Shown: in pieces, positions 1 through 64,000 of the stretch
Numbering within the stretch: the first letter of the stretch is position 1
Layout: every line of letters begins with the position of its first letter
Assembly (NCBI GenBank): GCA_963707425.1
Contig: CAVPPN010000005.1
Location: forward strand, 128,832 to 192,831
Length of the DNA: 64,000 nt
Source: an uncultured Actinomycetota bacterium
GTDB lineage: Bacteria > Actinomycetota > Actinomycetes > Propionibacteriales > Nocardioidaceae
Direction: 5' to 3'
Notes under the pieces: model-generated
Told to the model about the DNA's origin: nothing
Databases searched by the model: none
What the model saw: only the letters and a program-made list of their open reading frames with translations
Position numbers and translations under genes: made by a program

Positions 1-503
1 TCCTTCGCCGACCACCCGAGCCCGACGAGACCCGCGTGGACCTGGTCGCGCCAGGCGGCTGAGGTGGTTGCCGGCGCGGTCCTCGCCGGTCCGCCGCCGA
101 CGGGCGCGCCGAGCCGGTCCTTCAGCTCCAGCACGATGCGCTGGGCCCCCTTCTGACCGATGCCCGGCACCGCCGTGAGCGTCTTGATGTCCTCGGTGGA
201 GACGGCCCGCCTGAGCTCGTCCGGCGAGTGCACGGCCAGCATGGCCTGGGCCAGCTTCGGCCCCACGCCGCTCGCGGTCAGCAGCATCTCGAAGACCGAC
301 TTCTCGTCCTCGTCCAGGAATCCGAAGAGGGTCATGGAGTCCTCGCGGACGATCATGCTCGTGGGCAAGGTGGCCTCGACGCCCTGACGCAGCCGGGCGA
401 GCGTGTTGGGTGTGCAGTTGAGCTCGAGCCCGACGCCGCCGACCTCGACTATCGCCGAGCTCAGGGTGACCCCGGCCACCGTTCCTCTCACGAACGCGAT
501 CAA
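1..503 (-). CDS. ruvA: Holliday junction branch migration protein RuvA (3' end runs off the window)
   Basis: Own minus-strand translation from TTG at 503: [38 protein letters not shown]...[24 protein letters not shown] overlap with the ruvC stop; ruvC-ruvA order. Confidence 0.85.
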
Positions 504-1024
504 CGGGCTCTCCTTCCGGCGGCCGCCACGGCCGCCTCGATCCTCGACTGCGCACCACCGCGCCAGATGTGGCAGATCGCCAGCGCCAGGGAGTCCGCGG
601 CGTCCGCGGGCTTGGGCGGGGTGCCCAGCCCCAGGATGCGGGTCACCATGGCACCGACCTGCGCCTTGTCCGCTCGCCCGCTTCCGCTCACGGCGGCCTT
701 GACCTCGCTGGGGGTGTGCAAGGCGACGGGTATCCCGCGCTTCGCGGCGGCGACCATCGCGATCCCACTCGCCTGGGCGGTGCCCATCACGGTCCTGACA
801 TTGTGCTGGCTGAACACCCGCTCGACGGCTACCGCGTCCGGGTTGTGCAGGTCGAGCCACTGCTCGATCTCCGCCTCGATCCGGCACAGCCGCAAGGCAA
901 CCGCCATGTCCGCCGGCGTGCGCACGACGTCCACGTCCACCATGCTCAGCGGTCGGCCGACCGACCCCTCGACCACGCCCAGCCCACACCGGGTCAGGCC
1001 TGGGTCGATCCCGAGCACGCGCAC
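500..1024 (-). CDS. ruvC: crossover junction endodeoxyribonuclease RuvC
   Basis: ORF 500..1129. The RuvC N-terminus [18 protein letters not shown] starts at GTG 1024, which I prefer over the upstream ATG at 1129. Confidence 0.9.
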
Positions 1025-1147
1025 CTGGGCTCCCTCGCTGCCGTTTCGTCCCGACTTGCCGTCGAACACCTGTTCGGACCCAAGGTAGCCGATGACTCCG
1101 TCCCTCTGGCGTGCGACACTCCGCCCCACGTGAGAGCGGCGGCGGGG

Positions 1148-1915
1148 TCAGGCCTCGATGGCCTCGAGAACCTCGTCCGCCACGTCGAAGTTGGCGAAGA
1201 CGTTCTGTACGTCGTCGAGGTCCTCGAGAGCCTCGAAGAGCCGGAGGACCGACGCCGCTGCCTTGCTGTCCTCGAGCTCCACGTTCATCGACGGCACGAA
1301 CGACGCCTCGGCGGAGTCGTAGTCCAACCCGGCTGCCTGGAGCGCGGTACGCACCGCGACGAGGTCGGTCGCCTCGCTGATCACCTCGAAGGACTCACCG
1401 AGGTCGTTCACCTCTTCGGCGCCGACCTCCAAGGTGGCCTCGAGGACGTCGTCCTCGCTGACCGAGCGGGAGTCCTGTGAGGCCGGGACGACCACGACGC
1501 CCTTGCGGTTGAACATGTACGACACCGAGCCGGGGTCGGCCAGCGAGCCGCCGTTGCGGGTCATGGCCGTCCGCACCTCCATGGCGGCGCGGTTCTTGTT
1601 GTCGGTCAGGCACTCGATCAGGAAGGCGACGCCGTTCGGGCCGTAGCCTTCGTACATGATCGTCTGGTAGTCCGCTCCGCCCGCCTCGGCGCCGGACCCG
1701 CGCTTGACCGCGCGGTCGATGTTGTCGTTGGGGACCGAGGACTTCTTGGCCTTCTGGATCGCGTCGTAGAGGGTGGGGTTACCGGCCGGGTCTCCCCCGC
1801 CCATCCGTGCGGCGACCTCGACGTTCTTGATGAGCTTGGCGAACAGCTTGCCGCGCCGTGCGTCGATGACGGCTTTCTTGTGCTTGGTGGTCGCCCACTT
1901 GGAGTGCCCAGACAT
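1148..1915 (-). CDS. yebC: YebC/PmpR family DNA-binding transcriptional regulator
   Basis: Within ORF 1148..2164. Family N-terminus [28 protein letters not shown] starts at ATG 1915. Confidence 0.9.
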
Positions 1916-1928
1916 GAGGTGTTTGCCC

Positions 1929-2582
1929 CTACTTCCGCTTGTCGGTACCACCGTCCGACGTGTCCAGCCTCGACCGGACGATGTCGACGAACAGCGCGTG
2001 CATTCTGTGGTCCCCGGTGATCTCGGGGTGGAACGACGTGGCGAGCAGGTTCGCCTGCCGAACGGCGACGATCCTACCGACAGCGTCACCGGACGCCACG
2101 CGTGCGACGACCTCGACGCCCTGCCCGACCTTCTCCACCCAGGGCGCCCGGATGAAGACCGCATGGAACGAGAACGGCCTGGCCTGCTCCCCGACCTCCA
2201 CGTCGACGTCTGCCTCGAACGAGTCGACCTGACGGCCGAACGCGTTGCGCCGCACCACCACGTCGAGCCCGCCGATCGTCTCCTGCCCGAGGATCCCGCC
2301 CTCGATGCGGTCGGCGAGCATGATCATCCCGGCGCAGGTGCCGAACGCCGGAAGCCCGTCCCGGATGGCGTCACGCAGCGGCTCGAACAGCTCGAACGTG
2401 CGCGCCAGCTTGTACATGGTGGTCGACTCGCCGCCAGGCAGCACGATCCCGTCCAGGTCGGGCAGCTCCCGGGGACGGCGTACCGGAACCGCGCGGGCAC
2501 CGGCCAGCTCGAGCATGGCGATGTGCTCGCGTACGTCGCCCTGAAGGGCGAACACCCCGATCAGGGGAGCGTCAGGTTCCAC
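1929..2582 (-). CDS. pdxT: pyridoxal 5'-phosphate synthase glutaminase subunit PdxT
   Basis: Within ORF 1929..3041. [13 protein letters not shown]...LPGGESTT...GTCAG (catalytic Cys)...FHPE. GTG start at 2582 chosen by homology boundary. Confidence 0.9.
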
Positions 2583-2611
2583 GGAGGCAATCCTATTTCG
2601 ATCGGCCCGGG

Positions 2612-3217
2612 TCACGCCGGACTCTGACCCGATGGCGGCGCCAGGCGCTTCTGCCAGGACGCGGTGACCTCGATGCGGCCCTCGTCGAAGTGGGCGGCGA
2701 GCCCGTGCTTCTCGAGGACGCCGAGCACCTCGTCGAGGAGGGTGTCGCCGGGCGCGGCGTTGGCCGTCGTGCCGTGCCAGAGGTTGACCTCGAGCATGCC
2801 TTCGTCGATGGCGTGCCACACGTCCGACGGTGTGAACCAGGCGATCCCCCGGGGACGCTTGCCCTCGACACCGCGCCTGTCCAGCTCGGCCTTGGCGGAC
2901 CAGTGGTCGTCGACGCCCTGCAGGACCACGACGTCGGCCAGCTCGAGCTCCGCGAACGCGCTCTGGAGCCGCTCGTAGTCGGTGGCCTCGGGCCACGCCG
3001 CCTGGTCGCGGAGCAGCTCCTCGCGAGACTCCTTGATCCACGCGTCGGCCAGGCCGCGTGCCTCTTCGGCGCGGTCCGGCAGCTCGGTCTCGATGGCCAG
3101 GACGACCTCGGCGTACACCTCGCTGTCGGTGAGCAGGCCGGACCGGACCACCGACCGCGTGAACTCGCGGACGTGCTCCTCCTCCAACGACACGGCGGGA
3201 CCTCGACCTCTCGCCAT
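2612..3217 (-). CDS. hypothetical protein located between pdxS and pdxT
   Basis: 201-aa ORF with coding-like high third-position GC. No motif I can name. Start uncertain. Confidence 0.6.
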
Positions 3218-3233
3218 TCCTTACCGCCCGGCC

Positions 3234-4166
3234 CTACCAGCCGCGCTCGGCGAGCCGGTGGGGCTGGGGGATCTCGTCCACGTTGATGCCGACCATCGCC
3301 TCGCCCAGGCCACGGGAGACCTTCGCGACCACGTCGGGGTCGTCGAAGAAGGTGGTGGCCTTGACGATCGCCTCGGCGCGCTGGGCCGGGTTGCCGGACT
3401 TGAAGATGCCCGAACCGACGAAGACACCCTCGGCGCCGAGCTGCATCATCATCGCGGCGTCGGCGGGCGTCGCGATGCCGCCGGCGGTGAAGAGCACGAC
3501 GGGAAGCTTGCCGTTCTCGGCGACCTCACGGACCAGCTCGTACGGCGCCTGCAGCTCCTTCGCCGCGACGTACAGCTCGTCCTTGCTCAACGACTGGAGT
3601 CGGCGCATCTCCGCACGGATGGTGCGCATGTGCGTGACGGCGTTGGACACGTCGCCGGTGCCGGCCTCGCCCTTGGAGCGGATCATCGCCGCCCCCTCGG
3701 TGATCCGGCGCAGTGCCTCACCCAGGTTGGTCGCCCCGCACACGAAGGGGACGGTGAACGCCCACTTGTCGATGTGGTTGGCGTAGTCCGCGGGGGTGAG
3801 CACCTCGGACTCGTCGATGTAGTCCACCCCGAGGCTCTGCAGGACCTGCGCCTCGGCGAAGTGCCCGATCCGGGCCTTGGCCATGACGGGGATGGAGACG
3901 GCCTCGATGATGCCGTCGATCATGTCCGGGTCGCTCATCCGCGACACCCCGCCCTGGGCGCGGATGTCTGCTGGAACCCGCTCGAGCGCCATCACGGCGA
4001 CGGCGCCGGCGTCTTCGGCGATCTTGGCCTGCTCGGGGGTGACGACGTCCATGATCACGCCGCCCTTGAGCATCTCGGCCATGCCACGCTTCACCCCGGA
4101 CGTGCCCGTGGCGGGCGTGGCCGCCGTCTGCTCGGTGCCGCGGTCCTGCTTCTGGGCGTCAGTCAC
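3234..4166 (-). CDS. pdxS: pyridoxal 5'-phosphate synthase lyase subunit PdxS
   Basis: 310-aa [37 protein letters not shown]...[10 protein letters not shown], typical PdxS/SNZ. Confidence 0.95.
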
Positions 4167-4265
4167 GATCGAACCTTCTATTGATCGGGCAGGGCATGGC
4201 GCACCCCGCCGAGGAATGAGGATGGGACAAGACTACGTCCCGCGGCCCGCCGGGGCCGAACCGGA

Positions 4266-4802
4266 TCAGCTCGCGGCCAGCGCGGCGGGAGGCTCGTCGT
4301 CGAGGTCGACCGTCTCCACCGGCCCGGCTGCACCTGCCAGCCGCAGCCAGCGCACCCTGCGCCGGCCACGAAGGTCCCGCGCCGATGCCACGACGTCGTT
4401 GTGGAACCGTCGGGCCAGCTCGACCTTCCTGCAGTCGCCGGCGAGCTCTCGGACCAACCCGCCCACCAACGGGTCCTGCTTGAGGCTCCCGACCTCCCCG
4501 GGATCGGCCAGGACAGCACGAAGCACCTCGGACAGGTCCGACTCCACCGCCTCGAACTCCTCCGGCTCCGCGGCGCGAGCGCGGTGGGCCGCCTCCATCA
4601 ACAGCAGGGATCGGGCGGGGTCGAGCGCCTCCGATCCGGCCAGCTCCATCGCGCTGCCCGACCGGTGCAGCAGCTGAGTGTCGAGCGAGCCGCGCGCCAC
4701 CTCGATCCGATGGTGCATCTTGTCGAGGCGGTTCGCGGTCCAGTAGAGCCAGGCCCCCAGCGCGACCACGACCACGACGACCAGTAGGTACCACCAGGTC
4801 AT
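4266..4802 (-). CDS. hypothetical N-terminally membrane-anchored protein
   Basis: Inside ORF 4266..5606. The real start is probably ATG 4802 (MTWWYLLVVVVVVALGAWLYW), a 4-nt overlap with the pimA stop. The upstream part of the long ORF is out-of-frame pimA shadow. Confidence 0.65.
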   Translation of the reverse strand: MTWWYLLVVVVVVALGAWLYWTANRLDKMHHRIEVARGSLDTQLLHRSGSAMELAGSEALDPARSLLLMEAAHRARAAEPEEFEAVESDLSEVLRAVLADPGEVGSLKQDPLVGGLVRELAGDCRKVELARRFHNDVVASARDLRGRRRVRWLRLAGAAGPVETVDLDDEPPAALAAS

Positions 4803-5926
4803 GGCTGCACCCCGACCCTCCGCTCGCCGATCACCGTCTCGTAGACCTGCAGCACCCGCCGCGCGACGTTCGCCCAGTCGTACTGGTCCACCGCGGCGCC
4901 CGCGGCCTCGCGGAGCTCCTCGCGCCTCTTCTGGTCGGCGAGAAGCGCGCACACCTCCTCGCCGAGGGCAGTGCTGTCTCCCACGTCGAACAGCAGCCCG
5001 CACCTCCCGCCCTCGAGCACGCGGTCGAAGGCCGGCAGGTCGCTGGCCACCACACAGGCGCCGGCGGCCATCGCCTCGACGAGGATGATCCCGAAGCTCT
5101 CGCCCCCGGTGTTGGGCGCCACGTACACGTCGGCCGTCCTGAGGACCTGCGCCTTCTCCCGGTCGTCGACCGGGCCGAGGAAGAGGACGTTCTCGCGCAG
5201 GTCCTCGCGGATGCGGCTGCGCGCCCGGACCACGTCGCCACGCCCCACGACGAGCAGCCGCACCCCGGGTCGCTGCCGGGCGATCGCGGGCAGGGCGTCG
5301 AGCAGGATGTCGAGCCCTTTCCGGGGCTCGTCGAGCCTTCCGATGAAGGCGACCGTGCCGCCCTCGCCCCGCCACTCCGGGCGTGGCATGGCGCCGCGGA
5401 AGCGGTCGACGTACACCCCGTTCGGGATGATCACCGGCTCGCCGCCGACGTGGTGGACGAGCGTGTCCCGGGCGTACTCCGAGACCGCGATGCGCGCGGT
5501 GACCTTCTCCATCGAGGGACGCAGGATGGCCAGTCCCGCCGCCATGGTCCGGGACCTGTCGGAGGAGCGGTGGTACGTCGCCACGACCGGCCCGTCGGCC
5601 GCCCACAGGCTGAGCAGCGACAGGGACGGCGCGGCCGGCTCATGGATGTGGAGCACGTCGAAGTCGCCCTCGCGGAGCCAGCGTCGTGTCCTCGCGTTGG
5701 ACACCGGCCCGAACGTCAGCCGGGCCACGGACCCGTTCGCCGGGACCGGGACCGCCCGGCCGGCGGGCACGACGTACGGCGGCAGCCCGTCACCGTCGTC
5801 CTCGCTGGGTGCCAGCACGGACACGTGGTGGCCGAGGCCGATGAGCGCCTCGGCCAGGTCCTTGACGTGGTTCTGCACTCCCCCGGGCACGTCGAGGGAG
5901 TACGGGCACACCAGACCGATCCGCAT
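4799..5926 (-). CDS. pimA: GT4 glycosyltransferase, phosphatidylinositol alpha-mannosyltransferase PimA-like
   Basis: 375-aa ORF MRIGLVCPYSLDVPGGVQNHVKDLA. Sits in the conserved HIT-pgsA-acyltransferase-pimA block. Confidence 0.85.
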   Translation of the reverse strand: MRIGLVCPYSLDVPGGVQNHVKDLAEALIGLGHHVSVLAPSEDDGDGLPPYVVPAGRAVPVPANGSVARLTFGPVSNARTRRWLREGDFDVLHIHEPAAPSLSLLSLWAADGPVVATYHRSSDRSRTMAAGLAILRPSMEKVTARIAVSEYARDTLVHHVGGEPVIIPNGVYVDRFRGAMPRPEWRGEGGTVAFIGRLDEPRKGLDILLDALPAIARQRPGVRLLVVGRGDVVRARSRIREDLRENVLFLGPVDDREKAQVLRTADVYVAPNTGGESFGIILVEAMAAGACVVASDLPAFDRVLEGGRCGLLFDVGDSTALGEEVCALLADQKRREELREAAGAAVDQYDWANVARRVLQVYETVIGERRVGVQP

Positions 5927-5929
5927 GCG

Positions 5930-6859
5930 TCAGTCTCTCCCGCGACCGAGGTCGGCGACGAAGACTTTCTGCATCATGTGCCAGTCCGCCGGATTCGCCC
6001 GCAGCCCCGCGCTGAAAGCGTCCGCGACCCCCTGCATCATGTGCACGACGCCGTCGTCGCCGTCGGCATGAGGGATCTCCCCGTGCAGAGTGATCTCCAT
6101 GTCGCCGTCGACGTACGCCAAGGTGGCAGGGATCAGCGCAGCACCCGTGCGCCGGGCCAGCACGGCCGGCCCCCGCGGCATGCGGGCGCCCTCCCCGCAC
6201 AACGTGACCTCGACACCGTTCCGGCTCAGGTCGCGGTCGGCCAAAAGGCAGACCAGCCCCCCGTCCTCGAGCTGCGCGACCAGCCGCTTGAACGCCTTGT
6301 CGTCGCCGTTGGCGGGCAGGATCTGCATGCCGAGAGAGCTTCGGTAGGCCACGAACTCGTCGTAGAGACGGGCAGGCTCGAGCCGCTCCGCAACGGTCAC
6401 CAGCGGCATGCCCGTGGAACAGGCCCACGCACCCGCCCAGTCCCAGTTCGCCATGTGGGGAAGCGCGACGACCACACCCTGGCCGGCTGCGTAGGCGTCT
6501 CGGAGGTAGTGCTCGTCGACGGTCCTGGTCCGTCGTACGAGGTCGTCGATCGGCCACGACGGCAGCCGGAACGCCTCGCACCAGTAGCGGAGGTAGGACC
6601 TGACCGCGTCGAGGGTCAACCGGTCCAGGTCTCCGGCATCGAGCTCGGGGCGGACCCGGGACAGGTTCCGGCGCAGCTGCCGCACTCCCCTCCCGTCCCG
6701 TCGGTGGATCTCGTCGGCGATCCGGGCGAACACCCCTCGGGCGGTGCGCTCGGGGAGCCGCCGGACCAGGCGCCATCCCGAGAGGTAGCCGAGCGTGGTC
6801 GCGTTCTGGGACGCGGCCTCGGCCGCCCGGCTCAGCCCCGTGAACAGCCGACGGTCCAT
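5930..6859 (-). CDS. lauroyl/LpxL-type acyltransferase, PIM acyltransferase (PatA/Rv2611c-like)
   Basis: Within ORF 5930..7228. Start ATG 6859 (MDRRLFTG...) overlaps the pgsA stop. HMANWDW acyltransferase motif. Confidence 0.8.
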   Translation of the reverse strand: MDRRLFTGLSRAAEAASQNATTLGYLSGWRLVRRLPERTARGVFARIADEIHRRDGRGVRQLRRNLSRVRPELDAGDLDRLTLDAVRSYLRYWCEAFRLPSWPIDDLVRRTRTVDEHYLRDAYAAGQGVVVALPHMANWDWAGAWACSTGMPLVTVAERLEPARLYDEFVAYRSSLGMQILPANGDDKAFKRLVAQLEDGGLVCLLADRDLSRNGVEVTLCGEGARMPRGPAVLARRTGAALIPATLAYVDGDMEITLHGEIPHADGDDGVVHMMQGVADAFSAGLRANPADWHMMQKVFVADLGRGRD

Positions 6860-7467
6860 CACGCGGCCGCTTTGGCCTGGGTGCGCACGGCGAGGATCCG
6901 CTGGATGACCGTGACGGTGCTGGCCACCGCCAGCAGCCACAGGACGGCCTCGAGCAGGACGGGTACGTCGAACAGGTCGCTGAGGCCGGCCGCGACCAGC
7001 ACGGAGACGAGCCGGTCCGCACGCGCGGCGATCCCGCCCTTGGCCTGGTAGCCCAGCGACTCCGCACGGGCCCGGGTGTAGGAGGTCAGCCAGCCCGTCA
7101 CGAGGCAGTAGAGCGCCAGCGCGGACAGCACCTCGGACTCCACCACGCTCGCGTAGTAGAGGACGAGCCCGCCGAAGATCGCGGAGTCGCCCATCCGGTC
7201 CAGGGTGGAGTCGAGGAAGGCGCCCCACGGCGAGGTGGAGCCGGAGAGTCGGGCCATCGTCCCGTCGAGCAGGTCGGAGAACACGAAGGCCGTGATCACG
7301 AGCACGCCGACGAACAGGTCTCCTCGCGGGAAGAAGAAGAGAGCGGCGACCACCACACCCAGGGTGCCGACGACGGTAACCGCGTCGGGGCCGACGTTCA
7401 GGCGCAGCAACAGCCTGGCGACGGGCGTGATGAGGTTCGTGAAGAAGGTGCGGAGATGTTCGAACAT
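6859..7467 (-). CDS. pgsA: CDP-alcohol phosphatidyltransferase (phosphatidylinositol phosphate synthase-like)
   Basis: 202-aa multi-TM ORF. DLLDGTMAR...DSTLDRMGD matches the CDP-alcohol transferase motif D(x2)DG(x2)AR...D(x3)D. Confidence 0.85.
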   Translation of the reverse strand: MFEHLRTFFTNLITPVARLLLRLNVGPDAVTVVGTLGVVVAALFFFPRGDLFVGVLVITAFVFSDLLDGTMARLSGSTSPWGAFLDSTLDRMGDSAIFGGLVLYYASVVESEVLSALALYCLVTGWLTSYTRARAESLGYQAKGGIAARADRLVSVLVAAGLSDLFDVPVLLEAVLWLLAVASTVTVIQRILAVRTQAKAAA

Positions 7468-7499
7468 GGCGAGAGCAGGCTACCGGCTGCGGGGGCGTT

Positions 7500-7587
7500 G
7501 TTTCCCCAAGGTATGCACCTCAACCTGCTCTTCCCATGGCGTGCACGTCGTGGGAAGTGACGGTTCGGCTGCATACCTTGGGGAAAC
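7500..7587. repeat. nested palindromic element (perfect 18-bp outer stem, 7-bp inner stem, CGTGCACG core)
   Basis: GTTTCCCCAAGGTATGCA (7500-7517) is the exact reverse complement of 7570-7587. Inner CTTCCCA (7530-7536) pairs with TGGGAAG (7551-7557), around the palindrome CGTGCACG. Confidence 0.8.
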
Positions 7588-7607
7588 CGGAGGCCCGATG
7601 GCAGCGG

Positions 7608-8180
7608 TCAGTGCCAGGCCTCGGCGAGCAGGTCCCGCGTGTCGGCCATCAGCTGGGGCATGGTCCGCGTCCGGCCGATGATCGGCATGAAGTTCTGGTC
7701 GCCGGACCAGCGGGGCACGACATGCTGGTGCAGGTGCGCGGCGATCCCGGCCCCGGCCACCGACCCCTGGTTCATCCCGATGTTGAAGCCGTGCGCGCCG
7801 CTCACGGAGCGAATGCTCCGCATCGCGGCCTGGGTCAGCCGGGCGATCTCGGCGGCCTCGGCGTCGGTCAACTCGGTGTAGTCCGGCACGTGCCGGTACG
7901 GGCAGACCATCAGGTGCCCCGGGCTGTAGGGGTACAGGTTCAACACCACGTAGCTCAGCTCGCCGCGATGGATCACCAGACCCTCCCGGTCCCCCAGCGT
8001 CGGGATCCGGCAGAACGGGCACTGGTGGCCCGCCGCGGCGTCGCCCGGCTTGTTCTCCCCGCGGATGTACGCCATCCGGTGCGGGGTCCAGAGCCGTTCG
8101 AGGTCGTCCGGTACGCCGACCCCTGCCTGACGAAGGGCCTCCGGCGGACCGTCGTACGGGGAGCCGTCGGCGTCGGTCAT
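7608..8180 (-). CDS. HIT family protein (Ap4A phosphorylase/Rv2613c-like)
   Basis: 190-aa ORF with histidine triad [10 protein letters not shown]. Conserved position upstream of pgsA. Confidence 0.85.
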
Positions 8181-10198
8181 ACCTGGATCCGACGCTCCAC
8201 CGCGTCCACCACACGAGCGATCGCGTCATCGACGGACACGCCGTTGTCCTGGTCCCCGTTGCGGTAGCGGAACGACACCGCCCCCTCCTCGACGTCGCGG
8301 TCGCCGGCGATCAGCATGAACGGCACCTTCTGCAGCTGGGCGTTGCGGATCTTCTTCTGCATCCGGTCGTCGGACTCGTCCACCTCGACACGGATGCCGC
8401 TCTCACGCAGCCGAGCGGCGACCTTCTGCAGGTAGTCGTTGTGCCGCTCCGCGATCGGGATCGCGACGACCTGGACGGGGGCCAACCAGGGAGGGAACGC
8501 ACCCGCGTAGTGCTCGGTGAGTACGCCGATGAAGCGCTCGATCGACCCGAACAACGCGCGGTGGATCATCACCGGCCGCTGCCGGGAACCGTCCGGGGCG
8601 GTGTACTCGAGCTCGAACCGCTCGGGAAGGTTGAAGTCGAGCTGGATCGTCGACATCTGCCAGGTGCGGCCGATCGCGTCCTTCGTCTGCACCGAGATCT
8701 TCGGGCCGTAGAAGGCGGCGCCTCCCGGGTCCGGCACGAGCTCGAGGCCGGAGTCCTTCGCGACCTGCTCGAGGGTCGCTGTTGCCTCCTCCCAGGCGGC
8801 GTCGTCGCCGACGTACTTCTCCGGGTCCTTGGTGGACAGCTCGAGGTAGAAGTCGTCCAGGCCGTAGTCCTTCAGCAGGTCGAGCACGAAGGTGAGCGTG
8901 TCGGTCAGCTCCTGGTGCATCTGCTCGCGCGAGCAGTAGATGTGCGCGTCGTCCTGGGTCATGCCGCGGACCCGGGTGAGACCGTGCACCACGCCTGACT
9001 TCTCGTAGCGGTAGACCGAGCCGAACTCGAACAGCCGCAGCGGCAGCTCGCGGTAGGAGCGCCCGCGCGAGCTGAAGATCAGGCAGTGGAAGGGACAGTT
9101 CATCGGCTTGAGGTAGTAGTCCTGCCCCGGCTTGACGACTGCGCCCTCGCTGTCGAGCGTCTCGTCCAGGTGCATGGGCGGGTACATCCCGTCGGCGTAC
9201 CAGTCGAGGTGCCCGGAGGTCTCGAACAGGTTGGCCTTGGTGATGTGCGGGGTGAAGACGAACTCGTAGCCCGACTCCTCGTGGCGCTTGCGGGAGTAGT
9301 CCTCCATCTCCTTGCGGAGCACCCCTCCCTTGGGGTGGAAGACGGCAAGGCCGGAGCCGATCGCCTCGGGGAAGCTGAACAGGTCCAGCTCCTGGCCCAG
9401 GCGGCGATGGTCGCGGCGCTGCGCCTCCTCGAGCCGATGCAGGTGCGCGTCCAGAGCCTCCTTGCTCTCCCAGGCGGTGCCGTAGATCCGCTGCAGCTGC
9501 GGGTTCTTCTCGTCACCCCGCCAGTACGCCGCGGCACTCCGCATCAGCTTGAACGCCGGGATGCGCTTGGTCGTGGGCAGGTGCGGGCCGCGGCAGAGGT
9601 CCTTCCACGCCAGCGAGCCGTCGCGCTTGAGGTTGTCGTAGATGGTGAGCTGCCCTGCGCCGACCTCGACGTTGGCGCCCTCACTCTGCGAGAGCGCCTC
9701 CTCGTCCTGGTTGCCCTTGAGGCCGATCAGCTCGAGCTTGTAGGGCTCCTCCGCAAGCTCCTCCCGGGCGGCCTCGTCGCTCACCGGCCGGCGCGAGAAC
9801 TTCTGCCCCTCCTTGATGATCTTGCGCATCCGGGTCTCGATCTTGTCGAGATCCTCCGGCTTGAAGGGCTCGGCCACGTCGAAGTCGTAGTAGAAGCCGT
9901 CCGCGATCGGCGGACCGATGCCGAGCTTCGCGTCCGGGTGGAGCTCCTGGACGGCCTGGGCCATGACGTGCGCGGTCGAGTGGCGGAGGATGTCGTGGCC
10001 GTCGGTCGAGTCGATGGCCACGCCCTCGACCTCCTCGCCCTCTTCGAGCTCGTACGAGAGGTCCTTGAGCTCGCCGTCGACTCGTGCCGCGACCACGGAC
10101 TGGTCGTCCGCGAAGAGCTCCCATGCCTTCGTGCCCGTCGTCACCGCTCGCTCAGCACGCTCGCCTGCGCTGACAACGGTGACCTTGATCTCGGACAC
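8177..10198 (-). CDS. thrS: threonine--tRNA ligase
   Basis: 673-aa ORF with TGS, editing and class II core regions ([31 protein letters not shown]). Confidence 0.95.
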
Positions 10199-10343
10199 GG
10201 GGTGCTCCTCACTGGTTGCGGTTGCCGGTCGTATCCGTGGGGATCCGTCCGGGTCGGGCTGACTGCTCGATCGTAACGGCCCGCACAGCCACCCTGCCTC
10301 TGGGTTTCTCCGCTGTTGGTCGCCGCGCTGGGGCTTGTCCCGC

Positions 10344-10380
10344 AGAAAGAAGAAGGCCGTCCCCGGACGGGAACGGCCTC
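10344..10380 (-). terminator. rho-independent terminator downstream of tRNA-Val(CAC)
   Basis: On the minus strand, GAGGCCGTTCCCGTCCGGGGACGGCCTTC stem-loop followed by TTCTTTCT. Confidence 0.6.
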
Positions 10381-10396
10381 TGATCCGCTGCTCTGT

Positions 10397-10471
10397 TGGT
10401 GGGCGATACTGGGTTCGAACCAGTGACCTCTTCGGTGTGAACGAAGCGCGCTACCACTGCGCCAATCGCCC
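10397..10471 (-). tRNA. tRNA-Val (anticodon CAC)
   Basis: Reverse complement GGGCGATTGGCGCAGTGGTAGCGCGCTTCGTTCACACCGAAGAGGTCACTGGTTCGAACCCAGTATCGCCCACCA folds as a cloverleaf. Anticodon loop TTCACAC; CCA encoded. Confidence 0.95.
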
Positions 10472-10517
10472 ATGCGTGCGGTGCGCCGGAAACACTAGCG
10501 CATCAGTCCCGTGCCGT

Positions 10518-10994
10518 TCACATCCCGGGTAGATCAGGCACCCATCCGGCGATTCCCTGTACCCAGTCCCAGCTCGACACGGCGAACTCCGGCCAGTCGT
10601 ACGCCGCGACGTAGCCGGCTACTGCCGCCACGACGACGAGGACGACGAGGCCGGTCACGACCAGCCTGCGCCGGCGTACCTTGGGGTCCATCGCCTCGGC
10701 CTTCAGCCGGGCCGCGTGCGCCTTCTTCCTCGCCTTGGTCAGCCAGCGTTCGGCCCAGTCCCACTCCGTGGAGAGGATGGCGAGCCCGAGCACGAGGGCG
10801 ACGATCCCCGGGCCGGGCGTGACCATCATGACCGCGCCGGCGCCGATCACGAGCACACCGACCGTGGTCACGACGATCTTGCTCGTCAGCGACAACGCCG
10901 GGTGCGCATGCATGCGCTGGTGCAGTCTTCCCCGCACCCGTCCCTGTTGGGTACCCTCTGTCTGTGATGAGGGCTTTGTCGTCTCGTTGCTCAC
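10518..10994 (-). CDS. PGPGW-motif small membrane protein (TIGR02611-like)
   Basis: Within ORF 10518..11114. MMVTPGPGIVALVLGLAILSTEWDWAERW. Start uncertain (GTG 10994 chosen). Confidence 0.6.
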   Translation of the reverse strand: MSNETTKPSSQTEGTQQGRVRGRLHQRMHAHPALSLTSKIVVTTVGVLVIGAGAVMMVTPGPGIVALVLGLAILSTEWDWAERWLTKARKKAHAARLKAEAMDPKVRRRRLVVTGLVVLVVVAAVAGYVAAYDWPEFAVSSWDWVQGIAGWVPDLPGM

Positions 10995-11205
10995 GGCACC
11001 TTCGCTGTTCTGGTTAGACCACTTCCTCGAGCCTATCCGCCGAGCCGAGCCAGATCTCGCTTTCAGACCGACGCAAATCCGGACACTTTGCCTCGTGTGA
11101 CGCACCGCTCCCAAAAAAAGTTCGTCGGAGAGGAGTTTTTCTCGTCATAGCGGCAAGGATTCAGCGTCTCCTCATCGCAACCGAGAAAGGGAAAGGTGGC
11201 CAGCA

Positions 11206-11646
11206 ATGGATTACTCGATGGACACGGCGCCTATCGCCGTTACCCAGGCGGTGACGCTCGAGCTCATCGACGCCACCGGCGCCTCGACCCCCATTGAAGC
11301 CGAGCTCCAGTATGACCCGAGCGACCCGTACGCCGTCACGACCGTGTTCATGACCGCGCACAGCCGCGTGACCTGGACCTTCGGACGCGACCTCCTGAGC
11401 GACGGGCTCTACGAGCCCTCCGGCGACGGCGACGTGCACGTGTGGCCCTGCCTGGACTCCGAGGGGCACGCCGTCGTGATCATCGAGCTCTGCTCGCCCG
11501 ACGGTGAGGCGCTCGTCCAGGCCAAGACCGGCGACCTCACGGCTTTCGTGGACCGGATGAGCCGGGCCGTGCGCCCCGGTGAGGAGTCCGAGCACATGAA
11601 CGTCGACGCGGCGATCGCGGCGATCCTCAGCACCGAGTCCGCCTGA
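11206..11646 (+). CDS. SsgA-family sporulation/cell-division regulator (SsgB-like)
   Basis: 146-aa ORF. YDPSDPYAVTTVF...VTWTFGRDLL..G......GDVHVWP is the SALP signature. Confidence 0.85.
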   Translation: MDYSMDTAPIAVTQAVTLELIDATGASTPIEAELQYDPSDPYAVTTVFMTAHSRVTWTFGRDLLSDGLYEPSGDGDVHVWPCLDSEGHAVVIIELCSPDGEALVQAKTGDLTAFVDRMSRAVRPGEESEHMNVDAAIAAILSTESA

Positions 11647-11710
11647 GACCTTGGTTGGCTAGTCTTCGGTCCAGACCTGCTGGTCAGGACCGGAAGACGA
11701 GGGGGATGCC

Positions 11711-12271
11711 GTGGTCTTCAGCCACGACACCGAGCATTCGCTGGCGTGTGTCGTGGAGCTGGTCAACTCAGCCCCCTCCGGCGGTAAGCCGGAGCTTCTC
11801 CCCGACCTGGAGAGCCTCGCCGGATTCGTCGCCCGGCACGGCGTGAGCGAGGTCTCCGCACTCACGGAGGCCGACCTCCGAGCCGTGCGCGAGCTCCGGG
11901 TGAGGATCCGCCCGGTCTTCGGCACGGCCGACCAGGTCCAGGCCGCGGCCGTGGTGAACGCCCTCGTGTCCGAGGCGCCCGTGACTCCCCGTCTCACCGA
12001 CCATGACGGGTACGACTGGCACATCCACTACTTCTCACCGGGTGCGTCCCTTGCGGACCACCTGGCCGTGGACTGCGGGATGGCCCTGGCCCACGTCATC
12101 TCCGGAGGCGAGCGGGAGCGGCTCCGCGTCTGCGAGGCTCCCGGCTGCGACCACGTTCTGGTCGACCTCTCCCGGAACCGTTCGCGGCGGTACTGCGACG
12201 CGCGGACCTGCGGCAACAGGCTGCACGTCGCGGCTTACCGCGAGCGCCGTCGCGCCGAGCTCGCGGACTGA
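11711..12271 (+). CDS. CGNR zinc-finger (ABATE) domain protein
   Basis: C-terminal RLRVCEAPGCDHVLVDLSRNRSRRYCDARTCGNRLHVAAYRERR. Confidence 0.85.
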   Translation: MVFSHDTEHSLACVVELVNSAPSGGKPELLPDLESLAGFVARHGVSEVSALTEADLRAVRELRVRIRPVFGTADQVQAAAVVNALVSEAPVTPRLTDHDGYDWHIHYFSPGASLADHLAVDCGMALAHVISGGERERLRVCEAPGCDHVLVDLSRNRSRRYCDARTCGNRLHVAAYRERRRAELAD

Positions 12272-12296
12272 CTTCCGGCGCAGGCGGAAAGGCCCG

Positions 12297-13118
12297 TCAC
12301 GGGTCGATGTCCTCTCGCTCCTTCTTCGCCCACATCGCCTGCGCCTCGCGCGTCACCGGTCCGGGCGCGTCGAGGTCCCGCTCATCGCATCGGTGGACCG
12401 CCTGGACGTCGCGGGTCGTGGACACGAGGAAGATCTCGCTCGCCTCGTCGAGTACGCCGATCGGCTCGTCGATCTCGCGTCCGCCGTACCACTCGAGCAG
12501 GAGAGCGCGGCTGATGCCCGCGAGGCAGCCGGCTGCCAAGGTCGGGGTCCGGAGCTCTCCGTCGATGACATAGAAGACGTTGGACCCGGTGCCCTCGCAG
12601 AGATGACCGGCGAGGTTCGCGAAGATCGCCTCGCTGGCACCCCGCTCGGCCGCAAAGGCGAGAGCGACCACGTTCTCGCCGTACGACGTCGTCTTGAGGC
12701 CCGCCAGAGCGCCACGCTCGTTCCGCGGCCAGGGCACCGTCACGACAGACGTGGAGCCGTCCCAGGCCTTCATCGTGTCCGCGACGACGACCAGCGTCGG
12801 CGGCTTGTCGCCCCTTCCCGAGCCGAGCGGCGCCTCTCCCCCGGTGTACGTGATCCGGACACGTCCCAGCGGCAGCTCCTGCGCCTCGAGGACCGCAGCG
12901 ACGGCGCGGCGTACCTCGGCGTCGTCCAGAGGCGGCAGGCCCATGCCCCTGGCGGAGCCGGCGAGACGGTTGAGGTGCCGCGTCAGCGCAAAAGGCTGTC
13001 CGTCGAGCACCTTGATCGCCTCGAAGACCCCGTCGCCGACGGTGAAGCCGTGGTCGCTCACCGCGATCGCGGGAGCCCTTGCATCGTCGAGTACCCGTCC
13101 GTTCACCCATGCCCGCAT
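12297..13118 (-). CDS. class IV aminotransferase / aminodeoxychorismate lyase-like
   Basis: Within ORF 12297..13154. DHGFTVGDGVFEAIKV...HLNRL...GIT-like blocks. ATG 13118 (MRAWVNG) preferred. Confidence 0.8.
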   Translation of the reverse strand: MRAWVNGRVLDDARAPAIAVSDHGFTVGDGVFEAIKVLDGQPFALTRHLNRLAGSARGMGLPPLDDAEVRRAVAAVLEAQELPLGRVRITYTGGEAPLGSGRGDKPPTLVVVADTMKAWDGSTSVVTVPWPRNERGALAGLKTTSYGENVVALAFAAERGASEAIFANLAGHLCEGTGSNVFYVIDGELRTPTLAAGCLAGISRALLLEWYGGREIDEPIGVLDEASEIFLVSTTRDVQAVHRCDERDLDAPGPVTREAQAMWAKKEREDIDP

Positions 13119-13252
13119 GGGGAAGAGCCTAGGGCTCACGGGGGTCCCAAACACGCCCGCCAGAGGCCGAATTTGTCATTCCGGGGATGTCGGCTACAGT
13201 TTTCCCCGCACGGCCGGTTCGGGCGGGAATCTGCTCAGACCGGAAGGTGCAT

Positions 13253-13325
13253 GCGGACGTAGCTCAGTTGGTAGAGCGCAACCTTGCCAAGGTTGAGGTC
13301 GCGAGTTCGAGCCTCGTCGTCCGCT
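13253..13325 (+). tRNA. tRNA-Gly (anticodon GCC)
   Basis: GCGGACGTAGCTCAGTTGGTAGAGCGCAACCTTGCCAAGGTTGAGGTCGCGAGTTCGAGCCTCGTCGTCCGCT. Cloverleaf with anticodon loop TTGCCAA. Confidence 0.95.
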
Positions 13326-13352
13326 CGGAGAAGGGTCGCAGGTCCCCTCCTT

Positions 13353-13423
13353 GGTGGAGTGGCCGAGAGGCGAGGCAACGGACTGCAAATCCGTCTACAC
13401 GGGTTCAAATCCCGTCTCCACCT
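13353..13423 (+). tRNA. tRNA-Cys (anticodon GCA)
   Basis: GGTGGAGTGGCCGAGAGGCGAGGCAACGGACTGCAAATCCGTCTACACGGGTTCAAATCCCGTCTCCACCT. Anticodon loop CTGCAAA. Confidence 0.95.
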
Positions 13424-13465
13424 CGATTGCTCAGATCTCCTCGATGTGGGAGTTTGGGTCATCAC

Positions 13466-13540
13466 GGGCGATTGGCGCAGTGGTAGCGCGCTTCCTTGAC
13501 ACGGAAGAGGTCACTGGTTCAAACCCAGTATCGCCCACCA
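13466..13540 (+). tRNA. tRNA-Val (anticodon GAC)
   Basis: GGGCGATTGGCGCAGTGGTAGCGCGCTTCCTTGACACGGAAGAGGTCACTGGTTCAAACCCAGTATCGCCCACCA. Anticodon loop TTGACAC. Confidence 0.95.
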
Positions 13541-13555
13541 GCATCACCGCAGGTC

Positions 13556-13596
13556 AGAGCCCCTTTGCCACCCGGCCGAGGGGCTCTTGCTTTGCC
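13556..13596 (+). terminator. probable terminator after the tRNA cluster
   Basis: AGAGCCCC (13556-13563) pairs with GGGGCTCT (13580-13587), followed by TGCTTTG. Confidence 0.5.
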
Positions 13597-14036
13597 GCTG
13601 AGGCACTCAGGCAGGCACTAACTCTCCTCCTGCCCCTCGTCGGCGGGCAGCTCGAACAGCGTGTCCATGACCAGCGCTCCCCCGGTCAGGAGCAGCCGGA
13701 GCTCGCCGCCTGGTGCTGGTCGCTGGCCGAGGCCATGAGAACGACAGCGCCTTCCCCTCTCTACGAGTTACGAGGGGCGGCGCCTCACACTGCCCTCTTG
13801 ACAGCAAGCCCCTCCATATCAGGGCGACGATCAGGGTGACGGGACGTCCGTGGTCACGAACCCAGTCCTGGCTGCGGCGGACTCGGGCTCAGTCCGGGCG
13901 CGGGTACGTCTTGAAGCGCTCGCAGCCGTAAGGCTCGAAGAACCAGCTAGCAGCAGGGTCGTGGCGTCCACGCGCCGACGTCGGGAGAAGCACGGCTACG
14001 CATCCATGCCGACCACGGAACGACTGCCGCCGCGGC

Positions 14037-14861
14037 TCACTCCTGGGCGCCGCCGAACCAGGTGGCGTAGATCTTGTCGTAGCCGCCGTTCTCCTCCAGC
14101 GTGGCGAGCACCTTGTTGATCGAGCGCAGCAGGTCGACGTTGCCGTTCTTCTTGACGGCCATGCCGTACTGCTCACCGGTGTCGAACTCGGCGGAGACCT
14201 CGAGGTCGGGGTTGTTGGCCACCACGTCGCCGACGACGGTGTTGTCGTAGACGGCGGCGTCCACCACGCCCTTGGTGAGGGCGTCCTCCATCGCGGCGGC
14301 GTCCTTGAGCGGCATCACGTCCGCGCTGGACGGCGCGTTGTCGGTGACGTAGAGCTCACCGGTCGTGCCGCCCTGCACACCGATCTGCTGGCCGGCGAGG
14401 TCGTCGAGCGAGGCGATGCCGGAGCCCTTGGCGACGACCAGCGCCTGCGAGGCGTCGAAGTAGGGGCTGGAGAAGTCGAGCACGCGCGCCCGCTCGCCGG
14501 TGATCGTCATCGCCGAGATCGCGACGTCGCACTGGTCGGAGTTGAGCGCGTCGCCGGACTGGATGGCGTCGAAGTCGGTGTCCTTGATCTCGAGGCGGAG
14601 GCCGAGCTCCTCGGCCACCTCGCGGACCAGGTCGATGTCGAAGCCGACCGGCTCGTCGTCCTTCATGGACTCGAAGGGCTGATAGGGCATGTCGCTGCAG
14701 ACTGTCAGTGCCCCCTCCTCGATGACCTGGGGGGCGCGGATGGAGCTCACGCCCTCCTTGGCGTCGGCCGCACAGCCAGCGGCCAGGGTCAGCATCAGTA
14801 CGGCGCCCACTGCGCGTGCGGCCCGACGGGCGGGTGTGTGGCTCGTCATGTCAGTTCGCAT
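14037..14861 (-). CDS. amino-acid-type ABC substrate-binding lipoprotein (orphan; no permease or ATPase adjacent)
   Basis: 274-aa ORF with lipobox LTLAAGC. Type 3 periplasmic-binding blocks (GFDIDL, AISAMTIT, RA..LDFS.PY). Confidence 0.85.
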   Translation of the reverse strand: MRTDMTSHTPARRAARAVGAVLMLTLAAGCAADAKEGVSSIRAPQVIEEGALTVCSDMPYQPFESMKDDEPVGFDIDLVREVAEELGLRLEIKDTDFDAIQSGDALNSDQCDVAISAMTITGERARVLDFSSPYFDASQALVVAKGSGIASLDDLAGQQIGVQGGTTGELYVTDNAPSSADVMPLKDAAAMEDALTKGVVDAAVYDNTVVGDVVANNPDLEVSAEFDTGEQYGMAVKKNGNVDLLRSINKVLATLEENGGYDKIYATWFGGAQE

Positions 14862-15447
14862 TCACGGTGAGGGACTGGGTGAGGCGGAGCAGGGCGTACT
14901 CGGTGACGCGCACGAGCGCCCGCTTGGCGGACTGGCGGTCGCGGGCGTCGACGCGGATGATCGGGACCTCGGGGGGCAGCGCGAGCGCGGCGGCGACCTC
15001 GTCGAGCTCGTACTCCGTGGTGCCGTCGAACTGGTTGACCGCGACGATGAACGGCAAGCCCTTGGACTCGAAGTAGTCCAGCGGCGAGAACGATTCGTCG
15101 AGCCGGGCGGTGTCGACCAGCACGATCGCGCCGATGGCACCGCGGCAGAGGTCGTCCCACATGAACCAGAAGCGGCGCTGGCCGGGTGTGCCGAAGAGGT
15201 AGAGCACCAGGTCCTCGGCGAGCGTCAGGCGGCCGAAGTCCATGGCGACGGTCGTCGTGGCCTTCGTCGGGACGGCGGCCAGGTCGTCGACGCCCTCGGA
15301 CTCGTTGGTCACGAGCGCCTCGGTGCGCAGCGGCACGATCTCCGAGACGGAGCCCACCAGGGTCGTCTTGCCCACGCCGAAGCCGCCGGCGATGACGATC
15401 TTCGTAGACGCGGCCTGGCGCGGCGCGCTAGTAGGAGCGAAGTCCAC
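14851..15447 (-). CDS. cvnD: conservon GTP/ATP-binding protein (CvnD-like, Ras/MglA-like)
   Basis: Within ORF 14851..15897. GTG 15447. P-loop GGFGVGKTT; FGTPGQ; NQFD. Confidence 0.85.
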   Translation of the reverse strand: MDFAPTSAPRQAASTKIVIAGGFGVGKTTLVGSVSEIVPLRTEALVTNESEGVDDLAAVPTKATTTVAMDFGRLTLAEDLVLYLFGTPGQRRFWFMWDDLCRGAIGAIVLVDTARLDESFSPLDYFESKGLPFIVAVNQFDGTTEYELDEVAAALALPPEVPIIRVDARDRQSAKRALVRVTEYALLRLTQSLTVNAN

Positions 15448-15811
15448 GGAGGGTCCTTTCGATGAGCTCGATCCGCTCGTCCTTCGACGAACTCTCGGTG
15501 ATGGTGGCCTGCACCCGGACCAGGCCCTGCTGTACCAGGTCGCCGAGCAGGACGCGGACGACCCCGATCGGCATGGACGCCAGCGCGGAGACCTCGGCGA
15601 CCGAGCGCTGGTCGCAGAGCTCGAGAACCCGCAGCCCACCGGCACCCAGGTCGGCGTCGGCGCTCGCGTCGCGCGGCTGGATGCGCAGGGTGGCCTCCAT
15701 CGGGAGGTCGACCGCAGCCTTCGTCCGCCCGGCCGTGATGGTGTACGGCCGGACGAAGCGGGCGGGTGCGACCGGCTCGTCCTCCGGTCCGCGGGCGTCT
15801 TCGGGTGCCAC
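15428..15811 (-). CDS. cvnC: DUF742 protein (CvnC-like)
   Basis: 127-aa ORF. VRPYTITAGRT...SVAEVSA...PIGVVRVLLGDL. Confidence 0.85.
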   Translation of the reverse strand: MAPEDARGPEDEPVAPARFVRPYTITAGRTKAAVDLPMEATLRIQPRDASADADLGAGGLRVLELCDQRSVAEVSALASMPIGVVRVLLGDLVQQGLVRVQATITESSSKDERIELIERTLRGLRSY

Positions 15812-15823
15812 GGCTGGTCCCGG

Positions 15824-16240
15824 TCAGGCGCCCGTCGCGACGCGGGCCTGGGCCTGCACCGCCCGGCCCACGCGGTCGACGAGCAGCGCCATCTCATACC
15901 CGACCTGGCCGATGTCGGCGGCCTCCTGGGTGAGGACGGCTAGGTTGGAGCCGTCCCCGACACTCATCAGCATCAGGTAGCCGTGCTCCATCTCCACGAC
16001 GGTCTGCAGCACGCCGCCGCCCTCGAACAGGCGGGCCGCACCGACGGCGAGGCTGGCCAGGCCGGACGACACCGCGGCGACCTGCTCGGCACGCTCACCT
16101 GGGATGCTGGCGCTGGCTGCCATCAGCAGGCCGTCGGCCGACACGAGGATGGCGTGGGCCGCATCGGGGGTTTCCTCCACGAAGCGAGTGACCAGCCAGT
16201 CGAGCTGACGAGCGTCGTTCGGAGCGGTGATCTCGGTCAT
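15824..16240 (-). CDS. cvnB: roadblock/LC7 domain protein (CvnB-like)
   Basis: Within ORF 15824..16513. ATG 16240 ([39 protein letters not shown]). Confidence 0.85.
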
Positions 16241-16257
16241 CAGGAACCTGCTTCCGT

Positions 16258-18921
16258 CTATGAAGGGTCGGGTGCGGCGGTTGTGACAGCGGCGCGGCCT
16301 CGCGCGACGCCGGTCGCGTGCGCCGCGAGTCGGGCCCGGATGGCCTCGGGGTCGCGGACCGTAACGGTGGGAGTCGTGGTCACGCCACCCGGCACGAGCC
16401 TGCTGCCGGGGCGCCGTTGGGGAAGCCCGGACTGGCTGACCTCTGGCTCCGCCGGGGTCTCTGCGACCTGGTCGGCCATCTCCCAGCCTGCCTCGATCTC
16501 GGACGTGCGCCACGGCTGCGCGTCGTTGCCCGAGCTCAGCCAGGCCGAGCGCAGCGACCGGAAGATCGGGCTGTCGAAGCCGTCGTCGCCCGGGTCCGTC
16601 CAGTCACCGTCGAGGGCACCGTTCGCCGCCAGGGGAGCCGGCGTGGGCTTCGGCGCCGGCGTGGGCTCGGGTACGGCGACGGCCTCGGCGGCCGGTTCGG
16701 GTGCCGCCGTTGCGGCGGGCTCGGCAGCCGCCTCCGCGAAGGGCGCGGCCGGCGGGGGCGTGGGCTTCGGCGGCTCCGCGGGCGCCGGGGCGGGCCCGTT
16801 GCGCAGCGGCCGGAGCGCCGCCAGCGCGGCGGACGCCGTCGAGGGTGTGACCGGCGTCGGCGCCCCGGAGGCCGGGTCGACAGTGGCTCCCCTGGTGCGG
16901 GTGGGCAGCCCCAGGGCGGCGTCGATCCTGGCCTTGACGTCCAGCTCTGCCGGCTGGTCGTCCTTTGCCTTGACGGGCTCGGGCTTGCGGTCGGGCTTCT
17001 GGGGCTTGCGGTCGGACTTCTCGCGCGCACGGGTCTCCGCCGCCTTCGGTGTGTCCGACTCGGGCGCCGCCTCGCGCGGCTTGGGCGCCGGGGGCGGGGC
17101 CAGCTCGGGGAGGATCGCGACGGGCAGCATCACCGTGGCCGTCGTACCGTTCTCGTCGTTGGCGCGTAGCGACGTGGTGATGCCGTGCCGTTGCGAGAGG
17201 CGGCTGACCACGAAGAGGCCCATCCGGCGAGCGGTGTCGGGGGTGACCTCGCCGCCGGAGCCGAGGCTCTCGTTGATCATCGCCAACTCCTCGGCGAGGA
17301 TGCCTAGCCCGGCGTCCGCGATCTCGATGACCACGCCCTGGGCGGTGGTCGTCGAGCCGACGGTCACCGTCGAGGTGGGCGGCGAGTAGGTCAGGGCGTT
17401 GTCGACCAGCTCACTGAGGAGGTGGACAACGTCGGCCGCAGCGCTGTCGTTGATGCGCATCGGGTTGGCCGACCGGATCCGCACCCTCTGGTAGTCCTGC
17501 ACACCGGACGTCGCCGCCTGCAGGGCGTCGCTCACGGTGAGCCCGTCCACCACGGCGGTCGCCGTCGGCGCGTCGGCGAGGATCAGCAGGCTGTCCGCCG
17601 TACGACGCATGCGGGCGGCGAGGTGGTCGAGCCGGAACAGACTCTCGAGCCGCTTCGGGTCCTCCTCGTCCCGCTCCAGCCGCTCGATCAGGCCGAGCTG
17701 CTGGTTGATCAGCGAGGTGTTGCGGCGCGACAGGGTGACGAACATCTGGCTGACCTGTGACCGCAAGTTGGCCTCGCCGGAGGCCAGCACGACGGCCTGG
17801 CGGTGCATGTCGTCCACGGCCCGCGCCAGCTGGCCGATCTCCTCCTCCGTCGTGACGTCGATCGGCGTGATCTCGCCGGGCTCCTCGCCCGCACGGATGC
17901 GCGCAACCGCCTCGGGCAGCCGCGCGTGTGCTACCGCCAGCGCGCCCTCGCGGACCCGGCGGATCGGGTTGAGCAGCAGGCGCGAGATGAGCAGCGCGAG
18001 CAGGATCGCCGCGACCAGGGCGGTCAGGGTGATCGCCGCGTTGACAGCGGCGTCGGCGCGGGCCTCGGCGGCCGCGGCCTCGAGCTCGTCGTCGATGCCG
18101 TCCTGCAGCGTGCGGATGATGCTGTCGTAGTCGGCATACGCGTTGGCGCCGCCGAGGTCCGTGCCGCCGGTGCGGACCGTGCGGAACCGCTGGGCGTTGG
18201 CGGTGCGCAGCGACGCCACCGCCTTCTCGCTGGTGCCCAGCGCGGTGGCGAGGCGGTCGATCGCGGCGCCCTCGACGCCGAGCTCGGAGAAGAGCTCGAG
18301 CGAGCCGGTCTTACCGGTGCGCTCGGTCGCGACCAGCGCCTGCTGCATGGCCAGCGAGAAACGGCCGGCCAGGGTCTGCGAGAGCAGCTCGAGCCGCGGC
18401 TCAGGGTTGATCTGCTCGTTGACGATCGTGGTGATCAGCTGAGTCACGCCCGACTGCAGCTGGCGCAGCTGCGCCACCCAGGTACCGGGGCTGAGGGTGA
18501 TCGCGTCCTCGGCGCGCAGCGCCTGGCTGAGGTCCAGCACCGCGTCGACCTGGTAGCGCTGGTCGTCGGTGAGGTCGGCGGACTCCTTCGACTCGAGCAG
18601 CTCGCGCCCCGACCTACGGATATCGGCGAGCGCCTCCTCGAGCGCGGCTTTGCTGTCCTCGTCGGTGCCGACGGCGGCGACCATCGCCTGCTCGGCGGCG
18701 GTGAGGTAGTCGACCGCCGGCCGCAGCGCGGTGACCTGCTGGGCGCTGGAGGAGGAGTTCGACGCCTCGACGAGGTCGCCCCGGACCCGCAACCCACCCA
18801 GGGTGCCGGCGAGCAGCAGCGGGATGGCCAGGGCGAGCGCCACCTTGCGGCGCAATGACCATGCGGAGACGGCCAACGCGGACTCTCCGCCGCGATTGGC
18901 AGGGCGCTTGGTGCTCATCAC
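16258..18921 (-). CDS. cvnA: conservon sensor kinase (CvnA-like; NIT-type sensing region, HAMP, HATPase, Pro/Ala-rich tail)
   Basis: 887-aa ORF with an N-terminal TM, HAMP-like [37 protein letters not shown], and a long PA-rich C-terminus. Confidence 0.85.
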
Positions 18922-19330
18922 TCACCCGTGGCTCTCGAGATGGACGCCACCGAAAGGCGGCGTGAGCGGTCAGTTCCGTCAAAATAGGGTGATCTGGACC
19001 ATAGCGCAGGCGAATCCGGGCAACTAGTTCAATCGGGTGATGTGGCGCCACCCGATCGACGCAGAGGGGTTGTTTTGAGAAGGATCGCCCGATATGGCCG
19101 CCTTCTGGGTCCGAGGTACGGAAGAGGTCACCGATTCGACCCGGTATCGCTTACCGAGCCCCGCAGCTGTCAGCACCCCAGCTCATCGAGCCGGGGATTG
19201 TCTTCGTGTGGTCTGAGCCGGACTAGCGCAGTCACGAATAGACGGCGATGTCGCGTTCACGCCGCCCGCACGGGGGAAGCCTGCCGCGAGAGGGGTAAGA
19301 CCCAGTCGAGACTCGAACGGAGACCCCCAC

Positions 19331-20350
19331 ATGGCACGTCGCCACCTCCCCCTACTCCTGCTCGCAACCTTCGGCCTCCTGGCCGGCCTTCTGATGGCCG
19401 TGGGCGCCCGCACGGACGCGGGCAGCTCCACGGTCGCCGCCCACTCCCGCAGCACCTTCTGCGACCGGCACCCGCAGCACCGGAAATGCCGGCCGACTCC
19501 GCCGCCGACGAGCAATCCGAGCCCCATCACCAGTCCAAGTCCCACACCGACGACCAGTCCGAGCCCGACGCTCTCACCAACCCCCACACCGACGAGCAAT
19601 CCGAGCCCGACGGTCTCATCGAGCCCCACCCCCACGACCAGTCCGACGCCGACCCAGACGCCGTCGCCCACCCAGACGCCGGCCGGCTGCACCGACCCCG
19701 TGTTCACGACCTCCAGCACGAACGGCATGTGGAGCAACGGCGGCTACGTCGTCCACAACAACATGTGGAACGTCTCGGGCTACAACGTCTCCGAAACGCT
19801 CTCGGCGTGCGCCTACAACAACTGGAGCGTCACGGCGACCGCGGACAACCGCTCAGGCGACGGGGCCGTGAAGACGTACCCGAACGTCCACAAGGACTAC
19901 CACGACTGGAGCACCGGCGCTGAGCCGCTCCTGAGCTCCTTCTCGACGATCAAGAGCACCTTTGCGGCGACGAGCCCCCACGTCGGCATCTACAACGTCG
20001 CCTACGACATCTGGCTCAACGGCGTGCCAGGCAACCGCGAGATCATGATCTGGACCGACAACTACCGCCAGGTGCCGGCGGGAAGCCGCGTGGCCAGTGG
20101 CGTGAGCCTGAGTGGCCACACCTGGGACGTGTACGCCACAAGCGGCAACGGTTACCTCGCCTTCGTGCCTAGCCAGCCGATGACGCAGGGCTCCCTCGAC
20201 CTCAAGGCGATGCTGGACTGGCTGACCGCCCAGGGGCGGATTCCCGCCAACTCCACGCTGGGCCAGATCTGTTTCGGCGTCGAGGTGGTATCCACGGACG
20301 GGCAACCAGCCACGTTCAACTTCACCGACTTCTCGATCACGGACAGCTGA
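19331..20350 (+). CDS. secreted GH12-like glycoside hydrolase with N-terminal Pro/Thr/Ser linker
   Basis: Signal peptide [21 protein letters not shown], ~70-aa PT-rich linker, then [14 protein letters not shown] and ICFGVEVVS (GH12-type E-MIW nucleophile and G-E acid/base blocks). Confidence 0.7.
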
Positions 20351-20357
20351 ACGCGCG

Positions 20358-20399
20358 AAGCGGCCCCCGAGGGTTTCCCTCGGGGGCCGCTTTTGCGTT
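20358..20399. terminator. strong bidirectional terminator hairpin
   Basis: AAGCGGCCCCCGAGG (20358-20372) pairs with CCTCGGGGGCCGCTT (20378-20392), a perfect 15-bp stem, followed by TTGCGTT. Lies between convergent genes. Confidence 0.85.
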
Positions 20400-20405
20400 C
20401 CCTGC

Positions 20406-20732
20406 TCAGCCGTCGGTACGAGCCCACCAACCGGGCTCCACCCACGGCGTCTCCGCCGGCCGATCAGCGACTGCCAGCGACTCGGTCCCCTGGCGGTAGC
20501 CCCGCTCGAAGCCGATGTCGTAGCCGAGGCGGTAGGCCTCCTCGATGGAGCGGCCCTTGGCTCGGATGCCGCAGTAGCAGAGCACCACGACCCCTACCAC
20601 GAGTGAGACCAGCCCGAGCGCGCTCGGCATCGCGAGCGTCTTCTGGTCCCAGTTGGTGATGGTGGTCGCCGTGCCCCCGAGCAAGCACATGATTCCCGTT
20701 GTTGCGATTACTCGCAAAGCATGGTTCTCCAT
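20406..20732 (-). CDS. hypothetical two-TM membrane protein
   Basis: Within ORF 20406..20798. MENHALRVIATTGIMCLLGG...LGLVSLVVGVVVLCYCGI. Start uncertain. Confidence 0.5.
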   Translation of the reverse strand: MENHALRVIATTGIMCLLGGTATTITNWDQKTLAMPSALGLVSLVVGVVVLCYCGIRAKGRSIEEAYRLGYDIGFERGYRQGTESLAVADRPAETPWVEPGWWARTDG

Positions 20733-20813
20733 GGTGTTTCCCCCGTGTTCGGAAGTCCTTCGCTTCCCCGAGGTGCCGGCACGTGGCTCGACCGACACCT
20801 CATATGGATGGTT

Positions 20814-21191
20814 TCAGGGCATGAACCTTCGTCTGATGGCGAGCACGTCGTCGACCATCGCCTGGGACCGGTCCGAGAGCTGGTCGTCGGTGATTTCGTC
20901 CTGCATGAGTTCGAGCGTCCATCGCAGCAAGTCGGGGTCGGTCGCCCCGCTGCTTATGACCGCCTCCACGTCGCCGTTCCTGACGTATAGGAGGTAGTCG
21001 CGCGGTAGCCCGAGGATGTCTCCCAGGGCTCTCAACATCGCGTCTGACACATTCTCACGGCGCTTGACCCGATCGACTGTCGCGCGACTCACCCGTCCTG
21101 TCGCGTCGATCTGTGGGCCACTGATCCCCCGCCAGCCCATGGCCGCCTTCACTAGTTCGGCGACCCTTTCCTGCCCCGGCTCTTCGTTCAT
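20814..21191 (-). CDS. helix-turn-helix (XRE-like) DNA-binding protein
   Basis: 125-aa ORF. N-terminal GISGPQIDATGRVSRATVDRVKRRENVSDAMLRALGDILG reads as an HTH. Confidence 0.6.
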   Translation of the reverse strand: MNEEPGQERVAELVKAAMGWRGISGPQIDATGRVSRATVDRVKRRENVSDAMLRALGDILGLPRDYLLYVRNGDVEAVISSGATDPDLLRWTLELMQDEITDDQLSDRSQAMVDDVLAIRRRFMP

Positions 21192-21834
21192 ACCAGATCA
21201 ACCATCCCCACCCTGCTCTGCGACTTTCTGCGTCGCTCTGCGTCGTATCGCGTAATCAACAGGCTACGCAGATCCAGACCGGCCGCAACACTTCGCAGCA
21301 GATTGCCAAAAACAACCCCTTCGAGGTCTTGTGGCGCAAACCACACAGCCCTACTCTGGGGAAACGATTTGCAGCAGTATGACGCAGGTTGGAGCGGGAT
21401 GAAGGTTTCAATCTGGCTCACGGTGACAGCCAGTAAGCCTCCTCCCCCCTCGGACCAGACTGCGCCTGGCCGAGCTCGGCGGCCGCCTTGTCACCGACTC
21501 AGCACCCGAGGGCGGGAGGTCGGCCATGAACCCCGGAATGGACACCCAGTCAACCGTTGCCATCGTCGTCGCCACCATTGGCGCGGCGGGCACCGTGCTC
21601 GCTGCATATGTCGCGCGTTCGGGCGCGCTGCAGCACGCAACACCCCGTCGACTGACCCTGCTGCGCCCGTGGTCGGCGCGCATCAGCCGAACATTTGAAT
21701 CCATGACCGCTGGATCCCGGGTTTGGTCCCGGGCTGCTGCGTCCCGCATCGCTGGGTCCCGGACCGCCGGGCCCCGCACCGCCGGCCCCGAGGCCGCTGA
21801 GGACGCACACCAGCTACCACTTGAAGGAGGAGCG

Positions 21835-22623
21835 ATGACCCAGTACCTACCCCGCTCCGCATGGACCGAGGAACCACGAGGCGGCAAGACTCTCACCGGC
21901 GGCGAGCTCGTCGGAGTCTCCGTCCACTACCCCGCCGTCGGCGATGTCCGCCTCGCGGATGCGTCAAGGAAGCGAGTTGCCGGCCTCCTGCGGGGTTGGC
22001 GGGACTATCACGTAGATGTCCGGGGTTGGTCCGACATCGGCTACCAGGTCGCCATCGACGGCGCCGGCCGGGTGTGGGACCTACGAGGGATCGACCGGGT
22101 GCCCGCGGCGACCGCGTCGGATGCCAACCCAGACGCAAACCACGAGTGGGGGGCGTGTCTGTTCATCGTCGGCGACACCGAGAGGCCTACCGCGGCCGCG
22201 ATCGAGGCGTTCCGCGACTGGCGCGCGACCCGATGGCTCGCGAGGTGGCCGAAGGCGACGCGAATCGTCGGTCACGGCCAGGTTCCCGGAGCGCAGACCG
22301 CATGCCCAGGAAGACAACTGCTCTCGCTCATCAACGCGGGAGACCTCAACGAGGAGGAAGAAATGCCCACACCTGAAGAGATCGCAGCCGCGGTCTGGAG
22401 ACACCGGATCATGCCGAAGAGCGACCCAGACCGCGTGAAGGGGATGCTGGCGCAGGAGATGATGGCCCAGGTCCACCACCGGGCAGGGGGTGCACGCGAC
22501 GTGGCGCGTGCCATCGCCGCGGACCTCAAGGACCAGCCTCTCGACGGCATGACCCAGCCACAGGTGGAGGCGGCCGTCGAGGCGGCGGTTCGCCGCATCC
22601 TCGGCGGGCTGGACAGCCAGTAG
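21835..22623 (+). CDS. N-acetylmuramoyl-L-alanine amidase (PGRP/Amidase_2, endolysin-like)
   Basis: In ORF 21526..22623. GAAGGAGG RBS 6 nt before ATG 21835. VHYPAVG, GWSDIGYQVAIDGAGRVW, GHGQVPGAQTACPG. An in-frame alternative start at 21526 would add a TM anchor. Confidence 0.8.
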   Translation: MTQYLPRSAWTEEPRGGKTLTGGELVGVSVHYPAVGDVRLADASRKRVAGLLRGWRDYHVDVRGWSDIGYQVAIDGAGRVWDLRGIDRVPAATASDANPDANHEWGACLFIVGDTERPTAAAIEAFRDWRATRWLARWPKATRIVGHGQVPGAQTACPGRQLLSLINAGDLNEEEEMPTPEEIAAAVWRHRIMPKSDPDRVKGMLAQEMMAQVHHRAGGARDVARAIAADLKDQPLDGMTQPQVEAAVEAAVRRILGGLDSQ

Positions 22624-22659
22624 CAGTCTTTCCGCCAGGGGCCACAGGGGTGCGGCCCC

Positions 22660-22729
22660 GGGAGCACCGGCGCACGTCCAGGGACACGGTCTCTGCGCCG
22701 GTGCTCCCCCGCGTCTCTGCGCCGGTGCT
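22660..22729. promoter_or_regulatory. 15-bp perfect inverted repeat plus 17-bp direct repeat (alternative-pairing candidate)
   Basis: GGGAGCACCGGCGCA (22660-22674) is the reverse complement of TGCGCCGGTGCTCCC (22694-22708). GTCTCTGCGCCGGTGCT occurs at both 22689-22705 and 22713-22729. Confidence 0.6.
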
Positions 22730-22798
22730 TTCCTGGCGTTGCCGGAACGATGCAGGCTAGTTCGCAGTTCGCCGTGCCCTTGTCAGGCATGGGCTGCA

Positions 22799-24994
22799 AT
22801 GATTCAGGGCATGACCCCCGGACTGGACGTCGACGACCCCCGCACCTGGCGGGCCGACGCGTCCCACCTCGACGAGCTCAGTACACCTGCCGTCATCACG
22901 GACCTCGAGGGGCACATCGTCTACTGCAACGCGGCAACCGAGCGGTTGACCGGGCGACCGCGAGCGCAGCTGCTCGGCGCCGATCTCGTCCACCTCCTGG
23001 TCCCCGAGTCGCACCACGGCTCGGCCCGCGAAATCCTCTCTCAGGTGGCGTCGGGGGTCGCGTGGGCAGGTCAGATGCCGGGGCGCACCATCGAGGACGT
23101 CCAGATGTTCGAGCTGTCCGCCAGCCCCATGTGGCGCGACGGCGACGTGGCCGGCGCGCTCTTCCTGGGCGAGGGCCTCGTCTCTGAGGAGTCCGAGACC
23201 CGTCACTCAGCCCGGACCGGCGAACGGCTCGCGCGGCTCGCCCGGGTCACAGGCGAGCTGGTGATGGCTGACAACCTCGAGACCGTCACGAAGATCGTCA
23301 TCTCCCACGCCGCGGACGCAGCCGGCGCGACCGTCGCCTCCCTGATCCGCCTCGTCGACGAGGACACCCTCGTCCTGGTGGGCGTACGCGGAGCGGACCA
23401 TGAGGTCGCCACGCGCTGGGCCAGCTTCCCGGTCTCCGCTCCGACTCCCGCAGGCGACGCTGTCCGCACCCGCCGGCCGGTGTTCATCTCCGGCCGCAAC
23501 GAGATCCAGGAGCGGTACCCGGACCTCGAGACGCTCGCGCCGGGTGAGCGCTCACTGGTCAGCCTCCCTCTGAACGTGGCAGGGCGGAGCATCGGGGCGA
23601 TCGGCCTCTCGTTCCCGGGCAAGCGCAACTTCGACAGCGCCGAGCTCGAGTTCCTCGCCATCCTCGCCGACACCTGCGCCCAGGCGTTGGACCGCCTCGG
23701 TGCCGTCGAGGCCGCGTCCGACCGTGCCGCGAAGCTGAAGTTCCTGGCCGACGCGTCGGCGGAGCTGTCGAGCAGCCTCGACTACCAGGCGACTCTGAAG
23801 CGGGTCGCCTGGCTGGGCGTGCCGGCCTTCGCGGACTGGTGCTCCATCTCCCTGCTCGAGGACGGTGAGCTGCGCACGCTCGAGGTCGCTCACGTCGATC
23901 CGAACAAGGTCGCGTTCGCCCTGGAGATGGGAGAGCGGTACCCACCGGACCGGGAGGCTCCTCGGGGCGCTTATGAGGTGGTCCGTACCGGACGGAGCGA
24001 GCTGATCCCCGAGATCACAGATGAGATGCTGGTCGCCGCAACCGTGGACGAGGAGCACCTCCGCCTCGCTCGAGAGCTCAATCTCCGAAGTGCTGTCACA
24101 GCCCCGCTCACCGCGCAGGGCAGGGTGCTCGGCGTCATGTCCTGGGTCTCCGCGGACGAGGGCAGACGGTTCACGGCCGACGACCTGTCGTTCGTCGAGG
24201 ACCTCGCCCAGCGCGCCGCCGTGGCGATCGACAACTCGCACCTGCACAGCGAGACCCGTGAGGCCGCGATCAGGCTGCAGCGTGCCGTACTCCCCCAGAA
24301 TCTCGACGCTGCGCCCGGCTGGGAGTTCTCCGGCTACTACAGCCCCTCGGGCAGGACCGAGGTCGGTGGCGACTTCTACGACGCCATCCCGATCGACGGA
24401 CGGGTCGCGCTGGTTGTCGGTGACGTCATGGGGCGGGGCGTGGCCGCGGCCGCCGCCATGGCGCAGATCCGTGCCGCCGTCCGTGCCTACGTGGCCATCG
24501 ACCCGACGCCCGCGATGGTGCTGCGGAAGCTGGACACGATGTTCGCCATGTTCGACGTCGCCGACCTGGTGACGATCGTGTACATGCTCGCCGACCCCGC
24601 CACGGACGAGATCACCGTCATCAACGCAGGTCATCCCCCGCCGCTGGTCCTGCGAGCCGACCACTCGGTCGAGCAGCTGCCCGACGAGGTGGGCGCGCCA
24701 CTGGGTACCGGACCCGACGGGGCGGGCGGCACTGAAGGGCTCGAACCCGACGAGCGGACTACGACAGTGACCCGGGTGCTGCCCGGCGACACGATCCTGA
24801 TGTTCACCGACGGCTTGATCGAGCGCCGCACGGAGGACATCGACCGTGGGCAGGCCCGCCTCTTCGACGCCGCTCCCATGCTCGCGACCGGCCAGCTCGG
24901 CGTGCAGCTGGCCGCGCTGGTCGATGCCGTGCGCGACCACACCCGCGAGGACGACGTCGCCGCGCTGTGTGCCCGGCGGCTACCCCGCGCCTGA
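22799..24994 (+). CDS. PAS-GAF-GAF-PP2C (SpoIIE family) protein phosphatase
   Basis: ORF 22739..24994. PAS (VITDLEGHIVYCNAATERLTG), two GAF-like regions, PP2C block GGDFYDAIP...VVGDVMGRG...FTDGLIE. Start uncertain (22739, 22799 or 22811). Confidence 0.85.
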   Translation: MIQGMTPGLDVDDPRTWRADASHLDELSTPAVITDLEGHIVYCNAATERLTGRPRAQLLGADLVHLLVPESHHGSAREILSQVASGVAWAGQMPGRTIEDVQMFELSASPMWRDGDVAGALFLGEGLVSEESETRHSARTGERLARLARVTGELVMADNLETVTKIVISHAADAAGATVASLIRLVDEDTLVLVGVRGADHEVATRWASFPVSAPTPAGDAVRTRRPVFISGRNEIQERYPDLETLAPGERSLVSLPLNVAGRSIGAIGLSFPGKRNFDSAELEFLAILADTCAQALDRLGAVEAASDRAAKLKFLADASAELSSSLDYQATLKRVAWLGVPAFADWCSISLLEDGELRTLEVAHVDPNKVAFALEMGERYPPDREAPRGAYEVVRTGRSELIPEITDEMLVAATVDEEHLRLARELNLRSAVTAPLTAQGRVLGVMSWVSADEGRRFTADDLSFVEDLAQRAAVAIDNSHLHSETREAAIRLQRAVLPQNLDAAPGWEFSGYYSPSGRTEVGGDFYDAIPIDGRVALVVGDVMGRGVAAAAAMAQIRAAVRAYVAIDPTPAMVLRKLDTMFAMFDVADLVTIVYMLADPATDEITVINAGHPPPLVLRADHSVEQLPDEVGAPLGTGPDGAGGTEGLEPDERTTTVTRVLPGDTILMFTDGLIERRTEDIDRGQARLFDAAPMLATGQLGVQLAALVDAVRDHTREDDVAALCARRLPRA

Positions 24995-26713
24995 GCTCTC
25001 GCCCTCCGCCGATGGGTCCTCGAGACAGACGGCTGGAAGGTCGAACCAGCGCAGGTGCTCGAAGTCGGCCGAAGCCGTCGCCACCGGGGTGGCCAGGTCC
25101 GGGGGACCTGCGGCCGCGAGGATCGCGGCCCCCTCCTCCAGGTAGCGCTTGAGCTCCGACTCCGGCGCCCGGTCGTCGTGGCGGGGGTAGACCATCTCGC
25201 CGTCCGGTCCATAGCCGATCTGGCTGAGCCGGAGCGGCGGCTCGACCGGCCCCTTCCGATGCCTCCACAAGCCGTGGGCGACGTCGAAGCGGTACTCCCC
25301 CAGCAGCCTCCAGCCCTCGCGTGCCACGAGCCGGACCGCGTCGACGACGTACTCGAAAACCGCCTCGGAGATGAAGTAGTTGAAGTTGACACGCACCCAT
25401 CCCGGCTTGATGCCCTCGCAGCCATGGGTGATCTCGCGTTCGTACTCGTGGGACCGCTCGATGTCGATCCCCAGCAGCTTGTGCCCGTAAGGGCCGGCGC
25501 ACGAGCAACCGCCCCGGGACTGGATGCCGAACAGGTCGTTGAGGACTGCGACCACGAAGTTGTGGTGCAGGTGCCTGCCGCTCGGTGCGTGCACCACGAA
25601 CGAGACGATGGACAGCCTCTCGGCATGCACGTTGCCCAGCACCTCGACGGACGGCTCGTCCTGCCAGGCGTTCAGAGCACGTCGCACGTAGTGCTCCTCG
25701 TGGGCGCGGATCACGTCCAGGCCGACCGCCTCTTTCAGCTGGAACACCAGACCTGCCCGGATCGAGTCGACGATCGCCGGCGTCCCGCCCTCCTCTCGTT
25801 GCGCCAGGTCGGTGAGGTACCGGTGCTCGCTGGCGTTGACGTAGGCCACCGTTCCCCCACCCGGGACGTCCGGCACCCGGTTGGTGAGGAGCTCGCGGCG
25901 TACGACGAGCACGCCCGGTGTGCTCGGTCCGCCGATGAACTTGTGCGGGCTGAGGAAGATCGCATCCTTGTATGCCAGGGGGTCACGCCCCGACCCGGCG
26001 TACATCTCGATGTCGACGTAGGGTCCCGCGGCGGCGAAGTCCCAGAAGGACAGCGCGCCGTGACGGTGCAGCAACGCCGAGATGCCATAGGTGTCGCTGA
26101 TGATGCCGGTGACGTTGCTGGCCGCGGAGAACGAGCCGATCTTGAGCGGCCGGGCGGCATGTCTGACCAGCTCCCGTTCCAGACAGGCCAAGTCGATGTG
26201 CCCGTCGGAGTCCGAGGGGATGGACACCACGTCCGCGATCGACTCCCGCCACGGCAGCTCGTTGGAGTGGTGCTCGAACGGCCCGATGAACACCACCGGC
26301 CGCTGCTCGGGCGGGATCGCCTCGGCCAGGTGGTACCGGTCCTCGAGGGCGGAGGCGATCCTGAGCCCCAGAATGCCGATCAGCTTGTCGATCGCGCCGG
26401 TGCAGCCGGAGCCGGCGAAGATGACCACCGTCTCCTCGTCGCCGCCGACGGCGTCCCGGATGATCGCACGGGCGTCCTCGCGCAGCCGGGTGGTCTGCAG
26501 GCCAGTGCCACTCGACTCCGTGTGCGTGTTCGCGTAGCGCGGCAGGACCTCGCAGCGGATGAAGTCCTCGATGAAACCGAGCGCCCTCCCCGACGCGGTG
26601 TAGTCGGCGTACGTCACCCGCCGGGGCCCGAACGGTCCGACCATCACCTGGTCGTCACCGATCACCGAGTCCCTGACCACCCGCAGCAACGGCGTCTCGA
26701 CGGGTCCAACCAT
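24980..26713 (-). CDS. class V-fold PLP-dependent aminotransferase/desulfurase-like enzyme (long form)
   Basis: Within ORF 24980..26806. YADYTASGR...YANTHTE...SGCTGAI...SPHKFIGGP (PLP Lys). ATG 26713 preferred. Confidence 0.8.
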   Translation of the reverse strand: MVGPVETPLLRVVRDSVIGDDQVMVGPFGPRRVTYADYTASGRALGFIEDFIRCEVLPRYANTHTESSGTGLQTTRLREDARAIIRDAVGGDEETVVIFAGSGCTGAIDKLIGILGLRIASALEDRYHLAEAIPPEQRPVVFIGPFEHHSNELPWRESIADVVSIPSDSDGHIDLACLERELVRHAARPLKIGSFSAASNVTGIISDTYGISALLHRHGALSFWDFAAAGPYVDIEMYAGSGRDPLAYKDAIFLSPHKFIGGPSTPGVLVVRRELLTNRVPDVPGGGTVAYVNASEHRYLTDLAQREEGGTPAIVDSIRAGLVFQLKEAVGLDVIRAHEEHYVRRALNAWQDEPSVEVLGNVHAERLSIVSFVVHAPSGRHLHHNFVVAVLNDLFGIQSRGGCSCAGPYGHKLLGIDIERSHEYEREITHGCEGIKPGWVRVNFNYFISEAVFEYVVDAVRLVAREGWRLLGEYRFDVAHGLWRHRKGPVEPPLRLSQIGYGPDGEMVYPRHDDRAPESELKRYLEEGAAILAAAGPPDLATPVATASADFEHLRWFDLPAVCLEDPSAEGESSGAG

Positions 26714-26835
26714 GTTCACTTCAGCAGCATATGCCTTCCGATACCCCGGCAGGTATGGGACGAAAGACCCTGGCACCGGACCTCCCCGGCTGGTCATCCT
26801 GGCCACATCTGACCGAACTCCGCGAGGAGCACAGC

Positions 26836-27984
26836 ATGACCAGTCGTGTGGTCACTCCGCGTCCCGCCACGTCCCCGGCCCTCCCGGACTGGCGGCGGGT
26901 ACTCGCGGTGGTGGCCCACCCCGACGACGAGTCGTTCGGACTGGGAGCGGTCCTGCACGCGTTCGCCGCCCAGGGGGCCGACGTGGCGATCCTGTGCCTC
27001 ACGCACGGAGAGTCATCGGCGCACGGCGGCACGAGCGACCTGGGGACGATCAGGAGCGAGGAGCTCCAGTCGGCCGCCCGAGCGCTCGGCGCGACCCGGG
27101 CCACACTGCTGCACCACCCCGACGGCGCCCTGTCCGTCGTACGCCGGCACCTGCTCGCCGACGACGTGATCGACGAGATCGGAGTGACGCGTCCCGACGG
27201 GCTGGTCGTCTTCGACAGCAGTGGCGTGACGGGGCACCCGGACCATGCCGCGGCCACGTCGGCCGCCCTGCTGGCCGCCGCGGTGCTCGAGCTTCCCGTC
27301 CTCGCCTGGACGCTTCCGCAGAGCCTGGCAGCCCAGCTCAACGAGGAGCTCGGAACGTCGTTCTCCGGCACATCGCCCGAGGGGATCCAGCTCGAGGTCG
27401 TGGTGCATCGGGACCGCCAGCTCGCCGCCTGCCGGGAACACCGGACACAGGCAGTGCCCTCGAGCCCGCTGTGGCGCCGCCTCGAGATGCAAGGCGACAT
27501 CGAACGGCTCCGATGGCTCCGCAGGCCCACCACGGTGAGCGCCGCGGTGCCGCCCGTCCCTCGGGCCTTGCCCGCGAACGAGAAGATCGCGCAGACACGG
27601 CACCTTGGACACGACAGGTTCGAGGTGCTCATCCGGGGGCACACGATCAATGTCGACCAGCCAGCGGCTCTCGGCGGCGACGACACGGCCCCCACCCCCA
27701 CGGAGCTCTTCGTCGCCAGCCTGGCCGCGTGCGTCGCGTTCTACGCTCGGCGCTACCTCGCCCGCCACGGTCTGCCGACTGACGGGTTCGGCGTGGAAGT
27801 CGAGTACGAGCTCGGGGAGCATCCGTCGCGGGTCGCGGCAGCGGACATCCGGATCCACCTTCCCAGCGACTTCCCCGAGGACCGGCGGGAGCCACTGCTC
27901 GCGGTCGCGGCCCACTGCACGGTCCACAACACGTTGACGCAATTGGCCGACGTGTCCATGAGCCTGGCACCGCCGGTCAGCTGA
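26836..27984 (+). CDS. PIG-L family deacetylase fused to C-terminal OsmC-family domain
   Basis: Within ORF 26731..27984. VLAVVAHPDDESFGLG and GHPDH (PIG-L). C-terminal ELFVASLAACVAFY...AVAAHCTVHNTL (OsmC two-Cys pattern). Single continuous frame. Confidence 0.8.
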   Translation: MTSRVVTPRPATSPALPDWRRVLAVVAHPDDESFGLGAVLHAFAAQGADVAILCLTHGESSAHGGTSDLGTIRSEELQSAARALGATRATLLHHPDGALSVVRRHLLADDVIDEIGVTRPDGLVVFDSSGVTGHPDHAAATSAALLAAAVLELPVLAWTLPQSLAAQLNEELGTSFSGTSPEGIQLEVVVHRDRQLAACREHRTQAVPSSPLWRRLEMQGDIERLRWLRRPTTVSAAVPPVPRALPANEKIAQTRHLGHDRFEVLIRGHTINVDQPAALGGDDTAPTPTELFVASLAACVAFYARRYLARHGLPTDGFGVEVEYELGEHPSRVAAADIRIHLPSDFPEDRREPLLAVAAHCTVHNTLTQLADVSMSLAPPVS

Positions 27985-28443
27985 GCTCGCTGAACCGTTC
28001 CACGTCGGACTGGGGTCCCGAGACGATGATCAGGTCGCCACGCTGTACGACGGTCTCCGGCGTCGCGTGCGTGAAGTCCTCCCCCTTCCGCTTCACGCCG
28101 ACGATCGTGACGCCGTACTTCGAGCGAACCCGTGAGTCGCCCAGCGGCCGGTCCTCGATGCTGCGCGGAGGCCGCGTCTTGACGATCGCGTAGCCGTCGT
28201 CGAACTCGATGTAGTCGAGCATCCTGCCGCGCACGAGATGGGCCACCCGCTGCCCCATGTCGTGCTCGGGACGCACCACGTGGTGGCGTGGGTCACCCGT
28301 CCGGCGAGTGACTGCACGACCTTCGGGTCGGCATCGATGCCGAGGACCTCGGTGCCCTCGTCGGCCAGCTCGAGCGCGAGCGACTTGCCGAACCTGCCCA
28401 TGCCGATCACGACGACGCCGGGGTTGCTGTCCTGCCTAGCCAA
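27977..28443 (-). pseudogene. trkA: trkA (K+ uptake RCK/NAD-binding subunit) with internal deletion and frameshift
   Basis: ORF 28093..28443 gives VVVIGMGRFGKSLALELADEGTEVLGIDADPKVVQSLAGRVTHA, then nonsense. ORF 27977..28279 in another frame gives (HH)VVRPEHDMGQRVAHLV...TrkA_C. The junction near 28285-28295 lacks ~70 aa of the Rossmann domain. Confidence 0.75.
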
Positions 28444-29740
28444 TGATCGGCCGTCCGTCCGGGAGTATGTAGCGCCGCTGCCGCTCTCGTAGCGCCAGCG
28501 GCGGAGACCAGGGTGACTGGCCCCAGCCTGCCGATGAACATCAGGGCCACCAGGGTGAGCTGTCCCACCGGTGGCAGATCCGCGGTGATGCCCGTCGAGA
28601 GGCCCACCGTCGCGAACGCGGAGATGGTCTCGAAGAGCACCTGGCTGGTGGGGAACCGGGAGACCTCCAGGAGCAGCACGGTGGCCACGGCGATGACGCC
28701 GATGGACAGTAGCGCGACGGTCAGCGCCTGACGCTGCACCCGGTCACCGATGCGGCGGTCGGCGGCGTTGACGTGCTGCTCGCCACGGACCTCCGCGTAG
28801 ATCACGAAGAAAAGCAGGATGAACGTGGTGACCTTGATCCCGCCGGCGGTGCCCGCAGACCCACCTCCGATGAACATCAAGATGTCCGTGCCGAGCAAGG
28901 TCCCGTCCTTCATCTGTCCGTAGTCGAGGCTGTTGAAGCCCCCCGTACGCGGCGTCACCGACTGGAAGAAGCCGGCGAGCAGGCGGCCGGGCGGGTCCAG
29001 CGCCCCCAGGGTGCCCGGGTTTGCCCACTCGCTCGCGGTGACGAAGAGGGTCCCGCCGATGAGCAGGACCAGGGTCATCCCCACCGTGAGCCTCGTGTGC
29101 AGGCTCCAACGCGCCGGGGCCGCCTCAGCTCGCGGCGTAGTTCGAACATCTCGGGGAAGCCGAGGCCGCCGAAAATCACCGCGACCGCGATCGGCAGGCA
29201 GATCCAGGGGTCGGAGGCGAAGCCGACGAGGTTGTCGGAGTACAACGCGAAGCCCGCGTTGTTGAATGCAGACACCGCATGGAACACGCCGAGATAGGTG
29301 GCCCGACCGAGCGGCTCGCCGTACCCGAGGAGGAACCTGCCGGCCAGCAGGATCGCGGTGATCGTCTCGAACAGCAGGCTCACCTTCGCGACCCCGAGCA
29401 GCACCGCCCGCACGTCGCCGATCCCCAGGCTCTTGGTCTCCGCCGCTGCGGTCAGTCGCGACCGGAGGCCCATCCTGCGGGAGACGAGGAGGCCGAGCAG
29501 GGACGCAAGGGTGATGATCCCGAACCCGCCGGCCTGGATCAGCCCCAGGATCACCGCCTGTCCGAACCCCGACCAGTACGTCGGGGTGTCCACGACCGCC
29601 AGCCCAGTCACGCACACCGCGCTGGTCGAGGTGAACAACGCCGCCAGCATCGGGGCATTGCCCCCGTCTCCGGCCCTCGAGACGGGAAGCATCAACAGCA
29701 CGGTCCCGACGACCACGGCGTCGGCGAAGCCCGCCACCAC
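28436..29740 (-). pseudogene. trkH: trkH (K+ transporter membrane subunit) with two frameshifts
   Basis: N-terminal third in frame of ORF 29075..29740 (to ...FELRRELRRPRR). Middle in frame of ORF 28407..29783 (WSLHTRL...GGSAGTAGGIKVTTF...ATVGLSTGIT...MFIGRLGPVTLVSA). The last 20 aa (LALRERQRRYILPDGRPIIG-stop at 28436) are back in the first frame. Shifts near 29110 and 28494. Confidence 0.75.
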
Positions 29741-29797
29741 CGCCTGCCCCGGTGCCGGAAGATGCCTCCCGTGGTGCGGCCACTGCCTACGCCCACG

Positions 29798-30886
29798 TCA
29801 GTCCTCGTCGACGGTCAGGTCCTCGCCATGGGTGCCCGGTCGTGGCGCCCACGGCAGCTCCTCCGCGGGACGTACGACGATGAGCCGGTCGCCGCGCGCG
29901 AGCTGCGTGACCACCGGGTCGAAGTAGCGGTGCACCTGTCCGTCCCGAACCACGGCGATCACCTGGTCCGGCAGGTTCTGCGGCTGCTTGCCGACCTCCG
30001 GGACGAGAAGGTCACGCTCGGCGACCTCCAGCCCCTCCCCGTAGGTCAGGAGGTCCTCCATCACCGAGCCGAGCGTCGGGCTCAGGGAGGAGAGCCCCAG
30101 CAGCCGGCCGACCGCGTCCGAGGAGGTGATGACCGAGTCGGCGCCGCTCTGGCGCACGAGCGGGACGTTGTCCTGCTCCCGGACCGCCGCCACGATGTAC
30201 GCCTCCGGGTTGAGCTGGCGCACGTTCAGCGTGGCGAGGACGGTGGAGTCGTCACGGTCGGTGGTGATGATCACCTGGCGAGCCTTGGACGCGCCGGCGC
30301 GCCGAAGCACCTCGCGACGGGTCGCGTCGCCGGTGACGACCGCCAGGCCGTCGGCGTGCGCATCGCCGAGCGCGGCGTTGCTCGGGTCCACGACGACGAT
30401 CGACTCCCGGGCGGTGCCGTTGTTGACCAGCGTCTCGACCGCGCTGCGCCCCTTGGTGCCGTAGCCGATCACGACCACGTGGTCTTCCATGTTCTTCCTC
30501 CATCGGGCGACGCGGAAGCTCTCGCGTCCCTGCGTGGCGAGCACTTCGATTGTGGTGCCGATCAGCAGCACCAGGAAGGCGATGCGCAACGGCGTGATCA
30601 GGAACGCGTTCACCAGCCGCGCCTGGCTGTCCTGGGGGGCGATGTCCCCGTATCCGGTCGTGCTCAGCGTGACCGTCGTGTAGTACATGGCGTCGACCAG
30701 GTCCACCTGCCCGGTGGGGTCGGAGTTGTCGACGTAACCCTCGCGGTCGACGTACACCAGCAGGACGGTGAAGACGAGGATGCCAATGGCTGCAAGCAGA
30801 CGACGCCCGAGCTCCCACCACGGCGACCTGGTGATGGCGGGAAGACGCACCCGTAGGGCGCTGTCGGGAGGGATCTGATCAGGCAC
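29798..30886 (-). CDS. potassium channel protein with RCK/TrkA-N and TrkA-C domains
   Basis: 362-aa ORF with selectivity filter TTVTLSTTGYGD, then VVVIGYGTKGRS Rossmann fold. Intact. Confidence 0.9.
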   Translation of the reverse strand: MPDQIPPDSALRVRLPAITRSPWWELGRRLLAAIGILVFTVLLVYVDREGYVDNSDPTGQVDLVDAMYYTTVTLSTTGYGDIAPQDSQARLVNAFLITPLRIAFLVLLIGTTIEVLATQGRESFRVARWRKNMEDHVVVIGYGTKGRSAVETLVNNGTARESIVVVDPSNAALGDAHADGLAVVTGDATRREVLRRAGASKARQVIITTDRDDSTVLATLNVRQLNPEAYIVAAVREQDNVPLVRQSGADSVITSSDAVGRLLGLSSLSPTLGSVMEDLLTYGEGLEVAERDLLVPEVGKQPQNLPDQVIAVVRDGQVHRYFDPVVTQLARGDRLIVVRPAEELPWAPRPGTHGEDLTVDED

Positions 30887-30925
30887 GGTGAGAATCTACG
30901 GGACGACTGGGCGCGAACCTCGCAC

Positions 30926-31285
30926 CTACCGCACGACGTCGCCGTAGATGATGGTCGACGACCCGGGGTCCGCATGTGTCTCTTCGTCCGGTTGGTCGAC
31001 GACGACCGAGACGAAGCGGAACTCCTGGCCCGCGCGCGGTGTCGAGGCGCTCCCTTCGGTGCGCCGCCAGGTGCCGCAGAGCCTGGCGCCGACGGCACCC
31101 TCCTGGTCCTCGATCGTGTCGCCGGTCAGGCAGAGCTCACCGCTGTCCTCGTCGTAGCTGTCGACGGTCGCCGTCTCACGGCTCGGCGTGTCCGGTCCCG
31201 CCACCACCCCCAGCAGGTAGCCGCCCAGGATGCAGATCGCGCCTCCGGCGAGGGCAACTGGCGTCGGCAGGGTGACGTTTCCCAT
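30926..31285 (-). CDS. hypothetical membrane-anchored protein
   Basis: Within ORF 30926..31336. ATG 31285 (MGNVTLPTPVALAGGAICILGGYLLGVV). Confidence 0.5.
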   Translation of the reverse strand: MGNVTLPTPVALAGGAICILGGYLLGVVAGPDTPSRETATVDSYDEDSGELCLTGDTIEDQEGAVGARLCGTWRRTEGSASTPRAGQEFRFVSVVVDQPDEETHADPGSSTIIYGDVVR

Positions 31286-31392
31286 CTGAACCCTTCGTGA
31301 TCGGTGCGAAGCGGTCGTTTGCCGCAAGCATTCCATGAGCAGGCCGCCGACAAACCTACGCGTTCGTCACAACCGCCGTGCGTCCGGCTTCC

Positions 31393-32592
31393 TCAAGGCC
31401 GTGTGACGAGCACGATGCCCAGGCACATCTCGTCCGTCGTGCCCTCACCCCAGAGCACGTACCGCTCCGGCTGGCCCTCGAACGCGGGAAGCACGTCACG
31501 CAGTCCCTGGTCGTGAGTACAGGTCACCTTCAGCTCGTCTCCGGGTTCCAGCTTCGCGGGCCTGCGCAAGGGTTGGGCCCCCTGGTCGTCGAAGTCCCAG
31601 ACCGGTGTGTCGAGCAGGGTCCGGGCATCACGCCTCCCGGGGTTCACCTCGATCTTGATCGCCTTGCCGAGGAGGTGCATGTGGCCGGCGACGGCGCGCA
31701 CGGTGGCCGGCTCACTCACACGCCGTACGCAGCTCTGCACCGTACCGGGCTCGGGTCGCCCGCCGCCGTTGCACAGCAGCTGCAGGCCGGCGACCGCCTG
31801 GCCCGACCTCATGCCGAACCGACCCATGACGTCGAGCAACGCCGTCTCACGGTCGCAGAGCCGCCCCTCGACCCCGTCCCGGCACGGCAGCTCGACCGGC
31901 GCGGGCAGGAGCACGGTCTCCAGTGCCGCCAGGTTCTTCGTCCCGGAGGCGAGACGCAGCCGGGCGCTGCTCACGTCGGCACCGGTCCCCGCCAGCAGGT
32001 TGTAGTGAACCTGCATCACGATCATCGACCCGGCCTCGACCGGGATCCCGATGTCGGGAGCCATGGCGCGCTCGCCACCTCCGGGTGCCCACGCCCCGAG
32101 CCAGGGAGCGTTGTCCAGACTCGCGCCCTGGTCCTCGAGGCCGGAGCCGCCGAAGCACGTCCAGCCCTGCCCCGGTGCCCGCCTGTCGACCCGCTTTGCA
32201 GCCTCGACCTTGTCCGGCGTGACACGGAACAGGATCACGTGGTGCACGACCTGTGGGTCGCCGGGGACCACGTCGATGCCGGTGAGGTACGCGTCCTCGG
32301 TCAGCCTCGGGTCGAGGAGGAAGCACCGGTAGTCGTCGGTCCCCTGGTTCGGCGCCTTCGGCTTGTAGGGCCGTGGCATGGCCAGCTCGATGAACCGCTC
32401 CCCCGGCCGTAGCGGCTCCCTCGCGGCCGGCTCGGAGGGCGAATGCTCGTCCGTGGCAGAAGGGTCAGCGGGCGATGTCTGTGACGAGGGTGCGGAAGCG
32501 TCCGTCGACTGGTCCCGGGCCGGGTCGCCCGAGCACGACGCCAGCAGCAATGTCGCTGCAGCCACGGCCCCCAGCCACCAGGACGCCCTCAT
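31393..32592 (-). CDS. PHM/DBH-like copper type II monooxygenase-fold lipoprotein
   Basis: Within ORF 31393..32685. ATG 32592; lipobox LLLASC. Candidate copper ligands VVHHVILF, QVHYN, GHMHLLG, DEMCLG. Confidence 0.7.
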   Translation of the reverse strand: MRASWWLGAVAAATLLLASCSGDPARDQSTDASAPSSQTSPADPSATDEHSPSEPAAREPLRPGERFIELAMPRPYKPKAPNQGTDDYRCFLLDPRLTEDAYLTGIDVVPGDPQVVHHVILFRVTPDKVEAAKRVDRRAPGQGWTCFGGSGLEDQGASLDNAPWLGAWAPGGGERAMAPDIGIPVEAGSMIVMQVHYNLLAGTGADVSSARLRLASGTKNLAALETVLLPAPVELPCRDGVEGRLCDRETALLDVMGRFGMRSGQAVAGLQLLCNGGGRPEPGTVQSCVRRVSEPATVRAVAGHMHLLGKAIKIEVNPGRRDARTLLDTPVWDFDDQGAQPLRRPAKLEPGDELKVTCTHDQGLRDVLPAFEGQPERYVLWGEGTTDEMCLGIVLVTRP

Positions 32593-32614
32593 CACTGAAG
32601 TGTAGGCGCGACGG

Positions 32615-33157
32615 TCACCCAGCCGTCCCGTCGCGCAGACCGACCGCGTCGTGGCGCCAGAAGACGTCGGGGTAGACGAGCGCACCGGTCAGGCCGGTCT
32701 CGTACGCCGGAAGGCGGTACACCTGGAACGCAGGGGCCGGGATCCTCACCGACGGAGCGGTGAACCCCAGGACTCCGCCGGGAGTGAACCCGAGCCGCGG
32801 GTAGTAGCGCGGCGAACCTTCGAGGAACACCAGCGGCTCCGGTCGCGACTCGAGCAGGCGCAACGACTCGCGGACGAGTGCGCTTCCGACACCGGTGCCC
32901 TGGTGGTCGGGCCGGACGGACAACGGGCTCAGCACGAGCACCTCCACCAAGCTGGCGGGCGCGTCCAGCCACCCGCGCGTGAACGCAACATGGCCGACGA
33001 CCTCGCCGCCGCGCTCGGCCACGTACGACAGGCCGAGCCAGGCGACCGACTCCCGCAGGCCGTCGAGCAGCTCGGCGACGGGCTCCTCACCGAAAGCGGC
33101 CGCGACCACGTCCCGGACCTGACCCTCGTCCGCGGGCCACTCATCCCTGACGTTCAC
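32615..33157 (-). CDS. GNAT family N-acetyltransferase
   Basis: Within ORF 32615..33235. GTG 33157 overlaps the upstream stop. VRPDHQGTGVGSALV acetyl-CoA motif. Confidence 0.8.
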   Translation of the reverse strand: MNVRDEWPADEGQVRDVVAAAFGEEPVAELLDGLRESVAWLGLSYVAERGGEVVGHVAFTRGWLDAPASLVEVLVLSPLSVRPDHQGTGVGSALVRESLRLLESRPEPLVFLEGSPRYYPRLGFTPGGVLGFTAPSVRIPAPAFQVYRLPAYETGLTGALVYPDVFWRHDAVGLRDGTAG

Positions 33158-33729
33158 GGCAGGGCAACCGTCCACGGGCGTGGGTCCGTGGCGAGGATGC
33201 CCATGACGATGACGTCGTTCCAGGTGCCCTCCCACCGGAGTGCCTGCCGGCGCACGCCCTCACGCACGAACCCGCACTTCTCGTAGGACCGCTGCGCCCG
33301 GGGGTTGAAGGCGTAGACCTCGAGCTCCACCCGATGCAGGCCAACCTGGCCGAAGGCGTAGTCGAGGATGAGCCGGGTGGCCTCGGTGCCGTATCCGCGC
33401 CCGTACACCTCCTGGCCCGCAAGGCCGATGCGGAAGTTTGCGCGGGCGCTCTCCTCGTCAAGCTCGTTCAGCACTGCCTCGCCGAGGAAGACCCCGTCCT
33501 CGGCGCGAAGGATGGCGTAGTCCGCCCGGTCGTCCTGGCCCGGCCGCGACGCGAGCCACCGGTACGCGCTGTCGGCCTCGAACTCCAGGGGGGTTGCCGT
33601 GAGCCGGAGCCCTTCGGGGTCCGTCAAAAGGCGCTCGTAACCGCCGAGATGCTCGGGCCCGAGCTGTTCCAGCCACAGCCCGTGTCCTTGCAGGACGGGC
33701 TGGGCCCTCAGCACAGCGCGGTTGATCAT
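33154..33729 (-). CDS. GNAT family N-acetyltransferase (RimJ/RimL-like)
   Basis: Within ORF 33154..34458. ATG 33729. YGRGYGTEATRLILDYAF...LHRVELEVYAFNPRAQRSYEKCGF. Confidence 0.8.
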   Translation of the reverse strand: MINRAVLRAQPVLQGHGLWLEQLGPEHLGGYERLLTDPEGLRLTATPLEFEADSAYRWLASRPGQDDRADYAILRAEDGVFLGEAVLNELDEESARANFRIGLAGQEVYGRGYGTEATRLILDYAFGQVGLHRVELEVYAFNPRAQRSYEKCGFVREGVRRQALRWEGTWNDVIVMGILATDPRPWTVALP

Positions 33730-34769
33730 GACCCGCGCCGCCCCGCCTCGCGCATCTTCTTCCTCATCTCCCTGCCCCTCTCCGCCCTCAACCGGGCGTC
33801 CCTCCGTCGCGCCATCCAGTCGAGCTCTCGCCGCAACCGCTTCCAGCTCTCGTACCTGCGCTGCGTCAGGCTCCCCTCCTCGAGCGCCTCGACGACGGCG
33901 CACCCCGGCTCGGTCCGGTGCGAACAGTCGGCGAAGCGGCACGCGGCGACCAGCTCCTCGACGTCGCCGAACGTAGAGGCGAGCCCACCGTCGGCGTCGA
34001 TCAGACCGACGCCTCGAAGGCCCGGTGTGTCGATCACCGCTCCACCGCCGGGAAGCGGCACCAGCTCCCGGCGTACGGACGTGTGCCTGCCGCGCCCGTC
34101 CTCGCGGATAGCCTTCGTAGCGAGGACGTCGGTCCCCACGAGGGCGTTGACCAGCGAGGACTTGCCGTGACCGGACGAGCCGATCAGCCCGATGGTCCTC
34201 CGGCCGCCGACGAGCTCGCGGAGCCGCCCCACCCCAGCGCCCGAGATCGTGCTCGTGCAGATCACCTCCACCCCAGGCGCCACCGCGGCGATGTCCTCGG
34301 CGACCTGGTCCGAGTCGCGGACCGCGTCTGCCTTGGTGAGCACCACGACCGGCTGCGCTCCGCTGTCCCATGCCAGTGCAAGTAGCCGCTCGACCTTCGA
34401 GACGGTCGGTGCGGGGTGCAGGGAGACCACCACCGCGGCGTAGTCGATGTTGGCGCACAGGACCTGTCCCCTCGACTGCTCACCGGCCGTCGCCCGCACG
34501 ACTGCGGTGCGTCGGGGCAGCACCCGCTCGAGCGTGCTCCGACCGTCGGGCCATTCGCGGACCACGACCCAGTCACCGGTGCACGGCGCCTCAGCAGGGT
34601 CGCGGGCGACGTCGCCGAGCAGGCAGGCGCCGAAGCCCGCCCGCAGCGGGCCTTCCTCGGTGAGCACGTGGGCAATCCCCCGGTCCACGCGCACGACGCG
34701 GCCCAGGTGGGCATCTGCCGCGGCAGCGCACCTGGCCATCTCGGGGTCGTAACCGATCGCGTCGAGCAC
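33726..34769 (-). CDS. rsgA: ribosome small-subunit-dependent GTPase A
   Basis: 347-aa ORF. Circularly permuted GTPase: VLTKAD, GSSGHGKSSL, DTPG. Zinc knuckle CRFADCSHRTEPGC. Confidence 0.9.
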   Translation of the reverse strand: MLDAIGYDPEMARCAAAADAHLGRVVRVDRGIAHVLTEEGPLRAGFGACLLGDVARDPAEAPCTGDWVVVREWPDGRSTLERVLPRRTAVVRATAGEQSRGQVLCANIDYAAVVVSLHPAPTVSKVERLLALAWDSGAQPVVVLTKADAVRDSDQVAEDIAAVAPGVEVICTSTISGAGVGRLRELVGGRRTIGLIGSSGHGKSSLVNALVGTDVLATKAIREDGRGRHTSVRRELVPLPGGGAVIDTPGLRGVGLIDADGGLASTFGDVEELVAACRFADCSHRTEPGCAVVEALEEGSLTQRRYESWKRLRRELDWMARRRDARLRAERGREMRKKMREAGRRGS

Positions 34770-34824
34770 ATGGGGAATCTATGGCCGCGCCGCGTCCCCC
34801 GCACTCGATTAAATCGGGGCATGG

Positions 34825-35868
34825 TCATTTCGGGCGGTTGGCCCGATATGTCGCGCTGGCGGGACTCTCGGCGGATCTGTCGGGCCGCTCGGACTCGTCC
34901 TCGTCACGACGCAGCCGGGGCAGCACCGCCCTGAGCCGCAGCCGGCGCACCAGCTCCATCCGGGCCCGAGCGGTCTCCGACTCCGGCCACACCCTGTCGA
35001 ACGCCGCGTTCACCGCGGCGCCGATCAGCACCGCGATGGACAGCAGGTAGAGCCACAGCAGCACCGCGATCGGCGCGGCCAGCGGCCCGTAGATCGACGT
35101 GGACTTCCCTGCGGTGCTGGTGAGCACCCATCTGAGCACGAACGACCCGAAGACCCAGAGCATCAGCGTCAGGGTCGCGCCGGGCAGGTTGTAGCGCCAC
35201 GACGTACGCACTGGGACGGACACGTGGTACAGCGTCGCCAGGAAGCAGATCGAGAGCACGACGACGCTGGGCCAGTAGAGGGAGTTCACGAAGTCGAACC
35301 GCTCCGGCACGAGCTTCTCCACAAGCGTCGGCCCGGCCAGCACGAGCGGGATCGTCACCACGCCCGTGACCAGGCCCATGACGTAGAGGAGGAAGGAAAG
35401 GACACGTGTCTTCACCAGCCCCCGATGACCGCCGAGGCCGTACATGATCGTGATCGTGTCGACGAAGACGTTGAGAGCCCGCGAGCCCGACCACAGAGCG
35501 AGGACGAAGCCGATCGAGACCACGTCGTAGCGACCGCCCCGGAACACGTCGTTCATGGTCGGCTCGATGATGGTGGAGACCGTCTCGTCGGTGAGCGCGC
35601 GCGAGGAGAGGTCGACAACGGCGGACCGGACCTCGTCGAGGCGGGCGTCGCTGAAGCGGCTGAACACATAGCCGATCGACCCGGCCAGGGCGAAGATCAG
35701 CGGTGGTAGCGACAGCAGGGCGAAGAACGCCGCCTCCGCTGCCAGCCCGGTGACGCGGTTGCGGTAGCAGGTGCCCACGGTGGACACCAGGAGCCGCCAG
35801 ACTGTGTCCCGTATCACGTCCCAGCGGGAAAGTTCACGAGCCTCCGGGCTCTCCCTCTCCCCTGACAT
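34825..35868 (-). CDS. YihY/BrkB family membrane protein
   Basis: Within ORF 34825..36051. ATG 35868. GLAAEAAFFALLSLPP...IYGPLAAPIAVLLWLYL. Confidence 0.8.
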   Translation of the reverse strand: MSGERESPEARELSRWDVIRDTVWRLLVSTVGTCYRNRVTGLAAEAAFFALLSLPPLIFALAGSIGYVFSRFSDARLDEVRSAVVDLSSRALTDETVSTIIEPTMNDVFRGGRYDVVSIGFVLALWSGSRALNVFVDTITIMYGLGGHRGLVKTRVLSFLLYVMGLVTGVVTIPLVLAGPTLVEKLVPERFDFVNSLYWPSVVVLSICFLATLYHVSVPVRTSWRYNLPGATLTLMLWVFGSFVLRWVLTSTAGKSTSIYGPLAAPIAVLLWLYLLSIAVLIGAAVNAAFDRVWPESETARARMELVRRLRLRAVLPRLRRDEDESERPDRSAESPASATYRANRPK

Positions 35869-35885
35869 GGATCTACCGTAACGAC

Positions 35886-37523
35886 ATGTCTGTCGATAAC
35901 CGGGTAGCAACGAACCAGGCCCCCCCACTTGTGGGGCACAACGTCGTCCTCTCCGACCGCGCCCTGGTCGAGGCCGTGAACCGCCACGCCTCACCAGAGG
36001 TCGTCTCGGACCTCGTCGAGCTCGGAGCAGTCGCAGGCAGCGCCGAGGCACGTGAGCACGGCATGCTCGCCAACCGCTTCGAACCCGAGCTCACCACGTT
36101 CGACCGCTACGGGAACAGGATCGACGAGGTGCGGTTCCACCCGTCGTGGCACTGGCTGATGGAGCGCGGAGTCGGGTTCGGTCTCCAGGCGGCGCCGTGG
36201 CAGTCGGACTCCCCCCACGCCCACGTACGCCGGGCGGCGGGGTTCATGGCCTGGTCGCACACCGAATCCGGTCACGGGTGCCCGATCTCCATGACCTACG
36301 CGGCTGTCCCCGCGCTCCGGGCCGATGACGCCATCGCCAAGGAGTGGACACCCCGGCTGGCGGCGACGTCGTACGACTTCGGGGTGCGCCCGGTCTCCGA
36401 GAAGTCGGGCGCCCTGGCAGGCATGGGCATGACCGAGAAGCAGGGCGGCTCGGACGTCCGCGCGAACGTCACCGAGGCGCGCCCGACCGGCGTCGACGGT
36501 GAGTACACCCTCCACGGGCACAAGTGGTTCACCTCGGCCCCGATGAACGACGTGTTCCTGGTCCTGGCACAGGCACCCGGCGGCGTCACCTGCTTCCTGG
36601 TGCCGCGGGTCCTCGCGGACGGCACGCGCAACCAGCTGGACGTCGTACGCCTGAAGGAGAAGCTCGGCAACCGGTCGAACGCCTCCTCCGAGCTGGAGTT
36701 CCACGGGACCTGGGCGCAGCGCCTCGGCGACGAGGGCCGTGGCGTCCGGACGATCATCGAGATGGTCGCGGCGACGAGGCTGGACTGTGTGCTGGGCTCG
36801 GCGTCGCTGATGCGTCGCGCCGTCGCCGAGGCGTCGTGGCACGTGTCGCACCGCTCGGCCTTCGGCGGGCTGCTCTCCGACAAGCCGCTGATGCAGAACG
36901 TGGTCGCCGACCTCGCCGTGGAGTCCGAAGCCGCGACGGCCTTGGCGATCCGCCTCGCCGCCGCGGTGGACGGTGCCGCGGACCCGCACGAGGCCGCATT
37001 CCGGCGGATCGCGCTGCCGCTGGCGAAGTTCTGGGTGTGCAAGCGCACCCCGATGATGGTCGCTGAGGCCCTGGAGTGCCTCGGCGGCAACGGCTACGTC
37101 GAGGAGTCGGGGATGCCGCTGCTGTTCCGGGAGTCCCCGCTGAACTCCATCTGGGAGGGGTCCGGCAACGTCAACGCGCTCGACGTGCTGCGCGCCCTCT
37201 CGCGGGAGCCCGAGGCGCTCAACGCCTGGATCGTCGAGGTCGGCAAGGCCCGCGGCGAGGACCCGCGCCTGGACCGCGCCATCGAGGCCGTCCTGGAGTC
37301 CCTGGCCGACACCGCCGAGATGGAGGTCGGGGCCCGCCGGCTCGCAGGGCGGATGGCGGCCGTGCTCCAGGGCTCCCTGCTCGTGCGGCATGCTCCTGCC
37401 GATGTCGCCGACGCGTTCTGCGCCACCCGGCTCGGAAACGAGTACGCCGGGACGCTGGGCACCCTTCCTCGCGGCATCGACATGAGGTCCATCGTCGACC
37501 GCACCATGCCAACCCTCCCTTGA
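35886..37523 (+). CDS. acyl-CoA dehydrogenase family protein (AidB-like)
   Basis: 545-aa ORF. GMTEKQGGSDV, WFTSAP, and the C-terminal ACAD fold typical of AidB-like enzymes. Confidence 0.85.
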   Translation: MSVDNRVATNQAPPLVGHNVVLSDRALVEAVNRHASPEVVSDLVELGAVAGSAEAREHGMLANRFEPELTTFDRYGNRIDEVRFHPSWHWLMERGVGFGLQAAPWQSDSPHAHVRRAAGFMAWSHTESGHGCPISMTYAAVPALRADDAIAKEWTPRLAATSYDFGVRPVSEKSGALAGMGMTEKQGGSDVRANVTEARPTGVDGEYTLHGHKWFTSAPMNDVFLVLAQAPGGVTCFLVPRVLADGTRNQLDVVRLKEKLGNRSNASSELEFHGTWAQRLGDEGRGVRTIIEMVAATRLDCVLGSASLMRRAVAEASWHVSHRSAFGGLLSDKPLMQNVVADLAVESEAATALAIRLAAAVDGAADPHEAAFRRIALPLAKFWVCKRTPMMVAEALECLGGNGYVEESGMPLLFRESPLNSIWEGSGNVNALDVLRALSREPEALNAWIVEVGKARGEDPRLDRAIEAVLESLADTAEMEVGARRLAGRMAAVLQGSLLVRHAPADVADAFCATRLGNEYAGTLGTLPRGIDMRSIVDRTMPTLP

Positions 37524-37524
37524 G

Positions 37525-37612
37525 TCGGCCCTCCCGCGGCGTTGAATCGGCCCTCCCGCGGCGTTGAATCGGCCCTCCCGGGGTCTCGAACCGGCCCTCC
37601 CGTCAGGCGCCG
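37525..37612. repeat. 22-bp tandem array, unit TCGGCCCTCCCGCGGCGTTGAA (2 exact, 1 variant, 1 degenerate copy)
   Basis: Units at 37525-37546, 37547-37568 and 37569-37590, with a degenerate copy from 37591. Starts 2 nt after the aidB-like stop. Confidence 0.9.
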
Positions 37613-37639
37613 CGCCCATCCCAACCCCCATGCCACAGG

Positions 37640-37740
37640 CTCAACACCTCGCGGGGGCCGACTCAACACCCCACGGGGGCCGACTCAACACCCCACGGGG
37701 GCCGACTCAACACCCCACGGGGGCCGACTCAACGGCAGGC
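37640..37740. repeat. 22-bp tandem array, unit CTCAACACCCCACGGGGGCCGA (1 variant, 3 exact, 1 partial copy), inverted relative to the left array
   Basis: Units at 37640-37661, 37662-37683, 37684-37705 and 37706-37727, with a partial copy from 37728. Ends 1 nt before the glyA stop. Confidence 0.9.
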
Positions 37741-37741
37741 A

Positions 37742-39223
37742 TCAGGTGAGCTCGAGACCGGGGTAGAGCGGGTGCTTGTCCAGCATCTCGGCCGACGCCG
37801 CCTTGGTGCGATCGGCCACACCGTCGGCGAGCGTGTAGTTCGCCTTCGAGGGCCTGCCGTCCTTGGTCTGCTTCGGCGTCGTGTTCGACAGCACGTCCAC
37901 CACCAGGTCGGCCACCCGGTCGAACTCGTCGTGCCCGAAGCCACGGGTGGTCAACGCTGGCGTGCCGAAACGGATGCCGCTGGTGTACCAGGCACCGTTG
38001 GGGTCCGCCGGGACGGAGTTGCGGTTGGTGACCACGCCGGCGTCGAGGAGAGCCGACTCGGCCTGCCGGCCGGTGAGCCCGAAGCCCGATACGTCGAGCA
38101 GCACCAGGTGGTTGTCGGTGCCGCCGGTGACGAGCTTGGCGCCCCGCTGGAGGAAGCCGTCGGCGAGCGACTTCGCGTTGTCGGCGATGTTCTGGGCGTA
38201 CGTCGCGAACCCGGGCTGCCGAGCCTCGGCGAGGGCCACTGCCTTGGCGGCCATGACGTGGGACAACGGACCGCCGAGCACCATCGGACATCCGCGGTCG
38301 ACCGACGGGGCGTACTCCTCCGTGGCCAGGACCATGCCACCGCGCGGACCGCGGAGCGACTTGTGCGTGGTCGTCGTCACGATGTGCGCGTGAGGGACGG
38401 GGTTCTCGTCACCCGTGAAGACCTTGCCCGCCACGAGGCCCGCGAAGTGGGCCATGTCGACCATGAGCGTGGCGCCGACCTCGTCCGCGATCTCGCGCAT
38501 CCTCGCGAAGTCGACCCGCCGCGGGTATGCCGAGTACCCGGCGATGAGCACGAGCGGCCTGAACTCGCGCGCGGCGGCCGCGACCCGGTCGTAGTCGAGC
38601 AGACCCGTCTCGGGGTCGGTGCCGTAGCTGCGCTGGTGGAACATCTTCCCGGAGATGTTCGGGCGGAAGCCGTGGGTCAGGTGGCCCCCGGCGTCCAAGG
38701 ACATGCCGAGCATGCGCTGGTTGCCGAACTCGTGGCGCAGCGTCTCCCAGTCCTCCTCGGAGAGCTCGTTCACGTTCTTGGCCCCGAACTTCTCCAGCGC
38801 AGGAGACTCGACGCGGTGGGCCAGGATCGACCAGAAGGCCACCAGGTTCGCGTCGATGCCCGAGTGTGGCTGGGCGTAGGCGTACTCCGCGCCGAAGAGC
38901 TCGCGCGCGTGCTCGGCCGCCAGCGACTCGACCGTGTCCACGTTCTGGCATCCGGCGTAGAAGCGGTGCCCGATGGTGCCCTCGGCGTACTTGTCGCTGA
39001 GCCAGGTCCCCATGGTGAGCAGGACAGCCGGCGACGCGTAGTTCTCGCTTGCGATCAGCTTGAGCGATGCCCGCTGGTCGGCGAGCTCGGCCCTTGTGGC
39101 TTCCGCCACACGCGGCTCGACCGAGGCGATGACCTCGAGGGCCGCTCGGTACGCCTCGCTCGCCTTCGCGGAGGGGCCTGCTGCGCCTGTAGCCTGCGGA
39201 TTCACTGTGCTGGACTCGGTCAT
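37742..39223 (-). CDS. glyA: serine hydroxymethyltransferase
   Basis: Within ORF 37742..39262. [21 protein letters not shown] (PLP Lys). ATG 39223 preferred. Confidence 0.95.
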
Positions 39224-39560
39224 GCCCGACAGCCTAGTGAGGCGCCCTGCCACGGACAGCACAAGGGTGAGTGTGTCAGATCGTGGACACTTGTCTCACA
39301 TCATAAGATGCGGGTTTGTGGAGCAGGCGTCCGACCCGTGAGACTTCAGTCCGTGATCTCCGCTGCAACGTCCCAGTTCCTCGTGGCTCGACGCCACGTG
39401 GACCTCGGTCGTACGCGCAGCATGATGTGTATGCCCTACCGCGCCGCCTGATCTGTCCTCTCATCAGCCGGGCGCGCGGTCGCCGGCACACACTTTTCGA
39501 CAACGGCGTCGGATGGTCTCCCGCGACTCGTGCGTCTCTCATTCCCCAGGAAACGCATTC

Positions 39561-41330
39561 ATGACCTCGAACCACACGGCGCCGAACAAGCCCGCGCCCA
39601 CCGGCCCCGGCCGCGCCAAGCCGACCGCCACCGCGTCCCGTTCCGGACGCCCGCGCCAGAAGCGCGGCGAGGGCCAATGGGCCCTCGGTTACCGCGAGCC
39701 CCTGAACGGCAACGAGCAGTTCAAGAAGGACGACGACGCGCTCAACGTCCGGGCCCGGATCGAGAACATCTACGCCCATCGCGGGTTCGCCTCCATCGAC
39801 GGCAACGACCTTCGCGGGCGCTTCCGCTGGTGGGGTCTCTACACCCAGCGCAAGCCCGGTCTCGACGGCGGCAAGACCGCCGCGCTCGAACCGCACGAGC
39901 TCGACGACGAGTACTTCATGCTCCGCGTGCGGATCGACGGCGGGCAGCTCGACGTGGACCAGCTCCGGGCGGTCGCTGAGGTGAGTACGACGTACGCCCG
40001 CGACACCGCGGACATCACCGACCGGCAGAACGTGCAGTACCACTGGATCCGCGTGGAGGACGTCCCGGCGATCTGGGAGCGGCTCGAAGGCGTCGGCCTC
40101 GAGACGCAGGAGGCCTGCGGCGACTCGCCCCGCGTCATCATCGCCTCCCCCGTCGCGGGAATCGCCGACGACGAGATCATCGACGGCACCTTCGCGGTCG
40201 AGGAGATCAAGCGCCGCTACATCGGGAACCCCGCGTACTCGAACCTGCCGCGCAAGTTCAAGACCGCGATCACCGGCCACCCGAGCCAGGACGTGGTCCC
40301 CGAGGTGAACGACGTCGCCTTCGTCGGGACGGTCCACCCCGAGCACGGGCCGGGCTTCGACCTGTGGGTGGGCGGAGGCCTCTCCACCAACCCGATGCTC
40401 GCCCAGAAGCTCGGTGTGTGGATCCCCCTCGACGAGGTGGCCGACGCCTGGGAGGGCGTCATCTCGGTGTTCCGCGACTACGGCTACCGCCGGCTGCGCT
40501 CGCGAGCCCGCCTGAAGTTCCTGGTCGCCGACTGGGGGGTCGAGAAGTTCAGGGAGGTCCTCGAGTCGGAGTACCTCGGGCGGAAGCTCGTCGACTGCCC
40601 CTCTCCCCCGGCTCCCGAGACGAGCCGCGACCACGTCGGTGTGCATCGCCAGAGGGACGGCCGGTTCTTCGTCGGGGTCGCCCCCACCGTGGGCCGGGTC
40701 TCGGGCAGGCTCCTGTCGCAGCTGGCGGACGTCGTCGAGGCCCACGGCTCGACCCGGATCCGCACCACTGCCCACCAGAAGCTGCTGGTGCTCGACGTCG
40801 AGGAGGACAGGGTCGAGAGCCTCGTCGCCGCGCTCGACGCGATCGGGCTCTCTGCACGGCCGAGCAACTGGCGTCGCTCCACGATGGCGTGCACCGGCAT
40901 CGAGTTCTGCAAGCTCGCGATCGTCGACACCAAGGATCGCGCCACAGCGCTCGTCGCGGAGCTCGAGCGCCGCTTCCCCGACCTCGACACCCCGATCACC
41001 GTCAACGTGAACGGCTGCCCGAACGCCTGCGCCCGCACCCAGGTCGCCGACATCGGCCTCAAGGGCCAGCTGGTGATGGACGAGGACGGCAACCAGGTGG
41101 AGGGCTTCCAGGTCCACCTGGGCGGCGGGCTCGGACTGGACCCGGCGTTCGGCAAGAAGCTGCGTGCGCACAAGGTGACCAGCGCGGGCCTCGACGACTA
41201 CGTGACCAACCTCGTCGACGCCTACCTCGCCCACCGTGCCGAGGGAGAGTCGTTCGCGGCGTGGGTCGCCCGCGCCGACGACGTGCAGCTCCGCGGTGAG
41301 GTCGTCACCAGGACGCTGGAGGCCGTCTGA
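39561..41330 (+). CDS. sirA: ferredoxin-dependent nitrite/sulfite reductase (SirA-like)
   Basis: Within ORF 39513..41330. ATG 39561. Siroheme/4Fe-4S cysteines CTGIEFCKLA and VNGCPNACAR. Confidence 0.9.
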   Translation: MTSNHTAPNKPAPTGPGRAKPTATASRSGRPRQKRGEGQWALGYREPLNGNEQFKKDDDALNVRARIENIYAHRGFASIDGNDLRGRFRWWGLYTQRKPGLDGGKTAALEPHELDDEYFMLRVRIDGGQLDVDQLRAVAEVSTTYARDTADITDRQNVQYHWIRVEDVPAIWERLEGVGLETQEACGDSPRVIIASPVAGIADDEIIDGTFAVEEIKRRYIGNPAYSNLPRKFKTAITGHPSQDVVPEVNDVAFVGTVHPEHGPGFDLWVGGGLSTNPMLAQKLGVWIPLDEVADAWEGVISVFRDYGYRRLRSRARLKFLVADWGVEKFREVLESEYLGRKLVDCPSPPAPETSRDHVGVHRQRDGRFFVGVAPTVGRVSGRLLSQLADVVEAHGSTRIRTTAHQKLLVLDVEEDRVESLVAALDAIGLSARPSNWRRSTMACTGIEFCKLAIVDTKDRATALVAELERRFPDLDTPITVNVNGCPNACARTQVADIGLKGQLVMDEDGNQVEGFQVHLGGGLGLDPAFGKKLRAHKVTSAGLDDYVTNLVDAYLAHRAEGESFAAWVARADDVQLRGEVVTRTLEAV

Positions 41331-41512
41331 TGAGCGAGAGAGCCGTGCCGTTCCACTGCCCCTACTGCGGCGACGAGGACCTCCGCCCGCACGAGACCGA
41401 GCAGGGCTCGGGCCACGGCGCCTGGGAGTGCCGGGCCTGCCTGCGCGCGTTCAGCCTGAAGATGCTCGGGCTGATCACGCCCCGGTCCGTCTCCGAGGAG
41501 GTCCCACGATGA
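41330..41512 (+). CDS. small zinc-ribbon protein of the sulfate-assimilation operon
   Basis: 60-aa ORF with CPYC...CRAC. Its start abuts the sirA stop, and its stop overlaps the cysH ATG (ATGA). Confidence 0.65.
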   Translation: MSERAVPFHCPYCGDEDLRPHETEQGSGHGAWECRACLRAFSLKMLGLITPRSVSEEVPR

Positions 41513-42255
41513 CCGCTCCCACGACGGTGGCCGCCCGCAACTTCAAGGGCAGCAGCACCAACGGACGGAGCGAGGCCGAGCTCAAGGACCTCGTCTCCCA
41601 CGTCGGCGCCGAGCTCGAGCTTGCCCCGGCCGAGCACATCATCGAGTGGGCGGTGGCGACGTTCGGCGAGCGCTTCTGCGTCACCTCCTCCATGGCGGAC
41701 GCCGTCCTTGCCCACCTGGCCTCCACCGTGGCGCCTGGCATCGATGTGGTGTTCCTGGACACCGGCTACCACTTCGCCGAGACGATCGGCACGCGTGACG
41801 CCGTTGCGGCCACGTTGCCGGTGAACCTCCTGACCATCTCCCCCAAGCAGTCGGTCGCCGAGCAGGACGCGACGCATGGTCCGGATCTCCACAAGCGCGA
41901 CCCCGACCTGTGCTGCGCACTGCGCAAGGTGGCGCCGCTGCGGGACGCCCTGGCGGGCTACGACGCCTGGGCGACGGGTCTGCGTCGTCAGGAGACCCCC
42001 GACCGCGTCATCGCACCGGTGGTCGGATGGGACGAGAAGAAGCGGAAGGTGAAGGTCTCTCCGCTCGCCCGGTGGTCCGACGACGACGTCGACCGCTACA
42101 TCGCCGAGAACGGCGTACTCGTGAACCCGTTGCAGTACGACGGCTACCCGTCCATCGGATGCCGGCCGTGCACGCGCCAGGTGCTGCAGGGCGAGGACCC
42201 GCGCAGCGGGCGCTGGTCCGGCACCAACAAGACCGAGTGCGGGATCCACGCATGA
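41509..42255 (+). CDS. cysH: adenosine/phosphoadenosine 5'-phosphosulfate reductase (Fe-S type)
   Basis: Within ORF 41236..42255. ATG 41509. DTGYHF, CCALRKV, GCRPCT, C-terminal ECGIH. Confidence 0.9.
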   Translation: MTAPTTVAARNFKGSSTNGRSEAELKDLVSHVGAELELAPAEHIIEWAVATFGERFCVTSSMADAVLAHLASTVAPGIDVVFLDTGYHFAETIGTRDAVAATLPVNLLTISPKQSVAEQDATHGPDLHKRDPDLCCALRKVAPLRDALAGYDAWATGLRRQETPDRVIAPVVGWDEKKRKVKVSPLARWSDDDVDRYIAENGVLVNPLQYDGYPSIGCRPCTRQVLQGEDPRSGRWSGTNKTECGIHA

Positions 42256-42348
42256 CAACCGCGCTCACAGCATCAACCGGAGCCAGGCCGCCGACAGCGT
42301 CGTCGCCGCGTCCGACCCCGACCCCGACCCCGTGAGGAGGCCGAAATC

Positions 42349-43092
42349 ATGACCGCTCCAGCACTGGTGGCCCTGGCTCATGGCAGCCGCGACCCCCGAT
42401 CCGCAGAGACGATCCAGGCTCTGTGTGCGGAGGTCCGCACCATGCGCCCGGACCTGCGCATCGAGGCGGCCTTCCTCGAGCTGTCGAAACCGTCGTTCTC
42501 CTCTGTCGTCGACAAGCTGGTGAAGGCCGGGTACGACGAGATCGTCGTCGTACCGCTGCTGCTGACCGAGGCCTACCACGCGAAGGTCGACGTCCCCTCC
42601 GCCGTCGCCGAGGCCATGGCCAAGCACGAGGGGCTCCAGATCCGGGCGACGAACATCCTCGGCCTGGAGACGGCCTTCCTCGAGGTCCTCGACCGCCGGC
42701 TGCGCACCGCGCTCAAGGCGGCGAGGGTGCGTGAGCTCGACGCCCTGGTCCTCGCCGGTGCCGGGTCGTCGGACCCGCTCGCCAACCAGGCCGTGGCGAG
42801 GCTGGCGCGACTCTGGGGCACCAAGCACCGGCTCCCGACCGTGGCGGCCTATGCCTCGGCGGCTCCCCCGACCACAGGCGAGGCGGTCCGCCAGTTCCGC
42901 CGGGAGGGGCGCCGGCACATCGCGGTGGGGTCGCTGTTCCTCGCCCCCGGCACCCTTCCGGACCGCGCCGCCGAGCTGGCCGTCGAGGCGGGCGCGGTCG
43001 CCGTGTCCGCACCGCTGGGCGCCGACACCGAGGTGGCCCGGACGATCCTGGCCCGCTACGCCGTCGGCGCGGTGGAGCTGGTCCCGGTCTGA
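42349..43092 (+). CDS. sirB: sirohydrochlorin chelatase (CbiX/SirB)
   Basis: 247-aa ORF. LVALAHGSRDPR and a second half-domain repeat. Operon context. Confidence 0.85.
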   Translation: MTAPALVALAHGSRDPRSAETIQALCAEVRTMRPDLRIEAAFLELSKPSFSSVVDKLVKAGYDEIVVVPLLLTEAYHAKVDVPSAVAEAMAKHEGLQIRATNILGLETAFLEVLDRRLRTALKAARVRELDALVLAGAGSSDPLANQAVARLARLWGTKHRLPTVAAYASAAPPTTGEAVRQFRREGRRHIAVGSLFLAPGTLPDRAAELAVEAGAVAVSAPLGADTEVARTILARYAVGAVELVPV

Positions 43093-43103
43093 GCCCGGTC
43101 CGA

Positions 43104-43170
43104 CCTACGAGGGACGTCATACGTCTCGGACGCGTGGGGAGCCGAGACGTATGACGTCGCCCCTCGTTAG
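43104..43170. repeat. long imperfect inverted repeat (about 26-bp arms) between sirB and lpd
   Basis: CCTACGAGGGACGTCATACGTCTCGG (43104-43129) against CCGAGACGTATGACGTCGCCCCTCGTTAGG (43141-43170). Core 16 bp perfect. Confidence 0.8.
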
Positions 43171-43180
43171 GCTCTGACCC

Positions 43181-44581
43181 ATGAGCCAGCACTACAACGT
43201 CCTTGTCCTCGGCGCCGGTCCCGGCGGGTACGTCGCCGCCATCCGCGCTGCCCAGCTCGGCCTGTCCACGGCCATCGTCGAGGAGAAGTACTGGGGAGGC
43301 GTGTGCCTCAACGTCGGGTGCATCCCGTCGAAGGCGCTGCTGCGCAACGCGGAGCTCGCCCACCTCGTGCGCGACAAGGGCTCGACGTTCGGGATCAGCT
43401 CCGACGGCGAGATCCGCTTCGACTACGGTGCCGCGTTCAAGCGCAGCCGTGAGGTGGCGGAAGGCCGCGTCAAGGGCGTGCACTTCCTGATGAAGAAGAA
43501 CAAGATCACCGAGTTCCAGGGACGCGGGTCCTTCACCGACGCCAACACCGTCGAGGTCACGCTGAACGACGGCGGCACCGAGACCGTCACCTTCGACAAC
43601 TGCATCATCGCCACGGGCGCGTCGACCCGACTGCTCCCCGGGACCTCGCTGTCCGACCGGGTCGTGACCTACGAAGAGCAGATCATGACCGACAACCTGC
43701 CCGAGAGCATCGTCATCGCCGGCGCTGGGGCGATCGGCGTCGAGTTCGCCTACGTCATGCACAACTACGGCGTGAAGGTGACCATCGTCGAGTTCCTCGA
43801 CCGGATGGTCCCGCTCGAGGACGCCGAGGTCTCCAAGGAGCTCGCCAAGGCCTACAAGAAGGCGGGCATCGAGGTCATGACGTCGACCCGCGTCGACTCG
43901 ATCGACGAGACGGGCGACAAGCTGAAAGTCACGGTCACGAAGGGTGACCAGCAGCAGGTGCTCGAGACCGACAAGGTCATGCAGGCGATCGGCTTCGTGC
44001 CGCGAGTGGAGGGCTACGGCCTCGAGAACACCGGGGTGAAGCTCACCGACCGCGGCGCCATCGACATCGATGACTTCATGCGCACCAGCGTCCCGAACAT
44101 CTACGCCATCGGCGACGTCACCGCCAAGCTGATGCTGGCGCACGCGGCCGAGGCGATGGGGGTGATCGCCGCCGAGACGATCGCCGGCGCCGAGACCATG
44201 GAGCTCGACTACCGGATGATCCCGAAGGCGACGTTCTGCTCGCCGCAGGTCGCGAGCTTCGGCTACACCGAGGAGCAGGCGCGCGACGAGGGCTTCGACG
44301 TCAAGGTCGCGAAGTTCCCGTTCACCGCGAACGGCAAGGCCCATGGCCTTGCGGAGCCGGGTGGCTTCGTGAAGCTCATCTCCGACGCCAAGTACGGCGA
44401 GCTCCTCGGCGCGCACATGATCGGCGCCGAGGTGACCGAGATGCTGCCCGAGCTCACCCTCGCCCAGAAGTGGGACCTGACGACGACCGAGCTGGCCCGG
44501 AACGTGCACGCGCACCCGACCCTGACCGAGGCGATCCAGGAGGCGATCCACGGCCTCGAGGGTCACATGATCAACTTCTGA
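43181..44581 (+). CDS. lpdA: dihydrolipoyl dehydrogenase
   Basis: 466-aa [20 protein letters not shown], redox-active [11 protein letters not shown]-terminal HAHPTLSE-like HAHPTLTE. Confidence 0.95.
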
Positions 44582-44591
44582 CTCCCCGACT

Positions 44592-44633
44592 TGTCAGGGT
44601 GTGAGGGGGTCATGGCCCGCTCACACCCTGACA
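44592..44633. terminator. bidirectional terminator hairpin (perfect 14-bp stem)
   Basis: TGTCAGGGTGTGAG (44592-44605) pairs with CTCACACCCTGACA (44620-44633). Lies between convergent genes. Confidence 0.75.
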
Positions 44634-44641
44634 GGTTGGCG

Positions 44642-45169
44642 TCAGGCCAGGGTCTCGCAGAGGTTCTCCACGGTTCCGTGGCCGGACGTCAGGGTCCGGT
44701 GGCCCTCGGCGTCCGAGTACAAGACATACTGCGTGCCCGTGACCACGTAGTAGCCCTGCTCCGGGTCGTCGCCGGCTCGGAGACCGCCCCCGAAGTGGCC
44801 GCCCACCGCCGTCAGGCTCCAGGAGCCGTCGGCGAAGTACTCGAAGTCACCACGACCCGTCAGGTTGCGCTCCACAGACGCGCCTGTGTCGGTGTTGATG
44901 AAGCGGATCACCAGCTGGCCCGTGAACTCCTGGACGCGCGGGGAGCCGTCCGGGAACGTCTCCGTGGTCCGGTACCGCTCCTTGTCGCTGATGACCTCTC
45001 CCGCAAGCCCGAACGCACAGAGCGCACCGGCCGGCCTGCTGAAGCCCGCTGTCTCGTAGGGCGACCACGGTGACGGCCCGTCCTCCGTCGACGCGCCCGC
45101 GGGAGCCATGCCCGCCACCGCCGCGAGCACCGCGACAGAGGCTGTCGAGATCGACCTGAACCCCATCAA
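44642..45169 (-). CDS. hypothetical secreted protein
   Basis: 175-aa ORF with signal peptide MMGFRSISTASVAVLAAVAGMAPAGAS. No motif recognised. Confidence 0.6.
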   Translation of the reverse strand: MMGFRSISTASVAVLAAVAGMAPAGASTEDGPSPWSPYETAGFSRPAGALCAFGLAGEVISDKERYRTTETFPDGSPRVQEFTGQLVIRFINTDTGASVERNLTGRGDFEYFADGSWSLTAVGGHFGGGLRAGDDPEQGYYVVTGTQYVLYSDAEGHRTLTSGHGTVENLCETLA

Positions 45170-45259
45170 AGAACTCCTAACCGTTTGTTTTACCTTAACC
45201 GGTTAGCAGCCAACCATGTCGGACTGGCACATGGCAACGGTTGAGGCCAGAATCAACGC

Positions 45260-45865
45260 ATGCACTGGGTCGAGGTCGACGGTCTCCGGCTACCGCGACG
45301 CATCGGTGGCCACGCCGCTCTGGACTTCTGCAACACGTGGGCGGGCTGGGGCGAGCCTGCCGACCCCCGCCGGGAATGGCTGCCGGACTACGACCGGCTC
45401 ACCGCGTGGTGCGGCTACGCCGAGCTCCTGGACGCCGAGAGCGTGGAGCGGCTTCGCCGGACCGCACGCCGGCGTCCCGGCCACGCAGCAGAGGTGCTCT
45501 CCACGGCGCGTTCCCTTCGCACGAACCTGCACACCGCCGCCCTCGACCCCGGGGACGGTCGCGCCCTGGCAGGAGTCTCCGCATTGGTACGGGAGGCCGG
45601 GCAGTACGCCGTCCTCCGCCCCGGCCCCGACGGCCATGCCCACTGGGAGTTCCAGCGTGGGGCAGGCCTTGCCCTGCCCGTGCTCGCAGTGGCGCGCGCC
45701 GCTGCCGACCTGCTCACCAGCCCACATCTTGCGCTCGTGAAGGCGTGCCCCGGCCACGACTGCGGCTGGTTGTTCCTTGACCGGCGCGGGCGCAGACGCT
45801 GGTGCAGCATGAGCGCCTGCGGCAACCGCGCGAAGGTGCGCGCACACGCCGAGCGCACCCGCTGA
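45260..45865 (+). CDS. CGNR zinc-finger (ABATE) domain protein
   Basis: C-terminal CPGHDCGWLFLDRRGRRRWCSMSACGNRAKVRAHAER. Confidence 0.85.
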   Translation: MHWVEVDGLRLPRRIGGHAALDFCNTWAGWGEPADPRREWLPDYDRLTAWCGYAELLDAESVERLRRTARRRPGHAAEVLSTARSLRTNLHTAALDPGDGRALAGVSALVREAGQYAVLRPGPDGHAHWEFQRGAGLALPVLAVARAAADLLTSPHLALVKACPGHDCGWLFLDRRGRRRWCSMSACGNRAKVRAHAERTR

Positions 45866-45869
45866 CTTG

Positions 45870-46094
45870 TCAGTGGACGAACTTGTGGACCCGCCGGATC
45901 AGGTCCATGCTCGGGTACTGGTCCGCCTCTACGCGCTCCACGAGCATCTCGACGTAGGCCGGTACCTCCGGAGGTCGGAGCAGCGACTCGACGATGTCGA
46001 GCATCGTCGCCGACGGATAGCGGTCCTGCTCGACCTTGCGCATCAGGAACCGCAACAGCTCGACACGAGCGTCGTCCCTCTGGTCGGTAGGCAT
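45870..46094 (-). CDS. hypothetical small protein
   Basis: Within ORF 45870..46184. GGAGGGGG RBS before ATG 46094 (MPTDQRDDARVELLRFLMRKVEQDRYPS). Confidence 0.55.
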   Translation of the reverse strand: MPTDQRDDARVELLRFLMRKVEQDRYPSATMLDIVESLLRPPEVPAYVEMLVERVEADQYPSMDLIRRVHKFVH

Positions 46095-46185
46095 GTGACC
46101 CCCTCCGTACGCCGTTTCATGCCCCGCCAGGAAGCATCCCCGCCGGAGCACCCTCCCTTCCCAGGCTAGGCCGGAAACGGCCATT

Positions 46186-46250
46186 GCGTCAGGTCAGCGC
46201 GTCAGGTGAGCGCGTCAGGTGAGCGCGTCAGGTGAGCGCGTCAGGTCAGC
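46186..46250. repeat. 13-bp tandem repeat x5 (GCGTCAGGT[G/C]AGC)
   Basis: Copies at 46186, 46199, 46212, 46225 and 46238. Outer copies read GGTCAGC and the inner three GGTGAGC. The last copy overlaps the DUF3037 stop codon. Confidence 0.95.
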
Positions 46251-46629
46251 TGACAAGGGTCTCCAGCAAGTGCTCGAGGTGGCGGGCGGGGTCGCCGGTG
46301 ACGCCGCCGTGGATCGGCCCTGGTTGCACCACGGTGCTCCGCGGCGCGCTCACGAACCCGAACCGGGTCCCGAGAGCGGTACGGCCCGCCGCCCCCACCG
46401 ACTCGTCGCCCCGGCAGACCGCCTCGACGGTCGCGAGGGCCGACCTGACGGCGTCGACGTCCACCTCGGGGTCGAGCACGGACAGCCGCTCGGCTCTCAC
46501 ATGGCACTGCGCTTCGAGGAAGCCGGCCTGCTGGCAGTAGAGCACGACGCCGACGTTGACGAACTCCTCCCGGTCCACACGCGGCATGCAGCGCAGCACG
46601 ACGTACTGGAAGCCCATCCGGTCGCTCAT
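46246..46629 (-). CDS. DUF3037-like protein
   Basis: 127-aa ORF. FQYVVLRCMPRVDREEFVNVGVVLYC, which I recognise as the DUF3037 N-terminal block. ATGA overlap with the upstream kinase-like gene. Confidence 0.7.
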   Translation of the reverse strand: MSDRMGFQYVVLRCMPRVDREEFVNVGVVLYCQQAGFLEAQCHVRAERLSVLDPEVDVDAVRSALATVEAVCRGDESVGAAGRTALGTRFGFVSAPRSTVVQPGPIHGGVTGDPARHLEHLLETLVS

Positions 46630-47396
46630 GCAGCACTCTCCACCGGCAGCCAGCCGCGCCGTCTCGAGACCCGGGCCAGCAGGAAGTCCACGTAGGCAGC
46701 CCGCACGACCTCGTCACGCTCGTGACCGGGCAGCGGCTCGATCCATTGGTGTGGCACCTGTGCGACCACGTCCTCGAGCAGCTCACGGGTGACCATCGGC
46801 GCGAGCTCCGCGTCGGCGTCCGGCACCCCGGACAGGTGGGCTGCGAGGACGTGGTCCGACGCGTCGTACGGCTGCCTGGCGAACCTGTCCGCGTGGCCGA
46901 TGCCGTAGGTCCAGGCGTGATGGAAGTACAGCGCCGCACCGTGGTCGATGCACCACAGCTGCTTGTGCCAGACGAGCAGGTTCGGGTTGCGCCAGCTCCG
47001 GTCCACGTTCGCGACGAACGCGTCGAGCCAGATGATCTTCGCGGCCACCTCGGGGTCGGGGTCGAAGCCAGTGTCGAAGCCGAACGCCCCTGGCAGGAAG
47101 TCGATGCCGAGGTTGAGGCCGACGCTTGCGGTGAGCAGGTCCTGGACCTCCTCGTCCGCCTCGTACCTTCCGATCGCGGCGTCGAGCTGGACCGCGGCGA
47201 GGACCGGCGTGTTCAGCCCGAGCCTGCGGGCCAGCTCGCCGACGATGACCTCGGCGACGAGCACCTTGACGCCCTGTCCGGCGCCCCGGAACTTGCAGAC
47301 GTAGGTGCCCAGGTCGTCGGCCTCCACCAGCCCGGGCAGGGAACCGCCCTCACGCAGCGGCGTGACGTACCGGGTCGCGGCAACGGTCGGGATCAC
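46626..47396 (-). CDS. HipA-like kinase-fold protein
   Basis: Within ORF 46626..47729. GTG 47396 (VIPTVAATRYVTPLREGGSLPGLVEADD). FVANVDRSWRNPNLLVW...CIDHG resembles the HipA catalytic and Mg loops. Confidence 0.65.
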   Translation of the reverse strand: MIPTVAATRYVTPLREGGSLPGLVEADDLGTYVCKFRGAGQGVKVLVAEVIVGELARRLGLNTPVLAAVQLDAAIGRYEADEEVQDLLTASVGLNLGIDFLPGAFGFDTGFDPDPEVAAKIIWLDAFVANVDRSWRNPNLLVWHKQLWCIDHGAALYFHHAWTYGIGHADRFARQPYDASDHVLAAHLSGVPDADAELAPMVTRELLEDVVAQVPHQWIEPLPGHERDEVVRAAYVDFLLARVSRRRGWLPVESAA

Positions 47397-47439
47397 CCGG
47401 CCAAACCTACCCGGCTCGAGGTCGGGGTGTGGCGAACCG

Positions 47440-48312
47440 TCAGGACACGGGATCCTGTTCCAGGAGCCTCCGGCGCTGCTCCTCGACGTCGAACGCGGGC
47501 TTCGGCCATCCGGGCTCGAGCGTCCGCATTGTCTCCAGCAGCACAGCGCCAACCGCCCAGTTGCGGTACCACTTCCTGTCGCTCGGGACCAGCAGCCATG
47601 GCGCCGCCGACGTGTTGCACCTCCCGAGTGCCACTTCGTACGCCTCCTGGTAGGACGACCACAGCGCTCGGTCGTCGATGTCCCCCGGGTCGAACTTCCA
47701 GAGCTTGGTCGGGTCGTCGAGCCGGGCAAGGAGACGCTCTCGCTGCTCCTCCGGGGAGATGTGCAGCATGCACTTCACGACCGTCGTGCCCGAACCGACC
47801 AGCTCCTCCTCGAAGCGGTTGATCGCGTCATACCGCTCCTCGATCTCCGACCCGGGCGAGAGCCCGCGGACCCGGGCAACCAGGACGTCCTCATAGTGCG
47901 AGCGGTCGAACACGCCGATCTGGCCGGGCGCCGGAAGCTCCCGTCGGATCCGCCAGAGGAAGTCGTGCCGCCTCTCCTCGTCCGTGGGCGCGCCGAACGC
48001 CTTGATGCGCACGCCCTGCGGGTCGAAGAGGTCCACGGTGTGCCGCATGACCCCGCCCTTGCCCGCGGTGTCCATCCCCTGCAGCACCAGCAGCAGGCTG
48101 CGGCTCCCGCCGGTGCGTCCCTCGGCGAACAGCCGCTCCTGCAGGTCGGACAGCTCGTCGTCCATGGCCGCCAGGGCCGCCTTCCCGGCAGCCTTGCCTC
48201 CGTCGAACTCCGGCGTGGCCCGGGGGTCCTGCGACGCCAGGTCGACCTTCCCCGGCGGAACCGTGAGGGCCTTGACGACAGAGCCGGCGCGCTTGCGCTT
48301 CGACTTCCCCAT
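47440..48312 (-). CDS. polyphosphate kinase 2 family protein
   Basis: 290-aa ORF. LQGMDTAGKGG Walker-A-like, FDRSHYE, and lid region, typical of PPK2. Confidence 0.85.
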   Translation of the reverse strand: MGKSKRKRAGSVVKALTVPPGKVDLASQDPRATPEFDGGKAAGKAALAAMDDELSDLQERLFAEGRTGGSRSLLLVLQGMDTAGKGGVMRHTVDLFDPQGVRIKAFGAPTDEERRHDFLWRIRRELPAPGQIGVFDRSHYEDVLVARVRGLSPGSEIEERYDAINRFEEELVGSGTTVVKCMLHISPEEQRERLLARLDDPTKLWKFDPGDIDDRALWSSYQEAYEVALGRCNTSAAPWLLVPSDRKWYRNWAVGAVLLETMRTLEPGWPKPAFDVEEQRRRLLEQDPVS

Positions 48313-48340
48313 GCACGGAGTATGCCGCAGCGCCCGGGAC

Positions 48341-49372
48341 CTACCCGCCTCCGGAGAGCCCGGCCCCTTCGCGAGCGAGGGCGTCCAGTCTGGAGATTGC
48401 TCTGAAGTACTTCTTCCGGTAGCCGCCCTCGAGCAGAGGCGGCGCGAAGAGCTCGTCGAAAGCCACGCCGCTCGCCACGACCGGGAGGTCGCGGTCGTAC
48501 AGCCGGTCCGCGAGCACCACCAGCCGCAGGGCCACCGCCTGGTCCTCGATGGTGCGTACGTCCTCGAGGCAGACGACCGCCACCCCGTCGAGGAGCGCGC
48601 CGTACTTCGACGGGTGCACCTGTGCGAGGTGCCGGGTCAGGTCCACGAAGTGGTCGAGACTGGCGTCCGGCTCCTCCGCGCGGCGCCTCACCTCCTCGAG
48701 AGAGGGAGCTTCGGGCGCCTTGGGCAGACCCCGGTGCCGGTAGTCCTCCCCGTCGATGCGGACCGACTCGAACGAGGCGGCGAGCCCCTGGATCTCACGC
48801 ATGAAGTCGGAGGTGGCGAAGCGCCCCTCCCCCAGCTTGCCCGGCAGGGTGTTGGAGGTCGCGGCGAGGCGTACGCCGCCCTCCCTCAGGCTGCGCAGCA
48901 GGGTCGAGACGAGCACCGTGTCGCCCGGGTCGTCGAGCTCGAACTCGTCCACGCAGACGAGCTGGTACGACGACAGTGCGCCGACTGCCTCGTGGAAGCC
49001 GAGCGCCCCCACGAGGTGGGTGAGCTCGACGAACGTGGCGAACAGCTTCGGGCCGGGCGCGGCATGCCACAGGGAGGCGAGCAGGTGCGTCTTGCCGACG
49101 CCATAGCCGCCGTCGAGGTACACCCCGCCGGGGCCAGAGATCTCACTCGACCGCTTGCTCGGCCATCTCAGGGGCCCCCGCCTCTTCGCAGGCTGGTTCA
49201 GGACACCGCCGAAGTCCCGCAGGAACGTGACCGCCTCGGCCTGCGACGGCTGCGCCGGGTCGGGCTGGTAGGAGTCGAAGCTGACGTCCGCGAAGCGCGG
49301 CGGCGGCACGAGTTCCGAGAGCAGCCGGTCCTTCGAGACCCTGGGGTTGCGGTCGCAGAGTCGAATCGGCAT
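48341..49372 (-). CDS. zapE: cell division protein ZapE (AFG1-like ATPase)
   Basis: 343-aa ORF. GGVYLDGGYGVGKTHLL Walker A, LVCVDEFELDD Walker B. Confidence 0.85.
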   Translation of the reverse strand: MPIRLCDRNPRVSKDRLLSELVPPPRFADVSFDSYQPDPAQPSQAEAVTFLRDFGGVLNQPAKRRGPLRWPSKRSSEISGPGGVYLDGGYGVGKTHLLASLWHAAPGPKLFATFVELTHLVGALGFHEAVGALSSYQLVCVDEFELDDPGDTVLVSTLLRSLREGGVRLAATSNTLPGKLGEGRFATSDFMREIQGLAASFESVRIDGEDYRHRGLPKAPEAPSLEEVRRRAEEPDASLDHFVDLTRHLAQVHPSKYGALLDGVAVVCLEDVRTIEDQAVALRLVVLADRLYDRDLPVVASGVAFDELFAPPLLEGGYRKKYFRAISRLDALAREGAGLSGGG

Positions 49373-49408
49373 CGGGCAAGAGTAACGGGAGCCAACTACG
49401 CTGCCTTC

Positions 49409-50518
49409 ATGCGTCTACCCGTGATGCCGCCTGTCCTGCCGATGCTGGCGAAGTCGGTGAAGGGCGTCCCGGACCCGGCCGGCTTCCCGAACGACACCCA
49501 CCCCGGGTTGTCCTTCGAGCCGAAGTGGGACGGGTTCCGGTGCATCGTGTTCCGCGACGGCGACGAGGTCGAGCTCGCCAGCCGGAACACAAAGCCGCTC
49601 ACCCGCTACTTCCCCGAGGTCGTCGAGGCCCTGAAGGCATCCCTCCCCGACCGCTGTGTCGTGGACGGCGAGATCTTCGTGGCGATCGGCGAGCGCCTCG
49701 AGTTCGAGCGTCTGCAGGAACGGATCCACCCCGCGGTCTCGCGGGTGAACCTCCTGGCGGAGCAGACACCGGCGTCGTTCGTCGCGTTCGACCTCCTCGC
49801 CTTCGACGACCAGTCCCTGATGAAGGAGCCGTTCGCGGTCCGTCGTACCCGCCTGGAGGAGGTGCTGGTCGACGCCACGCCGCCGGTGCACATCACGCAG
49901 ACGACCACCGACGTGGACCTCGCGACGGACTGGTTCTCGCAGTTCGAGGGCGCCGGGCTCGACGGCCTGGTCGCCAAGCCCCTCGCGGCGTCGTACCAGC
50001 CCAACACCCGCACCATGCTCAAGATCAAGCACGAGCGGACCGCCGACGTGGTGCTGGCGGGGTACCGGCCGCACAAGACCTCGACGCCGGAGAAGCCGCT
50101 ACTCGGCTCGCTGCTGCTCGGGCTGTACGACGGCCGGGGGACGCTGCAGCACGTCGGGGTGTCGGCCGCGTTCAGCGCCAAGCGGCGCGCCGAGCTCGTC
50201 GAGGAGCTGACGCCGCTCGAGATCGACCCCGGCGCGCACCCCTGGGGGGCCTGGGCCACCGCCGAGCACCACAACGTCACGGGTGACCGTCTGCCCGGCG
50301 CGCAGAGCCGGTGGAGCGCGGGAAAGGACCTGTCGTTCGTGGCGCTCGACCCGGTGCGGGTGCTCGAGGTCGGATACGACCACATGGAGGGCACGAGGTT
50401 CCGGCACACCGCGCAGTTCAAGCGCTGGAGGCCCGACCGGGACCCGGAGTCGTGCGGCTACGAACAGCTCGAGGAGCCGGTCGGGTACGACCTCGCCAAG
50501 GTGCTCGGAACACAGTGA
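49409..50518 (+). CDS. ligC: ATP-dependent DNA ligase (LigC-type)
   Basis: Within ORF 47984..50518. ATG 49409. Adenylation motif FEPKWDGFRC, DGEIF, LDGLVAK, KIKHERTAD. Confidence 0.85.
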   Translation: MRLPVMPPVLPMLAKSVKGVPDPAGFPNDTHPGLSFEPKWDGFRCIVFRDGDEVELASRNTKPLTRYFPEVVEALKASLPDRCVVDGEIFVAIGERLEFERLQERIHPAVSRVNLLAEQTPASFVAFDLLAFDDQSLMKEPFAVRRTRLEEVLVDATPPVHITQTTTDVDLATDWFSQFEGAGLDGLVAKPLAASYQPNTRTMLKIKHERTADVVLAGYRPHKTSTPEKPLLGSLLLGLYDGRGTLQHVGVSAAFSAKRRAELVEELTPLEIDPGAHPWGAWATAEHHNVTGDRLPGAQSRWSAGKDLSFVALDPVRVLEVGYDHMEGTRFRHTAQFKRWRPDRDPESCGYEQLEEPVGYDLAKVLGTQ

Positions 50519-50562
50519 GCCTGAGCCGTTCCCGCGGGCCTCGCGGGCAGTAGTCTCATGTC

Positions 50563-51111
50563 ATGACCGAAGCGATGACGACGTATGACGTGGTCCTGCT
50601 CATCGAGCAGCCACTGTCCACCCAGGACGCGCGACAGGTCCGCGGACTCCACGAGGACTTCGAGGCCCATGTCCGCTACCACGTGCTGCTCCCGGTCGAG
50701 GACGCAGCGGCCAGGGTCGAGTCGGCCATGGGTTCGCTGGCCGCGAGCGAGGTGCTTGCCTCGCCCGCTCTGGTCATGAGCGACATGGACCTCGACGACG
50801 TGCAGCGCGAGCTGCTCGACCGTGCCCGCGAGGACCTGAACGCCTGCCTCGAGCGCCTGACCGAGGTCGGCGCCGACGCGGTCGGTGAGATCGTCAGCGT
50901 CGACCCGATCGACGCCCTGGCCGCGAAGGTCAAGGAGATCGACGGCCGCGAGGCGATCATCCTGACCCGTCCGCACGTGGTCTCGGAGTTCTTCCACCTC
51001 GACTGGACGTCCCGGGCCCGGCGCAAGATCGGCGTTCCGGTGCTGCACCTGCTCGAGCGTGAGACCTTCGACGAGCAGGCCGGAGGCGGCGAGGGCGTCA
51101 GCGGGGTGTAG
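50563..51111 (+). CDS. hypothetical protein
   Basis: 182-aa ORF with coding-like codon bias. No motif recognised. Confidence 0.55.
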   Translation: MTEAMTTYDVVLLIEQPLSTQDARQVRGLHEDFEAHVRYHVLLPVEDAAARVESAMGSLAASEVLASPALVMSDMDLDDVQRELLDRAREDLNACLERLTEVGADAVGEIVSVDPIDALAAKVKEIDGREAIILTRPHVVSEFFHLDWTSRARRKIGVPVLHLLERETFDEQAGGGEGVSGV

Positions 51112-51138
51112 CCGGGACTGGCCCGCTACTGGGCCGCC

Positions 51139-53928
51139 TCACCATCGGACCAGCCCCCAGATGCCGGCACGGGGTTCCTCCTGCGCTCCGATCTCGGCAA
51201 AGATCTCGACGGCCGCCTTGAGGTGTGCCATCGCGTCCTCCGACCGGCCGGAGGCGTGCAAGAGGTCGGCAAGGTTGTTGTGCAGGGCCGCTTCATGATG
51301 TCGGTCCCCCATGGCCGTGCACAGTTCCAGCGCCGCGAACGTCAGGTCGATCGCGCTGCCGAGCTCGTGGCGGGCTCGATGGGCCAGCGCCAGGTTGTTC
51401 AGCGCGGCCACCCGCAGGTCCTGGTCCCCCTCCTGGTCGGCCAGCTCCCGGCTGCGGCCAAGGCTCTCCAAGGCCCCCTCGGTGTCCCCATGGGCAGTGG
51501 CCAGCATCCCCAGCAGGTTGTACGCCTGACACAGGGCCCGGGGGTCACCGGCCTTCTCTGCCAGCGACCGGGCCCGAGCCGCGAGGAGCTGAGCCCTGGA
51601 CCCGTCGCCGAGAGAGTGCGCGGCCAGGCTGAGGTCCGCCGTGATGCCTGAACGGGTCGAGGGGTCCGCGTCGGCGGCCGCCGACAGCGCTGCCTCGAGA
51701 TGTGCCTCTGCCAGGGCGAACTCGCCGCGGCGATGCTGCAGGCGGCCGAGCCGTCGCTCGACCGCAGGCACCTCGCCGGGATCGCAGCCGGCGGCGGCGG
51801 TCTCGAGAGTGAGCATCGCTCCGCTGTAGTCCCCCATCACGGTCTGCAGGTCGCCGATCGCGGTCTGCAGCTGGGTCCGGTCGGGGTGTCCCAGCGCCAG
51901 TGCCGTTCGGAAGTGCTCGAGCGCTTCGGCGTTGGCGAACACCTCCCGGGCCAGCTCGCCGGCGACGCGGAAGGCGCGGGCGGCCTCCTCGTCCCGACCG
52001 GCCAGCTGGAGGTGCCGGGCCACGGAGGCCGGCGGCGAGCCAGGCACCCGGGTAGCCCTTCCGTGCAGCAGCCGTCGACGCGCGAGGCTGGTCTCGTCGT
52101 ACACCACCGCCCGAAGCAGGTCGTGGGCGAAGTCGTAGTCGTACCTGCCCTCGACGACGAGCCCGCGCCCGACGAGCTCCTCGAGCGCCGTCACGGTCTC
52201 CTCGTCGGTGCGCCCACTCACGGCGCGCAGTGCCTCCGCGTCGAAGGACCGGCCGAGTACGGCGGCGGCGGACAGGACCTGCCGACCTGTCTCGCTCACC
52301 GGGTCGAGCCGGCCCCGCAGCAGCGCGCGCACGCCGGTCGGAAGCGGCCACTCGTCCTCCACGCCAGGTGTGCGGAGGTACTCGACGAGCAGCAGCGGGA
52401 CGCCCTCGGTCTTCTCCCAGAGACGCCGGACGGCGGCCGGGTCCCGGTCCCCGGCCCTGGCTGCGTGCACCATCGCCATTACGGCTTCCGGTCCCAACCG
52501 CTCGAGGTGGACCACGGCCCCTTCCCCGGCTCGGACGACCGTGGTGAGGGCACGACGGAGGGGGTGGTCGTGCGGGGTTCGCCAGGTGAGAAGGACCAGC
52601 AACGGTCGGCCGGCCAACCGGCGCAGTCCGTAGGTCAGCAGCCCGAGCGTCGCATCGTCGGCCCACTGCACGTCGTCGATGAACAGCGCTCCGGGGCCGC
52701 TGCCACTCGCGGCCGCGACGAGGGTGTCCCAGACGCCGGACAGGAAGCGGGTCTCGGCGCCAGGCCACTCGAGCGACGGAGCAGGGTCGACCGACCGGCC
52801 GACCCCGAGCTCTGGCACGAGGCGGACCGCCTCCCCCAGGGCGCGGACCTCGACGCCGGCCAGCCAGTCGTCGCCGACGCGGAGCCTGCTGCGCAGGGCC
52901 TCCACGACGGAGGCGTAGGCGAGGCCGGCCTCGTCCTCGTACGCTCGTCCGACCAGGACACGGCCGCTGTGGCCGCGCACCCAGGAGAGCAGCTCCTCCG
53001 CGAGCCGGGTCTTGCCGATTCCCGCCTCTCCCTCGATCAGGACCAAGCGGCCGTCCGCGCCGATCGCGTCGTACACGGCTCGAAGCGCAGCCAGGTCCTC
53101 CGTTCGTCCGACGAACGGTGATGCCATCGGCTCCGCCTCCGGGGCGGTCGCCGTGACGGCAGCCTGTCTCGGCGCCGCGTATGTTCCTCGGCTGATCCCC
53201 TCGTAGAGCTCCGTCGTCTCCGACAGCGGCGGCACGCCGAGCTCGCGGGAGAGGGTTCTGACGCACTCGCGGTACTGCGTGAGTGCAGCGGCCCGGTCCC
53301 CGGTCGCGGCGTACAGCCGGATCAACGCCTGATGGGCCGGCTCGTGCAGCGGGTCGATCGCGAGCCATCGCCGTGCGGACAGCAGGGCGGCGGTCAGGTC
53401 CCCCACCGCCTCGCGCTCCTGTGTCATGGCTGCGAGCGCGGCGGTGAGCTGGCGACGCAGACCGTCGCCCTCGAGCTGTACCCAGTCCTCGAAGCCGGGC
53501 GCCTGTCGTACGGCGAAACCCTCGAGGAAGTCACCCCGGAACAGGTCGACGGCCCGCTGCAGGTCCCCGCGCCTGCAGAGCTCGCGGAAACGGTCGACGT
53601 CCACGTCGATACCAGGGCCCTTGACCAGGCGCACATGGTCGCGGGTCGCCTCGACCAGCTCCGCCCCGATCGCGTCACGCAGCGCTGACAAGGTGCGCCG
53701 CAGGGCGCCGCGGGCATGTTCCGGGTCGTTGTCCGGCCAGAGCAGGTCCGCCAACGCGTCTCGGGTGCGCGATCTGTCGGTGACGGTCAGGAGCGCGAGC
53801 AGGGCCACGGCCTTGCGGGTGTCGAATGCGACGAGTTCCCCGTCCCGCATCACACGCGGGGGGCCCAGAAGGCTGACCTCGATCACCTGGGCCATCCGTT
53901 CCCGACCGGCCATGACACCGGTCGCCAA
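51139..53928 (-). CDS. SARP/AfsR-type regulator (winged-helix + BTAD + P-loop NTPase + TPR)
   Basis: 929-aa ORF. LLGPPRVMRDGELVAFDTRKAVALLALL, BTAD region, GEAGIGKTRL, and C-terminal TPR-like repeats. The start may instead be ATG 53895. Confidence 0.85.
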   Translation of the reverse strand: MATGVMAGRERMAQVIEVSLLGPPRVMRDGELVAFDTRKAVALLALLTVTDRSRTRDALADLLWPDNDPEHARGALRRTLSALRDAIGAELVEATRDHVRLVKGPGIDVDVDRFRELCRRGDLQRAVDLFRGDFLEGFAVRQAPGFEDWVQLEGDGLRRQLTAALAAMTQEREAVGDLTAALLSARRWLAIDPLHEPAHQALIRLYAATGDRAAALTQYRECVRTLSRELGVPPLSETTELYEGISRGTYAAPRQAAVTATAPEAEPMASPFVGRTEDLAALRAVYDAIGADGRLVLIEGEAGIGKTRLAEELLSWVRGHSGRVLVGRAYEDEAGLAYASVVEALRSRLRVGDDWLAGVEVRALGEAVRLVPELGVGRSVDPAPSLEWPGAETRFLSGVWDTLVAAASGSGPGALFIDDVQWADDATLGLLTYGLRRLAGRPLLVLLTWRTPHDHPLRRALTTVVRAGEGAVVHLERLGPEAVMAMVHAARAGDRDPAAVRRLWEKTEGVPLLLVEYLRTPGVEDEWPLPTGVRALLRGRLDPVSETGRQVLSAAAVLGRSFDAEALRAVSGRTDEETVTALEELVGRGLVVEGRYDYDFAHDLLRAVVYDETSLARRRLLHGRATRVPGSPPASVARHLQLAGRDEEAARAFRVAGELAREVFANAEALEHFRTALALGHPDRTQLQTAIGDLQTVMGDYSGAMLTLETAAAGCDPGEVPAVERRLGRLQHRRGEFALAEAHLEAALSAAADADPSTRSGITADLSLAAHSLGDGSRAQLLAARARSLAEKAGDPRALCQAYNLLGMLATAHGDTEGALESLGRSRELADQEGDQDLRVAALNNLALAHRARHELGSAIDLTFAALELCTAMGDRHHEAALHNNLADLLHASGRSEDAMAHLKAAVEIFAEIGAQEEPRAGIWGLVRW

Positions 53929-54008
53929 TAGGGCGTCGTAACGATTCCCGAACGGCGGATCTCGAACCTACTGTAGAACGAGTCCGGTGGAGGGAGGTCG
54001 CATCTCCG

Positions 54009-55187
54009 ATGTGCCCTCGGCGCAGTCGCAGCGCTTCTGTCCTCGCCTGGTCCCTTTGGGGCCTGTGGGTGGCGTTGTCGGCTTTGATCGTCTGGCTGAC
54101 CCTGCCTGAGCCGACTGACGAAGCGTTCGAGGTCGCACTGGTGGGTTTCGCCACCGTCGGTGCCCTCGTGGCCGCACGACAGCCGCGAAACGCCTTGGGT
54201 TGGATGCTGCTCGCGTTCGCCCTTGTGCTCGCACTCCAAACGGCGGCTGACGTCTACGCGAGCACGGAGTCCTACCCCGGGTACCTGGCTGCCGCCTGGT
54301 TTGCGACGTGGGTCTGGTACGTCTGGGTGCTGCTCATCCTGGTCTTCGTCCCGCTGGTGTTCCCTGACGGGCACCTGCTCTCTCGGCGTTGGCGACCCGT
54401 CGCGTGGCTCGGGGGCGCCGCGATGGTGGCAAGCATCGTCGGGGCCGCGTTCAAGCCAGGCGAGCTGGACGTGTCCGCGGTGATAACGAACCCGCTCGCT
54501 GTGAGCGGAGGCGCCGGCGACGTCTTCGCAACCCTCGAGAGCACGGGGACTGTCCTCCTCGCCCTTGCTGTCCTCCTGACGGCTGGGTCGCTCATTGTCC
54601 GCTTCCGGCGCTCGCGTGGCGTGGAACGTCAGCAGCTGAAGTGGTTCGCGTTCGCGGGACTGCTGGTGTTGGGGGGCTGGACACTGGCGGCGGTCGATGC
54701 ACTGGTGGAAAGCGCATGGTCGGAGCCTGTCGGATCTGTGGGCTGGACGATGTTCATGTTGGCGAGCATCCTCGGGATTCCGGGGGCGACCGGGATCGCG
54801 ATCTTCCGATACCGGCTCTATGACATCGACCTGGTCATCAACCGCACCCTGGTCTACGGCGTGCTGACGGTGGCACTGGTAACGACGTACGTCGGCTCGG
54901 TGCTCGTACTGCGGCTGGTGCTGAGCCCGATCACAGGAGACTCCGCCCTCGCGGTCGCGGGATCGACGCTGGCGGTCGCGGCGCTCTTCCGTCCCGCCAG
55001 GAGACGCATCCAGGATGTGGTCGACCGGCGGTTCTACCGGCGACGCTACGACGCCGCCAGGATCCTGGACGAGTTCGCGAACCGGCTGCGCCACGAGCTG
55101 GACCTCGACGCGGTCGGCGCCGACCTGTGCGCGGCCACCGTAGCGACCCTCCAGCCCACACACGTCTCCCTCTGGGTCCGACCATGA
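54009..55187 (+). CDS. sensor-like polytopic membrane protein, paralog 1 of 4
   Basis: 392 aa, ~10 hydrophobic helices. Blocks RQPRNALGW, FPDGHLLSRRWRPVAWL, RFRRSRGVERQQLKW, LYDIDLVINRTLVYG, RFYRRRYDA. Ends SLWVRP-stop with a CCATGA junction. Confidence 0.8.
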   Translation: MCPRRSRSASVLAWSLWGLWVALSALIVWLTLPEPTDEAFEVALVGFATVGALVAARQPRNALGWMLLAFALVLALQTAADVYASTESYPGYLAAAWFATWVWYVWVLLILVFVPLVFPDGHLLSRRWRPVAWLGGAAMVASIVGAAFKPGELDVSAVITNPLAVSGGAGDVFATLESTGTVLLALAVLLTAGSLIVRFRRSRGVERQQLKWFAFAGLLVLGGWTLAAVDALVESAWSEPVGSVGWTMFMLASILGIPGATGIAIFRYRLYDIDLVINRTLVYGVLTVALVTTYVGSVLVLRLVLSPITGDSALAVAGSTLAVAALFRPARRRIQDVVDRRFYRRRYDAARILDEFANRLRHELDLDAVGADLCAATVATLQPTHVSLWVRP

Positions 55188-56449
55188 GTGCCACCTCGGA
55201 CCGCACGCCGCCGACCTCGGGCTCGGGCATGGTCCACCGCCCGGTCGCCGACGTGGAGCTCGACACGGGAACGGTTGCGACCCGTCGCAGCGCCTCGGTC
55301 CTGGCATGGTCCCTGTGGGGGCTATGGGTGGCGTTGTCAGCGCTGACTCTGTGGCTGGCCCTGCATCGGGGCGCGCCAAGCGCAGGTTTCGGCCTGCTCG
55401 TCGTCGGGGTGGTCACGGTCGGGGCCATCGTGGGCTCACGTCGCCCCCGCAACGCGGTGGGATGGCTGCTGCTCGCACTCGCGCTGACCTTCACTCTCGG
55501 GGCCGTCGGCGACGCCTACGTGTCGACACGGCCGCACACCGGCTACCTCGCTGTGGCGTGGGTGGTCGGGTGGCTGTGGTACGTGTGGCTGTTCCTCATC
55601 GGGATCTTCGTCCCGCTCGTGTTCCCCGACGGGCACCTGCTCTCGCGACGCTGGCGACCCGTCCTCTGGCTCGGGGTCGCGGCGCTGGTGGCGTGCGTCG
55701 TGGGGGCCGCGTTCAAGTCGGGCGAAATGGAGGTAACAGGGTCGGTCCAGAACCCCCTGGCCGCACCCGGCGTCGCAGGCGAGGCGTTCAGTGCCCTCGA
55801 GACCCTGGGTGGGGTTCTCCTCGTGGTGGCGGTTCTACTCACGACCACGTCGCTCGTTCTTCGCTTCCGGCGCTCCCACGGCGTCGAGCGCCAGCAGCTG
55901 AAGTGGTTCGCGTTCGCGGGCATGCTCGTAGTGGTGGGCCTGACCCTGGCCGCGACCGATGACCTGCTGCCGGGAGCTTGGACCGTTCCTGTCGGAGGGG
56001 TGGGCTGGAGCATGTTCCTCTTCGGGTGCGTTGTCGGAATTCCCGTAGCGACGGGCATCGCGATCTTCCGGCACCACCTCTACGACATCGACGTGGTCAT
56101 CAACCGCACCCTGGTCTATGGGTCGCTCACCGTGATGCTCGGCGCTACGTACGTCGGCTCCGTGCTCCTGCTCGAGCTGGTCCTGAACCCCCTGACGCAC
56201 AACTCCGACCTGGCGATCGCGGCCTCGACGTTGGCGGTGGCTGCCCTCTTCCGCCCCGCGAGAACACGCATCCAGGCCGGGGTGGACCGGCGGTTCTACC
56301 GACGGCGGTACGACGCTTCCCGGACCCTGGACGACTTCGCGAACCGGCTGCGGCACGAGCTGGACCTCGATGCCGTGGGCACTGACCTCTGCGCGGCCGC
56401 CGAGGAGACCGTGCAGCCGTCCCACGTCTCCCTCTGGATCCGGCCATGA
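55184..56449 (+). CDS. sensor-like polytopic membrane protein, paralog 2 of 4
   Basis: Within ORF 55127..56449. ATG 55184 overlaps the paralog 1 stop (ATGA). Same blocks; ends SLWIRP-stop with a CCATGA junction. Confidence 0.8.
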   Translation: MSATSDRTPPTSGSGMVHRPVADVELDTGTVATRRSASVLAWSLWGLWVALSALTLWLALHRGAPSAGFGLLVVGVVTVGAIVGSRRPRNAVGWLLLALALTFTLGAVGDAYVSTRPHTGYLAVAWVVGWLWYVWLFLIGIFVPLVFPDGHLLSRRWRPVLWLGVAALVACVVGAAFKSGEMEVTGSVQNPLAAPGVAGEAFSALETLGGVLLVVAVLLTTTSLVLRFRRSHGVERQQLKWFAFAGMLVVVGLTLAATDDLLPGAWTVPVGGVGWSMFLFGCVVGIPVATGIAIFRHHLYDIDVVINRTLVYGSLTVMLGATYVGSVLLLELVLNPLTHNSDLAIAASTLAVAALFRPARTRIQAGVDRRFYRRRYDASRTLDDFANRLRHELDLDAVGTDLCAAAEETVQPSHVSLWIRP

Positions 56450-57687
56450 CGACCCCGTCAGACCGCGCTCTGCGGCGGACGGCCTGGGTGGTGGCCTCGT
56501 TCGTGCCCGCCATGACCGTCGTCGGAGCGGCGTTGACGTTCGCGGAGCCGCCCGTCGGCAACTCGTGGGGAGACTTTGTGGGCGAGCTGGCCTTCCTCGT
56601 CGTCGTAGCGACTTTCCCGCTCGTCGGTCTACTCATCTTGCGACGTCAACCACGCAACACGGTCGGTTGGCTGCTTCAGGGCGTCGGTTTCCTCTGGGGG
56701 CTTTCCATGGTGGCCGACATCTACGCCACCTATGGGCTCCTGGTGGACCCGGGCTCGCTGCCGGGTGCCGATGTCGTAGAGGGAGCCGCTCAAGGAAGCT
56801 GGGCGCCCGGGATCGGGCTGATGGGAACCTTCCTGATCCTCCTCTACCCCGACGGGCACCTGCCGACGCCGCGTTGGCGACCGGTCGCCTGGCTCTCCGC
56901 GGTGACCATCGTCGTCGTCACCACCACCATCGCGCTCCTGCCCGGGCGGATGGACGAGAGCGCCGTGCCTGACACGAGGAACCCGATCGGTCTGGAGGGA
57001 GCCGCGCCGGTTCTCGACGTCGTGCTGGCCGTCTTCCTGCCGCTCCTGCCGCTGTGCATCCTTGCATGCGCGGTCTCGCTGGTACGGCGCTTCCGTCGCT
57101 CACACGGCGTCGAGCGGTTGCAGCTGAAGTGGCTCGCGACAGCAGGAGCCGTCGTTGCCGTCCTGTACCTGCTCACCATGGCTGGGTCCTTCCTCACCGC
57201 AACCACCGCCTTCGCTGACGGGTCACCTCTCTGGGTCACGACGCTCCAGACCGTGTCGATCCTGTCGTTCGCGCTCCTGCCCGTGGCAATCGGCATCGCC
57301 GTTCTCCGGCATGGTCTCTACGGCATCGACGTCGTCATCAACCGCACCCTGGTGTACGGGTCGCTGACCGTGACGCTCGCCGGGGTGTACGTCGGATCGG
57401 TGCTCCTCCTGCAGCTGGTCCTGAGCCCTGTGACCAGCCAGTCCGACCTTGCTGTCGCAGGCTCGACCCTGGTGGTCGCGGCACTGTTCCGCCCCGCCCG
57501 GACACGGATCCAGAGCGCAGTGGACCAGCGGTTCTACAGGAGCCGGTACGACGCTGCTCGAACACTCGAGGCCTTCACGTCCCGCCTCCGGCACGAGCTC
57601 GACCTCGACGCGGTGGGCAACGACCTGCGCACCACCGTCGACGAGACCGTGCAGCCGGCCCATCTCTCCCTGTGGCTACGACCATGA
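56446..57687 (+). CDS. sensor-like polytopic membrane protein, paralog 3 of 4
   Basis: 413 aa. Same blocks (RQPRNTVGW, YPDGHLPTPRWRPVAWL, RFRRSHGVERLQLKW). Ends SLWLRP-stop with a CCATGA junction. Confidence 0.8.
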   Translation: MTTPSDRALRRTAWVVASFVPAMTVVGAALTFAEPPVGNSWGDFVGELAFLVVVATFPLVGLLILRRQPRNTVGWLLQGVGFLWGLSMVADIYATYGLLVDPGSLPGADVVEGAAQGSWAPGIGLMGTFLILLYPDGHLPTPRWRPVAWLSAVTIVVVTTTIALLPGRMDESAVPDTRNPIGLEGAAPVLDVVLAVFLPLLPLCILACAVSLVRRFRRSHGVERLQLKWLATAGAVVAVLYLLTMAGSFLTATTAFADGSPLWVTTLQTVSILSFALLPVAIGIAVLRHGLYGIDVVINRTLVYGSLTVTLAGVYVGSVLLLQLVLSPVTSQSDLAVAGSTLVVAALFRPARTRIQSAVDQRFYRSRYDAARTLEAFTSRLRHELDLDAVGNDLRTTVDETVQPAHLSLWLRP

Positions 57688-58928
57688 CCCGGGTATCCGA
57701 CACGGCGCTTCGACGGCGGGCCTGGGCTCTGCTGTCGCTCTTCGCCGGGGTGCTCATCAGCCGGGGCACGATCAGCCTGGTGGAGCCCCGGGTGCGAGAC
57801 GGGCACGGTGCCGTCGCCGCCCTCGGTGAGGTCGGGATCGTTCTCCTCGTCGCCAGCTTCCCGGTCACCGCGCTGGTCATACTGCGCAGCAAACCGCGCA
57901 ACCGGATCGGCTGGTTGCTGATGGCGATCGGAGCCGTCTGGACGCTTGGCGCTCTGGCCGACGGCTACGCCCGGTACGCGCTGCTCGTGAGCCCGGGATC
58001 GCTGCCTCGACCCGATGTCGCGGCTGTGCTGAACGCAGTCAGCTGGGCTCCCGGTCTGGGCCTGATGGGCACGTTCCTGATCCTGCTGTTCCCGGATGGT
58101 CGTCTCCCCTCACCTCGGTGGCGTCCCGTTGCCTGGCTGTCCGCCGCCACAGTCGCGGCGCTCACGGTGACTCTGCTGCTGACGCCCGGTGAGCTCGACG
58201 TCGGCCCGATGCCGTCGCTGCGCAACCCCTTCGGTGTGGAGTCCGCCCGTTCGGTCCTCACCGTGCTGCTGGGCTTCCTGCTGCCTTTGCTGCCGATCTG
58301 CATCGGGGCGTGTGCCCTGGCCCTCGTCCTGCGTTTCCGACGCTCACGCGGGGTCGAGCGGCTGCAGCTCAAGTGGCTGACCACGGCGGCTGCGTTGGTG
58401 GCCCTCCTCTTCCTGTTCTCGTTCTCGGTCTCCCTGCTCTCGGGATCTCTCTCCGGTGACACACAGCCCGAGTGGATGGACGTGCTGGACGCGGCGTCGT
58501 TCCTGTCGTTCCTCCTCATCCCGGTGGCGATCGGCACCGCCGTCCTGAGACACAAGCTCTACGACATCGACCTGGTGATCAACCGTGCCCTGGTGTACGG
58601 CTCACTCACCGTGACACTGGCCATCACGTACGTCGGGTCGGTCCTCGTCCTGCAACGGGCTGTCAGCCCGGTCACCAGCGAGTCCGACCTGGCTGTCGCC
58701 GGGTCGACGCTGGTTGTTGCCGCGCTCTTCCGCCCGGCCCGGTCGCGCATCCAGGCAGCCGTGGACCGACGGTTCTACCGGAGCCGCTACGACGCAGCCA
58801 AGACGTTGGACGCATTCGCGGTCCGGCTGCGCCACGAGCTGGACCTCGACTCCGTGGGAGCCGACCTCCGCGCCACAGTCGACGAGACCGTGCAACCGGC
58901 CCACCTCTCCCTCTGGCTACGACCGTGA
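57684..58928 (+). CDS. sensor-like polytopic membrane protein, paralog 4 of 4
   Basis: Within ORF 57672..58928. ATG 57684 overlaps the paralog 3 stop. Ends SLWLRP-stop, here with junction CCGTGA. Confidence 0.8.
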   Translation: MTRVSDTALRRRAWALLSLFAGVLISRGTISLVEPRVRDGHGAVAALGEVGIVLLVASFPVTALVILRSKPRNRIGWLLMAIGAVWTLGALADGYARYALLVSPGSLPRPDVAAVLNAVSWAPGLGLMGTFLILLFPDGRLPSPRWRPVAWLSAATVAALTVTLLLTPGELDVGPMPSLRNPFGVESARSVLTVLLGFLLPLLPICIGACALALVLRFRRSRGVERLQLKWLTTAAALVALLFLFSFSVSLLSGSLSGDTQPEWMDVLDAASFLSFLLIPVAIGTAVLRHKLYDIDLVINRALVYGSLTVTLAITYVGSVLVLQRAVSPVTSESDLAVAGSTLVVAALFRPARSRIQAAVDRRFYRSRYDAAKTLDAFAVRLRHELDLDSVGADLRATVDETVQPAHLSLWLRP

Positions 58929-58999
58929 TGGGCGACAACCCCGCCGGCCGACGAGCTGTAACGGTTGGTGGACGGTCAGGCATTAGAAAGGTCCTCACC

Positions 59000-60640
59000 A
59001 TGACTGCAATCACAGCCTCGTTCCGGCGCCGCCTCCTCGGCCGCTCGGCTACGCCGGGAGCGGCGAACGGGCCCGTGGAGCCCGTGGCCGAGCCCTCAGG
59101 TGAGGCGGTGCCCGTCGACATCACACCGAACGACCCGCTCCTGGCCTACCTGCAGAGTGCCAACGGAGTCGTGGACATCGACACGCTGAAGCTCGACTCG
59201 CCCGGTCTCGCCGCCATGAAGGCCGCAGGCGTGAAGCTTGCCGTCCCCCTGGTCAGCCAGGGCGAGCTGATCGGCGTACTGAGCCTCGGCCCGCGACGCT
59301 CCGCACAGGACTACTCGACCGACGACCGGAAGCTGCTGGACGCCCTGGCTGCACAGGCCGCGCCGGCAGTCCGGGTCGGGCAGCTCGTTCGTCAGCAGGA
59401 GGCAGAGGCCCGGACCAGGGAACGGTTCGAGCAGGAGCTCGAGGTCGCACGGCTGATCCAGCAGAACTTCCTGCCCAAGGAGCTGCCTGATCTCCCCGGC
59501 TGGGAGATCGCCGCCCTGTACCGGCCGGCGCGCGAGGTCGGTGGGGACTTCTACGACGTGATCCCCCTGCCAGACGGGCGGATCGGGTTCGTGGTGGGAG
59601 ACGTCACCGACAAGGGCGTACCGGCCGCCCTGGTCATGGCGGCGACCCGGAGTGTGCTCCGGGCATCGGCGCAGCGGCTGGTCGACCCGCGGGAGGTCCT
59701 CGAGCGCGTGAACGAGCATCTGTGTCCGGACATGCCCGCCAAGATGTTCGTCACCTGTCTGTACGGCGTACTGGAGCCGGACACGGGGCGCTTCCGCTTC
59801 GCCAACGCCGGGCACGACCTGCCGTACGTGAAGACCTCGGGCGGGTCCGTCGAGCTCCGGGCCCGAGGGATGCCGCTCGGTCTGATGCCCGGGATGGCGT
59901 ACGAGGAGAGCGAGACCATCCTGGCTCCCGGCGACTCGCTGCTCCTGCATTCGGACGGGATCGTCGAAGCGCACGACCCCGACGGTCAGATGTTCGGCTT
60001 CCCACGCCTGAAGGACGCGGTTGCGAGGTATCCCGGCGGCGGTGCGCTGATCGAGCTCGTGCTCAAGGACCTGCGCGCGCACACCGGGCCCGAGGCGGAG
60101 CAGGAGGACGACATCACGATGCTCACCCTGGCCCGGGCCGCGTCGTCGGCCCCTGGAGGAGACGGCTCGACGCTCTCTGGCCAGGTCGTGGAGTTCGACG
60201 TCCCCAGCATGGAGGGCAACGAGCGCCTGGCGCTGGAGCGAGTGAGCACGATCGTCGCGCCGCTCGGCCTGGTCGAGGCCCGGCGCAAGCGTCTGGAGAC
60301 GGCCGTCGCGGAGGCCACGATGAACGCGATGGAGCACGGGAACCGCTACAGCGCCGACAAGCCGGTCACCGTGCGGGTGATGACCGGGTCGGACGAGGTA
60401 CGGGTCCAGATCGTCGACCACGGCGGGGGCCCCTCCGGCGACGAGAACGAGGTGCCCGACATCGAGGCGAAGCTTGCGGGCCTCCAGCGCCCGCGTGGGT
60501 GGGGGTTGTTCCTCATCAAGGAGATGGTCGACGAGGCGCACGAGTCCAGCGACGGGGAAGAGCACATCCTCGAGCTGGTGATGCGCCTCGGCGACGACTC
60601 GACCGACCGACTTGCCGGAGGCAGCGATGGCAACCAGTGA
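59000..60640 (+). CDS. partial-GAF-like N-terminus + PP2C (SpoIIE) phosphatase + RsbW/SpoIIAB-type HATPase kinase fusion
   Basis: Within ORF 58472..60640. ATG 59000 preferred on codon bias; GTG 58925 is the alternative. VPLVSQGELIGVLSLGPR; GGDFYDVIP...VVGDVTDKG...HSDGIVE; N-box EATMNAMEHGN, DHGGG, GWGLFLI. Confidence 0.85.
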   Translation: MTAITASFRRRLLGRSATPGAANGPVEPVAEPSGEAVPVDITPNDPLLAYLQSANGVVDIDTLKLDSPGLAAMKAAGVKLAVPLVSQGELIGVLSLGPRRSAQDYSTDDRKLLDALAAQAAPAVRVGQLVRQQEAEARTRERFEQELEVARLIQQNFLPKELPDLPGWEIAALYRPAREVGGDFYDVIPLPDGRIGFVVGDVTDKGVPAALVMAATRSVLRASAQRLVDPREVLERVNEHLCPDMPAKMFVTCLYGVLEPDTGRFRFANAGHDLPYVKTSGGSVELRARGMPLGLMPGMAYEESETILAPGDSLLLHSDGIVEAHDPDGQMFGFPRLKDAVARYPGGGALIELVLKDLRAHTGPEAEQEDDITMLTLARAASSAPGGDGSTLSGQVVEFDVPSMEGNERLALERVSTIVAPLGLVEARRKRLETAVAEATMNAMEHGNRYSADKPVTVRVMTGSDEVRVQIVDHGGGPSGDENEVPDIEAKLAGLQRPRGWGLFLIKEMVDEAHESSDGEEHILELVMRLGDDSTDRLAGGSDGNQ

Positions 60641-60989
60641 CCTGCCCACCGAGGTACGACGGCGCGAGCACGTGGCGGTGATCGACCTGATGGGTGACGT
60701 GAACGCAGGAGCCGAGGAGTCGCTGAACGCGGCATGGGACGAGGCCACTCTCGGAGGTCCCGACGCCGTGGTCCTCAACTTCGAGGGTGCGGGCTACATC
60801 AACTCCACCGGCATCGCGTTGATCGTCGGGCTGCTCGCCAGGGCCCGAGCGCACACGATCCCGATCCGGGCCTACGGGCTGAGCCCTCATTACCGGGAGA
60901 TCTTCGAGATCACCCGCCTGGCGGACTTCCTGGCGATCCGGCCCGACGAGGACAGCGCCGTCCGCGGCGCGGACAGGAGCAACGCATGA
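60627..60989 (+). CDS. STAS domain protein (anti-sigma-factor antagonist-like) 1
   Basis: Within ORF 60612..60989. GGAGG RBS before ATG 60627. VVLNFEGAGYINSTGIALIVGLL carries a candidate phospho-Ser/Thr. Confidence 0.8.
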   Translation: MATSDLPTEVRRREHVAVIDLMGDVNAGAEESLNAAWDEATLGGPDAVVLNFEGAGYINSTGIALIVGLLARARAHTIPIRAYGLSPHYREIFEITRLADFLAIRPDEDSAVRGADRSNA

Positions 60990-61336
60990 CCGAGGCAACA
61001 GCGACCTTCGACGTACGCCGGCAGGGAAATGCCAGCGTCGTGGACATCCGGGGGGACGTGACAGCGGGTTCGGAGGACGTGCTCATGAGCGCGTACAACG
61101 CGGCGGGCGACGTCGGGGCGATCGTGCTCAACTTCTCCGACCTCTCGTACATGAACAGTGGCGGGATCGGGCTGCTGGTGACCTTGCTGGTGCGCGCGAA
61201 CCGGCGCTCCCAGCGGTTGCTGGCCTACGGCCTCAGCGACCACTACCGGCAGATATTCGAGCTGACCCGCCTCGACGAGGCCGTCAGCATCCACGACAGC
61301 GAGCGGTCCGCGCTCAACGCGGCCGGCGCCGGGTAG
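60986..61336 (+). CDS. STAS domain protein (anti-sigma-factor antagonist-like) 2
   Basis: Within ORF 60734..61336. ATG 60986 (ATGA overlap). IVLNFSDLSYMNSGGIGLLVTLL. Confidence 0.8.
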   Translation: MTEATATFDVRRQGNASVVDIRGDVTAGSEDVLMSAYNAAGDVGAIVLNFSDLSYMNSGGIGLLVTLLVRANRRSQRLLAYGLSDHYRQIFELTRLDEAVSIHDSERSALNAAGAG

Positions 61337-61364
61337 ACGGCGTCCGACGGGAAGGGAGGACACC

Positions 61365-62147
61365 ATGGGCGACCAGGACGAGAGGACACACGTGCAGGCT
61401 GTCGAGACGCAGTCGGCCGCTCGTGACACCGCCCACTGGGCGAAGTCGGTGTCGAGACTGACCGTCTCCAACGTGCCCGAGGGGGCCGTCAACCTCAACG
61501 TGGCGGGGAAGCGCCTCGCCGGGCCGATCCAGGGCTTCGGCAAGATGTGGCAGAAGACCTACCAGGTGCGACTCCCCGGCGAACTGGTGTCGGCGACCGA
61601 TCTGGTCACCGTGTGGAAGGAGCGGTTCCCCGACTTCTGGCCGGAGGGCAACAGGTTCTACGCGCCGCTGACCGGCATCGAGCCTGGGGAGGTCGCGCTG
61701 ATCAACTCGAAGCTTCCTGGTGGCGTGAAGCTGTCTACCGGCGTCATGGTGCTCTACGCCGACGACGAGTCGTTCACGCTGATGACGCCGCAAGGCCATG
61801 TGTTCGCCGGCTGGATCACGTTCAGCGCAGCGGAGCGCGACGGCGAGACGGTGGCCCAGGCGCAGGTGCTCATGCGCGCATCCGACCCGATCTTCGAGCT
61901 CGGCATGGCGCTGGGCGGGCACCGCCAGGAGGACCAGTTCTGGGCAGAGACCCTGCGTGGCGTCGCGGCCTACTTCGGCGAGTCACCGGAGGTCGACACG
62001 CACGTCGTGTGCGTGGACAAGAGGCGTCAGTGGTCCCGGTGGAGCAACGTCTGGCACTCCGCGGCCATCCGCTCGACCGGCTACATGCTCGCGGCCCCTG
62101 TACGGGGCGTGCGTTCACTGGCCCACCGCCGGCCGAAGGTCGTCTGA
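61365..62147 (+). CDS. hypothetical protein, last gene of the sensor/PP2C/STAS cluster
   Basis: 260-aa ORF with GGGAAGGGAGGA upstream of the ATG. No motif I can name with confidence. Confidence 0.65.
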   Translation: MGDQDERTHVQAVETQSAARDTAHWAKSVSRLTVSNVPEGAVNLNVAGKRLAGPIQGFGKMWQKTYQVRLPGELVSATDLVTVWKERFPDFWPEGNRFYAPLTGIEPGEVALINSKLPGGVKLSTGVMVLYADDESFTLMTPQGHVFAGWITFSAAERDGETVAQAQVLMRASDPIFELGMALGGHRQEDQFWAETLRGVAAYFGESPEVDTHVVCVDKRRQWSRWSNVWHSAAIRSTGYMLAAPVRGVRSLAHRRPKVV

Positions 62148-63940
62148 CCAGTCTCGGCAACGACGTCACACGAGCCGGCAAGCGACAGGGCAGCCTGGAC
62201 GAGGGCAGCGTGCGTGAGCGCCTGCGGGTAGTTGCCCAGCTGCTCTCCGGTCGCTGCGTCCATCTCCTCGGCGTAGAGCCCCAGCGGACTCGCGCGATCC
62301 AGTAGCTCCTCGAACAGCTCGGCGGCCTCGCGTCGACGTCCGGTCCGGGCCAGCGCCTGAACCAGCCAGAACGAACAGGGCAGGAACGCTCCCTCGGTGC
62401 CTGGCAGGCCGTCGCGTCCCGGCGGATACCGGTAGAGCAGCGGTCCACCTGCGGACAGCTTGTCGCGGACGGCGTCCACCGTTCCCCGCACCCGGGCGGA
62501 CCCCGGCTCCTCGAGCCCGATGAGAGGCAGGACGAGCAGTGCGGCGTCGAGGTCCTGCGAGCCGTAGGTCCGGGTGTAGCTCCCCGCACCCGGGTCGTAC
62601 CCACGGTTCCTGACCTCGACGCCGATCGCCTCGCGGGCGGCCTGCCAGCGCCGGCGTTGCCGGGCGGAGAGCCGATGTGTCTCGGCGATCCGGAGTGCCC
62701 GGTCGAGAGCCAGCCATCCCATGAGCTTGGAATGCACGTGATGGGCCTCGTCGCCACGGACCTCCCAGATACCCGCGTCCGGCTCGCTCCACCGTCGCGC
62801 CACGAGATCGGCGAAACCCCGCATCGCACGCCAGGTCTCGGAGTACAGAGGGTGTCCCGCCTGGACGAGCACCCATGCGGCGTCGAGCACCCACCCGTAA
62901 CCGTCGAGCTGGTGTTGACCCGCAGCGCCGTTGCCCACGCGCACCGGCGCGCTTCCCGCGTAGCCGGGCCAGTCCCGGAGGCCCCGTTCGCGGGGTGCGC
63001 GTCGGCCGTCCAGCGTGAGCAGCACCGGCAGGCGGGGACGCTGCAGCCGGCTGGCGTGGAGCAGCCACCACAGGAACCCCCGGGCCTCGTCGACCATGCC
63101 GACGTGGAGAAACGCTGCGATCCCGATGCTCGCGTCCCGGGGCCAGGCGTAGCGGTAGTCCCAGTTCCGCACCCCGCCGTACTGCTCGGGCAAGGAGGTG
63201 GTCGGCGCGGCCACGGGCGCACCGGAGGGCGAGTACGTCAACATCCGCAGCGTCAGCAGGCTGCGGACCACGGCCTCACGGAAGGGCAGGTCCTCGTCTA
63301 CCTGAACAGCCCACTGCTGCCACCGTGCCTCGTCCTCGGCGAGCAGCGCCCAGGCGGTGGCAGGGTCGACCAGGATGAGCGGTTCGCGGTGGGCGACGAC
63401 GACGACGAACGTCACCGGCCGACCGGGGGTGACCGTGACGTACGTCGGCCTCCCGGGTTCGACGACGAGGTCGGCATCGCTGATCAGCGACACGGCGAGG
63501 GAACCCCACTCACACACCAGGTTCGGGCCGACGTGCCGGACCCGGGGCCGGCGGTGGTCCTCCCCCAGCCGGGGGTCGAACTCGACCCCGACTTCGGCGG
63601 CCGCCCCCTCGGCGGACAGGCGCCGCACGAGCAGCGTCGCGGGCGACAGGCGTCCGTCCAGCTCGGCGACCATGCCCTCGGTCAGTGTCAGCCGCCCCTG
63701 CGCGGTGTCCCATGTCGTCTCCAGTGTGGCGCTGTGCCGGCGATAGCGCCGCCCGACAACCGTGGCCTCCGTCGCCGGCCCCAGCCGGAAGCTTCCCGCG
63801 GCGGCTCCCCCGACGAGGCGACCGAAGACGGGCTGCCCGTCGAAGCGAGGCAGGCACAGCCAGTCCAGTGAGCCGTCGCTGGAGACGAGTGCTGCGGTGC
63901 GTGTGTCACCGAGCAACCCGTAGTCGGCGATCGGTCTCAC
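62081..63940 (-). CDS. glycoside hydrolase family 15 (glucoamylase/trehalase-like)
   Basis: 619-aa ORF. MRPIADYGLLGDTRTAALVSSDGSLDWLCLPRFD, WDYRYAWPRDAS, typical GH15. GTG start at 63940. Confidence 0.9.
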   Translation of the reverse strand: MRPIADYGLLGDTRTAALVSSDGSLDWLCLPRFDGQPVFGRLVGGAAAGSFRLGPATEATVVGRRYRRHSATLETTWDTAQGRLTLTEGMVAELDGRLSPATLLVRRLSAEGAAAEVGVEFDPRLGEDHRRPRVRHVGPNLVCEWGSLAVSLISDADLVVEPGRPTYVTVTPGRPVTFVVVVAHREPLILVDPATAWALLAEDEARWQQWAVQVDEDLPFREAVVRSLLTLRMLTYSPSGAPVAAPTTSLPEQYGGVRNWDYRYAWPRDASIGIAAFLHVGMVDEARGFLWWLLHASRLQRPRLPVLLTLDGRRAPRERGLRDWPGYAGSAPVRVGNGAAGQHQLDGYGWVLDAAWVLVQAGHPLYSETWRAMRGFADLVARRWSEPDAGIWEVRGDEAHHVHSKLMGWLALDRALRIAETHRLSARQRRRWQAAREAIGVEVRNRGYDPGAGSYTRTYGSQDLDAALLVLPLIGLEEPGSARVRGTVDAVRDKLSAGGPLLYRYPPGRDGLPGTEGAFLPCSFWLVQALARTGRRREAAELFEELLDRASPLGLYAEEMDAATGEQLGNYPQALTHAALVQAALSLAGSCDVVAETGQTTFGRRWASERTPRTGAASM

Positions 63941-63941
63941 C

Positions 63942-64000
63942 TCAACCCCCCTGGAACAGCAGACCGAGCACGACGCCGTAGACGACGTGTGCGACGACGG
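63942..64000 (-). CDS. 3' end of an unidentified gene (5' part outside window)
   Basis: Own translation ...VVAHVVYGVVLGLLFQGG-stop (TGA at 63942-63944), 1 nt before the GH15 start codon. Confidence 0.3.
   Translation of the reverse strand, partial: VVAHVVYGVVLGLLFQGG

Follow-up and report, generated by a model that had tools for sequence, protein, structure and literature searches.

Organisation of the locus

Within the window, by which we mean the whole 64,000-nucleotide stretch of DNA that was analysed, four same-strand paralogs (g1-g4) encoding proteins of 392, 421, 413 and 414 aa stand between a divergent regulatory gene and an effector gene, g5, which is followed by two STAS genes and a conserved gene without a family match. 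The features are as follows.

51139-53928, minus strand: SARP/AfsR-type regulator (BTAD, AAA_16 ATPase and TPR; Pfam), divergent
53938-53954, plus strand: cis motif copy 1, GTAACGATTCCCGAACG, AACG direct repeats 11 nt apart; the g1 ATG is 54 nt further on
Upstream of g1: g1 RBS, GGAGGGAGG
54009-55187, plus strand: g1, 392 aa, 10-TM sensor module, clade A (ORF, alignment)
55101-55184, plus strand: g1 tail, DLDAVGADLCAATVATLQPTHVSLWVRP, the GAF helix 1 and strand 1 fragment
55184-56449, plus strand: g2, 421 aa, clade A sensor module; start overlapping the g1 stop as ATGA
56363-56446, plus strand: g2 GAF fragment
56446-57687, plus strand: g3, 413 aa, clade B sensor module; start overlapping the g2 stop as ATGA
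57601-57684, plus strand: g3 GAF fragment
57684-58928, plus strand: g4, 414 aa, clade B sensor module; start overlapping the g3 stop as ATGA
58842-58925, plus strand: g4 GAF fragment
58958-58974, plus strand: cis motif copy 2, GTAACGGTTGGTGGACG, 25 nt ahead of the g5 ATG
59000-60640, plus strand: g5, 546-aa effector (Pfam; identical database proteins)
g5 aa 1-39: N-terminal peptide, MTAITASFRRRLLGR, and linker
59117-59371, plus strand: g5 GAF without helix 1 and strand 1 (aa 40-124)
Between the g5 GAF and PP2C: long linker helix
About 59570-60133, plus strand: g5 PP2C/SpoIIE phosphatase
About 60224-60574, plus strand: g5 RsbW-like HATPase_c_2 kinase
60627-60989, plus strand: STAS protein 1, 120 aa, motif YINSTG; 14-nt overlap with the g5 end (Pfam STAS 2.9e-11)
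60986-61336, plus strand: STAS protein 2, 116 aa, motif YMNSGG; ATGA overlap with STAS protein 1 (Pfam STAS 9.1e-11)
61365-62147, plus strand: 260-aa conserved protein without a family match (no Pfam match)

The four paralogs proposed in a first-pass annotation of this DNA are borne out by ORF coordinates and alignment, and all seven of the shared motif blocks that it listed are found when g1-g4 are aligned. The closest pairs are g1/g2 and g3/g4, as had been stated, with identities of 67% and 62% against 46-48% between pairs. All four proteins end in SLW(V/I/L)RP, followed by TGA, and the first three junctions are each CCATGA, in which stop and start overlap as ATGA. The hexamer CCGTGA, given as a fourth junction, is present after g4, but it is no gene junction because the ATG of g5, at 59000, is 71 nt downstream; translational coupling of g4 to the enzyme through this hexamer is thus unsupported in the window. 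In some other genomes the last sensor gene does share a true ATGA overlap with g5. The two rounds of duplication that the pairings had suggested are too simple a history, because the clades of the paralogs are old, with orthologous members elsewhere, and arrays hold 1 to 9 copies. Paralogs are 36-68% identical, and their orthologs occupy matching array positions in other genomes.

The sensors had been described as about ten hydrophobic helices plus a tail, and the AlphaFold2 model of g4 (mean pLDDT 84.5) has 10 transmembrane helices followed by a tail of about 65 aa. Both termini are in the cytoplasm, where the last transmembrane helix is prolonged as a long helix. No Pfam or NCBIfam family matches g1-g4 at its cut-off. 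HisKA/HisKA_3 and HATPase_c are absent from all four, in agreement with their description as output-less, and Pfam detected neither a GAF nor a STAS domain in them. HisKA_7TM (PF16927), the 7TM region at the N-terminus of histidine kinases, stays below its gathering score, with no match in g1-g4 and sub-threshold matches in 10 of 77 family members (best E 8.8e-4). Against the 300-bit cut-off of PrsK (TIGR02916, XrtA/PEP-CTERM histidine kinase) g4 scores only 14.4 bits and g5 25.6 bits; these partial matches are colinear, residues 212-386 of g4 aligning with profile positions 144-318 and g5 with positions 370-475. A Foldseek search of the PDB gave no match at E ≤ 0.001, the best TM-score being 0.37, to GPCRs, and no transporter fold. 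A large unannotated sensor family is defined by these proteins, comprising 32,746 cluster representatives at E ≤ 0.001 in a profile search, and no Pfam model fits it.

One signalling enzyme had been placed downstream of the array, and g5 does follow it. We set its start at 59000 because the resulting 546 aa is the length of the 100%-identical database proteins P0391 and P0392 and the N-terminus is conserved. The SpoIIE domain (PF07228; E 6.6e-52, 176.7 bits against a cut-off of 25, profile 1-190 of 192) is complete and shows the acidic motifs GDFYD, GDVTDKG and HSDG; HATPase_c_2 (PF13581; E 6e-18, 65.5 bits against 27.4) is near-complete, and its N-box reads EATMNAMEHGN. Each of the two STAS genes combines a fold match (PF01740) with a serine, in YINSTG or YMNSGG, that we take to be the phosphosite, after SpoIIAA and RsbV. 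The STAS proteins are likely to be substrates of both g5 activities, phosphatase and kinase. This pair is kept in nearly all loci that extend downstream of g5, and a homolog of the 260-aa protein comes after it in nearly all that reach far enough. The 260-aa protein is the last constant member of the module. Of the 10 proteins scanned from 50563 to 62147, and of the genes called in related loci, none gave a sigma-70-family match; the locus has no anti-sigma target, and does not qualify as a stressosome locus, there being no stand-alone RsbT-like gene in it.

A GAF domain in two pieces

The GAF domain of the window consists of two complementary pieces, in the sensor tails and in g5, and no single chain in the window matches a whole GAF profile (PF01590, PF13492 or PF13185). 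In g5 the Pfam match to GAF_3 covers only profile positions 34-127, and those to GAF and GAF_2 only 82/84-135, the span given for GAF by itself being 82-132. Positions of about 1-30 correspond to the tails of the paralogs, and about 34-127 to g5. In the tails this C-terminal piece has the pattern DLDxxGxDL...QPxHxSLWLR.

Relatives in which both halves form a single chain exist, and one of them has the same neighbouring genes. This is P0393, a natural 919-aa single-gene fusion whose neighbours (SARP, STAS, STAS and an unknown 267-aa gene) are in the same order as here. Residues 55-404 of P0393 align with g4 52-413 (42% identity, 4e-94) and residues 416-916 with g5 40-530 (58%), with a linker of 11 aa. 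Clade B, the g4 type, is both the sensor type that adjoins the effector gene and the type fused in P0393. Pfam places GAF at residues 378-499 of P0393 (profile 1-132) and GAF_3 at residues 378-500 (profile 1-127); the domain spans the split point there and likewise in P0419, P0460, P0508 and P0476. The split thus lies inside a GAF domain, and the four sensors all end at the same residue because each contains helix 1 and strand 1 of a GAF and breaks off there, the remainder of the domain being at the start of g5. This offers a concrete reason for arrays of 'hypothetical' membrane proteins that stop at one residue. Since the GAF spans the split in P0393, within the same gene order, the locus can be read as a fissioned sensor phosphatase/kinase in which the input half has been multiplied, g1-g4 quite probably being its detached input modules.

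The membrane module is fused to GAF-SpoIIE phosphatases in P0393 and others. The kinship to N-terminal regions of actinobacterial histidine kinases that was suspected at first is confirmed by P0129, in which the same module is fused to GAF-HisKA_3-HATPase_c. In P0129 and P0133, both of which carry HisKA_3/HATPase_c, the module is joined to a complete small GAF that is colinear with a tail plus g5.

When the tail of g1, g2 or g4 was virtually fused to g5, the PF01590 match reached profile positions 1-4 and gained 3-5 bits; with the g3 tail it extended only to position 53, and a shuffled tail gave no extension. The Pfam score gain from native tails is small. When g4 is modelled by itself with AlphaFold2, its final 12 residues come out disordered (pLDDT below 50). 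A chimera of tail and g5 N-terminus has a mean pLDDT of 68, with the tail at only about 45-65, and LSLWL, whose 10-residue block averages 65, is called a strand beside the only two long strands of g5, the pairing being suggested by the DSSP call alone. Nearly all Foldseek matches here are GAF domains, most of them aligned over about 80-100 of the target's approximately 150 residues. With this moderate AlphaFold support, we infer that the tails would physically complete the GAF of g5, although g5 may also fold and function with its own reduced GAF.

Proposed coupling of the sensors to g5

The locus is kept in about 80 species of Nocardioidaceae, Kribbella and Thermoleophilia, in the order divergent SARP, 1-9 sensor paralogs, g5, STAS, STAS and unknown gene. 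An array of the sensor family lies directly upstream of g5, on the same strand, in 77/77 independent loci with upstream DNA, drawn without duplicates from the window, the look-up loci and the 80 loci anchored on the N-terminus of g5, a count that is anchored on g5, the reverse direction, from stand-alone module to partner, having covered close relatives only. Complete arrays contain 1-8 copies, most often 4, and one further locus has 9. Array, g5, STAS pair and SARP regulator are a conserved module in which the sensor copies number 1-9. Full modules end 0-56 aa after SLWLR in 285/285 cases, all but one within 28. Over these 285 modules the mean top-residue frequency is 0.22-0.49 in TM1-8 and outer loops 1-4, and 0.73-0.87 in cytoplasmic loops 2-4, TM9-10, the linker helix and the terminal strand. 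The sensors are diversified on their membrane and outer side and conserved on the output side.

We propose that each sensor tail would dock non-covalently into g5 and complete the GAF fold (fold complementation), and that docking would bring g5 to the membrane. The state of the sensor could then pass through the GAF and linker helix, shifting g5 between phosphatase and kinase action on the STAS proteins; such a shift would parallel the control through a dimeric linker that has been proposed for sensor-linked PPM phosphatases (PMC12143880). Different paralogs might compete for, or pair on, a g5 dimer, so that several membrane signals would be integrated by one enzyme. A further idea, which we put forward tentatively, is that the GAF is deliberately kept in two pieces: up to nine sensors would each donate the missing helix and strand to g5, and whichever sensor, or pair of sensors on a g5 dimer, completes the fold would set its activity. 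If true, signal integration by such competitive fold complementation would be a coupling principle undescribed for bacterial signalling, and fold complementation would provide a natural template for engineering modular split sensors. The scheme gives a testable route by which many sensors could share one enzyme, each supplying the missing piece of a regulatory domain. Cultured strains of Kribbella and Nocardioides have the system, which is therefore open to genetics and biochemistry.

The sensors could also act with g5 without completing its GAF, through contacts of their cytoplasmic loops or of the g5 N-terminal peptide, the terminal helix and strand being a leftover of fission or an element of sensor-sensor oligomerisation. 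Cytoplasmic loops 2-4 are conserved as much as the tail, g5 has gained a conserved N-terminal peptide, MTAITGSFRRRLLGR, that is absent from fused P0393, and the tail is modelled at low confidence in the chimera; the two tandem membrane modules of P0129 and P0133 histidine kinases suggest module-module contacts as well. We consider this rather unlikely, however, as a leftover would not retain the top-residue frequency of 0.84 seen over the 11 terminal residues of 285 modules whose identity is otherwise about 40-50%, the tail strand is hydrophobic and unpaired in the stand-alone model, and g5 has only two long strands without it.

Apart from completion of the GAF by the tails and contact elsewhere, three readings of the array deserve mention. 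A covalent sensor-g5 fusion made by recoding (frameshift or stop read-through) at the last junction is highly improbable: the g5 frame is open from 58472 in the window, where a -1 shift at CCGTGA would give a fusion, and in some genomes the last sensor gene either shares ATGA with g5 or is separated from it by 12 nt in frame, but the frame offset of these two genes varies (0, 1 or 2), stops intervene in 52/77 loci, another gene lies between in about a third of loci, and paralogs 1-3 could not be joined to g5 in this way. The remaining two correspond to outcomes that the first-pass annotation had set against its own claim, and the proteins appear to be neither transporters nor pseudogenes in relatives. 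Tandem copies of the N-terminal half of a gene that is single and fused in P0393 might be taken for functionless, decaying partial duplicates of its 5' part; there is very little chance of this, since dozens of genomes, in two classes of Actinomycetota, have intact frames, orthologous clades hold their positions from genome to genome, motifs are strongly conserved and start/stop overlaps are kept. That g1-g4 are transporters, or other membrane proteins unrelated to signalling, is scarcely credible, the weak SBF match of g4 (PF01758; E 0.014, 15.5 bits) being below the 24.3-bit cut-off and seen in only 2/77 members, with no support from Foldseek, and the same module forming the N-terminal part of GAF kinases and GAF phosphatases.

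Comparable systems and the SARP regulator

The first-pass annotation could not assign the arrangement to a described system, and our literature search likewise found no description of it. The closest relatives are the single-chain sensor-GAF-SpoIIE(-HATPase_c_2) phosphatases P0393, P0460, P0476 and P0419, which share the membrane module, tail, GAF type and PP2C and in some cases the RsbW-like kinase. In these one polypeptide has one input, whereas in the split system the cut falls within the GAF, there are 1-9 diverged copies of the input half and the g5 N-terminal peptide is new. P0393 is annotated in the database as 'SpoIIE family protein phosphatase'. The histidine kinases P0129 and P0133 have the 10-TM module and linker helix (LFxPxRxRLQ...), and helix 1 and strand 1 of a GAF come next, but they contain the whole GAF in cis, their output is that of a histidine kinase and some have two tandem membrane modules per chain.

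Separate sensing and catalytic proteins are also found in LiaF-LiaS, BceAB-BceS and DctA-DcuS, where a membrane component senses and another protein is catalytic; each partner there has complete domains, however, and neither a shared fold nor an array of alternative inputs is known. In the donor-strand complementation of chaperone-usher pili, a strand of one chain completes the incomplete beta-sheet fold of another. This may serve as an analogy for the proposed step between tail and g5, although fold and biology differ and the step is only predicted here.

In the Bacillus subtilis stressosome (RsbRA-RD/YtvA, RsbS, RsbT, RsbU, RsbV, RsbW), paralogous sensors converge on one PP2C acting on a STAS protein, opposed by an RsbW-type kinase (PMC12143880). 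The present locus resembles it in having several paralogous sensors, one PP2C phosphatase, STAS proteins and an RsbW-type kinase. It differs in that the sensors are 10-TM membrane proteins without STAS or globin domains, RsbS, RsbT and a sigma factor are absent from the locus, kinase and phosphatase share one chain, and coupling is proposed to run through a common GAF fold instead of a released kinase. Fused phosphatase/kinase partner-switching regulators are known in M. tuberculosis Rv1364c, S. coelicolor OsaC and Vibrio SypE with SypA (PMC12143880). These likewise unite a sensor domain, PP2C and RsbW-like kinase in one protein with STAS partners, but there the sensor domain (PAS, GAF or REC) is whole and part of the same chain, and no membrane module or multiplied input genes are known.

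The divergent gene encodes a SARP regulator, of the large type that also has an ATPase and TPR, by its BTAD (1.4e-21), AAA_16 (4.3e-20) and TPR_12 (6.4e-10) matches in Pfam, that to Trans_reg_C being only faint (E 0.09); its start codon is either TTG 53928 or ATG 53913. Most loci whose DNA extends past the array have a SARP homolog upstream on the opposite strand. The regulator probably drives array and g5 alike, by way of a cis motif common to both. Copy 1 of this motif may be a SARP box or a promoter element of the array, and copy 2 may be an internal promoter or a SARP box of g5. Its pattern, GTAACG-N6-RVACG, has exactly two occurrences in the window against 0.09 expected. Among related loci it is found upstream of the array in 47/60, and ahead of the g5 start at 21-25 nt in 58/80 and within 130 nt in 70/80.

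The sensor array and its sequence family

The four tandem membrane sensor paralogs g1-g4 have exactly the coordinates and strand that the first-pass annotation gave them, and they are followed by g5, a GAF-SpoIIE-HATPase_c_2 gene. The module in the window is made up as follows.

Features of the module in the window
51139-53928, minus strand: SARP regulator (BTAD, AAA_16, TPR), upstream of the array and divergent
53938-53954: motif copy 1, upstream of g1
54009-55187, plus strand: g1, 392 aa
55184-56449, plus strand: g2, 421 aa
56446-57687, plus strand: g3, 413 aa
57684-58928, plus strand: g4, 414 aa
58958-58974: motif copy 2, 25 nt before the g5 ATG
59000-60640, plus strand: g5, 546 aa
60627-60989: STAS1, overlapping the end of g5, Ser in the (I/M)NS(T/G)G motif
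60986-61336: STAS2, ATGA overlap with STAS1, Ser in the (I/M)NS(T/G)G motif
61365-62147: gene for a 260-aa protein after the STAS pair, no Pfam or family match

Every motif block that had been listed as shared is present in our alignment of g1-g4, all four proteins end in SLW(V/I/L)RP, and the first three junctions are coupled as described, each reading CCATGA with stop and start overlapping in ATGA. The fourth had been given as the junction CCGTGA; this hexamer is present but joins no two genes, as the g5 ATG at 59000 lies 71 nt past the g4 stop. A strong ribosome-binding site (GGAGGGAGG) precedes g1. Identity in the alignment is 67% for g1/g2 (clade A) and 62% for g3/g4 (clade B), with 46-48% between the pairs. 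An AlphaFold2 model of g4 built from 77 homologs (mean pLDDT 84.5) has ten transmembrane helices, the tenth extending as a long helix (335-385) that is followed by a short helix (388-402), and the final 12 residues are disordered when g4 is modelled alone (pLDDT <50). With basic residues as the guide to the inside, we read both sensor termini and all of the conserved basic motifs (KPRN, FPDGxLPxxRWRP, RFRRSxGVERxQLKW and LYDIDxxINR) as probably cytoplasmic.

None of g1-g4 has a Pfam or NCBIfam match above cut-off, and the sole recurrent signalling-related signal is a sub-threshold HisKA_7TM match in 10 of 77 family members. Searches of the PDB gave only noise by sequence (ribosomal protein L4 at E 0.2) and GPCR-like noise without any relative when the g4 model was submitted to Foldseek. 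The family itself is very large. Among 8,000 candidates scored, more than 7,000 clusters (90% identity) were matched at E ≤ 1e-5, and a profile search of 50%-identity representatives returned 32,746 proteins at E ≤ 0.001, of which 9,097 reached E ≤ 1e-30, the best 150 being nearly all stand-alone proteins of ~400 aa. The nearest named relatives are proteins from Nocardioidaceae MAGs labelled 'hypothetical protein'. Paralog identity is 36-68%, and because the paralogs group with orthologs from matching array positions in other genomes, the sensor family is, as judged from these comparisons, an old birth-and-death family rather than a product of recent copying; g1/g2 are the one pair that looks like a lineage-specific duplication. 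Readings of g1-g4 as pseudogenes or as transporters were rejected.

Fused relatives and the division of the GAF domain

The homolog search apparently favours matches of query length, the first search having returned only stand-alone proteins of ~415 aa and a 150-aa query from the g5 N-terminus only short fragments. Natural fusions of the g4+g5 type surfaced with a 794-aa virtual g4+g5 fusion as query, and single-chain proteins containing both the sensor and the g5 halves therefore do exist. The clearest of these is P0393 (919 aa), which comes from an Actinomycetota MAG and bears the annotation 'SpoIIE family protein phosphatase'. In P0393, residues 55-404 align to g4 52-413 (42% identity, 4e-94), ending exactly at WLR, and residues 416-916 align to g5 40-530 (58%), leaving a linker of 11 aa between the halves. 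The membrane part of P0393 is nearest to clade B, which is also the source of the last gene in every array of the paralog tree, and its gene neighbourhood consists of SARP, the fused gene, STAS, STAS and a gene for a 267-aa protein of no recognised family.

The Pfam GAF profile covers P0393 residues 378-499 (profile 1-132) and GAF_3 covers residues 378-500 (profile 1-127); a single GAF domain therefore spans the point at which the genes of the window are cut. The last ~28 residues of the paralogs (DLDxVGxDL...QPxHxSLWxRP) correspond to helix 1 and strand 1 of the GAF, at profile positions ~1-30, and the remainder of the domain comes from g5. In g5 the SpoIIE/PP2C domain is complete (6.6e-52) and an RsbW-like HATPase_c_2 domain is present as well (6e-18); at its N-terminus g5 matches only the C-terminal part of GAF (GAF_3 profile 34-127, GAF/GAF_2 82/84-135). 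The fused relatives thus show, at the level of sequence, that g1-g4 represent the multiplied and detached input half of a sensor phosphatase/kinase, with the cut running through the GAF domain. The first-pass annotation had read g1-g4 as sensors lacking an output domain upstream of one signalling enzyme; that interpretation was essentially right and the finding is real.

P0419, P0460, P0508 and P0476 are likewise fused proteins with a GAF that spans the split point, P0419 having an added PAS domain, and the linker past strand 1 ranges from ~11 to 50 aa across the fused proteins. Since the loop after strand 1 tolerates insertions, it is a plausible site of gene fission. The histidine kinases P0129 and P0133 combine this membrane module and its linker helix with a small but complete GAF, and are colinear with the sensor tail plus g5. 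In the fused GAF-SpoIIE proteins P0460, P0476 and P0508 the N-terminal membrane part is different and carries a cupredoxin-like insert, and the last helices, tail and GAF are the same.

The g5 protein is 100% identical to two 546-aa database proteins, and its N-terminus, MTA(I/L)TGSFRRR(L/F)LGR, is conserved among orthologs. Residues 1-39 (59000-59116) comprise this basic peptide and then a variable linker. The fused P0393 has no counterpart, so the peptide seems specific to the split form, in which the GAF is cut between sensor and g5, and it may serve in docking or in membrane binding.

The locus across genomes and its repeated motif

Gene order was identical in all homolog look-ups on long contigs. 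An opposite-strand SARP gene comes first, followed by tandem sensor paralogs with (A/G)TGA overlaps (3, 8, 8, 9 and at least 7 per locus), sometimes an SRPBCC gene, and then GAF-SpoIIE-HATPase_c_2, STAS, STAS and a gene for a ~250-aa protein of no recognised family. A scan with the g5 N-terminus, using one genome per species, recovered 199 relatives and 80 loci, which belong to Nocardioidaceae, cultured Kribbella and Nocardioides strains, Aeromicrobium, Ornithinibacter and Geodermatophilaceae, and also to Thermoleophilia (Solirubrobacterales, Thermoleophilaceae). In every locus with upstream DNA the sensor-family profile found a same-strand array directly 5' of g5, complete arrays held 1-8 copies (mode 4), and no module was fused to g5 among these loci. 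The 285 full modules end 0-56 residues past SLWLR, all but one within 28. These results show the split-sensor arrangement to be ancient, widespread in soil Actinomycetota and unannotated. Its components are of known kinds, and no description of the architecture was found in the literature searched.

The gap between the last sensor and g5 falls into classes of -4 (ATGA overlap), 7-16 nt, 28-213 nt and ~350-670 nt, with four loci at 1.1-1.8 kb. Many gaps of ~470-560 nt hold an SRPBCC homolog, and those of ~590-630 nt gave no SRPBCC match. An SRPBCC (Polyketide_cyc2) gene lies between array and g5 in about one-fifth to one-quarter of loci, for example at 11309-11758 in locus L002 and 11528-11980 in L089, and the window has none. 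Wherever a locus extends downstream, both STAS genes and the gene after them were found, and SARP in most loci with DNA reaching past the array. The 260-aa protein gene follows the STAS pair in nearly all sufficiently extended loci, the fused-gene locus included, and its product counts as a constant, previously unrecognised part of the module. A 182-aa ORF adjoining the SARP gene (50563-51111) has no Pfam match and a sequence match in one related locus only, at a different position; it is probably outside the module.

A 17-nt motif, GTAACG-N6-RVACG, in which AACG is directly repeated at 11-nt spacing, is found at exactly two sites in the 64-kb window, where 0.09 would be expected. It is present in 86 of 88 fetched loci and lies upstream of the array in 47 of 60. 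In 58 of 80 loci a copy precedes the g5 start by 21-25 nt, even where this spacing puts it within the last sensor gene, at its 3' end. Because these tandem repeats at 11-nt spacing adjoin an invariably linked SARP gene, the sequences suggest candidate SARP boxes or an internal promoter, the former being presumed from general knowledge of SARP binding sites. If the motif is a SARP box, g5 would be transcribed from a promoter of its own, whose leader might be very short. A sigma-70 promoter scan found nothing and a terminator scan gave no excess over chance. The motif stands both before the SRPBCC gene and before g5 in L002. It also precedes P0460 (L087, L088), whose neighbourhood is unrelated.

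Some loci have further genes nearby. L022 has an extra sensor-family member (16055-17231) outside the array, ~6 kb downstream of g5 in a frameshift-rich assembly. An FAD-dependent amine-oxidase-like gene follows the module in several related loci (L001, L002, L004, L089), in L001 with a cyclopropane-fatty-acid-synthase-like methyltransferase nearby, which is a weak hint of a lipid-related context for these loci; the window has other genes at this position.

How the two halves may work together

Across the 285 modules TM1-8 and outer loops 1-4 are variable (mean top-residue frequency 0.22-0.49), and strong conservation (0.73-0.87) is seen in cytoplasmic loops 2-4 and TM9-10 as well as in the linker helix and the terminal strand (MQPAHVSLWLR, 0.84). 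Such a pattern would be expected if the input side had diversified and the output side were matched to one shared partner. No covariation signal between tail and g5 is expected, since there is hardly any variation on either side.

When native tails were placed in front of g5, the PF01590 match reached profile positions 1-4 for g1, g2 and g4, a gain of 3-5 bits, and only position 53 for g3; a shuffled tail gave no extension. In an AlphaFold2 model of a chimera that joins the tail of g4 to the N-terminus of g5, the g5 part (pLDDT 80-96) shows no more than two long strands, along with two short helices and, C-terminally, one long helix. LSLWL, a tail segment that is disordered in the model of g4 by itself, is here called as a strand, and the 10-residue block containing it averages pLDDT 65. 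Foldseek matched this chimera almost exclusively to GAF domains (cyanobacteriochromes, DosT, PDE6, a Bacillus halodurans kinase), most alignments spanning ~80-100 of the target's ~150 residues.

A covalent sensor-g5 fusion made by recoding is unlikely as a general route, because the frame offset between the last sensor gene and g5 varies, 52 of 77 loci have stops in between, and another gene separates the two in some loci. We infer that the sensor tails complete the g5 GAF non-covalently, and that several sensors would thereby share or compete for one enzyme. For the step from GAF to enzyme we adopt the published proposal that PPM phosphatases are controlled, via a dimeric helical linker, by N-terminal sensor domains of diverse types, among them GAF (PMC12143880). 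P0129 (1071 aa) and P0133 (884 aa) each carry two tandem membrane modules per chain, the first without a GAF fragment and the second joined to GAF-HisKA_3, which hints that membrane modules may associate side by side in the membrane.

What the first reader, a model, noticed from the sequence alone, without database searches (positions are those of the whole stretch)
58729..59405. Hypothesis: a GAF-like domain split between each sensor tail and the N-terminus of the single PP2C-kinase effector
The last ~30 residues of every paralog (ELDLDxVGxDLxxxVxETxQPxHxSLWLRP) read like the opening helix and first strand of a GAF domain. The generic pattern is LDLDELLxxIxxxxxxLLxADxxxIxLLD. The polypeptide then ends. 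After about 35 residues, the effector protein reads like the remainder of a GAF: DPLLAYLQSANGVVDIDTLKLDSPGLAAMKAAGVKLAVPLVSQGELIGVLSLGPRRSAQDYSTDDRKLLDALAAQAAPAVRVGQLV. That includes the VPLxxxGxLIGVLxL...(F/Y)xxxDxxLLxxLAxQAAxA signature, but it has no helix-1/strand-1 equivalent of its own. I recall single-chain proteins in which ...QPxHVSLWLR is followed by ...VPLVSQGELIGxLxLGPR.... I cannot verify this here. If correct, four alternative membrane sensors could each complete the effector's regulatory domain in trans, acting as a modular sensor cassette system feeding one phosphatase/kinase.
Basis: inference. Interest (0 to 1): 0.85.

Follow-up and report, generated by a model that had tools for sequence, protein, structure and literature searches.

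The report
Split GAF domain linking sensors to phosphatase
Four tandem membrane proteins each end with the first helix and strand of a GAF sensor domain, the next gene's phosphatase/kinase starts with the rest of that domain, and many single-chain relatives carry both halves fused, so the sensors probably plug into one shared effector by completing its fold.

Summary

- **Layout.** Four overlapping-coupled paralogous genes for roughly 10-TM proteins (54009-58928) each end in a conserved 70-aa cytoplasmic tail. The next gene (59000-60640) encodes 40 disordered residues, a partial GAF, a PP2C (SpoIIE) domain and an RsbW-like kinase. Two STAS genes follow.
- **Pfam.** GAF models match only the C-terminal part of the domain in the effector. 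Tail+effector concatenates extend PF01590 coverage to nearly full length. A shuffled tail does not.
- **Fused relatives.** Among the best 144 representative homologues, 75 are single chains of tail, a variable 3-93 aa loop and the GAF remainder. Pfam GAF spanned the whole model in most of the nine fused proteins scanned. 67 are split like this one.
- **Structure.** An AF2 model of the P4 tail joined to effector 1-150 is confident (pLDDT 88, pTM 0.78). It matches whole GAF domains (TM 0.55-0.66). The effector alone matches half a domain (TM 0.21-0.44).
- **Synteny.** 71 of 80 related species carry 1 to at least 6 tail-bearing sensors upstream of a split effector.

Trans-completion itself is inferred, not shown. 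I found no literature on a naturally split GAF.

The parts
54009..55187 (+). Sensor paralog P1 (392 aa), polytopic membrane protein with no Pfam or NCBIfam family. Tail at 54975-55184.
   Evidence: ORF and translation. No Pfam hit. About 10 hydrophobic segments with alternating K/R-rich loops. Tail located by tblastn.
55184..56449 (+). Sensor paralog P2. The likely start is ATG 55184, overlapping the P1 stop as ATGA; the mechanical ORF starts at 55127. Tail at 56237-56446.
56446..57687 (+). Sensor paralog P3 (413 aa). Its ATG overlaps the P2 stop as ATGA. Tail at 57475-57684.
57684..58928 (+). Sensor paralog P4 (414 aa). Its ATG overlaps the P3 stop as ATGA.
   Evidence: Its closest database relatives are ~415-aa stand-alone proteins of Nocardioidaceae MAGs.
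58716..58925 (+). P4 cytoplasmic tail (70 aa): juxtamembrane helix, then GAF helix alpha1 (LDSVGADLRATVDET) and strand beta1 (LSLWL). The polypeptide ends two residues after the strand.
   Evidence: AF2 chimera elements H6-40, H44-58 and E64-68, with block-mean pLDDT 92-95 over chimera residues 41-70, which contain the alpha1 helix and beta1 strand. 56% identical to the N-terminus of fused P0121. Tails are 70-86% identical among paralogs, against 34-64% for the membrane bodies.
59000..59119 (+). Effector N-terminal 40 residues: a basic motif (MTAITASFRRRLLGR) conserved in split effectors, then a variable Pro/Ala/Glu-rich spacer. It is not a substitute for alpha1/beta1.
   Evidence: The motif is conserved across 55 split effectors and is not seen in the fused junctions examined. 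pLDDT is 39-50 when the effector is modelled alone. It forms a helix at pLDDT 67-80 in the chimera.
59120..59389 (+). GAF remainder (effector residues 41-130): helix DPLLAYLQ, helix SPGLAAMK, beta-hairpin KLAVPLVSQ/GELIGVLSLG, and the start of the long C-terminal helix.
   Evidence: Pfam GAF_2, GAF_3 and GAF partial matches. AF2 pLDDT ~94. Foldseek matches GAF structures only over 71-126 columns.
59390..59569 (+). Helical linker from the GAF C-terminal helix into the phosphatase domain.
   Evidence: AF2 helix 107-149, reaching the end of the modelled fragment. The role of such linkers in PPM phosphatases is described in PMC12143880.
59570..60133 (+). PP2C/SpoIIE phosphatase domain (effector residues 191-378).
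   Evidence: PF07228, E = 3.9e-52, profile 1-190/192.
60224..60574 (+). RsbW-like anti-sigma kinase domain (HATPase_c_2, effector residues 409-525).
   Evidence: PF13581, E = 3.8e-18. Weak NCBIfam matches, far below the curated cut-offs, to anti-sigma F factor and RsbW models.
60627..60989 (+). STAS anti-sigma-factor antagonist 1. Contains ...YINSTGIA..., with a Ser in the position of the phosphorylatable Ser.
   Evidence: PF01740. TIGR00377 at 53.3 bits, marginally below its 53.45 cut-off. Sequence shown.
60986..61336 (+). STAS anti-sigma-factor antagonist 2. Its ATG overlaps the STAS1 stop as ATGA. Contains ...YMNSGGIG....
   Evidence: PF01740, and TIGR00377 above its cut-off.

Best explanation
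This is one operon encoding a partner-switching signalling module whose input GAF-like domain has been cut in two by gene fission.

**The two halves.** Each of four divergent polytopic membrane sensors carries, after its last transmembrane helix, a long cytoplasmic helix followed by GAF helix alpha1 and strand beta1, and then stops. The single soluble effector carries the remaining elements of the same domain. A continuous helix joins these to a PP2C phosphatase and an RsbW-like kinase. Two STAS proteins are the likely substrates and partners.

**Proposed mechanism (inferred).**
1. A sensor tail inserts its helix and strand into the effector's incomplete GAF. This is fold complementation, conceptually like donor-strand complementation in pili.
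2. Docking tethers the effector to the membrane and recreates the sensor-GAF-linker-PP2C signalling path of the fused relatives.
3. Conformational changes in the sensor's membrane domain then pass through the reconstituted GAF and the helical linker to switch the phosphatase.
4. The phosphatase sets the phosphorylation state of the STAS antagonists relative to the kinase / anti-sigma domain.

The four tails are nearly interchangeable while the membrane bodies differ. The sensors are therefore alternative, possibly competing, inputs to one output.

**Shown:** the gene structure, homology of both halves to one contiguous GAF in fused relatives, incompleteness of the effector's domain, compatibility of the two halves in a confident model, and conserved synteny.

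**Inferred:** physical trans-association, its stoichiometry, and the direction of regulation.
For: - **Gene structure.** Four tandem sensor genes are joined by ATGA overlaps, followed by the effector and two STAS genes.
- **Effector GAF is partial.** It covers only profile positions 34-127 or 81-135. Concatenation with any of the four tails extends PF01590 to near full length and adds 1-4.3 bits. A shuffled tail does not.
- **Fused homologues.** P0121 is 55-57% identical to both halves. The exhaustive search gave 14,547 representatives at E <= 1e-3. Of the best 144, 75 are fused with a 3-93 aa variable loop exactly at the fission point, and 67 are split.
- **GAF coverage in fused proteins.** At least one Pfam GAF model spans essentially the full profile (from position 1-2) in 6 of the 9 fused proteins scanned. 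Outputs include SpoIIE+HATPase_c_2, as here (P0247, P0258). Fused P0247 and P0385 are single genes followed by a STAS gene, with no other gene between; neither the called-gene tables nor Pfam flag a stand-alone sensor upstream, but the unannotated upstream ORFs were not tested for the tail.
- **AF2 chimera.** pLDDT 88.2, pTM 0.78, block-mean pLDDT 92-95 over chimera residues 41-70, which contain the alpha1 helix and beta1 strand. All top Foldseek hits are GAF domains, with 167-207 aligned columns and TM 0.55-0.66 for single-domain targets.
- **Effector alone.** Residues 1-40 are disordered. Foldseek TM is 0.21-0.44 over 71-126 columns.
- **Synteny.** 71 of 80 GTDB species loci with a split effector have 1 to at least 6 tail-bearing ORFs upstream on the same strand. 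None of these 80 is fused. The taxa span Actinomycetota and Chloroflexota.
- **Tail conservation.** Tails are more conserved than sensor bodies (70-86% vs 34-64%). Their conservation pattern matches that of fused proteins (rho 0.72). Strand beta1 is more conserved in split sensors than in fused proteins, e.g. W 100% vs 80%.
- **Topology.** K/R-rich loop alternation is consistent with a cytoplasmic tail.
- **Linker mechanism.** Taken from PMC12143880.
Against: - No direct test of a two-chain complex was possible. The AF2 chimera was a single chain with an MSA of fused homologues, so it shows compatibility rather than affinity in trans.
- The Pfam score gain on concatenation is small (1-4 bits), and GAF_2 and GAF_3 do not extend.
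- The reconstituted domain is a reduced GAF: one hairpin, beta1 and a two-residue strand. It may not bind a ligand.
- Nine of 80 related loci show no sensor upstream, some because the contig ends. In 34 loci another gene lies between the last sensor and the effector, an SRPBCC protein in the one locus examined (L001).
- Higher conservation of the tail may partly reflect narrower taxon sampling of the split set.
Confidence: 0.62

Rival explanations
1. The fission is real but there is no fold complementation. The effector's partial GAF is a degenerate, self-sufficient dimerisation module. The sensors signal some other way, or regulate the effector through the effector's conserved basic N-terminal motif. 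The tail is just the sensors' own oligomerisation helix.
For: The effector remainder is predicted at pLDDT ~94 on its own. Split effectors have a conserved N-terminal basic motif that fused forms lack, and it could be the real docking element. The Pfam gain on concatenation is small.
Against: The effector alone has only a hairpin and lacks the central strand, so it matches half a GAF. The tails keep the same conserved helix and strand residues as fused proteins, and beta1 is even more conserved. That is hard to explain if the tail no longer packs against the rest of the domain. The sensors have no other cytoplasmic domain.
Confidence: 0.2
2. The tails act as competitive decoys or inhibitors rather than as signal-transmitting inputs. 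Binding of any tail sequesters the effector at the membrane in an off (or on) state, and the stimulus releases it. This resembles RsbT release from the stressosome. No allosteric transmission through a rebuilt GAF is involved.
For: This uses the same structural evidence as the main model. The ratio of sensors to effector is 4:1 to at least 6:1, with translational coupling. That ratio suits sequestration.
Against: In fused relatives the same elements are covalently wired as sensor-GAF-linker-PP2C. This argues for transmission through the domain. Nothing in hand distinguishes the two modes.
Confidence: 0.13
3. Artefact or decay: the stop codons after SLWLRP are sequencing or assembly errors, or pseudogenising mutations, in what are really fused genes.
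For: Many database relatives are frameshifted fragments from long-read MAGs. P0248 looks like a read-through of a junction.
Against: All four paralogs stop at the same residue, and the next gene's ATG overlaps the stop. The same arrangement is found in 71 of 80 species, including cultured Kribbella isolates. Split effectors share their own conserved N-terminus, and the window's effector has a Shine-Dalgarno site. Three of the four tails are followed by another sensor, not by a GAF remainder.
Confidence: 0.02

Closest known systems
Single-chain membrane-sensor-GAF-SpoIIE(-HATPase_c_2) phosphatases (e.g. P0247, 947 aa; P0258, 1008 aa; annotated 'serine phosphatase RsbU / anti-sigma regulatory factor' or 'GAF domain-containing SpoIIE family protein phosphatase')
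   Same: Homologous tail, GAF remainder, linker, PP2C and kinase. P0247, the 947-aa fused query, aligns over the tail through the GAF remainder (query 2-187). The window paralogs' membrane domains were not compared with those of fused proteins. P0247 and P0385 are each followed directly by a STAS gene.
   Different: One polypeptide with one sensor per effector. The GAF is contiguous, with a variable 3-93 aa loop where the window's genes are cut. The fused junctions examined show no basic N-terminal motif. Neither the called-gene tables nor Pfam flag a stand-alone sensor upstream at the two loci examined, but the unannotated upstream ORFs were not tested for the tail.
GAF-regulated PPM phosphatases of partner-switching pathways (C. 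difficile RsbZ, S. coelicolor OsaC, M. tuberculosis Rv1364c-type fusions), as discussed in PMC12143880
   Same: An N-terminal sensory domain is connected by a helical linker to a PP2C. Rv1364c-type proteins also carry an RsbW-like kinase in the same chain. STAS antagonists are the substrates.
   Different: Those proteins have complete sensory domains in cis and are soluble. None is reported to receive half of its GAF from a separate membrane protein. This comparison rests on the paper and on general knowledge. No sequence comparison with those proteins was run.
Donor-strand complementation in chaperone-usher pili (established knowledge)
   Same: An incomplete fold missing a beta-strand is completed by a strand donated from another polypeptide. 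Several alternative donors can fit the same acceptor.
   Different: Unrelated fold (Ig-like) and function (fibre assembly). Here a helix plus a strand would be donated, for signalling. This is an analogy only.
Engineered split bacteriophytochrome / GAF reporters (iSplit, miSplit; general knowledge)
   Same: They show that phytochrome-derived fragments including a GAF domain can reassemble non-covalently.
   Different: They are artificial and are split between PAS and GAF rather than inside the GAF. They have no membrane sensors.

Membership tests
GAF domain (Pfam PF01590 / PF13185 / PF13492) | HMM score above the gathering threshold | tested here: met
   Effector: GAF_2 36.1 (threshold 28.6), GAF_3 31.0 (27), GAF 30.0 (22.4). 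The tail alone gives no hit.
GAF domain (Pfam PF01590 / PF13185 / PF13492) | Full-length match to the domain model within one polypeptide | tested here: not met
   The effector covers only profile 84-135/136, 34-127/129 and 82-132/133. Near-full coverage appears only in tail+effector concatenates (1/4/15/16-132) and in natural fused homologues (1-133 in most of those scanned).
GAF domain (Pfam PF01590 / PF13185 / PF13492) | GAF fold: central antiparallel sheet packed by N- and C-terminal helices | tested here: met
   The tail+effector chimera hits only GAF structures among the top 50 listed hits, with probability 0.99-1.00 and TM 0.55-0.66 to single-domain GAFs such as 4y2f, 3eea and 3jab_B. 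The effector alone gives TM 0.21-0.44 over 71-126 columns. The sheet is reduced to beta1, a two-residue strand and one hairpin.
GAF domain (Pfam PF01590 / PF13185 / PF13492) | Small-molecule binding pocket | not testable with these tools
   No coordinates were available and no ligand is known. The domain is smaller than ligand-binding GAFs.
Gene-fission ('Rosetta stone') pair | The two separate proteins are homologous to adjacent parts of one protein elsewhere | tested here: met
   P0121 aligns with the tails and with the effector N-terminus. 75 of the best 144 representatives are fused.
Gene-fission ('Rosetta stone') pair | The two halves are conserved as neighbours | tested here: met
   71 of 80 species loci have tail-bearing ORFs upstream on the same strand, and 37 are directly adjacent.
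Gene-fission ('Rosetta stone') pair | Physical association of the two products | not testable with these tools
   No multimer prediction was available. Only a single-chain chimera was modelled.
RsbU/RsbW/RsbV-type partner-switching module | PP2C (PPM) phosphatase domain | tested here: met
   SpoIIE PF07228, E = 3.9e-52, full-length profile. The Asp-containing motifs GDFYD, GDVTDKG, HSDG and DDIT are visible in the sequence.
RsbU/RsbW/RsbV-type partner-switching module | RsbW/SpoIIAB-like serine kinase / anti-sigma domain | tested here: met
   HATPase_c_2 PF13581, E = 3.8e-18. Weak NCBIfam hits to SpoIIAB and RsbW models, below the equivalog cut-offs.
RsbU/RsbW/RsbV-type partner-switching module | STAS antagonist with a phosphorylatable Ser | tested here: met
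   Two STAS genes hit PF01740; STAS2 passes the TIGR00377 cut-off and STAS1 falls 0.15 bit short. A Ser lies in the NSTG / NSGG motif. Phosphorylation itself was not tested.
RsbU/RsbW/RsbV-type partner-switching module | Cognate sigma factor or other output | not tested
   I did not search for a sigma factor gene beside the operon. The downstream 260-aa ORF has no family.

The most novel reading that the evidence does not exclude
A widespread, uncharacterised signalling architecture in Actinomycetota and Chloroflexota. Arrays of up to six or more divergent membrane sensors time-share one PP2C/kinase effector by donating the first helix and strand of its GAF domain. This would be a natural split-domain, donor-strand-like complementation used as a modular plug-and-socket for signal integration. 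Competition between tails and sensor abundance would set which input controls the partner-switching output.
Probability: 0.5. Interest if true: 0.85.

Novelty: new variant of a known kind. Interest (0 to 1): 0.7.

Why it matters
Sensory domains are usually treated as indivisible units that are shuffled whole between proteins. Here a GAF appears to be cut inside the fold, with one half multiplied on different membrane sensors and the other half kept once on the effector.

If the halves reassemble, three things follow:
- It explains how output-less membrane proteins from a family of thousands, with no Pfam or NCBIfam model, can signal.
- It gives a simple evolutionary route to many-to-one signal integration in partner-switching pathways.
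- It provides a natural, evolved split-GAF pair that could be used as a protein-fragment complementation tool.

It also warns annotators that 'GAF domain-containing SpoIIE phosphatases' of this type are incomplete without their upstream neighbours. The hypothesis is directly testable in cultured Kribbella species.

Tried and rejected
- **P4 as a homologue query.** The top 120 hits were all ~415-aa stand-alone sensors, so it was useless for finding fusions. A chimeric tail+GAF query and an exhaustive search with the fused fragment solved this.
- **Regex classification of fused versus split.** It failed because beta1 is poorly conserved in fused proteins. I replaced it with phmmer of the two halves.
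- **Short 'GAF-only' proteins on long contigs.** They looked like a possible three-way split but are frameshifted gene calls. Rejected.
- **PDB sequence search with the fused domain.** It matched only the C-terminal hairpin and helix of two GAF structures, so no solved close relative exists.
- **Effector's basic N-terminal peptide as a Tat signal or a replacement for alpha1/beta1.** No hydrophobic h-region follows the Arg run, and AF2 leaves it disordered. Rejected.
- **Read-through or frameshift fusion of P4 and the effector.** Frame 0 after the TGA meets a TAA 11 codons later. Three tails are followed by another sensor, and in L001 an SRPBCC gene lies between the last sensor and the effector. 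Rejected.
- **Literature searches.** Searches for a split, partial or truncated GAF and for GAF with gene fission found nothing relevant.
- **Inter-protein covariation.** I judged this underpowered with about 60 fused and about 70 split pairs and no model coordinates, so I did not attempt it.
Full report
**1. What is at the coordinates**

The window is high-GC (about 69%). The closest protein relatives come from Nocardioidaceae MAGs.

The interval 58729-59405 spans three things:
- the last ~66 residues of a 414-aa membrane protein, P4 (57684-58928);
- a 71-nt spacer;
- the first 135 residues of a 546-aa protein (59000-60640).

P4 is the last of four tandem paralogs: P1 54009-55187, P2 55184-56449, P3 56446-57687 and P4. 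Their start codons overlap the preceding stop as ATGA.

The effector has a good Shine-Dalgarno site (AGAAAGG) before ATG 59000. An alternative ATG at 58928 overlaps the P4 stop. Orthologues begin with the same MT..FRRR motif, which favours 59000.

Two STAS genes follow, at 60627-60989 and 60986-61336, again with overlapping junctions. This is one translationally coupled operon.

**2. The observation**

All four paralogs end ...RLRHELDLDxVGxDLxxxxxxTxQPxHxSLWxRP-stop.

The window holds exactly four such tails and one GAF remainder.

The paralogs have about ten hydrophobic segments with alternating K/R-rich loops and a K/R-rich C-terminus, which is consistent with a cytoplasmic tail. They match no Pfam or NCBIfam family.

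Identity between paralogs is 34-64% in the membrane body and 70-86% in the last 70 residues.

The effector contains:

| Domain | Residues | Note |
|---|---|---|
| SpoIIE / PP2C | 191-378 | E = 3.9e-52 |
| HATPase_c_2 (RsbW-like) | 409-525 | E = 3.8e-18 |
| GAF_2, GAF_3, GAF | within 26-124 | above threshold, but only profile positions 84-135/136, 34-127/129 and 82-132/133 |

**3.

| Query | PF01590 score (bits) | Profile coverage |
|---|---|---|
| Effector 1-140 alone | 32.6 | 81-132 |
| 60-aa tail alone | no hit | none |
| Tail (P1-P4) + effector | 33.6-36.9 | starts at 1, 4, 15 or 16, ends at 132 |
| Shuffled tail + effector | 32.2 | 82-132 |

The gain is small, and GAF_2 and GAF_3 do not extend. 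By itself this is weak support.

**4. Fused homologues exist and are common**

A chimeric tail+remainder query found P0121. This natural fragment reads ...[76 protein letters not shown]...VPLVSQGELIGLLNLGPR....

- The four tails are 55-56% identical to its N-terminal part, and the effector N-terminus is 57% identical in the same alignment.
- An exhaustive phmmer search of 1.84 billion representatives with P0121[1-187] gave 14,547 hits at E <= 1e-3.
- Of the best 144, 75 contain both halves in one chain and 67 are split-type, with the remainder starting near residue 40.
- In the fused proteins, the segment between beta1 and the DPL helix varies from 3 to 93 residues. In some it looks like a beta2 strand (e.g. 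GGYRLRAQYP). The window's fission falls exactly in this variable loop.

Pfam on nine fused proteins aligns at least one GAF model over essentially the whole profile (from position 1-2 to the end) in most of them (6 of 9, e.g. P0242 residues 408-547), starting in the tail-homologous helix. In P0247 and P0362 only the C-terminal part aligns, and in P0258 the GAF match stops at profile position 130.

Outputs seen are SpoIIE alone, PAS+SpoIIE, or SpoIIE+HATPase_c_2. The last is the window's output (P0247, P0258).

Fused P0247 and P0385 are single genes followed directly by one STAS gene; neither the called-gene tables nor Pfam flag a stand-alone sensor upstream, but the unannotated upstream ORFs were not tested for the tail.

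GAF is an ancient single-chain fold, so the split state is most simply derived by fission. This is an inference.

**5. Structure**

*Chimera.* AF2 of the P4 tail (70 aa) joined to effector 1-150, with an MSA of 51 fused homologues, gave mean pLDDT 88.2 and pTM 0.78. Its elements are:
- H6-40, the juxtamembrane helix;
- H44-58 (alpha1) and E64-68 (beta1), both within the chimera residue 41-70 blocks whose mean pLDDT is 92-95;
- a low-confidence stretch covering the effector's first 45 residues;
- H116-123, H138-145, the hairpin E150-156/E159-166, and H177-219.

Foldseek against the PDB returned only GAF domains among the top hits. Alignments covered 167-207 columns, with target-normalised TM of 0.55-0.66 for single-domain GAFs such as KdpD GAF 4y2f, 3eea and 3jab_B.

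*Effector alone.* Effector 1-150, with an MSA of 54 split effectors, leaves residues 1-40 at pLDDT 39-50. It folds the rest into two short helices, one hairpin and the long helix. Foldseek aligns only 71-126 columns, with TM 0.21-0.44 and best E = 1.5e-3.

The effector therefore does not model as a complete autonomous domain, while the tail plus effector does.

*Caveats.*
- The chimera was one chain with an MSA of fused proteins.
- I could not read coordinates or PAE.
- The rebuilt domain is a reduced GAF.

**6. Conservation of the arrangement**

A scan of one genome per GTDB species with the split-effector alignment kept the 80 best loci.
- None of the 80 is fused.
- 71 have between 1 and at least 6 tail-bearing ORFs upstream on the same strand. 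The count is limited by the 7-kb flank.
- 37 are directly adjacent, often with overlapping stop and start codons.
- 34 have a 450-1935 nt gap. In L001 this gap holds a 150-aa SRPBCC / Polyketide_cyc2 gene.

The taxa include Nocardioidaceae, cultured Kribbella, Solirubrobacterales, Thermoleophilia, Gaiellales and Chloroflexota.

Per-column entropy of 199 distinct split-sensor tails correlates with that of 51 fused proteins (rho 0.72, p = 7e-12), and nearly all strongly conserved positions have the same consensus residue. The beta1 motif HVSLWLR is more conserved in the split set than in the fused set: W 100% vs 80%, H 83% vs 25%, R 89% vs 31%. This fits an interface that must now hold without a covalent link. 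Narrower sampling of the split set may contribute.

Split effectors also share an N-terminal basic motif (M-T-x-x-T-x-x-F-R-R-R-L) that the fused junctions examined lack. Its role is unknown. It may be an auxiliary docking or membrane-binding element.

**7. Mechanism**

*Shown.*
- The sensors have no output domain other than the tail.
- The effector's input domain lacks exactly what the tails carry.
- The two are one domain in many relatives.
- They are conserved neighbours.

*Inferred.*
- A tail docks into the effector's incomplete GAF.
- This re-creates the path from sensor through GAF and helical linker to PP2C.
- According to PMC12143880, helical linkers of this kind control PPM phosphatase dimers downstream of diverse sensory domains, including GAF.
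- The phosphatase and the in-chain RsbW-like kinase would then set the phosphorylation state of the two STAS proteins.

Four divergent membrane bodies with near-identical tails imply alternative inputs to one output. Whether docking transmits a signal, sequesters the effector, or both, cannot be decided here.

**8. Comparison and novelty**

The module belongs to the known class of GAF-regulated PP2C partner-switching systems. Its closest relatives are the fused membrane-GAF-SpoIIE(-HATPase_c_2) proteins.

What is new is the cut inside the GAF fold and the amplification of the N-terminal half on several membrane proteins. Full-text searches for a split, partial or truncated GAF, and for GAF with gene fission, returned nothing relevant.

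I rate this a new variant of a known kind. My confidence is:
- about 0.9 that the two pieces are halves of one GAF-like domain;
- about 0.6 that they reassemble in trans as the functional input.

Noticed in passing
window 55184, 56446, 57684, 58926-58930, 60627, 60986: Almost every junction in the seven-gene operon is an overlapping stop/start: ATGA between the sensors and between the two STAS genes, TGATG at P4/effector, and a 14-nt overlap at effector/STAS1. This implies tight translational coupling and roughly fixed sensor-to-effector ratios.
   Followed up: partly
window 59000-59044: Split effectors share a basic N-terminal motif (MTAITASFRRRLLGR here) that the fused junctions examined lack. 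AF2 leaves it disordered when the effector is modelled alone and makes it a weak helix in the chimera. It has no Tat-like hydrophobic region. Its function is unknown.
   Followed up: partly
window 61365-62147 (+): A 260-aa ORF immediately downstream of STAS2 has no Pfam or NCBIfam match. It may belong to the operon.
   Followed up: no
L001:6511-6963: In L001, the one gap locus examined, a 150-aa SRPBCC / Polyketide_cyc2 gene sits between the last sensor and the effector. 34 of the 80 related loci have such a gap; the window lacks it.
   Followed up: partly
protein P0340 (954 aa): A PDZ domain is followed by two tail matches (residues 409-474 and 878-942). This looks like two sensors fused head to tail, or a merged gene call.
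   Followed up: no
protein P0244 (3952 aa): A giant protein with 19-20 tandem GAF domains followed by HisKA and HATPase_c.
   Followed up: no
window 51139-53928 (-): A large BTAD + AAA_16 + TPR (SARP/AfsR-like) regulator is encoded divergently just upstream of the sensor array.
   Followed up: no
tails in L001-L080 versus fused homologues: The beta1 motif H-V-S-L-W-L-R is much more conserved in stand-alone sensors than in fused proteins (W 100% vs 80%, H 83% vs 25%). This would be expected if the strand must bind without a covalent tether.
   Followed up: partly
effector residues 44-143 (window 59129-59428): A weak NCBIfam match to the XrtA/PEP-CTERM histidine kinase PrsK (TIGR02916, profile 370-475, E = 1.9e-6). 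It hints that similar GAF segments also occur in histidine kinases.
   Followed up: no
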